A DNA stretch of 64,000 nucleotides from an uncultured Christensenellaceae bacterium (GCA_964391805.1 CAYMNK010000002.1:19671-83670), one strand, 5' to 3'; counted from the first letter of the stretch, positions 1 through 64,000 are shown. Made by a program: numbers and translations. The notes: generated by a model not told the origin, from the sequence alone.

Positions 1-921
1 AATCATCGGGGAAATCATAGGAGTGGTGATTTTCCATAGTATAGTGGACTTAGAAGCTCCGTCAACCTTGGCTGCATCATAATACTGTTTGTTAACGCTT
101 TGGAGTGAGCTGAACAGAATCAATATCTTAAAAGGAAGGCCTGCCCATATCTCATATACTATAACAACGATATACTTCGCCCAAGGAATAGTTAACGAAC
201 CTATGTGCCATGTCGGAGAACCTATATTCATCCAATTAATAGGTTCTACTCCGAACAACCCTAAAAAGTTGTTTACCAAACCATATGTATCTGGGGCTGA
301 CGGTGTGCCTACTACAGTAAAGAAGGTAGCAAAAACAGCACCCATTGCCAAAGAGTTAGTCAAGTAAGGTAAGAATAGAACTGTTTGATAAGCCTTTTGC
401 AGAGGTTTAATAGATGTCAACGCAACTGCAATCAAAAGAGCAAGTAAGGTTGAAAGCGGTACGGATACAAGGGTAAACACCATTGTATTAACCAAACATT
501 GAAGGAAGCTTGCGCCACCGGTACCGGTATCGCCCTTAAGTACACGAATAAAGTTCTCGAAGCCCCAACCATCGAATCTACCGGTCAAACCGTTATATCC
601 TTGTTTAAAAGCACCGACAAATGCGTTAACGATGGGATAGAAGGTAAAGACTGCCATAAGAATTAGTGCGGGAAGTACGAAAAGCCAGCCCGACTGAGAC
701 TTAAGGAATCTCCTAACCTTTTCGCCCGTACTGAGAGTGGAGGCTTGATCAACTATAGTGACGCCCTCTATCTCATATACGGCATTATTATTCTTTTTAA
801 ATAAACCTTTGAATTTATCACCGAGGTCGGAGAAAAAGTTATTTTTCTTCTGTTCGAGATTTTCTACTTCTTCCTCAGTGGTAATCTCATCGATTCTTTC
901 GTCTAAATCATTCTGCGACAT
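1..921 (-). CDS. Sugar-type ABC transporter permease (MalF/UgpA-like); C-terminus lies beyond window start
   Basis: Not in the ORF track because it runs off the window. The minus-strand frame from ATG 921-919 stays open to nt 1. My translation is MSQNDLDERIDEITTEEEVENLEQ...SGWLFVLPALILMAVFTFYPIVNAF...LFSSLQSVNKQYYDAAKVDGASKSTILWKITTPMISPMI. It has several hydrophobic spans and an EAA-loop-like DAAxxDGA motif. The start overlaps the ATPase stop (TAATG). Confidence 0.8.
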   Translation of the reverse strand, partial: MSQNDLDERIDEITTEEEVENLEQKKNNFFSDLGDKFKGLFKKNNNAVYEIEGVTIVDQASTLSTGEKVRRFLKSQSGWLFVLPALILMAVFTFYPIVNAFVGAFKQGYNGLTGRFDGWGFENFIRVLKGDTGTGGASFLQCLVNTMVFTLVSVPLSTLLALLIAVALTSIKPLQKAYQTVLFLPYLTNSLAMGAVFATFFTVVGTPSAPDTYGLVNNFLGLFGVEPINWMNIGSPTWHIGSLTIPWAKYIVVIVYEIWAGLPFKILILFSSLQSVNKQYYDAAKVDGASKSTILWKITTPMISPMI

Positions 922-1994
922 TATAAGATCCTCTCTTCGGTTTCAGCATTAAATAGGAATACTTTATTAGGTTTCAAATTAAATCTAAACGCACCGAGTT
1001 GTTCGGGAAGTTTGACGTCGGAGTCAACTATAGAACGAACGGTAGGTTTATTAGAGCAAACGTGGCGAGATACGATAGATTTATCTCTACCCATAACCTC
1101 GATGTGGTCAACGTCGAGTGTCAAAACGCCGTTTTCGTCATAGATAAATCCTTCGGGACGGATACCGACCTTGATATTTTGATCTTCGAGGTCTGTACTC
1201 ATAACAACTTCTTCACCGATGTAAACGAGATGATTCTCGATTCTACCGTCGAAGATATTGATAGGAGGCGTACCTAAGAAGTTAGCTACGAATAGGTTAG
1301 CCGGATCGTCATAGATGGATTGAGGTTCACCGATTTGTTGAACAAGACCGAGTTTCATAACAACCATGATATCGCAAATAGACATTGCTTCTTCTTGGTC
1401 GTGGGTAACGAATACGGTGGTGATACCTGTTTCACGTTGGATACGCTTGATCTCCTCACGAGTTTGCAATCTCAAACGAGCGTCGAGGTTGGACAAAGGT
1501 TCGTCAAGAAGTAACACATTAGGCATCTTAACTAATGCACGAGCAATAGCTACACGTTGCTGTTGACCGCCGGATAATTCGGACGGTTTACGAGCTAACA
1601 ATTCTTCGATTTGAACGAGACGTGCGGCATCGAGCGCCTTAGCCTTAGCCTCTTCCTTGGGAATACGCATATTCAACAAGGGGAACATAATGTTTTGTTC
1701 AACCGTCATATGAGGATAAAGCGCATAGTTTTGGAATACTAAGCCGATACCTCTTCTTTCGGGAGCAAGGGTGGTTACATCTTGTTCGTCAAAGAAAATG
1801 TTACCTTGAGTGGGCGCCTCTAAGCCGCTAAGCATAAAAAGCGTCGTCGATTTTCCGCATCCGGAAGGTCCAAGTAAGCCTACAAGCTTACCGGAAGGGA
1901 TTTCTATAGACATATCGTTAACTGCAACGACAGGTTTACCCTTCTTCTCTCTTGACGGAAATACCTTAGTTAAGTGTTGAATCGAAATCTTCAT
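921..1994 (-). CDS. ABC transporter ATP-binding protein, MalK/UgpC/MsmX family
   Basis: Walker A GPSGCGKST, signature LSGGQQQRVAIARAL, Walker B LLLDEPLSNLD, H-loop FVTHDQ, and a MalK-like C-terminal domain. GAGGA lies about 10 nt upstream of the ATG. Confidence 0.95.
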   Translation of the reverse strand: MKISIQHLTKVFPSREKKGKPVVAVNDMSIEIPSGKLVGLLGPSGCGKSTTLFMLSGLEAPTQGNIFFDEQDVTTLAPERRGIGLVFQNYALYPHMTVEQNIMFPLLNMRIPKEEAKAKALDAARLVQIEELLARKPSELSGGQQQRVAIARALVKMPNVLLLDEPLSNLDARLRLQTREEIKRIQRETGITTVFVTHDQEEAMSICDIMVVMKLGLVQQIGEPQSIYDDPANLFVANFLGTPPINIFDGRIENHLVYIGEEVVMSTDLEDQNIKVGIRPEGFIYDENGVLTLDVDHIEVMGRDKSIVSRHVCSNKPTVRSIVDSDVKLPEQLGAFRFNLKPNKVFLFNAETEERIL

Positions 1995-2000
1995 AAAGCT

Positions 2001-3236
2001 TTAGTCCTCACGTTTTATAATCTTGAATGTTATTATTTTTTGATATCCTTCTGCCACGAGGGTTTCGGGAAGATCTTTGGTTACGTATTTATCGTCCAAG
2101 TCAATCCAGAGATTGACGTATTCGCCTGCTTTGACTTGTTCGGTCGATGCATAGTTACGACCTTTGAGAAGTACAAACGCCACGCCCGAATCTTCGTTAG
2201 AATACCTTATTTGTACGCTTCCGTCGAAATTCTCTATAGCGGATACGTCGGCTTGAAGCGTCACTTTACAGAAATAGTCGTGTCCGAATACTTCATTATA
2301 TTTAGGTCTCTTCTCTTTGAATTTGACCTTGAATACCTTGACAAGTAACCACTTAAAGAACTTAATAATATAACGACCGCCAAGTGCGATATCACCGATA
2401 ACGTAGATACATATGAAGTATACTATTACAACTATCGTTGCGGTATGGTCGGCACGTTTTTTAATCGACTCGACCTCTACCGGTGTACTCTGTTTAGTGT
2501 AAGCATCATCGATAGCTAAAAATTGTTCTTCAAGTTGTTTAAGTTCGGTCTCGGCAGAATCACGTTCAGCATCATCGGTTATCCAGGTATATTGATTATT
2601 TTTCTCAATCAAAAGCTCGACATCATCGAAGAACGATTCGGAATAATCGAGTCCTACATCTAACTCGGCAAACGTATTACCGTCCGCATCGATGAGAGTT
2701 ATCTTATCAATGGATTTACATAGATCTTCATATAAATCAATATATATAAATCCGTAATAGTAGTGTGTTGCCGATGTATCGTCAATCTCGTCACCACTCG
2801 AATCGCTATCGAGTAATTCGATATTATGAGTCGCTCCGCTATTATCGGTAACTATCAACTGCGTTTTATTTAAACTCGTCTTGGTTACCTTATAGGTTTC
2901 ACCGACTCCGTATATAAATCCGCCGTATGCCTTATGTATCGCACCGTTGGAAACAGTTTGATCGCCCTTCTCGGCTTCAGTCAAAGTCGCCGAAGAAAAC
3001 AGCACGATTCCACCACCCGACTCAAATTCCTCTTGGTAAACGGGAACACTGTCGTAATACGCAGGTGTGAGCAAATATGCTTCGCTGTATTCCCCTTTTT
3101 CAAGGGCTTCAACTACGTAATCGATAGCATAGTCGTAATAGGCTAAATAATAAGGTACGCTAACGGCAAGTATAAATCCTATAACAAATGTAAACAAATA
3201 ATATAGGACATTAGCAAAAATACGCCCTTTTCTCAT
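2001..3236 (-). CDS. Hypothetical membrane protein (N-terminal TM plus central TM), no family recognised
   Basis: 411-aa ORF, 6 nt upstream of the ABC ATPase. Hydrophobic segments IFANVLYYLFTFVIGFILAVSVPYYL and TIVVIVYFICIYVIGDIAL. No motif recognised. Confidence 0.6.
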   Translation of the reverse strand: MRKGRIFANVLYYLFTFVIGFILAVSVPYYLAYYDYAIDYVVEALEKGEYSEAYLLTPAYYDSVPVYQEEFESGGGIVLFSSATLTEAEKGDQTVSNGAIHKAYGGFIYGVGETYKVTKTSLNKTQLIVTDNSGATHNIELLDSDSSGDEIDDTSATHYYYGFIYIDLYEDLCKSIDKITLIDADGNTFAELDVGLDYSESFFDDVELLIEKNNQYTWITDDAERDSAETELKQLEEQFLAIDDAYTKQSTPVEVESIKKRADHTATIVVIVYFICIYVIGDIALGGRYIIKFFKWLLVKVFKVKFKEKRPKYNEVFGHDYFCKVTLQADVSAIENFDGSVQIRYSNEDSGVAFVLLKGRNYASTEQVKAGEYVNLWIDLDDKYVTKDLPETLVAEGYQKIITFKIIKRED

Positions 3237-3245
3237 TATAGGCCG

Positions 3246-3617
3246 TTATTCCTCTACACTTTCATCGGAAGACTCGACTGCTTCGGCAATATCGCTGTCG
3301 GATATATTGTCGAAACGAGCAACGATTTCCGATGCCTCTTCGTCACCGATTACCGATGATTCTAAGTGTTCGGCAACGAACTCTTCCTCAACTACTTCTT
3401 CTACCACTTCTTCGCTGTCGGCAACGGATTCGCCTTTATTGGCTCTAAACGCAGCCTCACGCTTACGGAGATTCTCTCTCTGCTCCTCATACTGTTTTTT
3501 GTTAAATACGGGAATCAGATAGTAGACCGCTATAATTAATGCAATAGCTACACCGCATCCGATAAAGAATCCGATGTCAACCGATTTTAAACCATTTAGA
3601 AGTAACAAGCCACTCAT
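3246..3617 (-). CDS. Small single-pass membrane protein with a highly acidic C-terminal tail
   Basis: 123-aa ORF with AAGGAG 8 nt upstream of the ATG. N-terminal TM FFIGCGVAIALIIAVYYLIPVF, then an E/D-rich tail. First gene after the long leader. Confidence 0.6.
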   Translation of the reverse strand: MSGLLLLNGLKSVDIGFFIGCGVAIALIIAVYYLIPVFNKKQYEEQRENLRKREAAFRANKGESVADSEEVVEEVVEEEFVAEHLESSVIGDEEASEIVARFDNISDSDIAEAVESSDESVEE

Positions 3618-3663
3618 ACTTTGCTCCTTAATCCATTAGTTATCTCTAAGAGACCATATAAAC

Positions 3664-3703
3664 AAAAAAGTACAATTACGTGGTTAAGCGCAAATTGTAC
3701 TTC
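3664..3703 (-). terminator. Intrinsic terminator inside the leader
   Basis: Minus strand reads (GA)AGTACAATT - 15 nt loop - AATTGTACT followed by TTTTTTG. Confidence 0.7.
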
Positions 3704-3797
3704 TCAATTCCATAATAAAAACACAAGGGGTGCCGAAAAAGACGGTTTGACCCAAATAAGACTTATTTGTTTGTCGTTCGCAACTGATTCTTAACAT
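3684..3797 (-). CDS. Candidate 37-codon leader ORF (MLRISCERQTNKSYLGQTVFFGTPCVFIMELRSTICA)
   Basis: ATG 3797-3795 is preceded by GAGGGT with a 6-nt spacer. The reading frame runs through the 5' arm of the terminator hairpin and stops (TAA, 3686-3684) inside its loop. Too short for the ORF track, and it could be a chance ORF. Confidence 0.25.
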   Translation of the reverse strand: MLRISCERQTNKSYLGQTVFFGTPCVFIMELRSTICA

Positions 3798-3841
3798 TTC
3801 GTTACCCTCGCAGTGTTTTTCAGATAAATCTTAATGAGTTT

Positions 3842-3870
3842 ATTCTAACACCACAGACGATAAAAATCAA
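3842..3870 (-). promoter_or_regulatory. Sigma-A-type promoter TTGATT-17-TGtTAGAAT
   Basis: Read on the minus strand: -35 TTGATT (3870-3865), 17-nt spacer, extended -10 TGTTAGAAT (3850-3842). Confidence 0.55.
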
Positions 3871-4084
3871 CAATTTTCGATAAACTCTCTTAAGATTTTT
3901 TATTAAAATATATAATCAATATATTTAGTACGTGAATTCGTCCCCGATAAATAGCCCAAATAGGGATGAATTCACATACCGTATAACTATTATATACTCT
4001 ATTTAATTATTTTTCAAGACCTAATTTTCCTTTTTTTGAAATAATTTTTTACATTTTTTATAAAATTGCAATATTTATATACCT

Positions 4085-4672
4085 TTATACCTTGAATTCG
4101 TAACGATAGGTCACTTTGGCTCCATCAGTAGACGTGTAAGATATGGTTATATAATTGAAGGTTGCGTCTTTGAAGGATGCCGTTACTGTCATATCGCTAC
4201 ATTCGATATCATTGCCCAAAAATTCCTTAGGAGAGGTAACTTTCGCTTTGAACATCGAAGTTGTGATCGATATATCGGTAAAATATGCTCCATCGAACTT
4301 CAAGCCAATTTCGGTCATTCCGCTAAGGTCGACATCTACTGCGTCGCCTTCGGTGATTGTTAGTTTACCCTCTTTAACGAGTGCTTTGCCCTCAATGGTG
4401 GTTTTAAATTCGCTCAATGCGTCAATGGATAACTCGTTGAGTTTTTCAACGGTGTAGTCGATTTCGTAACCTTCGCCTACTCGCGAGATTTCAAATTCGT
4501 TGGTTAGGCTTACATTATTCTTGAGGGTGGTCACATTGACGGTCCATCCGCTGTAATACTCGGATAGCTTGTCGTTAAGTGCGCCGATTGTCGAATCGCC
4601 TAAGCCGTCACACGCACAAAATACCAATACCAATAAACATAAAACTGCTAATACAGATATAATTCTTTTCAT
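4085..4672 (-). CDS. Secreted protein or putative lipoprotein, unknown function
   Basis: 195 aa with signal-like N-terminus MKRIISVLAVLCLLVLVFCAC|DG (non-canonical lipobox). AAGGAGG lies 8 nt upstream. 13 nt downstream of the nuclease gene. Confidence 0.6.
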   Translation of the reverse strand: MKRIISVLAVLCLLVLVFCACDGLGDSTIGALNDKLSEYYSGWTVNVTTLKNNVSLTNEFEISRVGEGYEIDYTVEKLNELSIDALSEFKTTIEGKALVKEGKLTITEGDAVDVDLSGMTEIGLKFDGAYFTDISITTSMFKAKVTSPKEFLGNDIECSDMTVTASFKDATFNYITISYTSTDGAKVTYRYEFKV

Positions 4673-4685
4673 TGCTCTATCCTCC

Positions 4686-6905
4686 TTACAATAATTTCTT
4701 GATCAACTCAAGCAAGGCACTTGCCACCAATAGGAAGACACCCGATGCGCAAACCGCATTCTCGGTACTTGTTTGGGAAGACTCGTTGATGTCGGAGACA
4801 ACAGCGTTGTAGGCGCTCAATGCCGATTGAAGGGTGGATAATGACGACTTGACTTCGCTATCCTCTTTTTGTTCGGCGGAAAGGGCGTTGTAGGCGCTTA
4901 TTGCCTTATTTAAGCTCTCGTAGCGTTGATACGGTGTGCCGTCTGTTACGATAAGGGATACCGCACTCGTGAACTTATCAATCAATGTTCTGTCCGGCGT
5001 GGGTTCGCCCTTTTGATTAATCTTGACCGATATGGTGGTAGAATTATCACCTGAGGTGATTGTTACCGTTTGTGCAGTGAATACTGTAGAATCAAAACCG
5101 CTAAGTACATAATCATCGATTTCGACTTTGCTTCCGTCCGAATATACTTCGTTTACCGTCAATTTTTCTCTTAGATCGTCTAAAGTTGCGTTATCTTCGT
5201 CAAGCGTTACAGATGAAGGCGTGCATTCAATTGATTCAACGGTCGGCTCTGGATCGTCACCGCCACCGATGTCGCCACCCGAACTGCCGCCGGGGGTTAC
5301 GTATTCAACAATAATACTGTCAAGGTAACTAGCACCTTCCTTTGAATCTAATTCATACGTCAAAGCAAAATAAGTGTCGTTTCCACTAACCGACCAAGTC
5401 ACTCCCTCGGAAGTAACAGTCTGCGTCCCCCAATCATTACCGTTAGTCGGTTTTCCTGTTACTTCAGTATATGCAGACGTTGATGTCAAAAGCTTCCATG
5501 GTCTATCCGTTTTACCTTCATAACCCTTGACTGTTACCGATGTAATATATCCATTCACCGCAACATTACTTGCTAAATAATAACTTGTTTGCTTCTTATT
5601 AAATTGTAAACCGGTCGAAGAATAATTGCCATTGCCTCCATATATAAAAGCAAGACCTCCAATTCCACCTGAACTCCAATCCTTAAAACCGTAGTTTGCA
5701 GTCATATTAAAACTATTCTTATCAATAGTGATATAATTAACTTCACCATCGCCAGAGGAAGATGATTTAGTAACAGTTACGAGTGCTAATACATCTATTT
5801 CGGGATTAGCTACGCTTGTAGCTGTAATAATTGCTTCACCCTCGCCCTTTGCCGTTAAAATACCGCTTGAATTAACAGTAACAACAGAGGTATTATTCGA
5901 CTCCCATGTTACTCTACCGTCAGCAGATGCCGGGTAAGGAGTTACAGATAATTTTTTACTTTGACCAATACTCAATTCTATCACATCGGGAGTAATTGTT
6001 AAATCTTCAAGCTCGGGAACAACTGCAGAATCACCCCAAATTCTATCGGCATAGGTTTGATCATCAATAAATGGGTTTCTATTACCTTGAATAGCATAAA
6101 CAGCATCGTTACGATTACGCTCGATATCGTCTACAGGATCAAGTTTATTCCATTCAAGAAGCAATGCAATTGCAGATGCTTCATTATGAGCACTAACGAC
6201 GTTTGTAAAATTCAAAGTGCCAAAGGAAGCGGAACCGGATCCATTGGTAGTACCACCTACATTTGAATACGTGTTATAGTGAGTATAAACGTACATTACA
6301 ATACGTGCAACGTCACCTTTTACGTTATCAAGAGGTTCGAAAACTTTAAGTGATTTATTGTTATAACCTCCAAGTGCTACAGGATTATCAGATGCGTCTT
6401 CATAGTAAACTTTATAACTGTCGCGTAATTCTAATTCGCCATATTTATTATTACCTCTTGCGCTATTTAAACCGGATTCCACTGGTCTTATGTGATGTAG
6501 GTCGCTACCGCCACCGGAAGTACCCCATAATCCGCCGGATAAACTTTGGCACCATACGTGCTCACGATTCCAAGTTCCTTGATTACCACCACCCCATTTG
6601 GAAGAAATGTTAACCTGAGAATAAAACTCCATAACGTTACCGTTGGTACCGGCATCGGTTTTAAGTATAGTTGAAGGAGTTTTACAATCGGTATAACTCG
6701 TATAGGTTTTATGAGTTGTTGTGATTAAATCGTGTAATTGTCCTAAAAGGGCTGTACCGCTCGATGCAGTAATGGACGAATAATAACTGCTACTATCCGC
6801 AAAAGCATAGTCGGTTTCGATAAAGCCAAGGAAAGAAAATACATTAAGAATTAACGCTACTACCAATAAAAATGATAGAAAACGCGTAAGGTTTAATTTT
6901 TTCAT
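4686..6905 (-). CDS. Cell-surface or secreted nuclease: endonuclease I family domain + Big_2 Ig-like domain + C-terminal hydrophobic anchor
   Basis: N-terminal signal/TM. Endonuclease-I-type motifs WNREHVWCQS and DLHHIRPVESGLNSARGNNKYGE (nt ~6456-6569). Big_2-like LTITPDVIELSIGQSKKLSVTPYPASADGRVTWESNNTSVVTVNSSGILTAKGEGEAIITATS. C-terminal VFLLVASALLELIKKLL. AGGAG lies 5 nt upstream. Confidence 0.8.
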   Translation of the reverse strand: MKKLNLTRFLSFLLVVALILNVFSFLGFIETDYAFADSSSYYSSITASSGTALLGQLHDLITTTHKTYTSYTDCKTPSTILKTDAGTNGNVMEFYSQVNISSKWGGGNQGTWNREHVWCQSLSGGLWGTSGGGSDLHHIRPVESGLNSARGNNKYGELELRDSYKVYYEDASDNPVALGGYNNKSLKVFEPLDNVKGDVARIVMYVYTHYNTYSNVGGTTNGSGSASFGTLNFTNVVSAHNEASAIALLLEWNKLDPVDDIERNRNDAVYAIQGNRNPFIDDQTYADRIWGDSAVVPELEDLTITPDVIELSIGQSKKLSVTPYPASADGRVTWESNNTSVVTVNSSGILTAKGEGEAIITATSVANPEIDVLALVTVTKSSSSGDGEVNYITIDKNSFNMTANYGFKDWSSGGIGGLAFIYGGNGNYSSTGLQFNKKQTSYYLASNVAVNGYITSVTVKGYEGKTDRPWKLLTSTSAYTEVTGKPTNGNDWGTQTVTSEGVTWSVSGNDTYFALTYELDSKEGASYLDSIIVEYVTPGGSSGGDIGGGDDPEPTVESIECTPSSVTLDEDNATLDDLREKLTVNEVYSDGSKVEIDDYVLSGFDSTVFTAQTVTITSGDNSTTISVKINQKGEPTPDRTLIDKFTSAVSLIVTDGTPYQRYESLNKAISAYNALSAEQKEDSEVKSSLSTLQSALSAYNAVVSDINESSQTSTENAVCASGVFLLVASALLELIKKLL

Positions 6906-6964
6906 AAACGCTCCTAAGTATAATTTGTGAATTAAAAAAAACGCATTATATGGTATTTTTATAC

Positions 6965-6993
6965 ATTATACCAAAGTTCTACATGTTTTTCAA
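6965..6993 (-). promoter_or_regulatory. Promoter TTGAAA-17-TGgTATAAT for the nuclease/lipoprotein genes
   Basis: Minus strand: -35 TTGAAA (6993-6988), 17-nt spacer, extended -10 TGGTATAAT (TATAAT = 6970-6965). Confidence 0.65.
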
Positions 6994-7080
6994 CCCCTTT
7001 TTAAGAAATCTTTAATAAAATAAACCACCGTTTTTTGTTTGTATACAATTTAAGGTATCGATAACGCGCCATACCGATTT

Positions 7081-7159
7081 CCGTCCCGTCATACTGAGCG
7101 TAGCGTAAGCGAAGTCGAACTGCAAAGCAGTGCGAGGTGCAAACCGAGCAGTATCTTGG
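7081..7159 (-). repeat. Rep-1 mosaic intergenic repeat, copy e (reverse orientation)
   Basis: The reverse complement reads AAGATACTGC...CTGCTTTGCAGTTCGACTTCGCTTACGCTACGCTCAGTATGACGGGACGG. It shares modules with the copies at 7201, 16644, 23628, 32207 and 32338. Confidence 0.8.
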
Positions 7160-7200
7160 ACCGTAACGAGTAGTCGATTAAACAACATCCTTATTATTAA

Positions 7201-7275
7201 GGAATAAGATTCCGACACCTTTGGTGTCGCCCTTCGGGTTCGACTACAGTCTGTCGATTTCCGCTCAGAATGACA
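7201..7275 (+). repeat. Rep-1 mosaic intergenic repeat, copy a
   Basis: GGAATAAGATTCCGACACCTTTGGTGTCGCCCTTCGGGTTCGACTACAG..CCGCTCAGAATGACA. With copy e it forms a head-to-head inverted pair of about 195 bp. Confidence 0.8.
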
Positions 7276-7389
7276 TTTGATGGTGAGATCTTACGCATTT
7301 TTAGCTCAGTATGACGGCGGACGCACAGTATGACATTTGATGGTATAGTGCTATTCTCTGTTAGGTATGACGCTCAGAATGACAAAAAG

Positions 7390-7420
7390 AAAAAACCTAC
7401 TCGCATATTACGAATAGGTT
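7390..7420 (-). terminator. Intrinsic terminator downstream of tRNA-Val
   Basis: Minus strand: AACCTATTCG-TAATATG-CGAGTAGGTT followed by TTTTTT. Confidence 0.75.
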
Positions 7421-7424
7421 TTAT

Positions 7425-7500
7425 TGGTGGGAACAATAGGGCTCGAACCTATGACCCTCTGCTTGTAAGGCAGATGCTCTCCCAACTGAGCTATGCTCCC
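7425..7500 (-). tRNA. tRNA-Val (anticodon TAC)
   Basis: The reverse complement GGGAGCATAGCTCAGTTGGGAGAGCATCTGCCTTACAAGCAGAGGGTCATAGGTTCGAGCCCTATTGTTCCCACCA folds as a cloverleaf. Anticodon loop CTTACAA, T-loop GGTTCGAGCC, encoded CCA. Confidence 0.92.
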
Positions 7501-7690
7501 GAAGTGAACAGTAATAAGATACCACAAATATTTTAGAATTGCAAGCGTTTTTATGTACTTTTTTAAAAATATTTTTTTATTTGAATTTTTGATGAAAACC
7601 ATTTACTCAGTCTGACTAATTGGTCGCTGTGTTGTTTGCTATGATAAGGATTATTGATAGATTGATGACAAGTTTAGTGCTAAATAAAGA

Positions 7691-7734
7691 GCAAGTGCGA
7701 GGACTTGCTTTGGCGGGCGTTTACTAAACGCCCC
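7691..7734 (+). repeat. Rep-2 unit: GCAAGTGCGAGGACTTGC hairpin + GGCGGGCGTTTACTAAACGCCCC palindrome
   Basis: Repeated directly at 7773-7815. The palindrome module recurs at 10687-10714 and 16749-16768. Confidence 0.8.
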
Positions 7735-7772
7735 TACATGTTTCTGATATGGTTTTGGTTCTCACGTGAAAG

Positions 7773-7815
7773 GCAAGTGCGAGGACTTGCTTTGGCGGGC
7801 GATTACTAATCGCCC
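7773..7815 (+). repeat. Rep-2 unit, second direct copy
   Basis: GCAAGTGCGAGGACTTGCTTTGGCGGGCGATTACTAATCGCCC, 82 nt after the first copy. Confidence 0.8.
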
Positions 7816-8116
7816 AATTTTATGATATATTGCCGTATTTTGTGTAAAAAGTGTGTGCTATAAAATATTCTTTTTTCAAGGAATTAGATCCTTCGACGAT
7901 CTCAGTATGACCTATATATAACGCACGCCTTGTGTATTCCTTTGGCATATGTTTCTTCTGTTGATTGTCATTTTAATTCTTTCTGAATTTATTATACCAC
8001 ATTCTTTCGCTCAGTATGACATATATATACGTAGTATGATTGCTAACGAAATTAATCCAACATGTTTAAGTAGGATCTAACGATGCAATCTTTTGGTATC
8101 TATTCGCTATTATTTA

Positions 8117-8455
8117 TTAAGAAATGCGTGAGAAAATATAGGAAAGTACTTCGGAAAGTCTTTCGACCATGCCGTACGAAGTGAATTCCTTAATTTGATT
8201 GATCATTATCAATGCAGTAACTACTACCAACAAAGCTACTGCCAATACTATGATAATCCAATATTCACTCATCCATTGAGAACGGCGAAGTTCTTTTTTA
8301 CGCTTTTCGTACTCTTTACGCTCTTTTTTGGATAATGTTTCGACATAAAGTTCCTCTTCATTTTGTTGAATAGGTTCTTTTTCGTCTATATTGTCGATAC
8401 GGGCGTCATCTGCCTTTACAGTATCGTTTTTTGTTTTATCAAAGTCAGGTTTCAT
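8117..8455 (-). CDS. Small membrane protein with a charged N-terminal region and a single TM
   Basis: 112-aa ORF with K/E-rich N-terminus and TM YWIIIVLAVALLVVVTALIMI. A consensus promoter ends 8 nt upstream of the ATG and there is no SD. Confidence 0.55.
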   Translation of the reverse strand: MKPDFDKTKNDTVKADDARIDNIDEKEPIQQNEEELYVETLSKKERKEYEKRKKELRRSQWMSEYWIIIVLAVALLVVVTALIMINQIKEFTSYGMVERLSEVLSYIFSRIS

Positions 8456-8463
8456 CTGTTACT

Positions 8464-8492
8464 ATTATAAGAAATTACGCTTCCTTTGTCAA
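8464..8492 (-). promoter_or_regulatory. Consensus promoter TTGACA-17-TATAAT, 8 nt upstream of ATG 8455
   Basis: Minus strand: TTGACA (8492-8487), 17-nt spacer, TATAAT (8469-8464), then AGTAACAG and the ATG. Confidence 0.65.
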
Positions 8493-8553
8493 GATTTAAT
8501 TACAACTTAATAATTTTTGTTCTATCAAAGACACAATTTCAATAAAATGTTCT

Positions 8554-9543
8554 ATGTCTTCAATTGTTTCATCACTAAAACTCGGCAAGTTCGGCATCTG
8601 TTGCAGTAATGCGTTTAAGTTGATTATTTGTATCGGGGCTTTGATTTTATTCGTCATTCATCCCGAGAGATATGCTCAATCCTTTTTAAACGGACTTACG
8701 CTCTTCGGTAAAAGTGTTTTACCCGTCCTGTTTCCTTTTTTCTTTATAACTAAGGCGCTCAACGCTTTAGGTGTTTCGTCCTCAATAGGTAAGGTGATAG
8801 CAAAACCGATCGGCAAACTATACAATGCCCCACCCGAATCCGCATATATACTCGTTATGAATATGATTTCGGGTTATCCAATAGGCGCAAGCCTTACCGC
8901 GCAATGCTACTCGAATGGCTCAATCGACAAGAATGATGCTTTATGTATAACTTCTTTTTGTTCGTCCGGCGGTCCAATATTCATTTTGGGAACGGTTAAC
9001 GGATTTTTCGGCAATATACGTTTTGCGTTTATTCTATTAATAACCAATTATTTATCCGCTTTTGTCAACGGTTTATTGTTTAGAAACAGGCACCGCAATC
9101 ACGTAAATGGTCCAAACCTCACACAAAACAGCGATACATTACCTAATATCATTAAGGGTAGTGTCGGCAATGTACTGCAAGTAGGCGGTTTTATTGCTCT
9201 TTTCAATATCCTTATAGATATGCTTACCGATATAGGCGTAGTAGATTTTTTTGCATTGCTTTTAAAACCGATTTTAAGTCAACAACAAGCGTTGGCACTT
9301 GCATCAGGCGTAATAGAAATGACAAGAGGGTGCAGTATGCTCTCCGCTTCGGGCGCTACCGTTTTCAATGGGTGCATCGCTTCGTTTATGATCGCTTTCG
9401 GCGGTATCGGCATCGCTATGCAGTCAATAAGCTACCTCGGCAAATGCGGTATCACTATGGGAGAACTGCTCCTTCGCAAACTGTCGCAAGCCACTATCGC
9501 TTTCGTGCTTGCTCTACCCTTGGGATTGCTACTACTAACTTAA
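8554..9543 (+). CDS. ylbJ: YlbJ-family integral membrane protein (nucleoside-recognition/Gate-type)
   Basis: Polytopic 329-aa protein with MNMISGYPIGASL, like the YlbJ ISGYPxGA motif. Sits convergent to rsmD-coaD, as in the Bacillus ylbH-ylbI-ylbJ region. Confidence 0.7.
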   Translation: MSSIVSSLKLGKFGICCSNAFKLIICIGALILFVIHPERYAQSFLNGLTLFGKSVLPVLFPFFFITKALNALGVSSSIGKVIAKPIGKLYNAPPESAYILVMNMISGYPIGASLTAQCYSNGSIDKNDALCITSFCSSGGPIFILGTVNGFFGNIRFAFILLITNYLSAFVNGLLFRNRHRNHVNGPNLTQNSDTLPNIIKGSVGNVLQVGGFIALFNILIDMLTDIGVVDFFALLLKPILSQQQALALASGVIEMTRGCSMLSASGATVFNGCIASFMIAFGGIGIAMQSISYLGKCGITMGELLLRKLSQATIAFVLALPLGLLLLT

Positions 9544-10022
9544 CGAATATGACGTTCGTACAATTCCTCTACCAATTCAATGGAATTGTCTGCTATAAAC
9601 CCTTCTAAAGATTCTTTGGCTACAATGCGACGTCTGACTTCGGTGGACGAAATGAAGGACATCTTGTTGCTCAAGAAACATACCGTATCCACACCGCCTT
9701 CTCCTAAATTGTATTCGGACATTTCGATTTCGTAGTCAAGGTCGCTTTCGGAACGGATGCCCCTTATCAAACAGTCAACTTCTAATTCGTGAGCAATGTT
9801 TATCGTTAAGCCGGCATACGAGATAACCGCAATGTTCTCTAATCCCTCGCAAGTCTTCCTGATTATAGCGATTCGATCCTCAACATTAAACAAATATTTC
9901 TTGGACGGGTTGACGAGGATAGCAATGTAAACCTTGTCAAACAATTTACACGCACGGCGCACCATGTCTAAATGCCCTTTGGTAAATGGATCGAAACTTC
10001 CTGTCACCATACACTTTTTCAT
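9540..10022 (-). CDS. coaD: Phosphopantetheine adenylyltransferase
   Basis: 160 aa. N-terminal GSFDPFTKGH nucleotidyltransferase motif and ISSTEVRRR near the C-terminus. Confidence 0.95.
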   Translation of the reverse strand: MKKCMVTGSFDPFTKGHLDMVRRACKLFDKVYIAILVNPSKKYLFNVEDRIAIIRKTCEGLENIAVISYAGLTINIAHELEVDCLIRGIRSESDLDYEIEMSEYNLGEGGVDTVCFLSNKMSFISSTEVRRRIVAKESLEGFIADNSIELVEELYERHIR

Positions 10023-10025
10023 AAG

Positions 10026-10553
10026 TTATTCTCCTTTTTTATAAAAAGATATTGTACAATATCCGTATTTTCGCGAGTCCTTTAGTGCAAGTCCTCGTAT
10101 TTCATCCGATTTGTCGCTATTGTGCTCGTAAATAACAACCGTGTCATCATTGATTAGTCCTTTTTTCAACAATTCATCTACAACAGGCTGAATGTCGAGT
10201 TTATAAGGGGGATCGAGAAAAATGTAGTTAAAAGGCGCTTTTTCGAGTCTAATGGCTGTCTTAAAGTCGTAATTGGTAATCTTGATGTCCTTTTCGGTCA
10301 CCAAAGCAACGTTTTTACGGATAATGTCAACACTTTTCTTGGCACTATCGTTAATTGTTACCGTTGCACCTCTCGAATATGCCTCTATTCCTACCGCTCC
10401 GCTTCCTCCGAAAAGATCGTAAAAAGTGCCGTTTATATACTGTCCGAGTATATTGAACAAGCTTTCACGAACCTTGTCTAAGGTCGGTCTTACATCGTCG
10501 TCTACGGGCGAATATAGTTTTCTTCCTTTGTGTTTACCACCTACAATTCTCAT
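10026..10553 (-). CDS. rsmD: 16S rRNA (guanine966-N2)-methyltransferase RsmD
   Basis: MRIVGGKHKGRKL, DLFGGSGAVGIEAYSRGA and the DPPY motif. Immediately upstream of coaD. Confidence 0.9.
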   Translation of the reverse strand: MRIVGGKHKGRKLYSPVDDDVRPTLDKVRESLFNILGQYINGTFYDLFGGSGAVGIEAYSRGATVTINDSAKKSVDIIRKNVALVTEKDIKITNYDFKTAIRLEKAPFNYIFLDPPYKLDIQPVVDELLKKGLINDDTVVIYEHNSDKSDEIRGLALKDSRKYGYCTISFYKKGE

Positions 10554-10598
10554 TTATTGTCCTTTTTTATATTATTGGTCGCTATCGCTAAGATTAAT

Positions 10599-10627
10599 GC
10601 GGATTTAGATACCGACGCTATGCGTCG
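10599..10627 (+). repeat. Rep-1 head module only (GCGGATTTAGATACCGACGC-TAT-GCGTCG)
   Basis: Matches the 5' part of copy b (16644), with a different loop. Confidence 0.7.
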
Positions 10628-10686
10628 TTTAATAATGTTTGCCTTTGACAAATGAAGCAATACTAAGCAATATTGCGAATGACGAA

Positions 10687-10714
10687 GGCGGGCGATTACT
10701 AATCGCCCCTACAT
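10687..10714 (+). repeat. Rep-2 palindrome module GGCGGGCGATTACTAATCGCCCCTACAT
   Basis: Identical core to 7794-7815 and shares the CCCCTACAT tail with 7731-7739. Confidence 0.8.
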
Positions 10715-10739
10715 TGGTGTATGTGCATTTTTATATATG

Positions 10740-11714
10740 CTATTCGATATATTCGAATTTACAGCGCCCGGTCAAGCCGACGTAAATCTCATAAGGAATT
10801 TTACCGCTCGCTTCGGCAAGAGCTGAAACACTTTTCAAACCCTTGATTATCGTAACTTCGTCACCTACTTCGGCTATGCAATTTAGTTCCACTATAAATG
10901 TATCCATACACACTGCAACTATCGGATGGTACTTATCGCGAATACGAACTTTGTATCCCAGACTATTGCGCGGAATTCCGTCGGCATAACCGCCGTATAC
11001 TATAGCAATCCTCGTTTTATTCTTCGCCTCATATATGCCGTTATAGCCGGCACGCTCACCTGCTCTTAGAGTCTTTACTAACGCTATTCGTGTAGTCACG
11101 GTCAACACATCCGAGTACGCGGTAAAACCTATTCTGCGCATATCATACTTATCACCCTTCGATGTTCCCGATGCCGCTGCATGACGCAGTAATCGCCCTA
11201 AATGTCGTTCGGCAAAATCGATATGTTTATCGAACTGCCTTACCTCGCTTTCCTTGGCTTCAGCGGACGAAAAATGAGTACAAATTCCGCTTATCTCAAC
11301 TCGCGATAACCGCTTAGAAACCATTATCATCTTAGACGTGTCTTTGAGCGTTTTACATCCAAATCGTCCCATTCCGCTATCCACTTTGAGATGCACGCGC
11401 ACCGACTTCGTGGAATAATCATTAATGGCAATCAAATGACACACGTCCGAAACCATGGGCGTCAATGCGTACCTATCATACAATGCGCTCATTCTAATAT
11501 CGGGCGCAGTGATAAGAATCGGCTTATCGGTATACTCCCTAAGTCTTACACCCTCACATTCGGTCGCCACGCCAAATGCCGTCACTAAATCGGATACCGC
11601 TTTAACAAGAGGCATTCCGTGTCCGTATGCGTTCGCCTTGACCATCAAAGCAACGGGATATTCAAGCTTTTTGACATTCTTTCGTAAGGTTGATAATTTA
11701 ACCCTGCAATTCAT
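10740..11714 (-). CDS. alr: Alanine racemase
   Basis: PLP-lysine motif MVKANAYGHG near the N-terminus and an alr-like C-terminal beta domain. 324 aa, which is short for the family. Confidence 0.85.
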   Translation of the reverse strand: MNCRVKLSTLRKNVKKLEYPVALMVKANAYGHGMPLVKAVSDLVTAFGVATECEGVRLREYTDKPILITAPDIRMSALYDRYALTPMVSDVCHLIAINDYSTKSVRVHLKVDSGMGRFGCKTLKDTSKMIMVSKRLSRVEISGICTHFSSAEAKESEVRQFDKHIDFAERHLGRLLRHAAASGTSKGDKYDMRRIGFTAYSDVLTVTTRIALVKTLRAGERAGYNGIYEAKNKTRIAIVYGGYADGIPRNSLGYKVRIRDKYHPIVAVCMDTFIVELNCIAEVGDEVTIIKGLKSVSALAEASGKIPYEIYVGLTGRCKFEYIE

Positions 11715-11747
11715 ATGAAATGATATGCCAAACCTCTCTATTATTTG

Positions 11748-12275
11748 CTACGCTTTTACGTATTTTTGTGTATATGCCGATTCGATTTCGCCCTCGATTT
11801 CCGGCAAGTCGGCTCGCAACAGTTCAAGAACACGCTCCTTGGTAAATCCCATAATTCTCAGCGCCAATAAGCACCCTATCAACGAATTTGAATTATATTC
11901 AAAAACTTTAAAACAACTGTTTAAACACTTCTGTGCACAATCTTTGGGGTATGCGCTAATTCCTCGAAGGACCGGTATCGGCATTATAGTTTTATTGGCT
12001 ATAACCATTCCGCCTTCATCCTTGGGATAAAAACGAACATTTAAAGACTCCGCCTGTTCAAGTGATATCACGACGTCTGCTCCACCCTCGAGAATCGGTC
12101 CGTATCCACCGCCTATTCGAATAGAATAACGGTCAACTGTCCGCTCGGGCGAAAACCCTTTTTCGGTATCGATATACAAATTTTCATTCAACGATCGTGC
12201 TAACTTGTCGAAAAAATCGATATATTTTCGAACGTTCTGTCCACCGACCGCACATATCAATATGTCAATTTTCAT
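11748..12275 (-). CDS. iorB: Indolepyruvate/2-oxoacid:ferredoxin oxidoreductase beta (gamma-domain) subunit-like
   Basis: 175 aa with N-terminal ILICAVGGQNV nucleotide-fold motif. Overlaps the upstream alpha-like gene by 11 nt. Confidence 0.65.
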   Translation of the reverse strand: MKIDILICAVGGQNVRKYIDFFDKLARSLNENLYIDTEKGFSPERTVDRYSIRIGGGYGPILEGGADVVISLEQAESLNVRFYPKDEGGMVIANKTIMPIPVLRGISAYPKDCAQKCLNSCFKVFEYNSNSLIGCLLALRIMGFTKERVLELLRADLPEIEGEIESAYTQKYVKA

Positions 12276-13653
12276 ATTTGCAAACCTTATCCGTTACTAC
12301 AAAGTATACGCCTTGCTCGATTCTGTCAAGTGCTTCAAATTGTTTTTCATCCAAAACATGCACTTCTTTTACTAAAGGGATGTATTTCTCAAAATCGTTA
12401 CCGCTTACATGTACTATAACGGCAACAGCGGAATCATTGATTTCATCGAATATACGATATTGCTCGCAAAACTCCTTATATGTAAGAATACATATACACA
12501 TACCCTTTTTACCAAATGCAAGAGCGGATGGCAACGAGTATTTGAGTCCTAACTCGGTTGCGCCTAAAAATCCACCGCCAAGTACACCACATCCGTTATC
12601 GGTAAATATGGGATAATCGAACGCCTTAGCTTTGATAAAAACAGATACAAAGCCACAGTCGATACAAAAGTCGGGAGTTCGCGGTGTGGATTTTGCCCCT
12701 TCTTCAGCATAAGCTCGCTTTAGAAGTGCTACCGATATCTCTCGAACCGTCCGCGGTCCGCTATTCGGGAATAACGCCTCTCCTATACAGTCTATTCCGT
12801 TCTTTTTGAGTTCAATTTCGATAAAGGGATGCTCCTCTATTACATATAATTTAGAATGCTTGGTGGCAAAATCTTTCAGTTTGTTAATTGGCAAAGGATA
12901 TGATATTCCGAGCGAAAATAACGCTACATCACCCATGCATTCTTTAACGCTTCTTGCAACCGAACCCGATGCTATTATTCCTATATCTCCACCATTGTCA
13001 CTTATGCTATTTACAGGAAAACCGTCGACGTCTTCCGCTATTCTTTGGCGTCTAACCTCGACATCCTCTCTACACAACTTAACAGTTGACGGCAATAATA
13101 CGTATTTGGACGGATCACGCCTATAAGGTCTATCCTTGATAATCTTCTTTTCGCCAATCTCGACATAACAAAATGAATCGAACAAGCGTCTGTTAACCCT
13201 AATCACTACCGGTATATCGTATTTTTCGCTAAAGTTAAAAGATATTTTGATAAAGCGCTTGATTTCATACGGATCGGACGGCTCGAAAATCGGATAATTA
13301 CATGCCGATAAAAACGGCCTCGAATCATATCCGATATGATCATTATCCTCTAAATATAGTATAACCAACGCTCCGTTTATTCCGGTATATCCGTACGCCG
13401 ATGCTAAGTCAAAGGGAATAGCCGATAAAAAGCAAACCGTTCGCTTACCCGATAGCGCTAAACCAAACGCATAAGATAATGCCGTTTTTTCGTCGGTTAG
13501 CCTTGTAACTTGTAAATCCACATCGTTAGGAATTACTCGATGATTATAGGGCAACGAGCCAAAAACAAAATGAGATGCACCGCCTTCGTATGCACCTTGA
13601 AATGTGGCATTGTAGCCGTCTAAAAGTTTTTTTTCGGGTAGGTTATTCTCCAT
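12265..13653 (-). CDS. iorA: Indolepyruvate/2-oxoacid:ferredoxin oxidoreductase alpha subunit-like (no ferredoxin Cys motifs seen)
   Basis: N-terminal LLDGYNATFQGAYEGGASHFVFGSLPYN, like the IorA/PorA N-terminus. TPP-domain-like FTDNGCGVLGG. GAGGTGAT SD. Confidence 0.65.
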   Translation of the reverse strand: MENNLPEKKLLDGYNATFQGAYEGGASHFVFGSLPYNHRVIPNDVDLQVTRLTDEKTALSYAFGLALSGKRTVCFLSAIPFDLASAYGYTGINGALVILYLEDNDHIGYDSRPFLSACNYPIFEPSDPYEIKRFIKISFNFSEKYDIPVVIRVNRRLFDSFCYVEIGEKKIIKDRPYRRDPSKYVLLPSTVKLCREDVEVRRQRIAEDVDGFPVNSISDNGGDIGIIASGSVARSVKECMGDVALFSLGISYPLPINKLKDFATKHSKLYVIEEHPFIEIELKKNGIDCIGEALFPNSGPRTVREISVALLKRAYAEEGAKSTPRTPDFCIDCGFVSVFIKAKAFDYPIFTDNGCGVLGGGFLGATELGLKYSLPSALAFGKKGMCICILTYKEFCEQYRIFDEINDSAVAVIVHVSGNDFEKYIPLVKEVHVLDEKQFEALDRIEQGVYFVVTDKVCKYEN

Positions 13654-14128
13654 CCTCTATCACCTCAACCGACACATGCGGATTGAGTTTTTGAATTTCG
13701 TCGATTATTTTGTCCGATTTAGAGGGGAATACCGATAGCACTAAGAAGCCTACATAATCTTCTTTGGTTTCGTCCTCTACGTATAACACGGTCAAACCGC
13801 TCTTTTTATCGCGCTTAATCGTGAGCAACTTTTCGGCAAGATATACCGTTTTGGTCAGTTTTCGATATATAAATGCGTTGTCGGTCACTTCATATCGATT
13901 GCAAAATAAAAATGCGGTTACAAATATCAACGCCAAGAAGCACACCGCAACCGATGCTATCTCTAAACCTCTGTAATAGGATACAAGTGTTCCTATTCCA
14001 AGCACTTTCATCAAATTGTATAATCCGCCTACAAGGAAAAGGACACACATGATAGCGTAAAACACATACACGGATGTCGGATGCTTATAATAATAAATCT
14101 TTACTTCATTCGTTTGTTTTTTCATCAT
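13643..14128 (-). CDS. Hypothetical membrane protein (2 TM + soluble C-terminal domain)
   Basis: 161-aa ORF with two hydrophobic spans. Overlaps the iorA-like start by 11 nt. Confidence 0.55.
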   Translation of the reverse strand: MMKKQTNEVKIYYYKHPTSVYVFYAIMCVLFLVGGLYNLMKVLGIGTLVSYYRGLEIASVAVCFLALIFVTAFLFCNRYEVTDNAFIYRKLTKTVYLAEKLLTIKRDKKSGLTVLYVEDETKEDYVGFLVLSVFPSKSDKIIDEIQKLNPHVSVEVIEDGE

Positions 14129-14206
14129 ATTATTATTATATAAGAAAGATTGGCATTTTTCAAGGGCTGTTTCGGTGTTTTTTTATAAAGATTATATAAT
14201 AATTTG

Positions 14207-14235
14207 TTTCAAAATAAAAAAAATTATGCTATACT
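14207..14235 (+). promoter_or_regulatory. Promoter TTTCAA-17-TGcTATACT, 6 nt upstream of the rdgB ATG
   Basis: Extended -10 TGCTATACT (14227-14235), then AAGGGT and ATG 14242. Confidence 0.55.
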
Positions 14236-14241
14236 AAGGGT

Positions 14242-14817
14242 ATGAAAGTTATCGTTGCAACTAATAATCAACACAAACTCTCCGAAATGAGAGCAATTTT
14301 GGGTTCAAAACTCGAACTCGTTTCTATGTCCGAATTCGGCATCGATATGAATATCGAGGAAAACGGCTCGACACTCGAGGAAAATTCAAGAATCAAGGCT
14401 TTGGCTGTATCGAGAATTGCTAATTTGCCGACATTGGCTGACGATACCGGGCTTTTGGTCGACGCTCTTAACGGAGCACCCGGCGTTTTTTCGGCAAGAT
14501 TCGCAGGAGTCGAACACAACGATAAGAAAAACCGCGAAAAATTGCTCGAAGAATTGTCGAATGTGGAATACAAGAATCGTACCGCTCATTTCGAAACTGT
14601 GTTGACATTGCTCTACCCCGACGGACACGAGATCGTCGCCAAAGGCGCAGTATATGGTCACATTCTCGAAAAAGAGGTCGGTGATAACGGTTTTGGATAC
14701 GATTCCTTGTTTTACGCCGATGAACTCGGTAAATCGTTCGCGGAAGCAAGTGCCGAAGATAAAAATTCGATAAGTCACAGAGGACGCGCCCTTCAAGCGC
14801 TACTCGAAAAACTATAA
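14242..14817 (+). CDS. rdgB: Non-canonical purine NTP pyrophosphatase (RdgB/HAM1)
   Basis: VIVATNNQHKLSEMRAIL, DDTGL, GAPGVFSARFAG, GFGYDSLF and SHRGRAL motifs. Confidence 0.93.
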   Translation: MKVIVATNNQHKLSEMRAILGSKLELVSMSEFGIDMNIEENGSTLEENSRIKALAVSRIANLPTLADDTGLLVDALNGAPGVFSARFAGVEHNDKKNREKLLEELSNVEYKNRTAHFETVLTLLYPDGHEIVAKGAVYGHILEKEVGDNGFGYDSLFYADELGKSFAEASAEDKNSISHRGRALQALLEKL

Positions 14818-14822
14818 CGACA

Positions 14823-15299
14823 ATGAAAAAGATTCTTGTTTTTTCCGATTGCCATTACGATAAGGATGCCGTCGGACTTTTGATGAATAAAATCGACGAA
14901 TATGACTACGTGTATTTTTTAGGAGACGGATTGGATAATATTACATTGTATTCGTACGCTTATCCTAATAAAATAGATGCGGTCAGAGGTAATTGCGATT
15001 ATTATTGCTACGGCAACATACCCTACGAGATTACCAATACCGTAGAAGGCGTAACCATTTTTCTAACACACGGTCACCTCTATAGAGCAAAATCATCACT
15101 CGACGAACTCGAGGTGCAAGCTTGTAAGCATAATGCAAACATTGTCCTTTACGGTCATACTCATTGTCAAGAAAAGTGTGAAAGAGAGGGCGTAATTTAC
15201 CTAAACCCGGGTGCTTTATGCGCTTCTCCCTATCCTCAATACGCCGAAATTACTATAAATGAAAAAAATATCCAAATTTACTTGAGAAAACTTCATTAG
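14823..15299 (+). CDS. YfcE/YsnB-like metallophosphoesterase (MJ0936 family)
   Basis: SDCHYD, GDG, THGH and GHTH motifs. Follows rdgB, as ysnA-ysnB does in Bacillus. Confidence 0.85.
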   Translation: MKKILVFSDCHYDKDAVGLLMNKIDEYDYVYFLGDGLDNITLYSYAYPNKIDAVRGNCDYYCYGNIPYEITNTVEGVTIFLTHGHLYRAKSSLDELEVQACKHNANIVLYGHTHCQEKCEREGVIYLNPGALCASPYPQYAEITINEKNIQIYLRKLH

Positions 15300-15304
15300 A
15301 TTAG

Positions 15305-15333
15305 TTGACAAATTTTTCTTAAAATGGTAATAT
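15305..15333 (+). promoter_or_regulatory. Promoter TTGACA-17-TGgTAATAT for the tRNA cluster
   Basis: -35 at 15305-15310 and extended -10 at 15325-15333, about 20 nt before tRNA-Gly. Confidence 0.7.
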
Positions 15334-15354
15334 CTAATAGCGTTAATTGAGTCT

Positions 15355-15428
15355 GCGAGTGTAGTTCAAAGGCAGAATCCCAGCCTTCCAAGCTGGTTGT
15401 GTGGGTTCGATTCCCATCACTCGCTCCA
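15355..15428 (+). tRNA. tRNA-Gly (TCC)
   Basis: Acceptor GCGAGTG/CACTCGC, anticodon arm CCAGC-CTTCCAA-GCTGG, T-loop GGTTCGATTCC, CCA encoded. Confidence 0.92.
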
Positions 15429-15432
15429 ACAT

Positions 15433-15508
15433 GGTTCAGTAGCTCAGTGGATAGAGCAACGGCCTTCTAAGCCGTAGGTCGAGGGTTCGAATCCCCCCTG
15501 GATCACCA
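15433..15508 (+). tRNA. tRNA-Arg (TCT)
   Basis: Anticodon arm ACGGC-CTTCTAA-GCCGT, T-loop GGTTCGAATCC, acceptor stem with two G-U pairs, CCA encoded. Confidence 0.85.
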
Positions 15509-15514
15509 AGGTGT

Positions 15515-15592
15515 GGTGGGATTAGCTCAGATGGTTAGAGCGCCAGGTTGTGGCCCTGGAGGCCAAGGGTTCGAATCCCTTATCTCACCCCA
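15515..15592 (+). tRNA. tRNA-His (GTG) with extra 5' G(-1)
   Basis: Anticodon arm CCAGG-TTGTGGC-CCTGG, G-1 opposite C73, T-arm AAGGG-TTCGAAT-CCCTT, CCA encoded. Confidence 0.9.
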
Positions 15593-15623
15593 TACTTAAT
15601 TAATCACTCGAAATCGCTAACTT

Positions 15624-15698
15624 AGGGGTATCGCCAAGCGGTAAGGCACTAGACTTTGACTCTAGCATTCGTAGGTTCAAATCCTGCTACCCCTGCCA
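15624..15698 (+). tRNA. tRNA-Gln (TTG)
   Basis: Acceptor AGGGGTA/TACCCCT, anticodon arm CTAGA-CTTTGAC-TCTAG, CCA encoded. Confidence 0.9.
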
Positions 15699-15774
15699 GA
15701 CCCACTAGCTCAGAAGGTAGAGCATTTGACTTTTAATCAAAGGGTCCGGGGTTCGAATCCCCGGTGGGTCACCA
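15699..15774 (+). tRNA. tRNA-Lys (TTT)
   Basis: Acceptor GACCCAC/GTGGGTC, anticodon arm TTTGA-CTTTTAA-TCAAA, T-arm CCGGGGTTCGAATCCCCGG, CCA encoded. Abuts tRNA-Gln with 0-nt spacer. Confidence 0.92.
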
Positions 15775-15869
15775 AGGGCTGTCTATGATTTTCTAGGCAG
15801 CCCTAAATTAAATGTACTGATTGGGATTCACCTCCCTCTTTTGATTCCAATCAGTACCCTCCTTTTTAA

Positions 15870-15951
15870 GCGCCTGTGGCGGAATGGCAGACGCGCTAGA
15901 CTTAGGATCTAGTGTTCACACGTGGAGGTTCAAGTCCTCTCAGGCGCACCA
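15870..15951 (+). tRNA. tRNA-Leu (TAG), long variable arm
   Basis: Acceptor GCGCCTG/CAGGCGC, anticodon arm CTAGA-CTTAGGA-TCTAG, variable arm, T-loop GGTTCAAGTCC, CCA encoded. Confidence 0.9.
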
Positions 15952-15960
15952 CAGGAAAAA

Positions 15961-15988
15961 ACGACAAGTTTCGGCTTGTCGTTTTTTT
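15961..15988 (+). terminator. Intrinsic terminator after the tRNA cluster
   Basis: ACGACAAG-TTTCGG-CTTGTCGT followed by T7. Confidence 0.85.
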
Positions 15989-16091
15989 AATTAAATTCGC
16001 TTTCGCAGAATAAATCCACTAACGTGGATGAAATCGCTATGCGATGAAATCTTGCTTTGCTTGGGTTAGGATAAATTGTAGTCTTTTGATT

Positions 16092-16562
16092 TTAGTCTTT
16101 TAAGTCGTTGGTAAACATTACCTTAACGGTATGTTCGGGATGTTTTAATTCTTCTTTGAAAAATTCAGGATATGCTTTTACATCGTCGTCCATCGATACC
16201 CAGTGATAATATTGCTGATCGCCGTCACCGGTGCAGTCACAAGTTTGAGGTTCGAAATCAGCGGGAACTTTCATGTAGTAGAAAAATGATAATTCGTGCA
16301 CTCTACCCTTCTTTTCAAGGTTGAAAAAGTTTTGATGAATAAACCCAAGTCTATCTATTTCCATATGTATACCAGTTTCTTCATAAACTTCTCTAACAAC
16401 CGCTTCTTCTGCCGTTTCAAGAAAATGAATTCGTCCCCCTACCGAGTATAGATAATCGGCATTTTTGTTACCTATCATCAAATATTTACCGTTTTTAAGA
16501 ATGATTGCGCCTACTCTAACGTTGAGAATGCCGTCTTCAATGGGTAATGTTAAGTCTTTCAT
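16092..16562 (-). CDS. NUDIX hydrolase
   Basis: Nudix box GGRIHFLETAEEAVVREVYEETGI. Start moved to ATG 16562 (MKDLTLPIEDG), which has AAGGAG 7-8 nt upstream. The longer track ORF start has no SD. Confidence 0.85.
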   Translation of the reverse strand: MKDLTLPIEDGILNVRVGAIILKNGKYLMIGNKNADYLYSVGGRIHFLETAEEAVVREVYEETGIHMEIDRLGFIHQNFFNLEKKGRVHELSFFYYMKVPADFEPQTCDCTGDGDQQYYHWVSMDDDVKAYPEFFKEELKHPEHTVKVMFTNDLKD

Positions 16563-16643
16563 TAGAATTCTCCTTAATGCGTAATACATTTGTTATAGGG
16601 TTAACAAATAGAAAATGCAACATTGTTGATATTATTTTTAAAA

Positions 16644-16714
16644 GCGGATTTAGATACCGACGCGTTGCGTCGCCCTATCGGGTTCGACTTCGCTTACGCT
16701 CCGCTCAGTATGAC
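16644..16714 (+). repeat. Rep-1 mosaic intergenic repeat, copy b (reference copy)
   Basis: GCGGATTTAGATACCGACGCGTTGCGTCGCCCTATCGGGTTCGACTTCGCTTACGCTCCGCTCAGTATGAC. Confidence 0.8.
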
Positions 16715-16875
16715 ATAATTGAAGCTATCGCTTACCTTGATATGGATAGGACGTTTACTAAACGCCCCTTGTATAATAAGTCAAGTGGTTTATGGGTGAA
16801 AAATATGATATAATATTTATAACATTGTGGATTGGTTAACGCCCCGATGCAATATTTAATTGTCGTTGTTCTTAC

Positions 16876-16908
16876 AAAAAAAAACGGCGTAGTGATTTCC
16901 ACTACGCC
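16876..16908 (-). terminator. Intrinsic terminator of rplS
   Basis: Minus strand: GGCGTAGTG-GAAAT-CACTACGCC(G) followed by T9. Confidence 0.85.
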
Positions 16909-16915
16909 TAATAAA

Positions 16916-17338
16916 CTACTTTGATTTCTTGTAAACGGTCTTTGCGGGACGAACCTTAGCAGCCTTACCTGTCTTATCACGGAGATAATACAATTTAGCT
17001 CTTCTAACAAAACCTTTACGAACAACCTTGATGTCCTTGATTAACGGGCTGTTGAGTAGGAATGTCTTCTCTACGCCTACACCTGCAGCAATCTTACGTA
17101 CGGTAATGGTCTCGTGTAAGCCCTTATTTTTACGAGCGATCAAAACACCTTCGTAAACCTGTTGTTTAATAGCAACGGTTTCGGTCTTAGCTGCGTGTTG
17201 GTTCTTAGAACCGCCGGCTGCCGTACCTGTACGGGTAACTTCCTTGATCTCAAGGGTTAAACGAAGTGTATCACCAATGTTAAACTCGGGGATATCTTTT
17301 CTAATTTGTTCTTGTTCAATAATATCAATAACGTTCAT
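16916..17338 (-). CDS. rplS: 50S ribosomal protein L19 (with ~20-aa internal insertion)
   Basis: [43 protein letters not shown], and [25 protein letters not shown]. The insertion is [26 protein letters not shown]. Confidence 0.93.
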
Positions 17339-17415
17339 GACTTAACCTCCATATATTTTTAGCGAAATGTTCGTGTTTTACTCAATAAAACATTGGACCA
17401 TCCGAAGTCTTGAAT

Positions 17416-17444
17416 ATAATAACATAATTTAATTTTATTGGCAA
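17416..17444 (-). promoter_or_regulatory. Promoter TTGCCA-17-TGtTATTAT for rplS (followed by ~80-nt structured leader)
   Basis: Minus strand: -35 at 17444-17439, -10 at 17421-17416. The leader contains hairpin GTTTTA-TTGAG-TAAAAC. Whether it matches the known L19 leader RNA could not be checked. Confidence 0.5.
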
Positions 17445-17470
17445 GCGTTTTTTACATCTTTTTAACGCTT

Positions 17471-17845
17471 TTACCAATGTTTTTTTCTTCCGGCGTCCTG
17501 CTTGGTGAATGCATTCTTTATATGCTCCTTCACTTCATCGGCACCGACTATCAAAATGTCGAATCTGCACAAGCAGTCACTCATTTTCTTTCGTAATAAG
17601 TATAATTCGGCGGTTTTTATTATACGGCTGATTTTTTCGGGAGTAACGCTTTCTAATCCGTTACCGTATTTATTACCCGTTCTACGTTTGACCTCAACAA
17701 ATACTATCACATTCTTAATGCGTGATATGATATCGATTTCACCGCTCTTTTCGGTGTAATTCCTTTCCAATATGCGATAGCCTTGCTGTTCTAAATATTC
17801 AATGGCTATTTGCTCGCCTAATATTCCTTCCGCTCTCGTAATCAT
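17471..17845 (-). CDS. yraN: YraN family (UPF0102) endonuclease-like protein
   Basis: GEIDIIS...VFVEVKRR and RFDIL motifs, 124 aa, immediately after rnhB. Confidence 0.85.
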   Translation of the reverse strand: MITRAEGILGEQIAIEYLEQQGYRILERNYTEKSGEIDIISRIKNVIVFVEVKRRTGNKYGNGLESVTPEKISRIIKTAELYLLRKKMSDCLCRFDILIVGADEVKEHIKNAFTKQDAGRKKHW

Positions 17846-17847
17846 AA

Positions 17848-18459
17848 TTAAACGAATTTCTTAATAAATGTTTTTCTATGTATGGGTGTGGCGCCACGCT
17901 CTTTCAATGCGTTAATATGTTCGGCTGTTCCGTACCCCTTATTACGATCAAATCCGTATTCGGGATAGGTTTGAGCATATTCATTCATCAGTCTATCTCT
18001 GTACACCTTAGCAATAATGCTTGCACAAGATATATTGTAGCTTCGCTGATCACCCTTAATTATAGATACCGTCTTCATAGGAACATCGAGTTTGACTGCA
18101 TCGATTAATACAACTTCGGGAGTTATTTGCATTCCCACGATAGATTGTTTCATAGCAAGTTTAGTTGCCTCTAATATATTGATTTCATCAATCGTCTTTT
18201 CGTCAATACAAACGATATTATAGCAAACGGCTTTTTCTAAAATAAGAGGATATAACTTTTCTCTCTTTTTTTCGGAAAGCTTTTTACTATCGTCTACGCC
18301 CTCTATCAATTCATCGGTAGGCATAATGACACATGCAACAACCACAGGACCCGCTAAGGGACCTCGTCCGACTTCGTCAACTCCGGCTATCAACGTGTAG
18401 CCCAATCCTTGCTCAATCTTTTCAAATTCTAACGTATCGTATAATTTTTTCTTAGCCAT
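17848..18459 (-). CDS. rnhB: Ribonuclease HII
   Basis: GVDEVGRGPLAGPVVVA, DSKKLS, and GYGT..H motifs. Confidence 0.95.
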   Translation of the reverse strand: MAKKKLYDTLEFEKIEQGLGYTLIAGVDEVGRGPLAGPVVVACVIMPTDELIEGVDDSKKLSEKKREKLYPLILEKAVCYNIVCIDEKTIDEINILEATKLAMKQSIVGMQITPEVVLIDAVKLDVPMKTVSIIKGDQRSYNISCASIIAKVYRDRLMNEYAQTYPEYGFDRNKGYGTAEHINALKERGATPIHRKTFIKKFV

Positions 18460-18460
18460 A

Positions 18461-19309
18461 TTATTCCTTATCGTCGGGCATTTCGAGTATTATTTTACCT
18501 AATCTACCCTTTCTAAAGTCATCCATTACACAGTTAGCTGTTCTCGTATAATCGATTTCTCTACCTTTCAGCACAAATCCACGAGATTTCGCTATAGCAT
18601 CGAATACGTCGAGTCCCGATTCTGTCTCCTCTATCTTATACCTTTCGGCAAGTGTACCGGGGTATTTCGACAAGCAATACTCGATAAATTTAAGAGCAAG
18701 TCCTTCCATATCGAGTACGGCATCTCTGATACTACCTAAAAATGCAAGATTGAGTGCAGTGCGTTCAACCTTTATACTGTGGCAAAGCGTACCCGGAGTA
18801 TCGAGAAGAACCATATTATTGGCTAATCTTATCCATTGTTCACTTCTGGTAACACCGGGCTTATTACCTGTAATTGTCTTTTTATCCTTGGCTAAACTAT
18901 TGATAAGGGTGGATTTACCTGTGTTTGGCATACCGATTACCATCGCTTTCGGCGAATAATTTACGCCCTTATCCGAATTACGCTTTAGTTTTTCCATATT
19001 GACCTCGGTCAATGCAGATAAAATAGTAGAAACGTTTTTACCCGATATAGATGACGAATAGACGACCTTTTTGCCCTCTAATGTGAAGTAATCTATCCAC
19101 TTATTGACAGCGTTTTGATTGACAAGGTCCGACTTATTGAGCACATACAAAACGGGGCGATTCTTTATAATCGCTTCGAATTCGGGATTGATGCACGAAT
19201 AAGGTGCGCGTGCATCTAACATGTAGATTACGCAATCCACCTTTTGAATGCTCTTTTCCATTGCTCTCAAGGCTTTGGTCATATGCCCGGGGAACCATTG
19301 TATCAACAT
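18461..19309 (-). CDS. rbgA: Ribosome biogenesis GTPase A (YlqF/RbgA)
   Basis: QWFPGHMTKA, circularly permuted GTPase motifs NKSDL and GMPNTGKSTLIN, and DTPG. Confidence 0.93.
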   Translation of the reverse strand: MLIQWFPGHMTKALRAMEKSIQKVDCVIYMLDARAPYSCINPEFEAIIKNRPVLYVLNKSDLVNQNAVNKWIDYFTLEGKKVVYSSSISGKNVSTILSALTEVNMEKLKRNSDKGVNYSPKAMVIGMPNTGKSTLINSLAKDKKTITGNKPGVTRSEQWIRLANNMVLLDTPGTLCHSIKVERTALNLAFLGSIRDAVLDMEGLALKFIEYCLSKYPGTLAERYKIEETESGLDVFDAIAKSRGFVLKGREIDYTRTANCVMDDFRKGRLGKIILEMPDDKE

Positions 19310-19311
19310 AA

Positions 19312-19998
19312 TTACTTCTTCTCCTTGTACTTATTATATAAATCGGGTCTACGTTCCTTAGTTATTTCAAGCGCCTTGTTCAAACGCCATTCGTTAATTT
19401 TAGCGTGATTACCGTTGAGCAATACTTCGGGAACAACAGAACCATTAAAATCGGCAGGACGAGTATATTGAGGGTATTCGAGTAGTCCTGTAGAAAATGA
19501 TTCGTCTACATCACTCTCTTTACTACCTAAAACACCGTCTACATGCCTTGACAATGTATTGATAACAACCATTGCGGGAAGCTCGCCTCCTGTCAAAACA
19601 TAGTCGCCGATACTCATTTCCTCGTCTATGCATAACTCTATTATTCTCTCGTCAATTCCCTCATAAGAACCACATAACAGTATTATCCAATCTTCCTGAG
19701 ATAATTCAACCGAAATTTCGTGATTTAACGTACGTCCTCTGGGGGACATATAGATACGTTTCGCCTTATGATCGGGATCGATACTCTGTATACAGTCATA
19801 GATGGGCTGTACAGTCATAACCATACCCAATCCACCGCCGAACGGATAATCATCGGTGCGGTGATGCTTATCAGTGGAATAATCACGAATATTCCATACG
19901 TTAACGGTCAGGCATTCCTTATGCAATGCTTTACCTAATACACCGCTATCCAATGCTTGAAACATCTCGGGAAAAATCGTCAATACGTCAATTCTCAT
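19312..19998 (-). CDS. trmD: tRNA (guanine37-N1)-methyltransferase
   Basis: MRIDVLTIFPEMF, DDYPFGGGLGMVM and GRYEGIDERI-like motifs. Confidence 0.95.
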   Translation of the reverse strand: MRIDVLTIFPEMFQALDSGVLGKALHKECLTVNVWNIRDYSTDKHHRTDDYPFGGGLGMVMTVQPIYDCIQSIDPDHKAKRIYMSPRGRTLNHEISVELSQEDWIILLCGSYEGIDERIIELCIDEEMSIGDYVLTGGELPAMVVINTLSRHVDGVLGSKESDVDESFSTGLLEYPQYTRPADFNGSVVPEVLLNGNHAKINEWRLNKALEITKERRPDLYNKYKEKK

Positions 19999-20488
19999 AA
20001 CAAACGACCTGCTTGAACACTTCGGGATCTAAAACCATAATTCCTTTATCGGTATCGATAGAAAGCACAAGTTTTTTGAGGAAAGGAACCATAAACGACT
20101 TATCGCCTTTAACGGAAAAAGCATCTACTCCGCCCGTCTTGATAACCTCTTTAAGTACACCGACTTCTTCGTCGGCAACGTACACGGTCAATCCCTCTAA
20201 TTCGACTATAAAATAACCGTCTCTAAACGGCTCAGCCTCTTCTAACGGAATAAAGACTTTTTTCTTACGGTAGGTCTCGGCAACATCTCTATCGCTTACG
20301 CCTTTTAACAAAAGAAATACGCCTGAGCCGTCATGACGCGCTCCGACGATTTCCTTATGTTGTCTGTCAATTATGACTGCCTTTAAGCTCTTATAGGCGT
20401 TCAACTTTTCCATATACGGAATCATTTTGACTTCGCCTTTGATGCCTTGGGGCTTAACTATTTCACCGATTTCTAATAGCTTTTTCAA
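19988..20488 (-). CDS. rimM: 16S rRNA processing protein RimM
   Basis: IGEIVKPQGIKGEVK N-terminus and PRC-barrel-like C-terminus. Overlaps trmD by 11 nt. Confidence 0.9.
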   Translation of the reverse strand: MKKLLEIGEIVKPQGIKGEVKMIPYMEKLNAYKSLKAVIIDRQHKEIVGARHDGSGVFLLLKGVSDRDVAETYRKKKVFIPLEEAEPFRDGYFIVELEGLTVYVADEEVGVLKEVIKTGGVDAFSVKGDKSFMVPFLKKLVLSIDTDKGIMVLDPEVFKQVVCYEN

Positions 20489-20715
20489 TCTCTCTCCAAT
20501 ATATCAACGTCGTAACGATGGTTGATCTTACTTGCAGATGCACGTACTATCGTGCGGATAGCTCTGGCAATTTTACCCGATTTACCGATAACCTTACCTA
20601 TATCCTCTTTATTGATATGCAAGTAGATTTTACGCTCTTTTTCGTTGACGTTGACGTCAAATTCCTTATCTTCTCCGATAAGTGAACCGACTATATAACG
20701 AACTAAATCTTCCAT
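20485..20715 (-). CDS. KH-domain RNA-binding protein (YlqC-like)
   Basis: 76 aa with KH motif IGKVIGKSGKIARAIRTI. Conserved position between rpsP and rimM. Confidence 0.88.
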   Translation of the reverse strand: MEDLVRYIVGSLIGEDKEFDVNVNEKERKIYLHINKEDIGKVIGKSGKIARAIRTIVRASASKINHRYDVDILERD

Positions 20716-20717
20716 TA

Positions 20718-20981
20718 CTATTTAGCCTTGATGATACCTGCTTTGCGGAATAAATCTCTTACGGTATCGGTGGGTTGTGCGCCGTTTGCAAGCCACTTAT
20801 TAGCAAGAGCCTCGTCAATCTTTACTACAGCTTCGGTGTCCTCGTTGTTCTTTCCACGGGGTTGATAGATACCGATTTGCTCGATGTATTCGCTGTCACG
20901 TGCTTTTCTTGCATCCATAGCTACGATACGGTAGCATGCATTCTTCTTAGAACCCATTCTTGTAAGTCTGATTTTAACCAT
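20718..20981 (-). CDS. rpsP: 30S ribosomal protein S16
   Basis: [29 protein letters not shown]. Start set to ATG 20981, which has GGAGG 8 nt upstream. The 5-codon upstream extension in the track is unsupported. Confidence 0.93.
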
Positions 20982-21052
20982 TGTATTTACCTCCAAATGA
21001 TGTATGTTTATTTATTTTTTCTTTATTATTTTATCAATATATTATTTAGCGA

Positions 21053-22369
21053 TTAAAACGGGAAAGGTCTTTTACCTCTCGACATCTTCTTCATCATATC
21101 GCGCGCCGCCATGAATTGCTTCAAAAGTTGATTCAAATCTTGTATGGTGGTACCGCTACCCTGACAAATACGCTTTTTACGATTGGCCTTGATTATATCG
21201 GGATTAGCCCTCTCTTCGGGTGTCATCGATAGAATCATCGCTCTAACCTTTTTCATGTAATCTTCGTTAACCGAAACGTCTTGCCCTCTGAGTTTATTAC
21301 CCATGCCGGGGATCATATTCATCATATCGCCGAGATTACCCATCTTTTTGAGCTTATCCATTTGTTCCAAATAATCTTGAAGATCAAATGATGCTGTGCG
21401 CATTTTTTGAGCCATCTTTTTGGCCTCGTCCTCGGTATACGCCTGTTCCGCTTTTTCGATGAGCGTCAGTACGTCGCCCATTCCAAGAATTCTCGATGCC
21501 ATTCTATCGGGATAGAAAGGCTCTAATTCGTGCATTTTCTCGCCGACGGAACAGAATTTTATAGGTTTTCCCGTAACCGCTTTTACCGACAGCGCCGCAC
21601 CGCCTCTCGTATCACCGTCAAGTTTGGATAACACTACACCGGTGATATCTAATTGACGGTTAAACTCGCTCGATACATTGACTGCTTCTTGACCTAAAGT
21701 GGAATCGATTACCAACAAAATTTCGGTCGGATCGAGTATTTCTTTTAGATCTCTCAATTCCTTCATCAATGGTTCGTCAATTTGAAGTCTACCTGCTGTA
21801 TCGACGATCATTACATCGATCATCTTACTTCTACAATACTCGAGAGCTTCTTTGACGGTCTTTTGAGGTGCTTGTTTACCTTTTTCAAAGACTTCTACGC
21901 CCGCTGTTTGACCAACTCGTTGTAATTGAGTAATTGCGGCAGGTCTATAGATATCGCATGCAACCAAAAGCGCCTTTTTGTTTTGCTTAGCAAACATATG
22001 TCCGAGCTTACCACACATAGTGGTCTTACCGCTACCTTGTAAACCGCACATCATGATAACTGTAGGCAACTTATCGGAGACTGCAAGCTTACTACGTTCG
22101 CTACCCATCAAAGCTATCAACTCTTCATTAACGATCTTGATAACTTGCTGTGCAGGAGATAATGATTTGAGTATATCCTCACCAACTGCTTTTTCGCTAA
22201 CTTTCGCTATAAAATCCTTAACGACATTGAAATTGACGTCGGCAGATAATAAGGCTACTCTAACCTCTCTCATCGCTTGTTTAATTTCAAGTTCGGTCAA
22301 GGCACCCTTATTTTTAAGCTTTGAAAATATGTGATTCAGTTTCTCGCTTAAGCCTTCGAATACTGCCAT
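21053..22369 (-). CDS. ffh: Signal recognition particle protein Ffh
   Basis: N/G domain GLQGSGKTT, DTAGR, TKLDGD-like SKLDGDTRGGAALS, and a Met-rich M domain. Confidence 0.97.
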   Translation of the reverse strand: MAVFEGLSEKLNHIFSKLKNKGALTELEIKQAMREVRVALLSADVNFNVVKDFIAKVSEKAVGEDILKSLSPAQQVIKIVNEELIALMGSERSKLAVSDKLPTVIMMCGLQGSGKTTMCGKLGHMFAKQNKKALLVACDIYRPAAITQLQRVGQTAGVEVFEKGKQAPQKTVKEALEYCRSKMIDVMIVDTAGRLQIDEPLMKELRDLKEILDPTEILLVIDSTLGQEAVNVSSEFNRQLDITGVVLSKLDGDTRGGAALSVKAVTGKPIKFCSVGEKMHELEPFYPDRMASRILGMGDVLTLIEKAEQAYTEDEAKKMAQKMRTASFDLQDYLEQMDKLKKMGNLGDMMNMIPGMGNKLRGQDVSVNEDYMKKVRAMILSMTPEERANPDIIKANRKKRICQGSGTTIQDLNQLLKQFMAARDMMKKMSRGKRPFPF

Positions 22370-22372
22370 TAG

Positions 22373-22681
22373 CTACTCCTCCAATATTTTGCGAATCTCC
22401 TCGATTGCCTTGTCGTTTCCGTCTTTGGAATACGCCACTTCCATTAATCTACGCTTGAATCGTACTATACCGAGTTTATCCTCATAGTTTTCTAAAGATG
22501 CTTTACCGTGTGAAATATGATCTCTGACACCTTGTCTCGAAATACCGGTTTGTTCGGATATCTCATTAAGTGATAGATCCATACAGCAATATAATTCAAT
22601 CATATCGTGCTGTTTATCCGTCAATAAACTTCCATATTCCTCAAAAAGATCTGATAGTTCAATTCGTTCTTGTATATTCAT
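22373..22681 (-). CDS. ylxM: YlxM/p13-like HTH protein (SRP operon)
   Basis: LFEEYGSLLTDKQHDMIELYCCMDLSLNEISEQTGISRQGVRDHI. The track start at 22687 is GTG. ATG 22681 is preceded by AGGTGAT. Confidence 0.88.
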   Translation of the reverse strand: MNIQERIELSDLFEEYGSLLTDKQHDMIELYCCMDLSLNEISEQTGISRQGVRDHISHGKASLENYEDKLGIVRFKRRLMEVAYSKDGNDKAIEEIRKILEE

Positions 22682-22710
22682 AATCACCTGTAAAGTCTTT
22701 TTACTTTACA

Positions 22711-22739
22711 AGTATAAAACAATAAGAGGTTTTTGTCAA
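22711..22739 (-). promoter_or_regulatory. Promoter TTGACA-17-TATACT for the ylxM-ffh-rpsP... operon
   Basis: Minus strand: -35 at 22739-22734, -10 at 22716-22711. Confidence 0.65.
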
Positions 22740-22821
22740 CGGTTTTTTAGTCAATTCAACATTTTTATCATAGTTTTTTCAATATTCTCATATCATTTAC
22801 CAAAAAGACAAGGAGTAAATT

Positions 22822-23499
22822 ATGAAAAAAAATATTGTTTTGTGTTTAATAGCCTTGGTGGCAGTTATAATGACGATTTGCACATCTTGTAAACCAAGTG
22901 AAACGGTAGAACCCAAAGAAGAAAATAACATAAGTTACATTCAAACATCGTTTTATATCGGCGAATGTGCGAACTTTATAGTTAAAATCACCGAAGGAAA
23001 GAAAGAAGTTTTATTTGTAGCGGACGGAAAAACAAATGACTGTAAAGAATTTTCAACCGTTACACTTATTCCCGATTCAACAGATTTATTTAATAATGAC
23101 TATAAATTTACAATAATCGGAGAAAGCGGTAAATTGAGCGGAACTCTTAACAAAGATTCATTCGGAGCTTATTACTATCTCGATATAGATATATCCTCCA
23201 TCGGCAAGCCAAACAAAATAGTCATTTCTTATAATGAGAATAATGAAGAAATCGAATTAACTGATATGCTCGAAAACAAAATCGATGCTATGAATGCTTT
23301 GGAAATCGCAAAGGAAACGCTAAAGTCAAAGCTCGACGCTGACAATAAGGAAAGAGAAATCTATATTCGAATGATTAACAACACCACCGATCCGGATAGT
23401 GCATATTATTGGTATGTAGCATTTATCGCCAACCCTACCGATTACTATGCATGTTTGATCGAGCCAACGAACGGTGATGTAGTGAGTTGCACAAAATAA
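22822..23499 (+). CDS. Secreted protein or putative lipoprotein, unknown function
   Basis: 225 aa with signal-like MKKNIVLCLIALVAVIMTICTSC. AAGGAG lies 6 nt upstream. The C-terminal YWYVAFIANP...GDVVS resembles PepSY-like folds, a weak match. Confidence 0.6.
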   Translation: MKKNIVLCLIALVAVIMTICTSCKPSETVEPKEENNISYIQTSFYIGECANFIVKITEGKKEVLFVADGKTNDCKEFSTVTLIPDSTDLFNNDYKFTIIGESGKLSGTLNKDSFGAYYYLDIDISSIGKPNKIVISYNENNEEIELTDMLENKIDAMNALEIAKETLKSKLDADNKEREIYIRMINNTTDPDSAYYWYVAFIANPTDYYACLIEPTNGDVVSCTK

Positions 23500-23581
23500 A
23501 AACAAAACGATTACGGATTCGTATCTATCTTGAATGTTAGAGATAAAATGAGAATCAAACACCATAGGTGTTTGGAATCTT

Positions 23582-23622
23582 GCGGACGATACGATAAGTT
23601 TTTGCTATCGTATCCGCTTTTT
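23582..23622 (+). terminator. Intrinsic terminator after 22822..23499
   Basis: GCGGA(C)GATACGATA - loop - TATCGTATCCGC followed by TTTTT. Confidence 0.75.
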
Positions 23623-23627
23623 AATAA

Positions 23628-23820
23628 GGATTAAGATACTGCAAGGCAAGCCTTGCACTGCTTCGCAGTTCGACTACAGGACGGTGTCCTTCCGCTCAGT
23701 ATGACGGCGGACGAAGAATGGCATATATTTTATCCATAACATTGCGAAGCAATACATCATTTGCCGTAGGCAAGCATCATTCATCATTATGCAGAGCATA
23801 ACATCATTTACGAAGAAGAA
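23628..23820 (+). repeat. Composite inverted repeat, left arm (Rep-1 copy f at 23628-23712 + mini-hairpin array at 23731-23820)
   Basis: GGATTAAGATACTGCAAGGCAAGCCTTGCACTGCTTCGCAGTTCGACTACAG..CCGCTCAGTATGACGGCGGAC, then TATCCATAACATTGCGAAGCAATACATCATTTGCCGTAGGCAAGCATCATTCATCATTATGCAGAGCATAACATCATT. The reverse complement of 32041-32289 aligns to it. Confidence 0.8.
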
Positions 23821-23865
23821 ACGAGAATCGGTGTGACGGTGGACGAAACCGACTCGGTATTACAT

Positions 23866-23896
23866 AAAAAAGTGCCCGCTATGGGGCATTTTTTTT
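23866..23896 (-). terminator. Bidirectional-looking intrinsic terminator after the 2,224-aa adhesin gene
   Basis: A6-GTGCCC-GCTAT-GGGGCA-T8. On the minus strand the stem is followed by TTTTTT. Confidence 0.65.
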
Positions 23897-23942
23897 ATGA
23901 ATAGGTAATAGTGAAAAGTGAAAATGTTAATTTTCTTATACA

Positions 23943-26900
23943 CTATTCGGTATCTATTGTTTCGTCATCCGTTTTGTTATCGACTTCTATCAATTTTATA
24001 TCGTCAAAGTCGACGTCAAGTTCGTCAATGGATAACTCATTGGGGTTGACAATCGGCTTTTCTACGGTATTGACCGGTTTATATGCATCGCTCGTATCCC
24101 TCACTATTTTACGGAAGTTTACAGCTTTATTTCCGTTGCGTTTTTTGCGCCTCGAGGTTCCTGCCATTACGATAGACAATACGGCAACAAATACAAGCAC
24201 TACAAATCCAATAATTACGTAGTATGGCCAAACCTCTTTGGTACAGAGCATTATATAGTTAAATTCGTCGTCCGTAACAATTATGGTGCCCTCACCTACC
24301 TCAACTTCGAGCAATTCATAGGAACCGTCACTTCTAATCGCAACCGCATAAATCGGTACGTTAATCAAACTATCGTCAACCGATAATTCAACCGTAATTT
24401 CCTTAGTCGGCTGTTTACCGTTATCGCTTGTCAGCACGAACATTTGCTTATTATTGAGAAGCATTGCTTTTACTACAAGATATGAATTATCCTGTTTAAC
24501 CGAATCGTCCTCTGCCAAAACCTTATAAGTTATATTGTTTTCGGGGAATACGACGGTTAATTTACTCACTTCGGTAATTATTTCGAAGTTTGAATCCTCT
24601 TCGTCCCCCGAATAGGTAGGTGCTATATTATTAGTACCCTCTTTAGGATTATTCAGTATTACCGTATCGAATTTTACCGATAATTTACTCAATATTTCAT
24701 CGGAAACGGTATTACCATCTCTATCCTTGAAAACCAATTCACCTATTATGGTTGAACCGTTCTTAACGTAAGTTTTTTCTTTGATAGATACATGCAATTC
24801 AAACTTTTCTATCACAAACTCCACGCCGTCGGGATTTTCGACGGTTGCATTATTTCGGATAATTACGTTGAAATATTCGGTTACGACTTTTCCGCTTTTA
24901 TCCTCTGTAATATAGATTTTATCGGAGTTATTAAGATCGATTTTATATGTACCCACATCTTCGCCCGCCTCTCTTATCGCCGACGAATCCGCTCTTAGAG
25001 AATAACCCTCAGGCAACGGATACTCATCTATCTCTTTTACCGCAATGATCGGATCTATGCTAAGATAGGTTTTCTTAATGCTATCATCGGCTAATACCAA
25101 AACCACATTAGTTTTAATAACGGTATAGTATGAAGTACCGCGCGAAGAAACGATATAATTATCCGTTACATTCTTTCCGTCGCCGTCATTAATTCTAATA
25201 TTTCCCAATGTAATCTTGTATTTAGCAAAAACCGTAGTTTCGGTGTTTGCTACCTGTTCTAAACCAAATCCACCCGATAGATAGAAACCGTCGTTAAGGA
25301 TATAATCCTTAAAAAGTCCGTTATTATCCGCTTTTATCGAATATCTCTTAACATCTGCGCTCAATGCGTATAACGCACTAAAATCATCGGTATATTTGGC
25401 GTTTTCACAGTCGATTGGAGTAATAAAGATTTCTTTTTTGTTAATTGTGAAACTTTGCTTAATGTAAGTAATCCTATAATTTGAGGATATATCCGCACCG
25501 CTACTATCGATAACGGCTATATTACTCAAATCTATTGCGTAACTTCCGACATCGTCAACAGACTTTTTACTCTCTCTTATGGGGCTATTAGCACCGTCAT
25601 ATTTGAGACTATCACCCTGAATTAACGAACCGCTAACGACTTCGCAGACCATTATAGGATCAACTTCGCCGTAATACTTGGACAAACCGTCGGTGACGCT
25701 AACCGTAATGGCACGACGTGTAATAGCATAGAACGAATTACTGTTATCGAGATTAATTTCGAAACAGTCCGATAGTAGCACTTTTTGTCCACTTGAAAGA
25801 CTAATTTCGGTATCTGCAACGGCAAGACTTCCTAAAATAATTCTATAAGAACCTACTTTATTTACACCAGCACCGCCTTCACGAGCAAGCATACCGGTAA
25901 ATACTTCATTACCTTGATAAAGAGATGACAGCAACTCATCCGAATATGTATATGTCAAATTATCGGCATCCTTATAGAACGGATCGAATTCACGCGTAAA
26001 TGAAGACGGAATAACTGTAATAATCTTCTTATCGATATTAGCATAAACGTCTTCAAACACCACATTATAACGTGAATAAACCGAATTAAGTTTATCCTTA
26101 TATGTATCGTTTAAATCACTTATTTGATCCAAAATGTATAGATATGCGCTCTTATCGTCCGACAAATCGCATATTTGAGGTAATTTTATACGCTTGTCAC
26201 CAATCAAACTGTATAGAGATACATGCGTTTTACCCGTCGAGACGGTATCGAATTCGGCAACGATATTACCGAAAAGTGCTTTAATTTCGTCAACAATGCC
26301 GTCGACCAAACTTCCGTCATCGATAACGTTAATTGACAAGTTGATTTTAATAGAAGCGCTTGAAGTATTGTCAAATACTTTATCCAATGCATTTATTCCG
26401 CTAACCGAAATATTTGACTGTTTTATACTAAATTCGATAAAACGTCCCTCTTTAATCATAGAATCGGTCAAAATCCCCATGGAATCGGTTAAACTTAAAC
26501 CGAATCTATCCGAATAGACAGTTGCATCACTATAACTATAGGGCAATTCTCCATCGAGAACTCTATAATCATAAAGTGTTCTTAAAAAGACTAATTCGAC
26601 CGCATACTCTCCGACTTCGGTAGGAATAGCCGTCATTCTCGTATACTTTCCGTCAACCTTGGTATAGTAACGAATGGCATAATCAACGTTTTTTATCAAA
26701 TTGACCGAAACGGAATTGTCCAATGCATTAAAGAAATCTAATGTATATACTAATTCCTTACCGAAATACGAATAATTGTATTTTTCTAAACCGGCATTGA
26801 TGTTTTTATTACCGTCGTTGAAGTTCCAACCAAGTTGCACAGGCTCGTTAATTGAGTAATAGTACTTCGCCGTTGTCTCGGAGTTTATGAACTCGTTCGA

Positions 26901-29900
26901 ACCACTAACAACAGTCGAACCTGAATTACTCGATAAACGGTATTGGTAAATATTCGAATCGAATTCGACTTGAATGCAATATTTACCCACACTCGAGGGA
27001 TATACTCCACCCGCTATAACGCTTTCGGTACCGTTTTCGACACGTAATAAGATTACGTTATGAGAAATATCGATTTTTTTACTGCCCGAAAGGAAATAAA
27101 TATCAAAAGGTTTTTGCTCGCCGTCATAAGCGAAACTCTCGAATCGACCTTCAAAAACTATGTTCACGGATTTTGCACTACTTACGGTAAAAGGTATATC
27201 TACATAAGAATTGACATCTAAACAATTACCAAGAACTGTTCCGTCACTTTCCTTGCCGTTAACCAAAGTAAAAAGTTTATAGATATCGCTTTCGTCTTCG
27301 CCAAACGTCACTCTAAGGACGTAATCACCAGATGTGAACATATAATGACCTAAATCGTACGAACCCTCGATACTTATAGGCTCATAAACTATTTGAGAAG
27401 AACCCGATAATCTACGATGATAGCGAATGGTGATTCCGTTACATAATGCACTATAGCTAGACGGATACACGTCACTCAATAAAAATCTATTACCGTCCTC
27501 GTCCGTTGCACTTATTGATAAGTCGGATAATCCTACTGCATAGGTATTACCATAATAATGCTCGGCAAAAGCATTCTCCTCTATGCTTTCAAGCGTCAGT
27601 GCATTGACAGAAATGGGCAGTGGTGTAATTCTGTATTCGGTCACAAAAGAATAATCCGACTTTTTAGATGCATAGTACATATCTGAACTATACTCTACCC
27701 CCGATTTAGCTCCGACCAAAGTGAAGATAACATTATCGATAACCATATTATCTTTCAAAGCATCCTTTACCGCTAAATTGCGTAAGTATTTAGCAGGAAG
27801 CACCGACTTATCGACCGCTGTATCGCAAACGATGGAATTGATATTACCGCTAAAAAGCGAAGAATCAAAATCATTGAGCGAGATATATGACAAAATCATA
27901 TCGTCGGTTAACTGAGAAGTCGAATCATAGCCGTTTGTCTTATAGAAAACGAACTCGGGAGATACCTCGACGCCCGACAAGCGATAATTTGCTTTATCTT
28001 CTACAGGAATTCGTACTACAACTGTAAGCGAAAGTTTTTCAACCGTTATTATCGAGCTAAAAATACTGCGTGACGCAAGATTGTCGCGTGTAAAATTACT
28101 ACTCTCTATATTCGGCTCATCGGTATAAATACCGTATTTTTGGTAATTATTGTCTAACGAATAATTGAAATAGATGGCAATTACATACTTGCCGGCATTG
28201 ACGGGGTTATTCGATGTAAACAAAGAATAGTCTCCGTTATTAATCGATGAATAAAGTAAAGAATATTCCGAAGGTGCAATTTCCACAGGACGATTTCCTA
28301 CTTTAAAGGTTACATCAAAGTCCTTTCCTTCGGGATTATTGTCATAGACAAGGTCTTTGGTTTGAGCATTTTGCTTAACGCTGAACTCCGCAGTAAGCTC
28401 CATTGTGTTAATTGTGAATGTATAAATAATTTTATCACCCGATTTTGCACCGAAAAAGCTGTTATCGCTATTAACGGCAAACACGGCACGATAAGTTGCG
28501 GGTAAAATAGGATAGTCGCAAACGCTCCATATTCCGTCTTCCACCGATTCAGAGTGACGATCGAGCATTTCATAGTAGAACGAATAATTCAAGCCTGATA
28601 TATCGCTATCGGACAAACCGTCAAATGAAGTCTTGACGAGTTGAATATTACCGTCATAGTCGACAAAATACTGTCCGTCTCTATATACGGCACCGTCTAA
28701 TGACAATGTAATACAATCCAAAGAGCTAACCGACTTCTTAACATAATCAAGTAAGAAAATATCACCTGCAAATAATCCAAACTCGGGATAATCTGCATTA
28801 ATTTCAACAAAAACGGTGTATTCGCCTATATGCTCCAACAAATCGGAACGGACAACTTGATAATTAAATTCGTTGTCCTTTTTAAAATATTTAACGGTAT
28901 AATCGGAAAATGCCACATTACCGCCGAAATCAATATTAATCTCGTCGTTTTGAACCTTAACGGAAACATTTGATTGAACGGACAAAACCGTAAAATCGTA
29001 GAAAAGTTTATATCCGTCGGTAATGACGGTATCTCCGTTGGTCCATTTATGGTTTTCGTTATCGATATTAAAGGTAACAACCGCTTTATATTCGCCCGAA
29101 TCGATTGCATCGCTAACATTCCAATCGGAATCATAATAGGTAACCGAATAATATGCACTCGGAATATCCGCCATTGTGCTGTCTTTAATCGATTTTACGA
29201 TTGCGGGACGCTTATTAGAATAATCGAGAATGGCACAGTTCCCGCCACCATCTACAACATAATCCGAATTGAAAGATATATTCAATTTGGGAATGATTTG
29301 AAAATCATATTCCACGGTATTATTATAAGAATCGATCACATATTCAGCATCACTTGCACCGAAAACGCTCGCACCACCAATATCACCGTCACTAATGTCA
29401 ATATAAAATCTTACCTTGTACCTTGCAACCTCGGTGGGATATTCTCCGTACGGTAATTCGGTCAAATTAGTATTATCGGTATAACGGAAATATTTGGTTT
29501 CTGATTGAATAATCTCTATATCGCGATTAAAAACAGGATTGATCAATATCGGGTTGCCTTGGTAAACAATAGAATAACCGCCATCGTTACTGACTGCATT
29601 ATTGACAAAAGATACCGAATAAGGTTTAGAATAAACGGTATAAGGAAGGTCTATAAAATCGCCCGAAGATATTCCGTAAGCATCGATATCGGCATTGAAA
29701 AGGAAGCGTACATAATAATCGCCTTCGGTACGAGGGGCAACGTCGTTAACGGTATTCCCGACTATATATTTGACGTCGTATTTGCCTTCGAATACGCTTT
29801 CGTTTACAATTTTACCGCTATAATCTACGCTGTAATAGTCATTTGCAAGTGTATCGGAATTGAGATATCTACCTTCGTATATTTTAGTATCACTTAACGA

Positions 29901-30617
29901 AACAAGATCTTTAAGCGAATTAACTATGCTAAATTCCCCTATAAACTCACTCCTTGTGTGCACATCGGCATTCTCAAGATCTCTAAGCATAGTGACAACG
30001 ATTCGGTATAATCCGGGATCGGTGGCTTTATCGGTAACGGAAGCAATTCCGTTATCAATCGAATACAAAGCGATACTATAATCGACATCTTTATTCAATT
30101 TAACACCCGAAGCGTATACCGCGGTATCATTTAATGCTTTCGAATACCAATCTGCTCCCGAATAATCGATATTTTGAGAAAGCGAATAAACAACTGCGAA
30201 ATTCTCGCCGACAATTTCGTAGCTATATGCGTTGAGCACAGTACCTTCTTTTATTTTATCGGTGCCGAAAAAGTAGTTATTAGCGCTATATTGGGAGTTT
30301 ACTATAGCTTTAACAGCATATTTACCAAGTGCTGTCGGAGCGACGGTACCTAATCGATTACCGAGTGCATCGTAATAAACAAGATCACACCAAGAAGAAT
30401 CAAAATCAGCCTTACTCCATTCTTTATTATCCAAGCTACTCCAAAAAGTTACCTCGGCATGTGTACCGGAGCCGTATACAGAACCGCACGAAAGACTTAT
30501 ATCCGCTTCGAGATACTTATCTATTTCGAGAGCTTCTGCAGAGAGAAAAACTCCGCTAAGGCTTAACGCTACAACGGTAAACACCAATATTAATAAACAA
30601 AGCTTGGATCTAAACAT
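23943..30617 (-). CDS. Giant (2,224 aa) surface adhesin-like protein: signal peptide, many Ig-like repeats, MBG-type (YGxxDP) repeats, C-terminal TM anchor + acidic cytoplasmic tail
   Basis: Start set to ATG 30617 (MFRSKLCLLILVFTVVALSLSGVFLSAEA) with GGGGAG upstream. MBG-like units include SKYYGEVDPIMVCEVVSGSLIQGDSL...VGSYAI (~25611-25700) and KKTYLSIDPIIAVKE...VGTYKI (~25021-25080). TM PYYVIIGFVVLVFVAVLSIVMAG (~24159-24233) followed by RRKKRNGNK. Confidence 0.85.
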   Translation of the reverse strand: MFRSKLCLLILVFTVVALSLSGVFLSAEALEIDKYLEADISLSCGSVYGSGTHAEVTFWSSLDNKEWSKADFDSSWCDLVYYDALGNRLGTVAPTALGKYAVKAIVNSQYSANNYFFGTDKIKEGTVLNAYSYEIVGENFAVVYSLSQNIDYSGADWYSKALNDTAVYASGVKLNKDVDYSIALYSIDNGIASVTDKATDPGLYRIVVTMLRDLENADVHTRSEFIGEFSIVNSLKDLVSLSDTKIYEGRYLNSDTLANDYYSVDYSGKIVNESVFEGKYDVKYIVGNTVNDVAPRTEGDYYVRFLFNADIDAYGISSGDFIDLPYTVYSKPYSVSFVNNAVSNDGGYSIVYQGNPILINPVFNRDIEIIQSETKYFRYTDNTNLTELPYGEYPTEVARYKVRFYIDISDGDIGGASVFGASDAEYVIDSYNNTVEYDFQIIPKLNISFNSDYVVDGGGNCAILDYSNKRPAIVKSIKDSTMADIPSAYYSVTYYDSDWNVSDAIDSGEYKAVVTFNIDNENHKWTNGDTVITDGYKLFYDFTVLSVQSNVSVKVQNDEINIDFGGNVAFSDYTVKYFKKDNEFNYQVVRSDLLEHIGEYTVFVEINADYPEFGLFAGDIFLLDYVKKSVSSLDCITLSLDGAVYRDGQYFVDYDGNIQLVKTSFDGLSDSDISGLNYSFYYEMLDRHSESVEDGIWSVCDYPILPATYRAVFAVNSDNSFFGAKSGDKIIYTFTINTMELTAEFSVKQNAQTKDLVYDNNPEGKDFDVTFKVGNRPVEIAPSEYSLLYSSINNGDYSLFTSNNPVNAGKYVIAIYFNYSLDNNYQKYGIYTDEPNIESSNFTRDNLASRSIFSSIITVEKLSLTVVVRIPVEDKANYRLSGVEVSPEFVFYKTNGYDSTSQLTDDMILSYISLNDFDSSLFSGNINSIVCDTAVDKSVLPAKYLRNLAVKDALKDNMVIDNVIFTLVGAKSGVEYSSDMYYASKKSDYSFVTEYRITPLPISVNALTLESIEENAFAEHYYGNTYAVGLSDLSISATDEDGNRFLLSDVYPSSYSALCNGITIRYHRRLSGSSQIVYEPISIEGSYDLGHYMFTSGDYVLRVTFGEDESDIYKLFTLVNGKESDGTVLGNCLDVNSYVDIPFTVSSAKSVNIVFEGRFESFAYDGEQKPFDIYFLSGSKKIDISHNVILLRVENGTESVIAGGVYPSSVGKYCIQVEFDSNIYQYRLSSNSGSTVVSGSNEFINSETTAKYYYSINEPVQLGWNFNDGNKNINAGLEKYNYSYFGKELVYTLDFFNALDNSVSVNLIKNVDYAIRYYTKVDGKYTRMTAIPTEVGEYAVELVFLRTLYDYRVLDGELPYSYSDATVYSDRFGLSLTDSMGILTDSMIKEGRFIEFSIKQSNISVSGINALDKVFDNTSSASIKINLSINVIDDGSLVDGIVDEIKALFGNIVAEFDTVSTGKTHVSLYSLIGDKRIKLPQICDLSDDKSAYLYILDQISDLNDTYKDKLNSVYSRYNVVFEDVYANIDKKIITVIPSSFTREFDPFYKDADNLTYTYSDELLSSLYQGNEVFTGMLAREGGAGVNKVGSYRIILGSLAVADTEISLSSGQKVLLSDCFEINLDNSNSFYAITRRAITVSVTDGLSKYYGEVDPIMVCEVVSGSLIQGDSLKYDGANSPIRESKKSVDDVGSYAIDLSNIAVIDSSGADISSNYRITYIKQSFTINKKEIFITPIDCENAKYTDDFSALYALSADVKRYSIKADNNGLFKDYILNDGFYLSGGFGLEQVANTETTVFAKYKITLGNIRINDGDGKNVTDNYIVSSRGTSYYTVIKTNVVLVLADDSIKKTYLSIDPIIAVKEIDEYPLPEGYSLRADSSAIREAGEDVGTYKIDLNNSDKIYITEDKSGKVVTEYFNVIIRNNATVENPDGVEFVIEKFELHVSIKEKTYVKNGSTIIGELVFKDRDGNTVSDEILSKLSVKFDTVILNNPKEGTNNIAPTYSGDEEDSNFEIITEVSKLTVVFPENNITYKVLAEDDSVKQDNSYLVVKAMLLNNKQMFVLTSDNGKQPTKEITVELSVDDSLINVPIYAVAIRSDGSYELLEVEVGEGTIIVTDDEFNYIMLCTKEVWPYYVIIGFVVLVFVAVLSIVMAGTSRRKKRNGNKAVNFRKIVRDTSDAYKPVNTVEKPIVNPNELSIDELDVDFDDIKLIEVDNKTDDETIDTE

Positions 30618-30750
30618 ATTCACTCCCCGCAAATTGAAAATGGATACAATTTGCATAGTAATATATTTTATTTTAACACGAGCAAGCAATTTTTGCAATA
30701 AAGAAGTAAAATAAATAATATATATTTATATTAAATATTTAATAAGATAT

Positions 30751-30772
30751 AAAAAAAGCCCCGTTTTGGAGC
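30751..30772 (-). terminator. Intrinsic terminator of the major pilin gene
   Basis: Minus strand: GCTCC-AAAAC-GGGGC followed by T7, 7 nt after the pilin stop. Confidence 0.65.
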
Positions 30773-30778
30773 CGAAAA

Positions 30779-31282
30779 TTATGAAACAGGAACGTCGTTT
30801 TTATACAAAACGCCCTCTTTATAAGACCAAAGGTTGCCTTCCTTGAGATAATATAGAAGATCGAGTCGCCACTCAGCAGAACCCGAAATAGAATTACCAG
30901 ACTCATCTTTAGGTACATAACGGCGAAATACAATGTAATAACCATCATTTTTATCAGAGCTTTCCGTTGCGGACGGTGCTCTATACGTTTCATTATTCGA
31001 ATACTGCTCACACGATTTTACACTGTCACCCAAAACCGATTGACAAGCCTCGTATAGCGAACCGTATGTGCTAAATCCCGAGTTCTTCTCAACCAAAACA
31101 GACTGAACCGAGTTATACGCCGTTTCAATTGCAGTTTGCTGAGCCTTTTCATTGGCTCTCTTCGTGAAAAAAGATGCACTTATACCTACAAGTGTACACA
31201 ATATTGCCAAAATTGCTATAGAAACCACAAGCTCCACCAATGTGAAACCTCTTCGATTTGACATTTTTTTCACAGACTTCAT
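30779..31282 (-). CDS. Type IV major pilin (prepilin, 167 aa)
   Basis: MKSVKKMSNRRG|FTLVELVVSIAILAILCTLVGISASFF shows the canonical prepilin leader, Gly-1/Phe+1/Glu+5 and a hydrophobic alpha1-N. A Cys pair sits in the head (EACQSVLGDSVKSCEQ). The track ORF start at 31465 adds 61 unsupported residues. Confidence 0.88.
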   Translation of the reverse strand: MKSVKKMSNRRGFTLVELVVSIAILAILCTLVGISASFFTKRANEKAQQTAIETAYNSVQSVLVEKNSGFSTYGSLYEACQSVLGDSVKSCEQYSNNETYRAPSATESSDKNDGYYIVFRRYVPKDESGNSISGSAEWRLDLLYYLKEGNLWSYKEGVLYKNDVPVS

Positions 31283-31288
31283 AAAATT

Positions 31289-31318
31289 ATTATACATTTT
31301 AAGGATATCTTTTGTCAA
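31289..31318 (-). promoter_or_regulatory. Consensus promoter TTGACA-18-TATAAT, 6 nt upstream of the pilin ATG
   Basis: Minus strand: TTGACA (31318-31313), 18-nt spacer, TATAAT (31294-31289), AATTTT, then ATG 31282. Confidence 0.65.
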
Positions 31319-31337
31319 CGTTGTTAAAAATAAATAT

Positions 31338-32039
31338 ATGAAACTTAATGAAACATTACTATCCATAGTATTTCTTATACTTATGTTAATAGGCGGTATT
31401 CCAAAAAATGCAATTACAACAGTCGAAACGGAACCGCTCGAATCAATTGATGAAAATACCGACACTTGTAACGATACTATTATAGATTATTATAGCGAAG
31501 ACATTAACAATAATACATTGTTCGAGATATTCGGAAACACAAAGATAATACCCGACGGGGAATTAAATATCAACCTATTATTGGAATCCACAGAAATAAT
31601 AAAAATCGAAGAATTCGCCCTTCCTTATAACAATCTTGGCTATGTGATACAAGAGATTATCTATCATAAGGCAAAAATCGATATTGACGGCAAAGTCACA
31701 AGTGTGGAAGTTCAAGGGACAAAAGAGAGAGCAAAACTAACTTTTACTCTGACAGTTGACCTTCACAAAAAGAACTTTCTAACTAAACTAATAGGAATAG
31801 ACGATTCCGAATTGACGGCGACAATAGAACTCGATACCGATTTAATAAATAAGTCGGTTAATTATACGATAACGGCAAACGAAATCAGCGTTTCGACATT
31901 AATAAGCAATATCGCATGTAAATATGTTTTCGGCGCAAACGATACCGAAGAATTAGTCAAGACGATTACAAATAAACTCTTTTGGGGAATAGGAACGGCA
32001 AGCGAGTTTGGGGATACGGAGATAATATATAATAAATGA
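31338..32039 (+). CDS. Secreted hypothetical protein (233 aa), divergent from the pilin gene
   Basis: Start set to ATG 31338 (MKLNETLLSIVFLILMLIGGIPKNAITT, signal-like). The upstream part of track ORF 31152.. overlaps the pilin gene antisense. No family recognised. Confidence 0.6.
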   Translation: MKLNETLLSIVFLILMLIGGIPKNAITTVETEPLESIDENTDTCNDTIIDYYSEDINNNTLFEIFGNTKIIPDGELNINLLLESTEIIKIEEFALPYNNLGYVIQEIIYHKAKIDIDGKVTSVEVQGTKERAKLTFTLTVDLHKKNFLTKLIGIDDSELTATIELDTDLINKSVNYTITANEISVSTLISNIACKYVFGANDTEELVKTITNKLFWGIGTASEFGDTEIIYNK

Positions 32040-32040
32040 T

Positions 32041-32289
32041 GTTATGCTATGCATAATGATGTTACTTCGTATGAAGTTTGCCTTACGGCAAATGATGTAT
32101 TGCTACGCAATATTGTGGATAAACATATGTCATAGTGAGAAGAAGACTGACGCTAAAGCGAATGATGTTTTGCTAAGCAATAATTATGAGCGAATAATGT
32201 CTTCATCCGCCGTCCCGTCATACTGCGCGGAAGACAAAGTCTGTAGTCGAACTGCGTAGCAGCGACGCTTAGCGTCGGTATCTGATTCC
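32041..32289 (-). repeat. Composite inverted repeat, right arm (mini-hairpin array at 32041-32200 + Rep-1 copy d at 32207-32289)
   Basis: The reverse complement reads GGAATCAGATACCGACGCTAAGCGTCGCTGCTACGCAGTTCGACTACAG..CCGCGCAGTATGACGGGACGG ... TATCCACAATATTGCGTAGCAATACATCATTTGCCGTAAGGCAAA ... CATCATTATGCATAGCATAAC. It matches 23628-23820 apart from an insertion of about 75 nt. Confidence 0.8.
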
Positions 32290-32337
32290 ATATTAGAAAA
32301 ACTGATACAATATCATAAGCTTATCGTTACCGTCCGC

Positions 32338-32421
32338 AAGATACCAAATTGTTATACAATTTGATTCTCACTTCGTTCGAATTTCGACTTCGCTAACGCT
32401 CCGCTCAGTATGACGGCGGAC
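32338..32421 (+). repeat. Rep-1 mosaic intergenic repeat, copy g
   Basis: AAGATAC-CAAATTG-TTATA-CAATTTG-...TTCGACTTCGCTAACGCTCCGCTCAGTATGACGGCGGAC. With copy d it forms a head-to-head inverted pair of about 215 bp. Confidence 0.75.
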
Positions 32422-32494
32422 TGACTTTTGTAATATATTATTATACTTTTCGCAATTTTTTTTTGCTTTTTTTGTGCTTTTTTCGCAATATTAT

Positions 32495-34168
32495 TTACAC
32501 TAATGTAAATACGGTGCGAACGTATTCCTCTACCGAAGTATCGCCTTCTTTGATGCGTTTACGGAGGTTTTCATCCATAAACTCCATTCCGTGAGCGGAC
32601 GCATACGCACGAATTTCGTCTGTACTTGCGTTTTTGGTAATCATTTGTCTAAGCTCAGTATTAAGTTCAAGCACCTCGTGAACGGCAAAACGTCCGGAAT
32701 ATCCGGTATAGTTACAAGATGAACAGCCTACAGGGAAATATGCTTGATCGATATCGTTTGAATTAATGAGTTTTTTCTCGTCTAAACTGAGTTGTTTAAG
32801 TTTCTTACACTTAGGACACAGTTTCTTTACCAATCTTTGAGCTAATACGCCGTTAACCGCCGCGGCGGTAAGGTAAGGTGCGATTCCCATATCGATAAGA
32901 CGGGCGATTGTTGCACATGCGTCATTGGTGTGCAAGGTGGACAATACCAAGTGACCGGTAATAGCCGCTCTCATGGCAATTTCCGCAGTTTCGTAGTCAC
33001 GAATCTCACCGACCATTACTATATCGGGGTCTTGACGAAGTATAGATCTAAGAGCAGTTGCAAAGGTCATACCCGCTTTTTCGTTGATTTGAACTTGATT
33101 GATGCCCATAACGCGTTTTTCGACAGGGTCCTCTACTGTGGTGATATTATGGGTAGGTTTGTTGAGTTGACTTAAAACGGTGTATAGCGTGGTAGATTTA
33201 CCGCTTCCGGTAGGTCCTGTAACGAGTACTACTCCGTTGGGGGAATTACAAATATGATCGAACACTTTGAAGTTTTCTTCGGTCATACCGAGTTCTTTTA
33301 ATCCTATCTGCTTACCTAAGGAAGTACCGAGTAAACGCAAAACGGCTTTTTCACCGTATACGGTAGGCAATGTAGATACACGAATATCGATGGTCACGCC
33401 TTCGAAGGTATAGTCGAATCTACCATCTAACGGAATACGCTTTTCGGCAATATTCATATTGGACAATATCTTCAAACGAGTAATCAACGAACGATGGGTA
33501 GAAGGAGTAAGTCTCATATACTCTTGTAAATCACCGTCCAATCTCATTCTTATAATAACTACGTCCTTGAACGGCTCAATATGGATATCCGATGCTTTAC
33601 GCAAATACGCTTGTTGAACAAGGGTGTTCAGCAACTTAACTATAGGTGCACTGTCTACACGCGAATCTATATCGTTGGTTTGGTTAGAATCTTGCTCTTC
33701 GTCCTCTAATTCGACCGCAATATTTTGCGCGCTTATATTGGCATAATACTTTTCAATGGCATCCTCTATAGATTTCTTGGTGGCAAGGGTGTAAAAAACA
33801 TCTCTACCCGATGAAGCTTTTACATCGAGTTCAATCTCCATATTGGTAGGATCTCTCGTGATTATCTCGAGTCTACCGTCCTCTCTGATCTTATAAGGGA
33901 TAATGTTATGCTTCCTTGCTATCTTTTCGGGAACAAGCTTGATAACATCGCTATCCGATATAAAAATATTACCTTCTATAACTTGCAACCCCATTCTTTC
34001 GCCCAAGGCACTCAAAATATTGATTTCGGGAGTTACGTTCATAGAGATTAGCGTTTCGGATATAGACATACGTGGATTTTGTTCGTTCAATTCACGAGCC
34101 TGTTTGAGTTGTTCGGGAGTTACGAAACCCTTTTGAAGTAGTATTTGACCAAATTTTAGTTTACTCAT
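32495..34168 (-). CDS. pilB: Type IV pilus assembly ATPase PilB (GspE family)
   Basis: Walker A GPTGSGKSTT, Asp/His boxes, Walker B DPDIVMVGEIRD, tetracysteine CPKCKK...CSSCNYTGYSGR, and a GspE-N-type N-terminal domain. Confidence 0.95.
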   Translation of the reverse strand: MSKLKFGQILLQKGFVTPEQLKQARELNEQNPRMSISETLISMNVTPEINILSALGERMGLQVIEGNIFISDSDVIKLVPEKIARKHNIIPYKIREDGRLEIITRDPTNMEIELDVKASSGRDVFYTLATKKSIEDAIEKYYANISAQNIAVELEDEEQDSNQTNDIDSRVDSAPIVKLLNTLVQQAYLRKASDIHIEPFKDVVIIRMRLDGDLQEYMRLTPSTHRSLITRLKILSNMNIAEKRIPLDGRFDYTFEGVTIDIRVSTLPTVYGEKAVLRLLGTSLGKQIGLKELGMTEENFKVFDHICNSPNGVVLVTGPTGSGKSTTLYTVLSQLNKPTHNITTVEDPVEKRVMGINQVQINEKAGMTFATALRSILRQDPDIVMVGEIRDYETAEIAMRAAITGHLVLSTLHTNDACATIARLIDMGIAPYLTAAAVNGVLAQRLVKKLCPKCKKLKQLSLDEKKLINSNDIDQAYFPVGCSSCNYTGYSGRFAVHEVLELNTELRQMITKNASTDEIRAYASAHGMEFMDENLRKRIKEGDTSVEEYVRTVFTLV

Positions 34169-34199
34169 ATTATCTCCGTATTTTGCCGTTTATTTTATA

Positions 34200-34228
34200 A
34201 TTATAAATTCCTTCCGATTATTTGTCAA
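34200..34228 (-). promoter_or_regulatory. Perfect consensus promoter TTGACA-17-TATAAT in the pilD-pilB gap
   Basis: Minus strand: TTGACA (34228-34223), 17-nt spacer, TATAAT (34205-34200). GGAG SD before ATG 34168. Confidence 0.7.
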
Positions 34229-34264
34229 TCGACATACATTTAGTTAACATTAATTCGCCGATAA

Positions 34265-35020
34265 TTATATGGTAAATAGCAGACTTATTATTTCGTTTCC
34301 ACAAAATACCGCTATCATCCACCCTATACATAGACACGGACCTAATGGCATTACCTTGGTTTTGTTAGGTCTAACCATCATTATTATTCCTATAATGCCA
34401 GCTAATACTATTCCTAAGAAACCGCCTAATAATACCAATTTCCAACCTAACAACAAGCCTACTGCAAGTGATAGTTTGATATCGCCTAAACCTATTGCTC
34501 CGTGTGTTACAAGGGTAATTATAATTAGCGGAAGACTTAGAGCAACCATTCCTAAAAGATATTCATACCATTTGACGTCGCCCATGAAGAAAGATAAAAT
34601 AAATCTTATCAAGCCTAACACGATTATCAATAAAACGGTACCGTTAGGAATTTCCATTATATCGAGGTCGATCGAGGCAACCACTATAAGCACACTAAAT
34701 AGAATAGCGAATATTACTAAATCATATATCGCATTTTTAAATAATATATACGCAAGAAGCCATAAAATCGCGTTTAGTAATTCTACTATAGGATAGCGTG
34801 GCGATATTCTTTCTTTACAATATCTACATCTACCGCCTAAGAATATATAACTAAATAGCGGTATCATATCGTACCATGCCAATTTATTTTTGCATTCGGT
34901 GCAATATGAAGTTGCACTCTTAAAAAAGATTTTTCTCGGCACTCTATAGATAACCACATTTAGAAAACTACCTATAACTAAGCCGTATATGAATATCAAT
35001 GCTCCGTATAAGTACTCCAT
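34265..35020 (-). CDS. pilD: Prepilin peptidase / N-methyltransferase PilD (A24 family)
   Basis: N-terminal Cys motifs YCTECKNKL...CRYCKERISPRYP. Polytopic. Catalytic-Asp contexts ASIDLDIMEIP and AIGLGDIKL. Confidence 0.93.
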   Translation of the reverse strand: MEYLYGALIFIYGLVIGSFLNVVIYRVPRKIFFKSATSYCTECKNKLAWYDMIPLFSYIFLGGRCRYCKERISPRYPIVELLNAILWLLAYILFKNAIYDLVIFAILFSVLIVVASIDLDIMEIPNGTVLLIIVLGLIRFILSFFMGDVKWYEYLLGMVALSLPLIIITLVTHGAIGLGDIKLSLAVGLLLGWKLVLLGGFLGIVLAGIIGIIMMVRPNKTKVMPLGPCLCIGWMIAVFCGNEIISLLFTI

Positions 35021-35023
35021 TGT

Positions 35024-35704
35024 CTACACCTCGAAATATTGGGTAGCATAATAGAGAACGAAGGCATATTTTATATCGTCTGTTCTCGTAGGTACTTTAG
35101 CCTCTCCCGACTTCCCGGCGGATAAAACCTTGATTTCGGTGCCGTATATGCTCATATTATACAGTCTAACGGTAGAAGTATGGGTGTAATCCACTCCGTT
35201 TTTGGATACGGTGGTGGTAATTTTGACGATTCGCCAACACTTCTTTTGGGTGCTGTCGCTATAACTTACCCTCTCATTCACCCCTTCGAAGGTGTAATAC
35301 AACTCTTTTACTTCGGCTCCTCTATATGATTTTTCTGTCAAAAGAATGTTTTCTTCTACCACCTTTTTAGAAGTAGGATCGAAGGCATACTTATAAATAT
35401 AGCCGTCCGAAGATTTGCCCATACAGTATTGATATTCCTTTTTGATTACGCTATTCGGATCGATCGTCCGTTCGTATAAACTTAAATCACGCGATGCTAT
35501 AAGTTCGTTATTGAGTGCGACGTGCAACTTCTGAGAAACGTTATACAATACAGTTTGCATTTCGGTTCGATTATACATAGTAAGCGTTGAACCGAGTATA
35601 GAAGACAATGAAACAGATATTATTGCCAATATAAGGGTGGCAACAATCAATTCTACAAGGGTAAAGCCTCGTTTATTCCGTTTTAGTCTTCTAAGTTTCT
35701 TCAT
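35024..35704 (-). CDS. Type IV minor pilin (226 aa)
   Basis: MKKLRRLKRNKRG|FTLVELIVATLILAIISVSLSSILG has the prepilin motif with Glu+5. Its ATG abuts the stop of the upstream pilin gene (TAAATG). Confidence 0.85.
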   Translation of the reverse strand: MKKLRRLKRNKRGFTLVELIVATLILAIISVSLSSILGSTLTMYNRTEMQTVLYNVSQKLHVALNNELIASRDLSLYERTIDPNSVIKKEYQYCMGKSSDGYIYKYAFDPTSKKVVEENILLTEKSYRGAEVKELYYTFEGVNERVSYSDSTQKKCWRIVKITTTVSKNGVDYTHTSTVRLYNMSIYGTEIKVLSAGKSGEAKVPTRTDDIKYAFVLYYATQYFEV

Positions 35705-36097
35705 TTATTCCTCATCCTCGTTTTCGGAAATGTCGTAATACACTACCTTGATGTCTTTACCGTCGTTAATCACTATGCCTGCGCGAAAGTCGTGGTCCTT
35801 GGGTGTCAGTCGCGTAGAACCGTCATCGATATCAAATTCAACAGTTATAGGCAAACCGTCTATATAATAACTTTTACTGCTTTCGTCATCTATCGAATCT
35901 CTTTCGGTTGCAAGTATTCCCGCAGCATCGGCGGAAGCTTGATCCAATTTTTGCGATTTCGAAACAAAAGTAAAGCCTTGTTGAAATAGTACAAGCATAG
36001 ATGAACACATTATACCGATTATCGCAATCGCTACCACGCATTCCAATAGGGTGAAGCCCCTCTTATTTCGTTTTAGTTTTTTAAAAAAGTTTTTCAT
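35705..36097 (-). CDS. Type IV minor pilin (130 aa)
   Basis: MKNFFKKLKRNKRG|FTLLECVVAIAIIGIMCSSMLVLF. GAGGTGA SD. Confidence 0.85.
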   Translation of the reverse strand: MKNFFKKLKRNKRGFTLLECVVAIAIIGIMCSSMLVLFQQGFTFVSKSQKLDQASADAAGILATERDSIDDESSKSYYIDGLPITVEFDIDDGSTRLTPKDHDFRAGIVINDGKDIKVVYYDISENEDEE

Positions 36098-36105
36098 AGT
36101 TCACC

Positions 36106-39100
36106 TCAATTAATCGCTATTCCTCTATAATACCAGTTCATACTCGAAACAGGTATGTCGTCGGGGGAGTCCCAAAATTCGGCAAGTTTATAACTTGAGC
36201 GATTGTCGCCTATCGAAGAAGTCGTTTCACCGCTCCTCAAATTGGTATATTTGAAAACGGTGTCGGACATGTCGGGTACCGTCTTTATGTAATTAATCTT
36301 ACTTGACAGTGAGTTATCCATTTCGAAATTGTCGCATACATACATTCCGTAAATATCCCAATGGTTGTTGCCCTCGCCGTTGTAATTGGCGGTCACCTTG
36401 AATACATTTCTCGCATCGGGATCTCCGTACGAATACCCGGAAGGCATATACACATACGCGGCGGTTTGGAAGTCCTGAACCTCGAAACTGATATTACCGC
36501 CCGTACCGACTATAAATAACCTCGGTTGAAGTTGGTATTGACCGCTACTCTTGGCTTTTTCGTCCATAACGGGATTACCGGACTCATCATAATAGGTTTT
36601 TTCGTCAAATCCGCTACCTGTAGTTTGAACATATCTCACACCGCCGAAAACATTGTAGGTTGCATCGGATTGTGTCCATTGAGAAATCCAATTATTATAA
36701 TCGCCGTATTCGTCATGAAGCCAGTTTGTAAAACCGTTACCCACAATCTTGATATCGGTATCCTCTTGTAAATACAAGAAAACTCTACCATTACCTATGA
36801 TATTCAAGCAACTGTCCTTATCCTGTTCCCATATCATCTTAGCACTCTTGGGCAATACGATATGTAGATCCTTTGCCTTGCTTCCGTACGGATCGGTGGG
36901 ATCTTCGCAGGTGAAGAAGGTCCAAGTAACATCATTAGACACCGATAGATTTGCTGTCCAGTTACCTCCGCCGTTACCCCAGAACCAACGACCTTGAGAG
37001 TCTTTTTCCTTAGTCATGTTGTCCGCTTTACGATATGTTTCGTCGAATACCGATTCACTTACCACTCCGCTATTGAAGAATACTAAGCCGACAGGACGCT
37101 GATTAAGCGAATAAGAGGTAGGAATAACCCAATTTTCGTTCCAACCTACGTATCTGATAAGATTATCGAGCATATCTCCGCTCGGGAAAGAACTATTGAC
37201 CACAAACGTTCGTCTTGTGATAATCATCATATCACTGCTACCGAGGTCAGATAAAACGGTTGAAACGTTGGAGGCACTTAACCTATAATACTCGGCATCT
37301 GATTTACTGGCAAACTCTAAACCCAAATAGTCGGACGAAGGTGTATAGAGCGAGGATAAATTGCTGAAGAAGTTTTGAGCGTTGCTATACAAACTCTTAC
37401 CTACACTCAATGCTTCTCCGTTCACCCAGTCCCAGAAATCTAAATCGTTGAATCGCTTAATATCCTCCGCACATGCTTCCAACGAGTCGATCGAACCGCC
37501 GAGTTTCTTTTCAGTAACGGTCAATACGTTATCGGCGTTATTATTCAAAGCTACGGCATCGCCTGCCGTTGTTTCGGTCGGCAATACCCACTTCAATGGG
37601 ATTGCTTGAGGATACCAATTATCGGTATTTAAACTTTTGAGAGGTAAATCCTCTTTATTTACTAATAGCTCATCCAACTGTGTTACTTTGTTAACGGTAT
37701 TGATTGCAATCGAGGTCAAGGGTGTTTTACGCTTGATGTCCATAGAAGACAAACTGTCCCACTCCAATCCGCCAAAGCCTACATTGGTTCCCGTTAGAAT
37801 CGGTAAATAGGTAAATCCACTTGATTCAATCGGATCGATTTTTACTAAAGCGTCTGCAAGTGATGATGAATTGCTAAGTCCGACCGAACAACTATCTACC
37901 TGAGTCGTAGAGCCATAAATCAGGTTGTTTACGTTATGATTACATAACGTATAATTCTTATCTCTTTCGCTCTTATCGATAACGCCCGACTTAGTATTGT
38001 GTCCTGCATTATCCTTATACTCGAAGCTTTGATAACTTGCAGTCTTACTCATAGAATAACCGTCGATTGATGCCTGTAAGGAGCAATAACCGTTATTTGT
38101 GTATCCCTTAGCTTGTAAAATACCGCCACAAGTATAAGTTGAACTCATATTAACCCAGTCATCCGTCCAACCCCAACCTTTGGTATCTCGCCAAGTTATT
38201 GTTTCTTGAATATTTAATTCAATTTTACCGTTATTGGTAAGCGTGCCTTTGCAATATATATTCAAACGAACAGTTGAAGACGATCCTATTGTCATATTTC
38301 CGCTTACGTATACGCCCTTAAACCAAGTATGAGCATGCTCTCTCGCGGTGGTAAATTCACTTCCGATGTAACTATCACCGCTTAAGGTCAATGCGTTAGC
38401 TACGTTTACGACGGTATAAGCGGTCAATTCGACATTAGACGTCGATATCGCACTCTCAATCGCTGTATTATACAATTCCAAACTACCGCCGAAATTATAG
38501 TACTTGGCATAGTTTCTAAATACCGTACTGTTAGTAGCGGTATATGACGAAAAATCAAAACTTTCGCCTAACTTAGAATTCGATATATATGCATTCTGAC
38601 TGGACCATAGCGTTATGTTAGAATAACACTCGACATTATCGAAATACAAGCCATAATTCGAACTTTCGTCTTTTTTGAGTCCTACATAGACCGAACCGAA
38701 TTTTGTACTGTATGCACTGTTTTGGGTATTATAGGTACCCTCTTGGGTGGAATAACAATGCTTAATAGTGCTTTTGTACCCCGATCCATAAAAGGTTGTA
38801 TATGTCGCATATACCCCTCTATCGGCATATAATGTCGAGCCGTTATATTTTTCATCCGCACCATTGAATATACAATTTCTCAAGAATGCTCGTCCGCCCA
38901 TTGAATTCGAAGATGCAACATAAACATTTGAAGAAAAATGTATATTTTTATTCGTATCATCAGTATATCCCTTGATACTAACGGGATTGTTTATAATGGT
39001 CGATTCGGTAATATCTGCACCTGTAGATAACACAACGTTACAAACAAGCAAAGACGCTTTTACATAACCGTAAAAATCGATATTCGACCGTGTTAATGCT

Positions 39101-42100
39101 ATAATAGCACCCTTTGACCAAACATTGCCACTGAATTCTATGGATAAATCGGATTCTATACGCATCGAACCGACTTCGACATCGCCGTCAATCGAACCTT
39201 GTACATTAACTGTACCGTTAGGCACATATACATAGCCCGAAACGACACTCAAAGTCAACTCTCCAACATAGTCGGGTAAATCGATATTTCCTTTAACAGA
39301 AGCAAATGTTGCATTCGAACTTGACAACGGTGTGGTTGTATTTTTGGCAAAAATGCCACCTTCGGCAGTCGGTTCTACACTCGGCGCATACACTAATGTA
39401 CCGCTACAATTAACATTTCCCGATATCTTGACCGAAGTTAAAATATTTGCTTTAAACACGGTCAATTTGTCGGTCTTGGCGTATACATTGCCTATATTTA
39501 GTCCGCTTATTGCACTATCGGTCCCCTCTTCGATAAAAACAGATACATAGAGCGCAACAACGGCACTTTCTTGCATTTTCAACTCGGATAATCTAACATA
39601 TTTAGCGTTTGTTTCGAGATTTTCTTCTCCCGTAGACGACGCTAATACCTTACCCGATAAAATACCGCCCGAAACCGTTACTGCAACGTTTTTACCGTCG
39701 ATTATGTTATCGATATAAGTAGGACTCCAGTTTGATGCGGACCTCAAAGTTTTAGTGGTCATTATTAATCCGCCGTCTATTTTGCAATCGATAAGGTCAT
39801 CCGCATAATCACAATACACTGTTCCGTATATTTCGCCGTTTAACATAGTAAATTTACCGCCGACATATACATTGCCCTCGTATTGTACCGAACCCGAAGT
39901 GTTATCGGTTGTATTTGTTCCGCCTACATAAGAGCGAACCATATCAAGATTTGCACTACCTACATCGAGACAGCCTTTGTATTCGGTACTGCTATTTGAC
40001 GGATAAACGGTGTGAGTCGTACCGCTGACGATACTGTCGGTAAATACCACCGTGCCCGATACATTCTTAAATTTCACCCATCCGCCGAAAGTGCTGTCGG
40101 TAACGGTTATTTTGTTCTTTACAAACTGATTGATTTGAATATCGCCCGATATCTCGAATTTGGTTATCACCGAAGACGAATCGAAATCAAAACTATCAAC
40201 CAAGTTGTCGAGTACTATCTTCATCTCTTCGGTATTGTTGACGTTAACCGTACTTCCGTCATAATCGGTAATTACTTTGTTTACCTTTAACGACTTACAT
40301 TTGAGTGTAACGCCCTTTCTAACAATCAATGTTCCCGATATAGTCAAGTCACCTAACGGTTTATCGGGCGTATCGTATACATAAACTATTACGTTTTCGT
40401 TGGTGAAAGTTGCACCTTCGGAATCGATTAGTCCGTCCGAACCGATAAATACGTAATCGTTATCTTCAAAGGTCGTGCCTTTGATATAAGGCTTTCCTGC
40501 CGAGCCCGAAATTTCCTCGAGCATCACGATTTGACCGTTTTTGACGTAGAGATCGTACACCCAACCGTTGAGAATAGCATTACCGCCGTTAACGTATATT
40601 TTATTACCGTTATTATTGACGGTAGTCAACCTCGGTGCATACGGATTTTGCCCGTCTCCTACGACCGCGGTATGAGAATCGACTACGATATCGCCGTTAA
40701 CATATATCGCTTTATCTAAATCGTTGCCCGATAATACGGCATTCGATTTTATACGCAATTTACCCTTAACGGAGGAACCTACCACCAATTCGCCCTCGAC
40801 AGTTCCGTCTATATATGCAACCGCTCCGTAACCCGATTCGACTACATCTTGAACAGTGCCCGATACATGGACGAATCCACCTGCGGAAGCGTGTAAAACA
40901 CTACCCGAATGCAATGAAAACATAGCGGAAGTTACTATTTGTCCGTAAAGATCGGAATTATTGACGGCAACGAAACAACCGTTGGTACCGCCCGCATTGA
41001 CCGAACATTGTTCGCCTATGGTGATACCCGAAATGACAATTTGCTCGCTGTCTATGCCTTTGGTAATACTACCGTTGTGAATAAAAATTTGTCTGACGTT
41101 ATTCGCCGAGCCTGCTTTTTGGGTATAAAGCGTACCTATAGTCGCACCGTTTAAATTAATAAAGTTATCTTGCAAATTGCTTAAATCAAAATCGTTTCCC
41201 TCGTTGTCTTTCTCTACTTGAAGAAGATTTTGTACACCGTCGCCCAAAACTACGTTCGAATAGGTTGTCAGCACTCCGCTTATATTGGATTTGGCTTCTT
41301 CGGTCGATTGGTTATTTTTACCGAAAAGCGGAATGCACTTTTTACCCGACGATAACAAAACATCACCGTTTATGGTAAGCGCCGACAAGTAACATACCGA
41401 ATAACTAACAGAATTGACAGTCGCATCGAGCGAACCTTTGATATTTAAATTACCGTTAATTACGGTTGCATTATTGGATGCAGAATAATTGATAGCGCCA
41501 TCTAACTCAACATTACCGTTAATAATTATGTTACCCTTATTACTGACATTATAAAAAGTTGCATTTTTACCTGCATGCAGTACCCATCCTGTGGACGGAG
41601 TTCCAATTTTTATTGTGCCTGTACTCTCGTTTTTGATTATTACATTACCTTTAGTTTCGATTTTACCTTTTACAAAAGTGTCTATAGAAGTTCTATTGGT
41701 GATATTAACGTTTCCGTCTGCATATATGTTTTCTTTGACGCTCGAATCGTATAGGGTTACGCTACCACCTGTCGAAATAGAAGTACATTCCACATTGTCG
41801 AGAATGATATTGCACCCAGTACCTCCGATAATTCTATCTACGGTACAATTTTTGATAGTTACATCACCTAAAGCGTAAATAGTACCGCCTACAAGTTTGG
41901 TACCTATATTGGAGATAGAACCGTTTATCGTAACGGTACCTCTTGAATATATATCTCCCGAAACCGATGCCGTTGACTCTATAGTCAAAGCATTACGGAT
42001 GTATATATCGTTCACGTTAACTCGACTAAGCGTCATACTTCCGTATGATGTAACGGAACCTAAAATGCTCCTTGTTTCCGCGCTCGAACTCGTAATGCCT

Positions 42101-42954
42101 ACGTCACCGGTACTGGTCAAATTGGCTTTTATATCGGTGGTAAGTGTATATGTATCGCTCGAACTCGAGCCATAGCCTTCACTTTCGTTATCGATGCCGT
42201 TATATAAATATACATTGGGTTGATAACTGTCCTCAATATTCCCTTCAGGGGCAAAATCGAAGGTCATTTCGGACGGATATGTAGAATAAATATTATACAC
42301 GCTAAATAGGTCGTGCATGGTATCCGAAAAGTCTTCGTCATCCAAGTAGGTGAATACCGTGGTAACAACCTCGGTAGCACCGTGATAACTTACCGTAACA
42401 TCAAGATACAAATAACGCTTATTGATATTCTTTTCGGAATGATTTTTCCCCTTACATAGATCGGATTGACAATATTCGGTATCGTTACCGTTTTTATCAA
42501 CCAAATCTTCGAGAGTGGTACCGCAATAGACACACTCGCTCTTAAAATAAAACTTCAAGTCGGCTACAAGATTAACTTCGGCTAAATCGTCGGCCGAAAG
42601 CCCTGTACCTCGTATTGCCTTCTCTATTTCTGCTTTTTTATTCTCGTCGTTGGGATCAAACGTTACGCTTGCCGTTCCCTTGACGGTTTTAGCGTATTTG
42701 GTATTTTTCTCGAGGTATGATACGATATTGTTGGCATCTACCTCTTCGGTGAGTTCCATTGCGAACGCCTTGCCTATCGCCTTGGCAAACATGAAACTCT
42801 GTGTCTTGTTCGCCGATACGGCGGTAGACTTATACATATTGACGGAAATCAAACTAAAAGACACCACGATGACCGAAAGTACCATTAAAAAGATCATCGT
42901 GTATGTCAGGGCTGCACCCTTCTTATTTTTTACAAATAAGTTTTTGATTCTCAT
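36106..42954 (-). CDS. Giant (2,282 aa) pilin-like protein: PilX/GspK-type prepilin-like N-terminus fused to a Cys4 head, ~1,300 aa of beta-helix-like repeats and a large C-terminal region
   Basis: ATG 42954 (the track start at 42957 is TTG) with AGGAG 6 nt upstream. N-terminus MRIKNLFVKNKKG|AALTYTMIFLMVLSVIVVSFSLISV (basic leader, Gly, ~25 hydrophobic residues, no Glu+5). CVYC-x17-CQSDLC. Long runs such as GDVTIKNCTVDRIIGGTGCNIILDNVECTSISTGGSVTLYDSSVKENIYADGNVNITN. Sits between pilO-like and the minor pilins. Confidence 0.75.
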   Translation of the reverse strand: MRIKNLFVKNKKGAALTYTMIFLMVLSVIVVSFSLISVNMYKSTAVSANKTQSFMFAKAIGKAFAMELTEEVDANNIVSYLEKNTKYAKTVKGTASVTFDPNDENKKAEIEKAIRGTGLSADDLAEVNLVADLKFYFKSECVYCGTTLEDLVDKNGNDTEYCQSDLCKGKNHSEKNINKRYLYLDVTVSYHGATEVVTTVFTYLDDEDFSDTMHDLFSVYNIYSTYPSEMTFDFAPEGNIEDSYQPNVYLYNGIDNESEGYGSSSSDTYTLTTDIKANLTSTGDVGITSSSAETRSILGSVTSYGSMTLSRVNVNDIYIRNALTIESTASVSGDIYSRGTVTINGSISNIGTKLVGGTIYALGDVTIKNCTVDRIIGGTGCNIILDNVECTSISTGGSVTLYDSSVKENIYADGNVNITNRTSIDTFVKGKIETKGNVIIKNESTGTIKIGTPSTGWVLHAGKNATFYNVSNKGNIIINGNVELDGAINYSASNNATVINGNLNIKGSLDATVNSVSYSVCYLSALTINGDVLLSSGKKCIPLFGKNNQSTEEAKSNISGVLTTYSNVVLGDGVQNLLQVEKDNEGNDFDLSNLQDNFINLNGATIGTLYTQKAGSANNVRQIFIHNGSITKGIDSEQIVISGITIGEQCSVNAGGTNGCFVAVNNSDLYGQIVTSAMFSLHSGSVLHASAGGFVHVSGTVQDVVESGYGAVAYIDGTVEGELVVGSSVKGKLRIKSNAVLSGNDLDKAIYVNGDIVVDSHTAVVGDGQNPYAPRLTTVNNNGNKIYVNGGNAILNGWVYDLYVKNGQIVMLEEISGSAGKPYIKGTTFEDNDYVFIGSDGLIDSEGATFTNENVIVYVYDTPDKPLGDLTISGTLIVRKGVTLKCKSLKVNKVITDYDGSTVNVNNTEEMKIVLDNLVDSFDFDSSSVITKFEISGDIQINQFVKNKITVTDSTFGGWVKFKNVSGTVVFTDSIVSGTTHTVYPSNSSTEYKGCLDVGSANLDMVRSYVGGTNTTDNTSGSVQYEGNVYVGGKFTMLNGEIYGTVYCDYADDLIDCKIDGGLIMTTKTLRSASNWSPTYIDNIIDGKNVAVTVSGGILSGKVLASSTGEENLETNAKYVRLSELKMQESAVVALYVSVFIEEGTDSAISGLNIGNVYAKTDKLTVFKANILTSVKISGNVNCSGTLVYAPSVEPTAEGGIFAKNTTTPLSSSNATFASVKGNIDLPDYVGELTLSVVSGYVYVPNGTVNVQGSIDGDVEVGSMRIESDLSIEFSGNVWSKGAIIALTRSNIDFYGYVKASLLVCNVVLSTGADITESTIINNPVSIKGYTDDTNKNIHFSSNVYVASSNSMGGRAFLRNCIFNGADEKYNGSTLYADRGVYATYTTFYGSGYKSTIKHCYSTQEGTYNTQNSAYSTKFGSVYVGLKKDESSNYGLYFDNVECYSNITLWSSQNAYISNSKLGESFDFSSYTATNSTVFRNYAKYYNFGGSLELYNTAIESAISTSNVELTAYTVVNVANALTLSGDSYIGSEFTTAREHAHTWFKGVYVSGNMTIGSSSTVRLNIYCKGTLTNNGKIELNIQETITWRDTKGWGWTDDWVNMSSTYTCGGILQAKGYTNNGYCSLQASIDGYSMSKTASYQSFEYKDNAGHNTKSGVIDKSERDKNYTLCNHNVNNLIYGSTTQVDSCSVGLSNSSSLADALVKIDPIESSGFTYLPILTGTNVGFGGLEWDSLSSMDIKRKTPLTSIAINTVNKVTQLDELLVNKEDLPLKSLNTDNWYPQAIPLKWVLPTETTAGDAVALNNNADNVLTVTEKKLGGSIDSLEACAEDIKRFNDLDFWDWVNGEALSVGKSLYSNAQNFFSNLSSLYTPSSDYLGLEFASKSDAEYYRLSASNVSTVLSDLGSSDMMIITRRTFVVNSSFPSGDMLDNLIRYVGWNENWVIPTSYSLNQRPVGLVFFNSGVVSESVFDETYRKADNMTKEKDSQGRWFWGNGGGNWTANLSVSNDVTWTFFTCEDPTDPYGSKAKDLHIVLPKSAKMIWEQDKDSCLNIIGNGRVFLYLQEDTDIKIVGNGFTNWLHDEYGDYNNWISQWTQSDATYNVFGGVRYVQTTGSGFDEKTYYDESGNPVMDEKAKSSGQYQLQPRLFIVGTGGNISFEVQDFQTAAYVYMPSGYSYGDPDARNVFKVTANYNGEGNNHWDIYGMYVCDNFEMDNSLSSKINYIKTVPDMSDTVFKYTNLRSGETTSSIGDNRSSYKLAEFWDSPDDIPVSSMNWYYRGIAIN

Positions 42955-43004
42955 CAATTTCTCCTGCTTAATTATGGTTTATCTATCCAATAGCAACACT
43001 TTAA

Positions 43005-43868
43005 CTAACCTATTGTAGTCCCGTCAAGAACTAATTCGCAATCGGGACATTTGACGATACCGTCGCCCTCGATGGTTGCTTCTTCACTTTTTGTCAAGAA
43101 CCAATCCTTGGTGTAGGCATAACCGCATTCGTGACACTCGCATATCTCACTCGCGTATTTAGAATAATCGGTCGAAGCCGGTGTGTATACCACAATAGTA
43201 ACGCTTATAGTGGTTTTAGCGTCTTCGCCGATTGCCTTATTGTAATCGAATTCGGATACGTAACAAGAACCGCGTCTAATGGCTTGTGATGCTAATACAA
43301 GCATCGAGGCTAAATCATTGATGCTGTCGTTGTTGTTGCAAAAATCGAGTTCGAAATTAAAATCGATATCGGTAGAAAGTATCGCATCCACATCGGCAAT
43401 GTATTTGTTAACGTCGTAACTCGTTTCGCCTTCCGTCAATATGTCGTCGGGAGTTACTACTTGAGCGGTTACGTTGAGAGAATCGAAGTATGCTGTTTCG
43501 CCTACCACAAATCCCTTATATTTCATGGTATAAATCCAATTTTTAGCGGTATCGAAGGAATCTTGCCTACATACCGAATTGGATTGATGCGCTAAATCGT
43601 GTTTTTGCTCTAAAAGTTTATTTTCCAAGTATTTTTTAGCCATTGCACCGTTTTCCGCATATGCTCCGTTTATACCGCTAACTATTAGGTCCGCATACAA
43701 CTTTTGATTCTCGATCTTTTGGGCGTCTATCTCCGCCTTTGTTTCCGATCTCGTGGTCAACAATGCATAAATACCATAATTCGGTATCATTATTGCTGCA
43801 AATACTACCAATATTATTGCCAATACAAGCAATAACGCTTTATCTCTTGCTGTTAAGGTGGTTTCCAT
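43005..43868 (-). CDS. pilO: PilO-position bitopic protein (287 aa) with C-terminal Cys-rich zinc-ribbon-like motif
   Basis: Start set to ATG 43868 (METTLTARDKALLLVLAIILVVFAAIMI) with AAGGAGGAG upstream. One N-terminal TM and a coiled-coil-like segment. C-terminus CECHECGY-x23-KCPDCEL. Assigned by operon position only. Confidence 0.5.
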   Translation of the reverse strand: METTLTARDKALLLVLAIILVVFAAIMIPNYGIYALLTTRSETKAEIDAQKIENQKLYADLIVSGINGAYAENGAMAKKYLENKLLEQKHDLAHQSNSVCRQDSFDTAKNWIYTMKYKGFVVGETAYFDSLNVTAQVVTPDDILTEGETSYDVNKYIADVDAILSTDIDFNFELDFCNNNDSINDLASMLVLASQAIRRGSCYVSEFDYNKAIGEDAKTTISVTIVVYTPASTDYSKYASEICECHECGYAYTKDWFLTKSEEATIEGDGIVKCPDCELVLDGTTIG

Positions 43869-43878
43869 ATGCTCCTCC

Positions 43879-45027
43879 TTATTTGTTAGCGAATAGGTCT
43901 TCAACCTTTTCGCTCATAATGTCGACGGCATAATTGTCGATATTAAACTTCAAATCCGCAGACTGCTCGGATGCACCGTCTATAAAATCAAATACAAGAT
44001 CTTTACCGGCGCTGAAAAATTCGCTGTCATCGATTGCATGTACAATATCTTCTAATCCGAATGCCTCAGTTTGAGTTGCGCTGATTTTAAAGGATATCGT
44101 TCTTTCTGATGGATTGATCGATAATGAACCTAACGAGTAACTATAATCTATACCGGTTTGATCGTATTCGCTCTCGATTGCCAATGCAATGCGCTCGTCC
44201 ATTATATCGAATAATCTTTCTATACAGGACTTACGGGTAATGCTGATAACGGAGTACTGTTCGTCCCCTATTTCCACGGTCATACCGTAACCCTCGGTAA
44301 GTATGTCTCTTCCTGTCGACGAATCGGCTACCAGTCTAAAGAAGGGATCCGCACCCAATGTATCGGGAGCGGTGAGATTAGTGATAAGGTCGGAATAACT
44401 TCCGTTTCCTTTGACGACCGCTATAAATTGACCTCTAAAATAAGAGTACCATATGCCGTCTTCCCCTTGCTCGGGCAAATCTTCGAACAATTCCGAATAG
44501 TCTATCATTCCCGATACAGCGGTGTATAAATATTTATAACTTTCGGCTAAAATCGCAGCGTCATCACTACTCGAATCGATATTATAAGGGGCTAACATAA
44601 CCTTAAGTTTTAATTCATCGGCAATTTCCGATAAATCGAATTTGGTGGAAAAGCCTTGCTCGTTAATAAATTGCTTAACTATCCCTATCTCGCTTGTCGA
44701 TAACGGTGAGAAAATATCGGAATGTATTTCGCTATAATACTCTATAAAACTCAAGGAAGCCTTGGTATTTTTAACGGTATTATATTCCTTTAACAAAGAC
44801 TGAGTAATGCGTTTAGTAAATTCATAAGCATCCTTTTGTGCAATAAGAGTATCGAGTTCCTTTTTCTGTTGCGCATTGGTATAGGAAAATACCGATATCA
44901 ATACGATACATACCAATAGAACCAAGCCCAAAACATATAACAGTTTTTTGGTAAGCGGAATTTTTTTTGCCTTAGACACCGCTCCGCCCGCAGCTTTAAA
45001 TAAGTTAATGTCCTTCTTGTAAGCCAT
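43879..45027 (-). CDS. pilN: PilN-like bitopic pilus alignment protein (382 aa, unusually long)
   Basis: N-terminal KKDINLFKA (compare the PilN INLLP motif) followed by TM LLYVLGLVLLVCIVLISVF. AAGGAG SD. Directly after pilM. Confidence 0.6.
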   Translation of the reverse strand: MAYKKDINLFKAAGGAVSKAKKIPLTKKLLYVLGLVLLVCIVLISVFSYTNAQQKKELDTLIAQKDAYEFTKRITQSLLKEYNTVKNTKASLSFIEYYSEIHSDIFSPLSTSEIGIVKQFINEQGFSTKFDLSEIADELKLKVMLAPYNIDSSSDDAAILAESYKYLYTAVSGMIDYSELFEDLPEQGEDGIWYSYFRGQFIAVVKGNGSYSDLITNLTAPDTLGADPFFRLVADSSTGRDILTEGYGMTVEIGDEQYSVISITRKSCIERLFDIMDERIALAIESEYDQTGIDYSYSLGSLSINPSERTISFKISATQTEAFGLEDIVHAIDDSEFFSAGKDLVFDFIDGASEQSADLKFNIDNYAVDIMSEKVEDLFANK

Positions 45028-45030
45028 ATT

Positions 45031-45951
45031 CTATCTCCTTACAAACGTGCCTAAAGCACAAGTGAATGCATTATAGTCCAACAGTTCCAATCCCTTGACG
45101 AAGGACGGCAAAGGAAGGTGGGATATCATTAGATTGACCGAATCGGCTAATGACTGCATTATTTGGTCTAATACCAAGGCATTACCGGTTACGAATACCG
45201 CCTCGATGCTCTTCTCGGGATTTCTCGATTGATAATAACGAATAGTACTATTCAACTGTGTGGATAACTCGCTCGCAAGATAACCCAAATCGAGATTATC
45301 GGGATCGGTAACATAGAGAACCGAACTCTTGGTGAATTGCTGAACGAATTCGTCAAAAATATAAACGGAAATAAACGTGTCCTTATAATCGAGTAGCACG
45401 AAGGTCTTAGTCAAAAGTTTACGATCGTTAGCATTGGAATTATATAACGATATAAGTTTACTCATTGCGTTAGGTCCGATATCCAATGAAACGGGTGTCA
45501 ATCCTAATTCAACCGCCGATACCGACAAATTATCGATAATTTCGTTGTTGATATATGTAACCATTACGCGCAGTTTGGACACCTTCTTATCATCCTTAAA
45601 TTTGTCTATCACTATATAGTCAATGGTGCTATTTTGTCCTTTGGAATCGGCGAACAACTCGGACTGAATTACCTTCTTGAGTTTTTGGTCGGGGACGTCG
45701 GGTACTATCATTTCACGGAATACTATACGGCTGTTATCCAATACGTAGCACGCTTTACCCGGTTTCATATTGGTTGCTTGCATACAGTCTTGTAGTGCCT
45801 GTGTGAACACGACGGTATCCTTGATAGAACCGCTTTCGAGCGAACCTGCTTTGGTGTTTATATCATAAAACCTTTGCACCGATATTTTATTACCGCGAGC
45901 ATCACCCTCGATAAGTTTGATTTTTTCGTCGCTAATGTATACGCAAATCAT
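45031..45951 (-). CDS. pilM: PilM-like actin-fold pilus assembly protein
   Basis: 306 aa and cytoplasmic. Lies between pilC and pilN-like, with a VLDIGPN-like phosphate-binding segment (SLDIGPNAMS) and AAGGAG SD. Sequence-level support is modest. Confidence 0.6.
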   Translation of the reverse strand: MICVYISDEKIKLIEGDARGNKISVQRFYDINTKAGSLESGSIKDTVVFTQALQDCMQATNMKPGKACYVLDNSRIVFREMIVPDVPDQKLKKVIQSELFADSKGQNSTIDYIVIDKFKDDKKVSKLRVMVTYINNEIIDNLSVSAVELGLTPVSLDIGPNAMSKLISLYNSNANDRKLLTKTFVLLDYKDTFISVYIFDEFVQQFTKSSVLYVTDPDNLDLGYLASELSTQLNSTIRYYQSRNPEKSIEAVFVTGNALVLDQIMQSLADSVNLMISHLPLPSFVKGLELLDYNAFTCALGTFVRR

Positions 45952-45962
45952 TTTCTTGCTCC

Positions 45963-47138
45963 TTATTCGATATTGAAGTTAAACATCGGTTGTACCACCG
46001 CTAATAACAGCATTCCTATAACTACCGCCATTACTACCATCATCAACGGATTGATAAGTGCGGTCAAACCCTTGATAGCCGAATCGGCTTCCTCGTCGAA
46101 ATAGTTGGCAACTCTATTGAGTACGTCTCCCAATACGCCCGACTCTTCGCCGACGAATAACATGCTCGTCAACAAAGGATCGAAACAGTCTACCGAAGAT
46201 ATCGCTTTACTCATCGTTTCGCCCTTTTTGATAAGGAAAACCGCTTCTTCCATTTGTTGGGATATGTAACTGTTTCCGACCGTCGCCGTTGCCATAGATA
46301 TGGCGTCTACTATCGATATACCGCCCTCATAAAGGGTTGCAAGCGTTCTCGCAAAAGTTGCAGTATATGTCTTGCGAACGAGTTTACCGATTTTTGGCAA
46401 CTTGATTTTAAGTCGGTCGAGCTCATACCTTATCTTGGGGATATTCTTGATAATCGGCAAGGTGAAATACAATATCACTATCACAAGCACCAAGATATAC
46501 CAGTAATTCAATATGAAGTTGGCTATATTTAGCAACAGTTGAGTCATAGCAGGAATCTCGGTCATACCGCTAACCATCTTAGGCAATACGAAAACGGCAA
46601 GCACAATGAATACTACAGCAGTAATCAAACCGAGTATTTTTGGGTAATTCATGGCACTCTTGACTTGATTCTTGAGTTTCATTTCCTTCTCGAACTGCTC
46701 GGACAGCTTACTGAGCGACTTATCGAGATCACCCGTTTGTTCACCTGCTTTGATCATATTGTACATGATGCTCGGAAACGCTCTACCTTGTTTGGATATT
46801 GCATCGGATAAAGAATTACCCTTTTGGACTAACTCCAACAGGTTCCCCGTAACATCCCGAAGATTGCCTTTTTCCATCTTGGAATACAGCATATCGAGGG
46901 CGTTCGCCAACGCTACACCTGCATGGATTATAGATGATAACTGCGAACAAAAATTGATAAGCTGTTTTAACGGCAACGGCTTATTACCCGAGGTTTGATC
47001 CTTTAGTCGGGTGTACGACAAACAGTAGTTACCGTTTTTGGTAACCAACTGTTTGATTTCCTCATCGCTTTGAGCAATCATCGTTCCCTTGATTGTCTTA
47101 CCCTCGGGGGTTAGTGCAACATACGAATATTTTTGCAT
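45963..47138 (-). CDS. pilC: Type IV pilus platform protein PilC (GspF family)
   Basis: Two GspF-type repeats (..FCSQLSSIIHAGVALANALDML.. and ..FARTLATLYEGGISIVDAISMA..) and three TM segments. Start set to ATG 47138 (MQKYSYVALTPEGK) with AAGGAG upstream. Confidence 0.92.
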   Translation of the reverse strand: MQKYSYVALTPEGKTIKGTMIAQSDEEIKQLVTKNGNYCLSYTRLKDQTSGNKPLPLKQLINFCSQLSSIIHAGVALANALDMLYSKMEKGNLRDVTGNLLELVQKGNSLSDAISKQGRAFPSIMYNMIKAGEQTGDLDKSLSKLSEQFEKEMKLKNQVKSAMNYPKILGLITAVVFIVLAVFVLPKMVSGMTEIPAMTQLLLNIANFILNYWYILVLVIVILYFTLPIIKNIPKIRYELDRLKIKLPKIGKLVRKTYTATFARTLATLYEGGISIVDAISMATATVGNSYISQQMEEAVFLIKKGETMSKAISSVDCFDPLLTSMLFVGEESGVLGDVLNRVANYFDEEADSAIKGLTALINPLMMVVMAVVIGMLLLAVVQPMFNFNIE

Positions 47139-47174
47139 TATAATCTCCTTGCGAGAATATCGCCTCAATAATTA

Positions 47175-47203
47175 ATTTTATTATATAATTATATATTTGT
47201 CAA
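47175..47203 (-). promoter_or_regulatory. Promoter TTGACA-17-TAAAAT upstream of pilC
   Basis: Minus strand: TTGACA (47203-47198), 17-nt spacer, TAAAAT (47180-47175). Lies in the 112-nt gap after the LRR giant. Confidence 0.6.
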
Positions 47204-47250
47204 TGAAGGTTGTACCTCAATGGCGTTTCTTGATTAAAACTTAACATTGA

Positions 47251-50200
47251 TTAACCGACTTGTTCTACCGTGTATCCCGTAAATGCATCCGCTTCATAGG
47301 TCAGACGATTGCCGTCTACGGCATATAACGGTAATAGTATCTTTTCACCGTTATGACGGTTGTTATGATTCTCACATACGCTTGCCAACTGCTTGATTAC
47401 ATAGTTTTCTATAGAGAAGTGCGACCAATTCCAGTGAGGAATCAAAACTCCGCCTTCGTAACCACTCAACACGTTACTCATATCGGTTTCGTCGGTAGAA
47501 TAAGCTATCGGATAGTAAATCTTAGCACCGCTTGCGAAGACATTAGAGGATAGCTCTAAATTCTTATTCATAGAAATAAACTGCACCTCGCTAACGGTTG
47601 CGAATGATTGAGTGCGAATGGACGAGTAAACAGCAGAAACAATCAAGAAAGATATGCTTGTACCCTTGAATGCATTTTCGGATACAGTCAAATTTTTACC
47701 TCTAAGCGATAAAGACTTCAATCCGATACAGTTTTCAAAAGCACTTACGCCTATGTAACTAAGTGACGAAGCGGAACTAAAATCAACTGCATTATAGCCC
47801 GTGCAACTTCCTCTCAATTCGCATTCGTAGCGATGTAAACAGTTTGCACCGCCTTCGCAATCGACTAATCCCGTACATCCGGCAAAGGCATAATCGCCTA
47901 TGCTTTCGACATACGAACCAATCGTCACGTACTCGAGAGAGGTTACGTTATAAAATGCGTAAGACTCTATACCGATACAGTTAAAATCGGTTAGATATAG
48001 CGCATTGATAGTACTGTTCATAAACGCTCTCGTACCGATAATAACATATCCTTTGCCCTTTCCTAAGGTTTGATAATAGCCGTCAGATGTCTTATAAACA
48101 CCAATGGAAGATTGCTCGGAAACACTTATTTCGTTGCAGTACGATAAAATGTCGGCAGGATATGCGATTAATTTAGTTACATTATTATCTTGATTGACGA
48201 ACAATGCTCCGTTAAGCACAAAATACTTAGCGTTTGCCGAATCGACTTTAATATTTTTCAACTTCGGCGTATTCTCGATAGCGCCGAGCACGAAATCACC
48301 GTTTTCGAGTGTAATCGGAGCGGAAAAGTCTGTTAAGTCCTTACCTAATGAAAGTTTGGCTATCGATGTACCCGAGAATACGCCTGCTCCTATCTCGCAA
48401 ATACTTAACAACGTCACGTTATTCAAAGTAACGACATTGTCATATATGGCGGTATGTTTCAACGATTTATCGAAGGGAATATCCGTTTGAATGCTTCCCG
48501 ATAATACGCTGAGTCCGCGTGCGTAGGCGTATGCGCCGATATACTCTACATTGCTTGCTACAAATCCTATCTTAGTATTGGCAAAAGCGTAATCGCCCAC
48601 CGTCTTAATAGAATAGGACACAAAATCATTTCCGCTCACCGAGCTCAAATCGGTAGCATAGAAGGCGCCCTCTCCTACTTCACCAAGTCCACCGCTTATT
48701 TGGAAGTTTGAATTTGACGATCCTAAAAGGGTATTCTTTGCAAATGCATAACTATCAATTATCGCTCCGTCTGCAAATACTATATCGATATTTTGTAGTA
48801 CGCCGTCGTTGACTTTCAAAACTTCCTTGCCGTTCTCACCGCCGAATTCAACGTTTGCAAAGGCGTATGCGCCTATTCTCTTGACCGAACCGAGTTTAAG
48901 TGAGGTCAAAGCAACACCGGAGAAAGCATAATCGTCAATATAGTCTAAATCAATAGACGGAATACTTACGCTTGTTATCGAAGTACCTACAAATGCATAT
49001 TTGCCTATATATTCGAGGTTACTTTGATTTCTCGAACCGAATACAACATTAGTAAGTGAGGTCATTCCGTATAAAGCATTATCCTCGATATACCTTAACT
49101 GCGAATTGAACTCTATGGTTTTGATTTTGCTCGATACCTTAGTTGAAAATTCTTCGCCTACACCTATAACGGTTTGTCCGTCTATTTCATCGGGGAAGTA
49201 AACAGCCTCGGAACAATATTGACAGTTTTCATAGTCGTGAGAAGCACTCTTTTTCATTCCGACAATTTCGATACCGTTTTCAGTTACAACAAACTCGAAA
49301 CAGGTACTCGGAGTATAAAGGAATAGATTTTGCTCTTCTTCGGGATGCTCGACAATGTATTCGCTATCCTTGTAGCCTAATGCCTCGAGATATGCGATAA
49401 CCTTGGTTGCGTTGTATGGTACTTTTACCGTAATGTTATCGTGAAGCACAAATAATGGCGTTTCAGAGGTGTCGGGAAGCGACAAGACGTCGTCTTGGAA
49501 ATGCACGTACAACAACGAGTTACAGTTATCGAATGCGCCCTCGCCTATGGATTCGACGGAAGAAGGAATGCTGATTTCGGTTATTCCGTCACAATCGGCA
49601 AAGGCAAATGCTCCAATATTCTTAATCGAACCCGTAAATACTACTTCGCTTATATTCGAGTCTCTAAACGCTTCGCTTCCTATGGAAATCAATGCGTCAG
49701 AGGTAGGAATTGAACGGAGTGCTGTATTTTTGAAAGCACCGTTTGCAATTTCCGTTACGGTATTAGGAAGTTTAACGCTTACTAACGAATTACACGATGC
49801 AAAAACGTTCTCGGGAATAACCTCAATGTGCGTTTCGGATAAATCTACCGAAACGAGATTATAACAACCTTCGAATACGCCTATCGGTAAACTCGTTATC
49901 GTATCGAGAAGTTCTATTGTTTCGATTGCCGAGTTACCGCTGAATGCATCCTTGGATATCGAAGAAACTTGCTTACCCTCAAGATAGTATGGTATTACTA
50001 TTTGCCTTGAATTGAGCACATCGCTTAGTCCGATTATCTCGATTTTTCCGTTCTTTTCTCTATAAACCAAGTCACTTTTGACGGATACCTCTTTATATCC
50101 TATAGCAAAGTTGTTTAAGTTATCGATTAGTTGTGCACCTTGTGGCAAGTATACAAACGCTCCGTCTACAAAAACTCTCTTGTCGGAGTCGGTTGAGTAT

Positions 50201-53200
50201 ACGTCCGATTCGAAGTGAATAGTCTTGACATTACAGTTATCAAATGCACCCTCGCCTATCGATATAGACGAATTGGTCGATTCGTACGGTACGACAACGG
50301 TCCTAATGTCGGTAGAAACGCCGTAGAAAGCGTAGTTATCTATGCCCAAAACATTAATACCGTTAACGATTGACGGCAATATTACGATAGAATTATTCTT
50401 CAACTTCGATGTCGATAGGAAGGTATGCAACAGCACCTTTTCGTCTTTAACAGTATATAAAATACTGTTATCCTTATCGAATATCATATTGCCAAAACTA
50501 TATGAGAGAGTTCCGTCATCGTTCAATACGGCAATTTCAACAATGCTTGCACAGGATGCAAAGGCTTTATTGTCTATTTCGGCAAGTTTTTCGCTTCCGT
50601 ATACAGCAGTAAGCGCTGTGTCGCCTTCAAAGGCACCTGCACCTATACTTGTTACGTTATTGCCTAAATATAAAGCGCCTTCTGTACCGACAAGAGCGGT
50701 ATCGTAAGCAAATGCATAATCGGGAATATTTACTATACCGTCATGCATTATTACGTTTTTAAGATACCTATTGTATGCAAAAGCACCGTATCCGATCTGT
50801 TCGATATCGGTAGGTATTACAAACTCGGTTAATGTAGACGAAGTGGTATATAACACCAAAGTATTAAATCCGTCTACATTACCTACCAATGCGCTATAAG
50901 ACAATCCGTCAATCACTTCACCGATAACGCTAAATACCGAATTGGTGGAGTACATAGTACTCAATTCGTCATCGGGATCGTAGTCGATATTGGAAATGCT
51001 TGCTACATATACGCGTTCTATTTCGTTACCGTATAAGAATCCTTCACCTAAGGTGTATACATATCTTCCTAATGCAAATACTCTAATTCCCGCATTTGCG
51101 AAAGCGTTCGCGGATATTTCTCTTACCTCTTTGCCGTTTATGTATGTAGGAATTACCAATGTATCGTGATTATTGCATTCACAGTTATTGGACAATCCGG
51201 TAATAGTTATATATTCACCCTCTGTATAGGTAAAACATTCAACTGCGGTATGTTGTACGCAAATTACTCCGTTGACCGATACCGATGAAATATCCGTTCC
51301 GAAGGGTAGGCAATTGTAACCTTTGTCTAAACAATAATCATATACATTGCTACCTACCGGGCAATCGATTACGAGGTTTGTCAGCGAATAACATTCCAAC
51401 TCGGACGAGATTATAGAATACCTCGTCAATACAGAGGAATGTGCTCTATCTAAAGTGAAGGAATAGCCGTCATTCGATACGTAATCGCCCTCATTATCGA
51501 GAACAAACCTTGCCTTAGAGTACTTCGTTTTACCGCTCTCGGACAGCACATATTTGCCGTCCATTAACGAATAGATACCTTCGGAATTTTCGTAGAACCC
51601 ATTGAAGAATTTAACATATTCGCCGTCGAGTAATACGAAGTCACCGTCTTCGCTTATATACGCTTTGGGGAGTATTCCGTTAAAAATATCTTCTCCGTTG
51701 ATATCGATATCACCTTCGAAGTAGATATTAACCAACGAATCAGCACCCATAAATGCATCTCTACCTATTGTCTTTACGCTTTCGGGGATATATACGGTAA
51801 TAAGTTTACTGTATTCGAAAGCGTTGGACTCGATAGCTATCGTATTAGAAGGTACTTTATATAGCCTGTCATCACCCGATGGAATTAACCCTGCCGGATA
51901 GACTTTGAGTATTACTCTACCTGTGTATACACCGTCCGAACCTATTTCACGCTCGAATAATACTCCGTCATCCATATTAACGAAAGTGGTGTTTCTACTA
52001 CTTACATTAATAAGTTTAAGGTTGATCGTTCCCGAGAACACGCTCTTACCGAGGTTTTGGAGATTACCTCCTATTTGCACGCTTTCGAGATTCTTATTGT
52101 CCTTAAATGCGTAATCGCCGACCGACTCGATTCCGTCGGATATCAACACGGTGGTAAGTGCGCAGTTTGCAAATGAATAATCGCCTATAGAACGCACGTT
52201 GATACCGAATTGCACATAGGTTAATCCGTTTGATAGGTTCATTTCTTTACCGCCACTTACCGACAATACGCCCGATTTATAAACGATATATAAATTCTCG
52301 TATACTGCGGTGGTAACGATTTCGCCCTCTATTTCGTTACGAATACATGCAACAGTCTTGTCGTTGACGGTAATATTACCGCCGACAACCCTTATTTGTA
52401 ATCCGTCGACTATCAAATAAATGTTTTTATTTCTCTCTGTAGTGATGAGATATTCGTCGACTGCGCCATTCGAATCGTTTACGGTAACTATATTATCACC
52501 ATCCTTGATAGACACTATTTTATTCTCAATGTCGAACAATCCATTACAGCCGTTGAAAGCATAGTCATGTATAGCGGTAACCGCACTCGATAGCGTTATC
52601 TCGGTCAAATACTTACAATTTTCAAAAGCGTGTGCCGGTATTTCCTTCAATCCGATACCAAAGGAAACGGATATCAATCCGCTATCGGCAAAAGCATATT
52701 CGCCCAATTCCTTGACACTTTCGGTCAACGCGGTGGGCAATTCTCTTAACGCGGACGTTCCTTTAAATGCACTATTACCAATCTTAACGATTACGCCTTG
52801 AACTACTATTCCTTCGAGATTATCCGCACCCTCGAACAAACTGTCCGCGATTTCGGTAATGGACAAAGGAAGGGTTATAGAGGTAATCGCAGTTCCCATA
52901 AAGGCACCTTTACCTATGGTGGTTACACTTTCGGGAATGATTATTTCCTCTAACGATCCGCACGAGGCAAAAGCATATTCTCCAATAGTATGAACATTTT
53001 CGGGAATGGTAACGGTTACTAAACTGTCACAGCCCATAAATGCACCGTCGGAAATGGTGAATAGCAATTCGGGTAGATTGTTTATGCTCTTCAATCCGCT
53101 GTTACCGAATGCATTTGCTCCTATAGATTTGAGTGAATTCAATAAAGGCATTTCCTCGAGACTCTCGCATCCATAGAAGGTGCGTTCTTCTATGCTGTAT

Positions 53201-56200
53201 ATCGCACTATCGGGATCGATAATTATGTTTTTGATAAACAATGCGTTTTCAAAAGCGCCTATACCTATAGAGGTAAGTTGTTCACCTAAAACAAGCGTTG
53301 AAACATTACTGTTTTCATATCCGTACATCGCATAAGGTAAAATACTCGTCACTCCGTTAGGAATGGTCAAAGTATCTATCGAATTGGGATTGATTGCAGA
53401 CGAAAGTACAGCTACAAGTTCAATACCGTTATGTACTAACGCAGTATAAATAGGTTTACCGTTGCCCGAATTGTAGCTAACGAGCGAATATCCATAAGAA
53501 TTATTGATTTCGCCACTAAACGATTCGAGCGATTTCACTCCTGCAAAGGCACCGGATGCGATGTATTCTATAGAATTCGTAAGCTCAAAGGTTTTAGCGG
53601 TAGTCGTTGCAAGTACGGCATAAATGCTAATCGATTCGTCTAAGCCTTCGTCATAATTATTTGTGATATATTTAAGTCCGCTTACATTATTCAATTTAAA
53701 GTTATTATTAGCGCCTCTAAATATCACCTCATTTAATACGATGGTTCCGTCGGTAACGGTGTAGTCGGATTCGCTGAGTATGTCGTTTATAACTGCCTCG
53801 GACAGCACTTCTTTATCGATATCGGTAAATGTACCGACAAATACGTATTCACCGAAAGTGGTGAGATCTTCGGGCAAACTTACCGTCAATAGTTTATCTG
53901 CATGCGAAAATGCTCCGTCCCCTATAGCGGTTACCTTTTTACCGTCAATATATCTCGGCACTACAAGTTTAAGTGCGTTCTTTCCGCTGTCCGTTAATCC
54001 GCTTATCATTATTTCGTTACCGTTAACGGTTTCATAAGTGAAATAACTTATAGGCGAATAATATATAGTCGTTGATTTATTAGCCTTAACATATGCTTCG
54101 ATATTGGTTACGCCTAAGGGTGCATAGAAGGTAACAGAATCGCCCTTTCCATTAGCCATAAAGGCTTTACCCGATATAGAAATATCATTTTCGACATATA
54201 CGCTCAAGGTGTCGGACTTAACGGCAAATGCATTATTACCAACCGATGTAATACTTCTCTGTAAAACAACCTCTGTTATATATGTACCCGAGAAACTGTT
54301 ATCGGCTATATAACGTACAGATGACGGAATGGATATTGCGGTAATTTTCTTCTTGAGATTAACGCTGACCTTGGATAAGTCTATACCTACTATTTCCGCT
54401 CCGTCTACAAATCTCGGTATCAACAGTTCGGTATCGTTCAGCAACGCGTTTCCGTCGATTCCGCTCAATATTGCCTCGTTATCGCTTATCTTAGTTATAA
54501 CCATATTCTTAGCGTAATCTGTATTAATTACAGGTACCGATGTCTTTTGAATAAAGGCATCGAGGTTGTCGCTGTTTCCGTAAATAACTACATTGGCGTT
54601 ACTACCCTTAAATACGCCGTTACCTATGGTAAACGTGCGTGCGCTTTCTACATATACGCCGACGATAGATGTATCGTAAGCAAATACCGTATTGCCTAAC
54701 GTAATGGCTCCGTCTCCTAAGAAGATAACGGTTTCTAAATTACTGAGTTCGGCAAAGGCGTTATTACCGATACTTCTGACGCTTTCGGGAATTATTACCT
54801 TAGTTATCGAACGGATTCCGTAGAATACCGCAGAATCGATACAAACTACCTTAGCTTTAACCGCACTTCCGTCGCTGAGTTTAACAGTTAAATATTCGGG
54901 TATTATCAAGGTAGACTTGATCTTATCTTTATTAACTGCAATGATGGTCGCTTCATATACACCCGAAGAAGACATCGTTACTTCAACTATAAAGGCATCT
55001 TCGGATACGTATGCTCTAAACGGAATTCCGTGAAGTTTCGCATAACTTTCTACCAAACTATTCTCTATACCGTATACCGTGAACGAATCGTTGTAATCGG
55101 TAAATACCGTTACATCTCCGTCTTCGACATATCCTAATGAGGTAGGTTCGCTACGGAATATTACCTGAACAAGATCGCTCATTCCGTCAAATGCGCCCGC
55201 TTCCACCCTCTTTAATGTGGTCGGAAGTATTATCTTGGTAACCTTGACACTACTACTCGAAACATACCTAAATGCACCGCTCTTAATCGTGCTGATGCCT
55301 TCGGGCAATACTACTGTACCTAATTCGCCACCTTCTCCACCTAAACCATAGTATGCATAAAGGATAGATCCGTCCTTACTTAACAGCATGTTATCGGTCG
55401 AATCGTCTTCGAAACTTTGGTTATTGACAGATACCGATACGTTAATTGCATTGGTTATTGCACCGCTACTAACAGTGTAACTTCTATCCGAGAACATGTT
55501 ACCGTCAATAGTCATTACGTTATCGCCAATAGTTACATTCTTGATAACCTTACATCCGCTCAAAACATTTGCTCCAATATGCAATACGCTATTACCGAAA
55601 GTTATGGATTGCAATCTGCTTGCATCGAGGAAGGCTTCATCCGATACTTCGGTAATGTTACCGCTTATCGAAATAGATTGAATGGTCGTATTCGCGAAAC
55701 CTCTGTTTGCGATCTCTATAACCGGGTAACTTATTCCGTTAATATACGCATAATCGGGAAGTTTTACATCGGTGTTATAGGCAGTTTGTTTCCAAATACT
55801 GTCACTTACGTCTTTTATGCTTATGGTAGCACCCAAAGTTTTACCGAGATATACGTTTGAAATGGTATATAAATCGATCTTTTCGGTGAGTTCTTCGACT
55901 TCACCTTTGATGAGCGAATAATAAACTTTACCGTCGGACAATCTTTCGTATGCATATAAGCATTTTTGTGTACCCGACAAGATGTTGGCAAATCTACCGA
56001 TATATAATTCATCGGGTAATACGTTGCGCTTACCGCTTATCGACATACTGTCACTTACGGTGGCTTCCTTACCGAGTGCGTAAACTACGCCGTCAAAAAC
56101 TTCTACCGATACAAACTCGTTGTCGTCGCTAAGGTAATAATATTCGTTATTCAAGTACTTATCGTATGACAATAAATCTTGTTTTAGCGATACCAATGCG

Positions 56201-59200
56201 TTGTCAGATTTACGAATATAATATTCGAAACCGTCCGATTCTAACAATGTTACCTTTATACTCAAATAAATGTTGTTATTAACTTCAGCCTCGCTATTAC
56301 CTACAATTTGTTCAAAGCAAACGGCATCCTCGTTATAGCGGTAAGGTATGTTGTTGCGAACATATACGAATTCAACCGTCGAAGAATCTCCGTTACGATT
56401 AATTGCAAGATAACGTCTATATAAGTCCTTGCTGTCGACGGTGCTCAAATAATCGTTTCTATAGTATACCGCTCCATTGACGAGAGTTACCTCTATCAAG
56501 GTATTTCTATTGGCAACAGGATAGATTACATAGTATTCTTCCTCTATCTCGAAAATATCGTCGTCGAGATCGATTACATCGAAATTGCCGTCCTTATATT
56601 GGTAATAAGTACTTCCGCCGATAGTTTGATATACTCTATAATCAACCTTATTGAATATATCGTCATCCACTATACCAAAGTAACCGTTGGTTTCTGTCCA
56701 AGACGAAGTCTTCTCGGAATAGGTGTAATATACGCCGTTTAGCATATAAATTTGTCCGTCGGTGAGGTCATCCGCTCTCAGATCGAAATCGAAATAATCG
56801 ACAGGGATATATGCATACTTATTGACAAGTTCTCCGTCGTTGATGTTGCAATCGATGGGATAATATATCTCGACGTTCGCCAACAACGATGCATTCTTGA
56901 TTGTGATGCTTTCCGCGTTAATATACAACTTGGATAGACTATTCAATAAAATATATCCTTCGTCGTCGCAAAGTATCTTGGCATCGAGTTCGGTGATAGC
57001 CTTAGGTAATACCAATGTTTTGATATTATCACAGCCTATAAATGCACCCTTTGCTATATCGGTTGCCTTATCGGGCGCGAATGTCTCGCTATTGACGTCG
57101 TAGCACAACAGCAATACACCGTCACCGCTGTAAATCGCTCCGTCTTGAGCGATATATTGAATCTTACCGCTATTGAAGGAATTGTCAATTACTACATTGT
57201 TAAGGTTAGTACATCCTTCAAAGACGGTGTAAACCTCATAAACTTCGTTTAGGTTATCGTCCATAGAGGATACACCTATTACAGAGTTGCGCATTAGAGA
57301 CATTACTACCGTTGCCAATGAAGTGCACTTACTGAAGGCATATTCTCCTATACGCTGTACCTTGCCGAGGTTGGCGATAGATAGCGATGTACAGTTGCGG
57401 AATGCACCCTCGCCGATTATTATGCCGTAGCCCGATGCATAACTTGCGCCGTTTTCTATCGTGACGCTTCGAATTGTAGTATTGCCGGCAAAAGCTCTTT
57501 CCTCTATTTCGAGGACGGGAAGGCCGCCTATGGTTGCAGGAATAATTAGATCTTTATGATTGCCAACAGAGCAATTGGTGTGGGACTTTAATCCCGTAAT
57601 CTTGACGTAATCTCCGTAGGCAGTGCCTAAAACCACCTCATAATCGAAACATTCCTTATATTTATCGGCATCACTCAAGTTCTCGATGTAACTCGGCTTA
57701 GTGCTATAATTATTGCGGAAATAGGTTATCATCGCACTTGCGGAACTATGGATTTCCACAAAATCAATGGTACCTCTTATTCCGTCAAGCAAGCCTACAC
57801 CCAACTCGGTATCGGGATTACAGAAACGCAACTCGCTCAAACCGCTACATCCGCGGAACGCGTAATCACCTATGCTTTCAACATTATTACCGAGCATTAA
57901 CGAGCCTAACGAGTAACAATCTGCAAATGCGCTTTGTTCTATCGTTTTCAACGATTCGGGCAAATAAATATATGTTAGCGACGAGCAGTCTTCGAATGCG
58001 TGTTCGCCTATGCTCGTGACATAATTACCGAGTATCACAGTAGTAAGTGTGGTGTTACCCATAAAGGCAAGATCACCTATTCTTACTACGTTCTTACCGT
58101 CGATTCTATCAGGTATTCTTATCTTGGTATACTCATTGCCTTCGTCGTGCATACCGAGTATTTCTACTCCGCCTACCACATTAGCAGTAATAAATACCTT
58201 ACCAACCGTGATGGAAGTGACGTGAGCCTTAGATACAGCGTTTTGTGATTTGATATTATTGTAATCGCATGCGTAAACGGTTACGCCCGATGCGTTATCG
58301 TCAAATGCGCCGTCTTCGATAGTCGTACTATTGTTGGTGGAATTCAACAGATATACCGTTTTCAGTCTTTCACAGCCGGTAAAGGCATCCTTTGCAATAA
58401 CGAAGTTATCGGTATCGCCGTCGATTGATATGCTTATCAAATCGGTACCGCTGAACGCACCTTCCGATATTTCAACCACTTTTCTTCCGTTAATGGTAGA
58501 AGGAATGGTTATGTATTTATGAGATGTGTTGCAATGATGATTGACTAATCCTACGATAGCGACTTTATCGGTTCCGATAGCCTTGATCTCCAAGCAACCC
58601 CAATAGGTGCCCACATTGAAGGCAATACCCGCCTCGTCACAGTAAGTTTCGAGTTCGGTTGCGGAAATTCCATATACATTGAGTATATCGGTATCGCAAT
58701 CAAGGAATATATCTACACCTAAATCGGTGATCATACCCTCAATATATACCTGAGATAGGTTGCTACATCCGTAGAACGCTTGATCGCCTATACTTGTTAT
58801 AGATGACGGAATCGTGACGGTTTCAAGCGTCTTATTGCCCGAGAAGGCAAGATCGAGAATAGCCGTTACCGTCATTCCGTTAATGAATTCGGGAATGTCT
58901 ATCTTGGTTTCGTTTTCCGCATTCTTTAATCCCTTAATTCTGATTTCGTTGCCGTTAATAATTTCATAGTTAAACTTACTAACCGCAGAGAATCTCTTAT
59001 AGGTCAAAGGTATATTGTGATCGTTATATACATACGAATCGGCATATTCGCTGACTATATTGCTTTCGCCCTTTTCGAGAGGTGCGTAAATATAGATTTC
59101 TGCATTGTTTCCGAATATCGAGGCACCGATACCGCCACTTACAGAGTAATCGAGTCGACTTGGTGTGATATTAGATAAATATACAATATCGGATGCCGAT

Positions 59201-62200
59201 TGTAGTGTGTCACCCGTATATAATACCAACGAATAGTAATAGGAGCCGTCATCTAAACGACTATCTACACGTGCCGACTTATAGTCCATTCCGGTTAGAT
59301 TTTCTGTGGTATATGTGCCATTCGAATATACACTGTTTTTAGCGGAACCTAATAAAATTTCGCTATAATCATAGTTTGACGCATTCGAATCTGTTTCTAC
59401 AACATATCCTACAAGGTTACGCTCGTCTTGAGCTATATAGTTATCGCTATAAACGCTGTATGTGCATGTGTTGGTCGAATAATCGACTACAATTTTTGCT
59501 ACAGGCACCTGCAACACCCTCGTTTGTATTACTTCACCACCCAAATCGTCACTCACGGTAATGGGGTTGCCGTTACTATCAGTTCTCATTAGGTTGCGAT
59601 TCTCAAGAACGGTGTAGATTATGCTACCGCCGTTGAGATAGGTCAACTCGTTGGGTATATAACTTACCTTATATTCGTTCGAATTACTCGGCAATAAGGA
59701 CGATACAGTCTGCTCTATAATATCCCTATCGGATAAACCGTTTGCTATGCCGTTTTCGAAGTAAATAGACTTGAGCGGACAACCGTCGAATGCATACGAA
59801 CCGATATAGGTACAGTCTTCGGGAATATTGACATAGGTCAATTTTTCACAATTTGCGAAGGCGTATTCTCCTATACTCGTCACGTTATTAAGGTCTATTT
59901 CCTCGAGCACAGTGTTATACGCAAATGCATAGTTACCTATATGAGTTATATGGATAGGCATCATCTCATAGGTGCTATAATTCAATATCTCGTCGGGTAT
60001 CTTGAATGAGGTTACCGTATTGGTCGATAGGTAACTTATCAACGTATAGGTCGGTAATCCGTCTTTATCGTATATAGTATTACCGTCTGCATCAAGGTTA
60101 ACCTCGAGAATTGCTCCACCTGCGTATGCGTAATTCGGATCGTTATGATCTATGGTATAGATATAGAACTTATCCGAATATGAACCAACTTGAGCAAGAT
60201 TCGATATATTGATGAAGGAACCTTCCTCTATGGTGTGAATCATAGACTGCAATCTAAGTTGAGTAATTCCGCTACAACCTTCGAGTGCGAATGCTCTAAA
60301 AGTAGTAATTGCATTCAATGTACCGGTATCGTCCTTAGATTTATTACCGCTGAGTACTGAATATAAAGTACTGTCTATTATTGATCCGTTCTTAACGGTC
60401 AACAGTGAAGAATTATAGTAATATGATGCTACTCCGTCCTTTTCCTTGATGACTATGTCAAGAGATGTGTCGCTGAACGGATCGGTTATCGTGCTTGCAG
60501 GCACAGTATGTATTGCCGTCTTAATCGTTACCACTACGAAGTCTTCTTGATAGTTAAACGTAGCTTTATAGGAGTTCTTAACGTTATTTACATAGGTATT
60601 ATAAGTGAGTACGACTTCGCCTTTAATGTCGGGATTTAATTCGCTTAAGCCCGATACTAAGGTTATTGTTCCGCTCTTATCGTCATAAGAGAAGTACTTG
60701 TTGAATATATCTGCATTTTCAAACGATATCGTGCTTTGTTCTCCGTCGGCAGTATATTCAAGTTCGGCATTTTTAAATCCCGATATTACAAGTCTATCGG
60801 CAAACTGTATAGTTACACTGTTTTCCGACGTCGAACCCCAGTAATTCCACGTTATGAACTGGCTGTATACCTTATATGAATAATCGAAGGTGATTGTTTG
60901 GATGTATTCGCCAATATCCAAATTTCTTAGCGCTTCGGCATCGACGTAGAATGCATAGATATCACCAGATTTTTCTATCTTGGTTACGGTAATATTGGTG
61001 ATGCTCTTAGATTTATCTACAACCTCCGTTAAATTGAGTTTAATCGTTCCATCAATTATTGTACGTTCGCTTTCCCACTTAGACTTATCCGAATCGGTTT
61101 CGTCTTTTTCGGGGAAGGATGTTGAGCCGATGTAAACATATTCTTCATCGTTCTTTATTATCGTTTCGGGGAATAGTATGTTTTTATCGTTCGAATCGAA
61201 GGTAAAGGATGTTTGTCCCTCGGAATCATTTTCCTTAACCGGCAACATCGTTTCGATTTCGTAAAGTATTCCGTTAGAACCTACTACATAATTTTCGTTT
61301 TTACCGCTCAATACAAGGTTTGGACAATCGGCAAAAGCACCAAATCCCAATTCCACGATTCCGCTTATATCAAAGGTTTTAATGCCTGTATTTGCGAATA
61401 CCTTTTCACCGATGCGTAACAAAGGAAGTGATGTAATTGCATCGTTCTTTACCGACGGATATAGCGAATTGTAGAATGCTCTCTCGCCTAACTCATATAT
61501 CTCGGCAGGCATTCCGGAAATGGTTACCGTATCAAAATACATTATCTCGCTTAACGAAGTGGTATTTTCGAAGAAAGATGCAGGGATCGATCTAATATCC
61601 TTAGATAATCTTATGCTAACAAGATTAGAACAGTTTTTGAATAAGCCTTCCGCATCGTTAACATTGGTAACGGTATCGGGTAATACGAAACTTCTTAACG
61701 AATGACAAGATGCGAATGCATATTTGCCTACGCTCTTAACGTTAGGTAATACCACGCTTGTCAATGAAATACAGTTATAGAAAGCGTATTCCCCTATCGT
61801 TCTAACCGACGACGGAATAGTTACCGAAGTAAGGTTGGTACAATTCTCAAAGAATCTGTCGCCGATAGATGTTAAATAATCGGGCAATTTAACGCTCGTA
61901 ATTACGGTATTACCTTTGAGCAAATTGTCCGCCAATTGGGTAACCGGCTTACCGTCTATCGAACTTGGAATGATAATATTGGAATGATTACCGTTACATG
62001 TGTGATTCTTTAGACTTGTAATGATAATACTATTGCTGTCTATGTAGGTGACACCGTTCGAAGTGTATTTGACATATTCATATTCGAAGCAGTTAAAGCT
62101 TGTTCCGTTGTTATAAATGCTTTCATCGAAACAACTCTCTAAATATCCGCCCGAAGGACCGAATACGGCTATTCCGTAACCATCCTTATCGTAAGTGTTG

Positions 62201-64000
62201 GCGAATACATTACTGCCTAATAATGCTATCTCTCCAACGAAATATGCTTCATATAACGAAGTACAACCGTTGAACGCATTGTCACCTATTTCCTTTACCG
62301 TTTGAGGGAATACTATTCTCTCAAGGTTACGGATGTTCATAAACGCAGTCTTTTCTATGGTTGCGATTCCGTCTGGAATTATTATGCTTGTTGCGTTAAT
62401 ACCCGCAAACGCTTCTTGACCTATTACGGTAACACGACGGTCATTGATGTATTGAGGTATGATGACAACCATATTAGATTCGTCTTTATCTCCTACGGGT
62501 TGATTGTAAGCAACAATCTTAACGGTATCATCATCGAGATACTCGATAGTATACAAAGATGATACAATATTATTTTCCTTGAATGAATCGGAACTGAATA
62601 ATTCACCCGAATTGCTCGACAACAAATCGGTATATCTGCCATCGGCTTCCTCAAAGACTGCGTCGGTAAGATATTCGTTGATAAAGCTGAGATATAGATT
62701 GCTCAAATATTCTCCGTTCTTCTTGGGTCCAAATATTATCAAGTTGACACTTGCTCCGTCAAAGACGTGCTTTCCTATCTCGAGATCTTTATTAAAGGTT
62801 ATCGAGGTGAGGTTTGTTGCAGACTTAAACGCACCGTCATTTATCTTCAATACCGTCTTAGGTACTGTAAACGTTAAAGCAGAATTGCTCGATAAATAGG
62901 TGTGCAATACCGTTTGATTAATATTATACAAAGCACCGTTTTCAAACATGTAGTGCTCGTTCTTATCCAATACGATCTCGGTAAGATTACCGCAATCGGC
63001 AAAAGCACCTTCTCCGATGAAGGTAACGCTCGAAGGTATTTCAATTCTTACAATGCTGTCTAATCCGCTAAATGCATCCTTGGCAATTCCGGTAACATAT
63101 TTAATCTTTCCATTGGATGAAATAATCGTTGACGGAATGACAATATTGTTATGATTAACAGTGCAAGCGTGATTCTTGATACCGGTGATGATAAGTTCGT
63201 TACCGTTAACAGCACTCGTCTCGAAACAACAAGCATATTTTACATCTTCAACATTAAATCCTAAGTTGTCAAGTGTCTTATATAGAGGTAACGATTCTAC
63301 ATCCATTTCCTTAGAGATAGCATCAACATAAACTTCACAAGACGAGGTATCTACGCCTGTAAATACATCGGTGTAAATGCTGATGTCGTTGCCAAGGAAA
63401 TATATACTATCCAATTCTTGACATTGATAGAAAGCATTCTTGAATATCTTGGTAACATTTTCACCGATTACAACACTGCGTAGATTTTCAACGCCTAAGA
63501 AAGACGCTACGCCTAACGTCGTTACCGTACGCGGTATGTAAAGAGTTTGGATATCTTGATTGTATTGGAACGCTCTTTCGGCAATTACCGTTACCTTCAA
63601 ATTGTTAATAAACATTGGAATAACGACGTCTTTCATACCCGAAAGGCTGGCAATATTGTTCCAATTGACGATGCATATCGTACCGTCTTCCATATTGTCT
63701 GTGCTTGTAACGAAATAATTCAACGGAGTGGCTTGACGGAATTGAACATTGTTTTCTATACAGAACAATTCGAGTTCGTTACCGATATACAAACTGCTCA
63801 CTTGTAAATCTTCGTCGGTACCGATAAAAGCATCCCTACCAACAGTTGCAACTTCACCGAGTACTTGGACGTCATATAGATTCTCGCAATCTTTGAACGC
63901 TTTATCGCTTATAGTCTTGATACCACTACCGATAGTTACGCTTTGGAGATTCTTTGCACCCGCAAATGCCGAAGGCCATATAGAAATAACGCTATCAGGA
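47251..64000 (-). CDS. Giant BspA-type leucine-rich-repeat (LRR_5-like) protein, at least 5,581 aa; N-terminus beyond window end
   Basis: Hundreds of ~23-aa units such as IPSSVTSIGDQAFYGCSNLSQVYI. The track start at 63801 is an internal GTG. I translated 63802-64000 in frame: ..IPDSVISIWPSAFAGAKNLQSVTIGSGIKTISDKAFKDCENLYDVQVLGEVATVGRDAFIGTDEDLQV-SSLYIG.. has no stop and continues the LRR pattern. Confidence 0.9.
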   Translation of the reverse strand, partial: PDSVISIWPSAFAGAKNLQSVTIGSGIKTISDKAFKDCENLYDVQVLGEVATVGRDAFIGTDEDLQVSSLYIGNELELFCIENNVQFRQATPLNYFVTSTDNMEDGTICIVNWNNIASLSGMKDVVIPMFINNLKVTVIAERAFQYNQDIQTLYIPRTVTTLGVASFLGVENLRSVVIGENVTKIFKNAFYQCQELDSIYFLGNDISIYTDVFTGVDTSSCEVYVDAISKEMDVESLPLYKTLDNLGFNVEDVKYACCFETSAVNGNELIITGIKNHACTVNHNNIVIPSTIISSNGKIKYVTGIAKDAFSGLDSIVRIEIPSSVTFIGEGAFADCGNLTEIVLDKNEHYMFENGALYNINQTVLHTYLSSNSALTFTVPKTVLKINDGAFKSATNLTSITFNKDLEIGKHVFDGASVNLIIFGPKKNGEYLSNLYLSFINEYLTDAVFEEADGRYTDLLSSNSGELFSSDSFKENNIVSSLYTIEYLDDDTVKIVAYNQPVGDKDESNMVVIIPQYINDRRVTVIGQEAFAGINATSIIIPDGIATIEKTAFMNIRNLERIVFPQTVKEIGDNAFNGCTSLYEAYFVGEIALLGSNVFANTYDKDGYGIAVFGPSGGYLESCFDESIYNNGTSFNCFEYEYVKYTSNGVTYIDSNSIIITSLKNHTCNGNHSNIIIPSSIDGKPVTQLADNLLKGNTVITSVKLPDYLTSIGDRFFENCTNLTSVTIPSSVRTIGEYAFYNCISLTSVVLPNVKSVGKYAFASCHSLRSFVLPDTVTNVNDAEGLFKNCSNLVSIRLSKDIRSIPASFFENTTSLSEIMYFDTVTISGMPAEIYELGERAFYNSLYPSVKNDAITSLPLLRIGEKVFANTGIKTFDISGIVELGFGAFADCPNLVLSGKNENYVVGSNGILYEIETMLPVKENDSEGQTSFTFDSNDKNILFPETIIKNDEEYVYIGSTSFPEKDETDSDKSKWESERTIIDGTIKLNLTEVVDKSKSITNITVTKIEKSGDIYAFYVDAEALRNLDIGEYIQTITFDYSYKVYSQFITWNYWGSTSENSVTIQFADRLVISGFKNAELEYTADGEQSTISFENADIFNKYFSYDDKSGTITLVSGLSELNPDIKGEVVLTYNTYVNNVKNSYKATFNYQEDFVVVTIKTAIHTVPASTITDPFSDTSLDIVIKEKDGVASYYYNSSLLTVKNGSIIDSTLYSVLSGNKSKDDTGTLNAITTFRAFALEGCSGITQLRLQSMIHTIEEGSFINISNLAQVGSYSDKFYIYTIDHNDPNYAYAGGAILEVNLDADGNTIYDKDGLPTYTLISYLSTNTVTSFKIPDEILNYSTYEMMPIHITHIGNYAFAYNTVLEEIDLNNVTSIGEYAFANCEKLTYVNIPEDCTYIGSYAFDGCPLKSIYFENGIANGLSDRDIIEQTVSSLLPSNSNEYKVSYIPNELTYLNGGSIIYTVLENRNLMRTDSNGNPITVSDDLGGEVIQTRVLQVPVAKIVVDYSTNTCTYSVYSDNYIAQDERNLVGYVVETDSNASNYDYSEILLGSAKNSVYSNGTYTTENLTGMDYKSARVDSRLDDGSYYYSLVLYTGDTLQSASDIVYLSNITPSRLDYSVSGGIGASIFGNNAEIYIYAPLEKGESNIVSEYADSYVYNDHNIPLTYKRFSAVSKFNYEIINGNEIRIKGLKNAENETKIDIPEFINGMTVTAILDLAFSGNKTLETVTIPSSITSIGDQAFYGCSNLSQVYIEGMITDLGVDIFLDCDTDILNVYGISATELETYCDEAGIAFNVGTYWGCLEIKAIGTDKVAIVGLVNHHCNTSHKYITIPSTINGRKVVEISEGAFSGTDLISISIDGDTDNFVIAKDAFTGCERLKTVYLLNSTNNSTTIEDGAFDDNASGVTVYACDYNNIKSQNAVSKAHVTSITVGKVFITANVVGGVEILGMHDEGNEYTKIRIPDRIDGKNVVRIGDLAFMGNTTLTTVILGNYVTSIGEHAFEDCSSLTYIYLPESLKTIEQSAFADCYSLGSLMLGNNVESIGDYAFRGCSGLSELRFCNPDTELGVGLLDGIRGTIDFVEIHSSASAMITYFRNNYSTKPSYIENLSDADKYKECFDYEVVLGTAYGDYVKITGLKSHTNCSVGNHKDLIIPATIGGLPVLEIEERAFAGNTTIRSVTIENGASYASGYGIIIGEGAFRNCTSLSIANLGKVQRIGEYAFSKCTSLATVVMSLMRNSVIGVSSMDDNLNEVYEVYTVFEGCTNLNNVVIDNSFNSGKIQYIAQDGAIYSGDGVLLLCYDVNSETFAPDKATDIAKGAFIGCDNIKTLVLPKAITELDAKILCDDEGYILLNSLSKLYINAESITIKNASLLANVEIYYPIDCNINDGELVNKYAYIPVDYFDFDLRADDLTDGQIYMLNGVYYTYSEKTSSWTETNGYFGIVDDDIFNKVDYRVYQTIGGSTYYQYKDGNFDVIDLDDDIFEIEEEYYVIYPVANRNTLIEVTLVNGAVYYRNDYLSTVDSKDLYRRYLAINRNGDSSTVEFVYVRNNIPYRYNEDAVCFEQIVGNSEAEVNNNIYLSIKVTLLESDGFEYYIRKSDNALVSLKQDLLSYDKYLNNEYYYLSDDNEFVSVEVFDGVVYALGKEATVSDSMSISGKRNVLPDELYIGRFANILSGTQKCLYAYERLSDGKVYYSLIKGEVEELTEKIDLYTISNVYLGKTLGATISIKDVSDSIWKQTAYNTDVKLPDYAYINGISYPVIEIANRGFANTTIQSISISGNITEVSDEAFLDASRLQSITFGNSVLHIGANVLSGCKVIKNVTIGDNVMTIDGNMFSDRSYTVSSGAITNAINVSVSVNNQSFEDDSTDNMLLSKDGSILYAYYGLGGEGGELGTVVLPEGISTIKSGAFRYVSSSSVKVTKIILPTTLKRVEAGAFDGMSDLVQVIFRSEPTSLGYVEDGDVTVFTDYNDSFTVYGIENSLVESYAKLHGIPFRAYVSEDAFIVEVTMSSSGVYEATIIAVNKDKIKSTLIIPEYLTVKLSDGSAVKAKVVCIDSAVFYGIRSITKVIIPESVRSIGNNAFAELSNLETVIFLGDGAITLGNTVFAYDTSIVGVYVESARTFTIGNGVFKGSNANVVIYGNSDNLDAFIQKTSVPVINTDYAKNMVITKISDNEAILSGIDGNALLNDTELLIPRFVDGAEIVGIDLSKVSVNLKKKITAISIPSSVRYIADNSFSGTYITEVVLQRSITSVGNNAFAVKSDTLSVYVENDISISGKAFMANGKGDSVTFYAPLGVTNIEAYVKANKSTTIYYSPISYFTYETVNGNEIMISGLTDSGKNALKLVVPRYIDGKKVTAIGDGAFSHADKLLTVSLPEDLTTFGEYVFVGTFTDIDKEVLSEAVINDILSESDYTVTDGTIVLNEVIFRGANNNFKLNNVSGLKYITNNYDEGLDESISIYAVLATTTAKTFELTNSIEYIASGAFAGVKSLESFSGEINNSYGYSLVSYNSGNGKPIYTALVHNGIELVAVLSSAINPNSIDTLTIPNGVTSILPYAMYGYENSNVSTLVLGEQLTSIGIGAFENALFIKNIIIDPDSAIYSIEERTFYGCESLEEMPLLNSLKSIGANAFGNSGLKSINNLPELLFTISDGAFMGCDSLVTVTIPENVHTIGEYAFASCGSLEEIIIPESVTTIGKGAFMGTAITSITLPLSITEIADSLFEGADNLEGIVVQGVIVKIGNSAFKGTSALRELPTALTESVKELGEYAFADSGLISVSFGIGLKEIPAHAFENCKYLTEITLSSAVTAIHDYAFNGCNGLFDIENKIVSIKDGDNIVTVNDSNGAVDEYLITTERNKNIYLIVDGLQIRVVGGNITVNDKTVACIRNEIEGEIVTTAVYENLYIVYKSGVLSVSGGKEMNLSNGLTYVQFGINVRSIGDYSFANCALTTVLISDGIESVGDYAFKDNKNLESVQIGGNLQNLGKSVFSGTINLKLINVSSRNTTFVNMDDGVLFEREIGSDGVYTGRVILKVYPAGLIPSGDDRLYKVPSNTIAIESNAFEYSKLITVYIPESVKTIGRDAFMGADSLVNIYFEGDIDINGEDIFNGILPKAYISEDGDFVLLDGEYVKFFNGFYENSEGIYSLMDGKYVLSESGKTKYSKARFVLDNEGDYVSNDGYSFTLDRAHSSVLTRYSIISSELECYSLTNLVIDCPVGSNVYDYCLDKGYNCLPFGTDISSVSVNGVICVQHTAVECFTYTEGEYITITGLSNNCECNNHDTLVIPTYINGKEVREISANAFANAGIRVFALGRYVYTLGEGFLYGNEIERVYVASISNIDYDPDDELSTMYSTNSVFSVIGEVIDGLSYSALVGNVDGFNTLVLYTTSSTLTEFVIPTDIEQIGYGAFAYNRYLKNVIMHDGIVNIPDYAFAYDTALVGTEGALYLGNNVTSIGAGAFEGDTALTAVYGSEKLAEIDNKAFASCASIVEIAVLNDDGTLSYSFGNMIFDKDNSILYTVKDEKVLLHTFLSTSKLKNNSIVILPSIVNGINVLGIDNYAFYGVSTDIRTVVVPYESTNSSISIGEGAFDNCNVKTIHFESDVYSTDSDKRVFVDGAFVYLPQGAQLIDNLNNFAIGYKEVSVKSDLVYREKNGKIEIIGLSDVLNSRQIVIPYYLEGKQVSSISKDAFSGNSAIETIELLDTITSLPIGVFEGCYNLVSVDLSETHIEVIPENVFASCNSLVSVKLPNTVTEIANGAFKNTALRSIPTSDALISIGSEAFRDSNISEVVFTGSIKNIGAFAFADCDGITEISIPSSVESIGEGAFDNCNSLLYVHFQDDVLSLPDTSETPLFVLHDNITVKVPYNATKVIAYLEALGYKDSEYIVEHPEEEQNLFLYTPSTCFEFVVTENGIEIVGMKKSASHDYENCQYCSEAVYFPDEIDGQTVIGVGEEFSTKVSSKIKTIEFNSQLRYIEDNALYGMTSLTNVVFGSRNQSNLEYIGKYAFVGTSITSVSIPSIDLDYIDDYAFSGVALTSLKLGSVKRIGAYAFANVEFGGENGKEVLKVNDGVLQNIDIVFADGAIIDSYAFAKNTLLGSSNSNFQISGGLGEVGEGAFYATDLSSVSGNDFVSYSIKTVGDYAFANTKIGFVASNVEYIGAYAYARGLSVLSGSIQTDIPFDKSLKHTAIYDNVVTLNNVTLLSICEIGAGVFSGTSIAKLSLGKDLTDFSAPITLENGDFVLGAIENTPKLKNIKVDSANAKYFVLNGALFVNQDNNVTKLIAYPADILSYCNEISVSEQSSIGVYKTSDGYYQTLGKGKGYVIIGTRAFMNSTINALYLTDFNCIGIESYAFYNVTSLEYVTIGSYVESIGDYAFAGCTGLVDCEGGANCLHRYECELRGSCTGYNAVDFSSASSLSYIGVSAFENCIGLKSLSLRGKNLTVSENAFKGTSISFLIVSAVYSSIRTQSFATVSEVQFISMNKNLELSSNVFASGAKIYYPIAYSTDETDMSNVLSGYEGGVLIPHWNWSHFSIENYVIKQLASVCENHNNRHNGEKILLPLYAVDGNRLTYEADAFTGYTVEQVG

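Follow-up and report, generated by a model that had tools for sequence, protein, structure and literature searches.

A giant leucine-rich-repeat (LRR) gene runs off the end of the stretch of DNA analysed here (the window, 64,000 nucleotides), raising the question of where this gene begins, how long its product is and by which route that product would leave the cell. The host is an uncultured gut or rumen member of the Christensenellaceae-like Clostridia, and the features of the locus are collected in Table 1.

Table 1. Coordinates of the giant gene, its features at the window edge and the neighbouring pilus genes.
Feature	Position	Strand	Assignment and evidence
66 codons at the window edge	63802..63999	-	Internal coding, truncated BspA-type LRR_5 unit; no stop, LRR_5 match, seven orthologs
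GTG codon	63799..63801	-	Internal invariant valine; no Shine-Dalgarno, eight-sequence alignment
Giant LRR gene, part in the window	47251..64000	-	C-terminal 5,582 codons plus TAA 47253-47251; translation
Candidate promoter TTGACA-17-TAAAAT	47175..47203	-	11/12 consensus match only; gap between the giant's stop and pilC
pilC (T2SSF platform protein)	45963..47138	-	First pilus-cluster gene after the giant; Pfam T2SSF 185.9 bits
Rest of the pilus cluster	30779..45951	-	Pfam PilM_2, N_methyl (three times), Peptidase_A24, T2SSE

Minus-strand translation revealed that the frame ending at the TAA stop stays open through 63999, so that the portion of the giant gene in the window is its C-terminal part. 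As a preliminary description of this DNA had claimed, minus-strand bases 63801-63799 read GTG and none of the 66 codons upstream of them is a stop. The leading 'I' of the peptide given there is not readable from the window because only one base of that codon, 64000, is present. Stop codons made up 8-9% of the codons in non-coding frames across the giant gene, and in two such frames on the same strand stop-free windows of 66 codons were rare (9 of 5,518 and 10 of 5,517, ~0.2%). Neither an ATG, GTG or TTG within the 66 codons nor a Shine-Dalgarno-like sequence 5' of the GTG (upstream bases GGTACCGACGAAGATTTACAA) was found. Taken alone, the 66 residues matched Pfam PF13306 (LRR_5, BspA type) at 41.1 bits (E = 2e-10) against a cut-off of 27.7 bits, which bears out their earlier reading as a BspA-type LRR; the match begins at profile position 43, and the domain is therefore cut by the window edge. 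Together with the residues that follow, they gave gap-free alignments with seven orthologs (52-86% identity), and the GTG-encoded valine was invariant in all eight aligned sequences, within the motif LQVSS / LLVTS of a conserved LRR strand. The GTG is an internal valine codon and not a start, and 63802-63999 belongs to the gene's ordinary internal coding sequence rather than to a 5' leader. The description had named an in-frame stop in 63802-64000 as the observation that would overturn its reading; seven independently assembled orthologs, open and conserved there, argue against such a stop.

That the true N-terminus lies beyond the window and that the protein exceeds 5,581 residues, both claimed at the outset, proved correct, with the frame open to the edge and close relatives open for >3,000 further codons upstream. 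A Logan contig (SRR10277277_46800, L001) with 100% identity to window 35031-55951 carries an automatic gene call of 10,074 residues that ends at window 47251, the same stop. In this call the giant's start at Logan record position 318 is equivalent to window ~77475, and 4,492 residues lie outside the window. Orthologs complete inside long contigs have 10,153, 10,162 and 9,964 residues, and the C-terminal ~3,300 residues of these three align end-to-end to the window protein at 62%, 46% and 39% identity. A relative with a shorter upstream LRR gene, one that would begin within a 10-kb flank, was sought among those examined, all of which encode ~10,000 residues. The window cuts the giant gene roughly in half, the whole gene encoding ~10,074 residues and starting ~13.5 kb beyond the end. 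For annotation, the GTG at 63801 is not to be called as a start, and only 55% of this ~30-kb gene lies within the window. An exact 60-mer of the window end gave no match in the genome contig library, nor did a codon-degenerate pattern in metagenome contigs.

An open reading frame of 30 kb could in principle be an artefact, created either when several shorter LRR genes were wrongly assembled into one or by a pseudogene in decay whose frame is open by chance. Genes for repeat proteins collapse easily during assembly and several assemblies of the species are interrupted a few hundred bases 5' of the giant gene, but the assembly appears sound because 47251-64000 (16.7 kb) contains no nucleotide-level repeats. 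Moreover, the giant has 9,964-10,162 residues and aligns collinearly in assemblies made independently from different samples and species, and seven loci (L007-L013) hold 21-22 kb of the giant's frame without a stop, set against the stop frequency of the non-coding frames. We regard an artefact as extremely improbable.

Diverged leucine-rich-repeat modules of the BspA type (LRR_5) make up nearly the whole giant. The portion in the window contains 26 LRR_5 stretches, its two halves score 554.8 and 730.5 bits against PF13306, and the protein modules are 30-40% identical to each other. Their matches among solved structures, 4fs7 (E = 1.4e-40), 4gt6 (7.8e-35), 4h09 (1.3e-28) and 6mlx (TpLRR; 6.1e-25), as well as PcpA 4cp6, are surface or LRR proteins. 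A profile search of the inspected parts of the giant and its orthologs, which in the focal protein lie beyond the ~3,000 N-terminal residues, detected only LRR families. No TM-like segment occurs in the 5,582 residues in the window (maximum 19-residue hydropathy 1.55). The C-terminus (...LTYEADAFTGYTVEQVG*) has no LPXTG, C-terminal TM or hydrophobic stretch, placing the giant outside the sortase-anchored (LPXTG) class.

The preliminary description had also placed the export signal outside the window, and such a signal was recovered in one ortholog only, L015, which is ~47% identical to the focal giant. In L015 an in-frame TAA at 6605-6607 closes the giant's frame, and the first start codon after it, ATG 6656, is preceded by AAAGGAG, a strong Shine-Dalgarno sequence. 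The N-terminus that follows (MSRRHLNVLLICLICLTVVFTVVYLSAC) consists of MSRRH, a 19-residue hydrophobic stretch and the lipobox L-S-A-C28. In this ortholog it thus agrees with the lipoprotein pattern, in which a lipobox [LVI][ASTVI][GAS]C follows a positively charged n-region and a hydrophobic h-region. Residue 4,537 of L015 aligns to the first residue in the window, compared with 4,492 residues predicted to be missing from the focal protein, and the N-terminal segment upstream of the L008-equivalent point measures 1,438 residues in L015 and 1,446 in the focal protein. By orthology, export of the giant is most likely through Sec and signal peptidase II, with a lipid anchor.

Two other routes were weighed. 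In the first, the neighbouring type IV pilus machine would handle the giant as a substrate or include it as a component; it would be a giant modular pilin whose prepilin-type (class III) signal is cut by the cluster's prepilin peptidase before the protein is presented on the pilus. Streptococcus sanguinis has modular pilins that bear bulky C-terminal domains, the giant gene lies directly upstream of pilC-pilM in all relatives examined, and the pilus cluster includes a prepilin peptidase and three N_methyl pilins. However, the L015 N-terminus is a classical lipoprotein signal, and G|(F/M)-T-L-x-E or N_methyl is absent from it, from the sequence in the window and from any inspected part of the giant, whereas the N_methyl motif is present in the three small neighbouring pilins. 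In addition, none of 150 other LRR_5 giants, the best of 77,502 matches, has a prepilin motif at its N-terminus; most of these start with a Sec or lipoprotein signal or a signal anchor. The prepilin-type signal, one of the options listed in the preliminary description, was rejected on the L015 N-terminus and this base rate, and we consider a pilin role very unlikely. The second route is Sec export in which the focal species would use, in place of a lipid anchor, either a type I signal that is cleaved off or an N-terminal signal anchor that is retained. Those 150 giants have Sec type I signals and signal anchors at roughly the same frequency as lipoboxes, and the identity to L015, on which the argument is based, is limited; nevertheless, the L015 lipobox is canonical and the N-terminal regions of the focal gene call and of L015 differ in length by no more than about 10 residues, making this route a minor possibility beside the lipid anchor.

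Analysis of the region downstream of the giant revealed a Gram-positive-type type IV pilus operon. After pilC come pilM, two membrane proteins without assignment, a 2,282-residue protein, two N_methyl pilins, the prepilin peptidase, the PilB ATPase and a third pilin. The gap between the giant's stop and pilC is 112 nt and contains no terminator-like site; the promoter-like site within it hints that the giant and the pilus operon may be transcribed separately. In all relatives examined, which are rumen and gut MAGs labelled Christensenellaceae or Clostridia, pilC-pilM directly follows a complete giant ortholog. This fixed linkage is the only unusual aspect of an otherwise recognisable adhesin-like protein, and the synteny does not prove a functional link between giant and pilus.

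On the other side of the gene, assemblies of the species break repeatedly just upstream of the giant's start, and a 35-nt inverted repeat flanks ~290 nt upstream of the ortholog gene. The contig breaks were suspected to be caused by a tRNA or Rfam element, but neither was found 5' of the ortholog gene. Under a bolder reading that we think unlikely (see below), the inverted repeat and the breaks could point to a phase-variable giant.

Comparison with known systems places the giant among LRR_5 proteins. It has the same ~23-residue repeat as the BspA-type LRR proteins (Tannerella forsythia BspA, Treponema pallidum TpLRR 6mlx, and 4fs7, 4gt6 and 4h09 from Bacteroides/Firmicutes) and would share with them a surface location and an adhesin-type role. 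In contrast to these proteins, the giant is roughly 5-25 times longer, with dozens of diverged LRR modules, and lacks a C-terminal sorting domain, its ortholog having an N-terminal lipobox. Gut and environmental bacteria encode other giant LRR_5 proteins (2,000-7,983 residues in the representative protein library), which are abundant there (77,502 representatives at E <= 1e-30), belong to the same architecture class and mostly have Sec or lipoprotein N-termini. None of these is an ortholog, with 22-27% identity to the focal giant, whose family is larger (~10,000 residues) and lies beside a type IV pilus operon. Staphylococcus aureus Ebh is likewise a protein of ~10,000 residues with repetitive extracellular modules, and a fibre-like role as a surface adhesin is presumed for both; Ebh, however, is formed of helical bundles and has a C-terminal membrane anchor, whereas the giant is an LRR solenoid with a predicted N-terminal lipid anchor. 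Giant proteins of Omnitrophota have >30,000 residues, many TM regions and SecA-like domains and are encoded downstream of a type II secretion or type IV pilus-like locus; LRRs were also noted in giants of Clostridia (West-Roberts et al., bioRxiv 10.1101/2023.11.21.568195). The Omnitrophota loci and ours both combine a very large gene implicated in adhesion with GspE/GspF-type machinery and small class III signal proteins, but the focal giant precedes its locus and belongs to another phylum. Compared with the Omnitrophota type (>30,000 residues, numerous TM segments and a SecA-like DEAD helicase), it has ~10,074 residues and no TM segment in 5,582.

At ~10,000 residues, the giant is longer than every one of the 150 top-ranking LRR_5 proteins matched in the representative library, the longest of which has 7,983. 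In the three relatives with complete orthologs, PilC identities were 85%, 72% and 67%, compared with 62%, 46% and 39% for the giant, which diverges in sequence much faster than neighbouring PilC while its size is conserved (9,964-10,162 residues). Such conserved size with fast divergence is typical of surface proteins under diversifying pressure. A protein homologue search with the first 1,000 residues in the window and with the ortholog alignment further upstream returned only paralog-level matches of ~25% identity, none longer than 1,750 residues, apart from a single ortholog fragment of 779 residues (P0001). The representative protein library yielded no self-match and no ortholog. Neither of the two protein libraries searched contains the giant family, which surveys at the protein level could therefore overlook. 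Our literature search found nothing specific on a Christensenellaceae LRR giant or its linkage to a pilus.

We propose, as the probable joint model, an LRR giant of ~10,074 residues that is exported as a lipoprotein, tethered by its N-terminus, adhesin-like and encoded upstream of the type IV pilus operon. The model builds on the open frame, LRR identity, total length, orthology and synteny observed here, and family knowledge would add the adhesin role and the cooperation with the pilus. As the ortholog suggests, the giant would be made with an N-terminal lipoprotein signal peptide and exported by Sec, after which the lipobox cysteine would be lipidated and signal peptidase II would remove the signal peptide. 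The mature giant would be held by its N-terminus at the outer face of the cytoplasmic membrane, without a C-terminal anchor, and its thousands of LRR solenoid residues could project as a very long binding fibre. Such a fibre may be an adhesin that binds the surfaces of the host, of plant particles or of partner cells, probably acting with the pilus operon in attachment while not itself a pilin.

A bolder reading, which we think unlikely, is that the ~10,000-residue LRR lipoprotein and the type IV pilus form one conserved attachment apparatus of uncultured rumen and gut Christensenellaceae, in which the pilus cluster has a large protein (~2,000-3,000 residues) of its own. If true, pilus and giant fibre would work together in catching partner cells (methanogens or protozoa, for instance) or particles, and the giant might depend on the pilus system to pass through the cell wall. 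In sum, the fixed position of the giant beside the type IV pilus operon provides a testable hypothesis on how uncultured rumen Christensenellaceae may attach to their partners or substrates.

The 66 codons flagged upstream of a GTG near the end of the window belong to a recognisable surface protein that the window edge truncates, the giant encoded by an LRR_5 gene on the minus strand. From its TAA stop codon, the frame of the giant is open through position 63999, giving 5,582 codons in the window, and the flagged stretch contained neither a stop codon nor an ATG, GTG or TTG. Since only ~0.2% of 66-codon windows were stop-free in the other two, non-coding frames of this strand, this open run is not a chance event. 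The flagged residues alone scored 41.1 bits against LRR_5 (PF13306), compared to the Pfam gathering score of 27.7 bits, and the match began at profile position 43, indicating that the window edge truncates the domain. The stretch aligned ungapped to seven orthologous loci at 52–86% identity, with the valine of the GTG both invariant and internal, and no Shine-Dalgarno-like sequence was found upstream of this codon. These results bear out the preliminary description, which had rejected the GTG as the start and had read the codons above it as stop-free BspA-type LRR sequence. The peptide that it gave stands for the residues from the 66 codons; its leading "I" does not, because the window includes only a single base of its codon.

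The full length of the giant came from a public Logan contig, SRR10277277_46800 (45,408 bp), reached through an exact search with the neighbouring PilM-like protein. The fetched part of this contig was 100% identical to window positions 35031–55951, and the giant was called on it as a 10,074-residue product with the same end base as in the window, in agreement with the earlier claim that the N-terminus lies outside the window and that the protein exceeds 5,581 residues. By arithmetic, the called start at record position 318 corresponds to window position ~77475, placing 4,492 residues (13.5 kb) beyond the window; the contig holds 317 nt upstream of this start. Exact and degenerate patterns of the window-end DNA had no match in the two contig collections searched.

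The in-window part of the giant is almost entirely of BspA type, with 26 LRR_5 stretches in Pfam and LRR_5 scores of 554.8 and 730.5 bits for its two halves, and it matched by sequence the solved LRR_5 structures 4fs7, 4gt6, 4h09, TpLRR 6mlx and PcpA 4cp6. Neither a TM-like segment over the 5,582 in-window residues nor an LPXTG motif or membrane anchor at the C-terminus was found. That such a repetitive ORF is an assembly or pseudogene artefact is barely credible: its protein modules are 30–40% identical to each other, and no DNA-level internal repeats were found in its in-window part, which argues against assembly collapse.

Comparison with related loci, identified via PilC homologs, revealed a similarly sized gene directly upstream of pilC-pilM in every relative examined. 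These giants comprised 10,153 residues in L002 (goat-rumen MAG GCA_017444385.1; PilC identity 72%), 10,162 in L003 (an ENA scaffold; 85%), 9,558, cut by the contig end, in L004 (an ENA/NCBI contig; 85%), and 9,964 and 9,565 in the Logan contigs L005 (67%) and L006 (56%), respectively. By their coordinates, the first three complete giants (10,153, 10,162 and 9,964 residues) lie well inside their contigs. The C-terminal ~3,300 residues aligned collinearly and end to end with the window protein, at 62% identity for L003 and L004, 46% for L002, 39% for L005 and ~33% for L006, and by these alignments all five are true orthologs. The giant thus diverges far faster than PilC (62/46/39/~33% versus 85/72/67/56%). 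Despite this divergence, total length was kept at 9,964–10,162 residues. A protein-seeded scan of GTDB genomes added seven loci (L007–L013), which carry the labels uncultured Christensenellaceae or Clostridia and originate from rumen, cecum and gut; each has up to 22 kb of the giant's frame without a stop. L008 was 86% identical to the window protein across 4,272 ungapped residues, and beyond the point that matches the window edge its frame runs on for another 3,046 residues in the upstream direction.

A complete N-terminus was found in L015 (Ga0256405_10000803), a 47%-identical ortholog recovered by scanning a metagenome collection with an alignment of five orthologs over their upstream-most 1,000 residues. 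Here the frame is closed upstream by a TAA, and the first start codon after it is an ATG, which a 6-nt spacer separates from an upstream AAAGGAG. The region upstream of the gene also contains a TTGACT-17-TAAAAT site and terminator hairpins. The product starts MSRRHLNVLLICLICLTVVFTVVYLSAC-KKN; its n-region is basic, the hydrophobic core spans 19 residues and the lipobox, L-S-A-C, is canonical, which makes this a lipoprotein (signal peptidase II) signal. The first in-window residue aligns to L015 residue 4,537, compared to 4,492 focal residues predicted to be missing, and up to the L008-equivalent point, L015 has 1,438 N-terminal residues and the focal protein 1,446. Given this agreement, the start called for the focal gene on the Logan contig very probably marks the N-terminus seen in L015, and we infer the focal lipobox by orthology. 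At the N-terminus, most of 150 unrelated LRR_5 giants have a Sec signal, a lipoprotein signal or a signal anchor, so a Sec type I signal or signal anchor in place of the focal lipobox has precedent, although we consider it unlikely. None of the 150 had a prepilin motif at the N-terminus, nor did L015, and the proposal that the giant is itself a giant pilin, despite its place beside a pilus operon, is very improbable.

In the region of L015 upstream of the giant, no tRNA or Rfam family was found. About 580 nt before the ATG, the intergenic DNA contains a 35-nt inverted repeat, 94% complementary, whose arms enclose 292 nt. Several independent assemblies of the focal species and L008 end only ~140–320 nt upstream of the predicted start, and these ends may reflect an invertible or repeated element at that place.

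Features of the giant, its neighbourhood and the L015 start region
Feature	Positions (strand)	Description
Giant, in-window part	47251–64000 (−)	TAA stop 47253–47251; 5′ part beyond window end
Flagged codons	63802–63999 (−)	66 codons
GTG	63801–63799 (−)	internal valine codon
pilC, pilM		pilus genes 1–2
Two membrane proteins		pilus genes 3–4; no assignment (PilN/O-like)
2,282-residue protein	36106–42957 (−)	pilus gene 5; hydrophobic N-terminal segment
Two N_methyl pilins		pilus genes 6–7
Prepilin peptidase, PilB ATPase, third pilin		pilus genes 8–10
2,251-residue ORF	30698–23943 (−)	follows pilus cluster
739-residue predicted secreted protein	4686–6905 (−)	N-terminal signal, C-terminal hydrophobic tail
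L015 upstream TAA	6605–6607 (L015)	closes frame of giant
L015 ATG	6656 (L015)	first start codon after TAA
L015 inverted repeat	5718–6079 (L015)	intergenic

The giant is followed by a complete Gram-positive-type type IV pilus cluster. The 112-nt gap between the giant and pilC contains a promoter-like site and no terminator-like site; the genes scanned yielded no secretin. The 2,282-residue protein, encoded between the PilN/O-like genes and the small pilins, has an N-terminus, KKGAALTYTMIFLMVLSVIVVSF, resembling a PilX/pseudopilin-type anchor; it had no Pfam N_methyl or PilX match, only a sub-threshold Bactofilin-like repeat, and relatives carry a gene of 1,894–2,967 residues at its position. 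This protein could be a giant pilus-associated tip protein. In the 2,251-residue ORF, MFRSKLCLLILVFTVVALSLSGVFLSAEA is a Sec-type signal peptide, the C-terminus carries a TM anchor and a basic tail, and the match to MBG_2 was weak; one 40-kb island thus contains three proteins of >2,000 residues. The remaining window is ordinary bacterial chromosome of ~40% G+C, including ffh, rimM, trmD, rplS, ylqF and rnhB; judging by its motifs, the 739-residue protein may carry an extracellular nuclease-like domain and, after it, Ig-like repeats.

Giant LRR_5 proteins are very common, with 77,502 in the representative library at E <= 1e-30, many of 4,000–8,000 residues and the longest 7,983 among the matches listed. 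LRR-bearing giants in Clostridia, and giant genes near type II secretion-like loci in Omnitrophota, have been noted previously (bioRxiv 10.1101/2023.11.21.568195). The focal family is a larger, new addition to these proteins, and our literature search found no paper describing it. Three features are unusual: its size is fixed near 10,000 residues, it invariably precedes a type IV pilus operon, and it is missing from the protein libraries searched. The ~10,000-residue orthologs were absent from both libraries, and a word-indexed protein search gave nothing >1,750 residues among the matches listed; gene calls were present in the contig index, suggesting that very long proteins are invisible to these searches.

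Beyond the observed frame, family, length, orthology and synteny, the best-supported reading is that Sec exports the giant, a lipid anchors it at the N-terminus and the LRR solenoid modules project as an extremely long fibre; what is known of BspA-type proteins points to a role as an adhesin. The giant is genetically linked to the type IV pilus, which probably serves the same attachment function. More speculatively, and doubtful at present, giant and pilus may together form a conserved, possibly phase-variable attachment apparatus.
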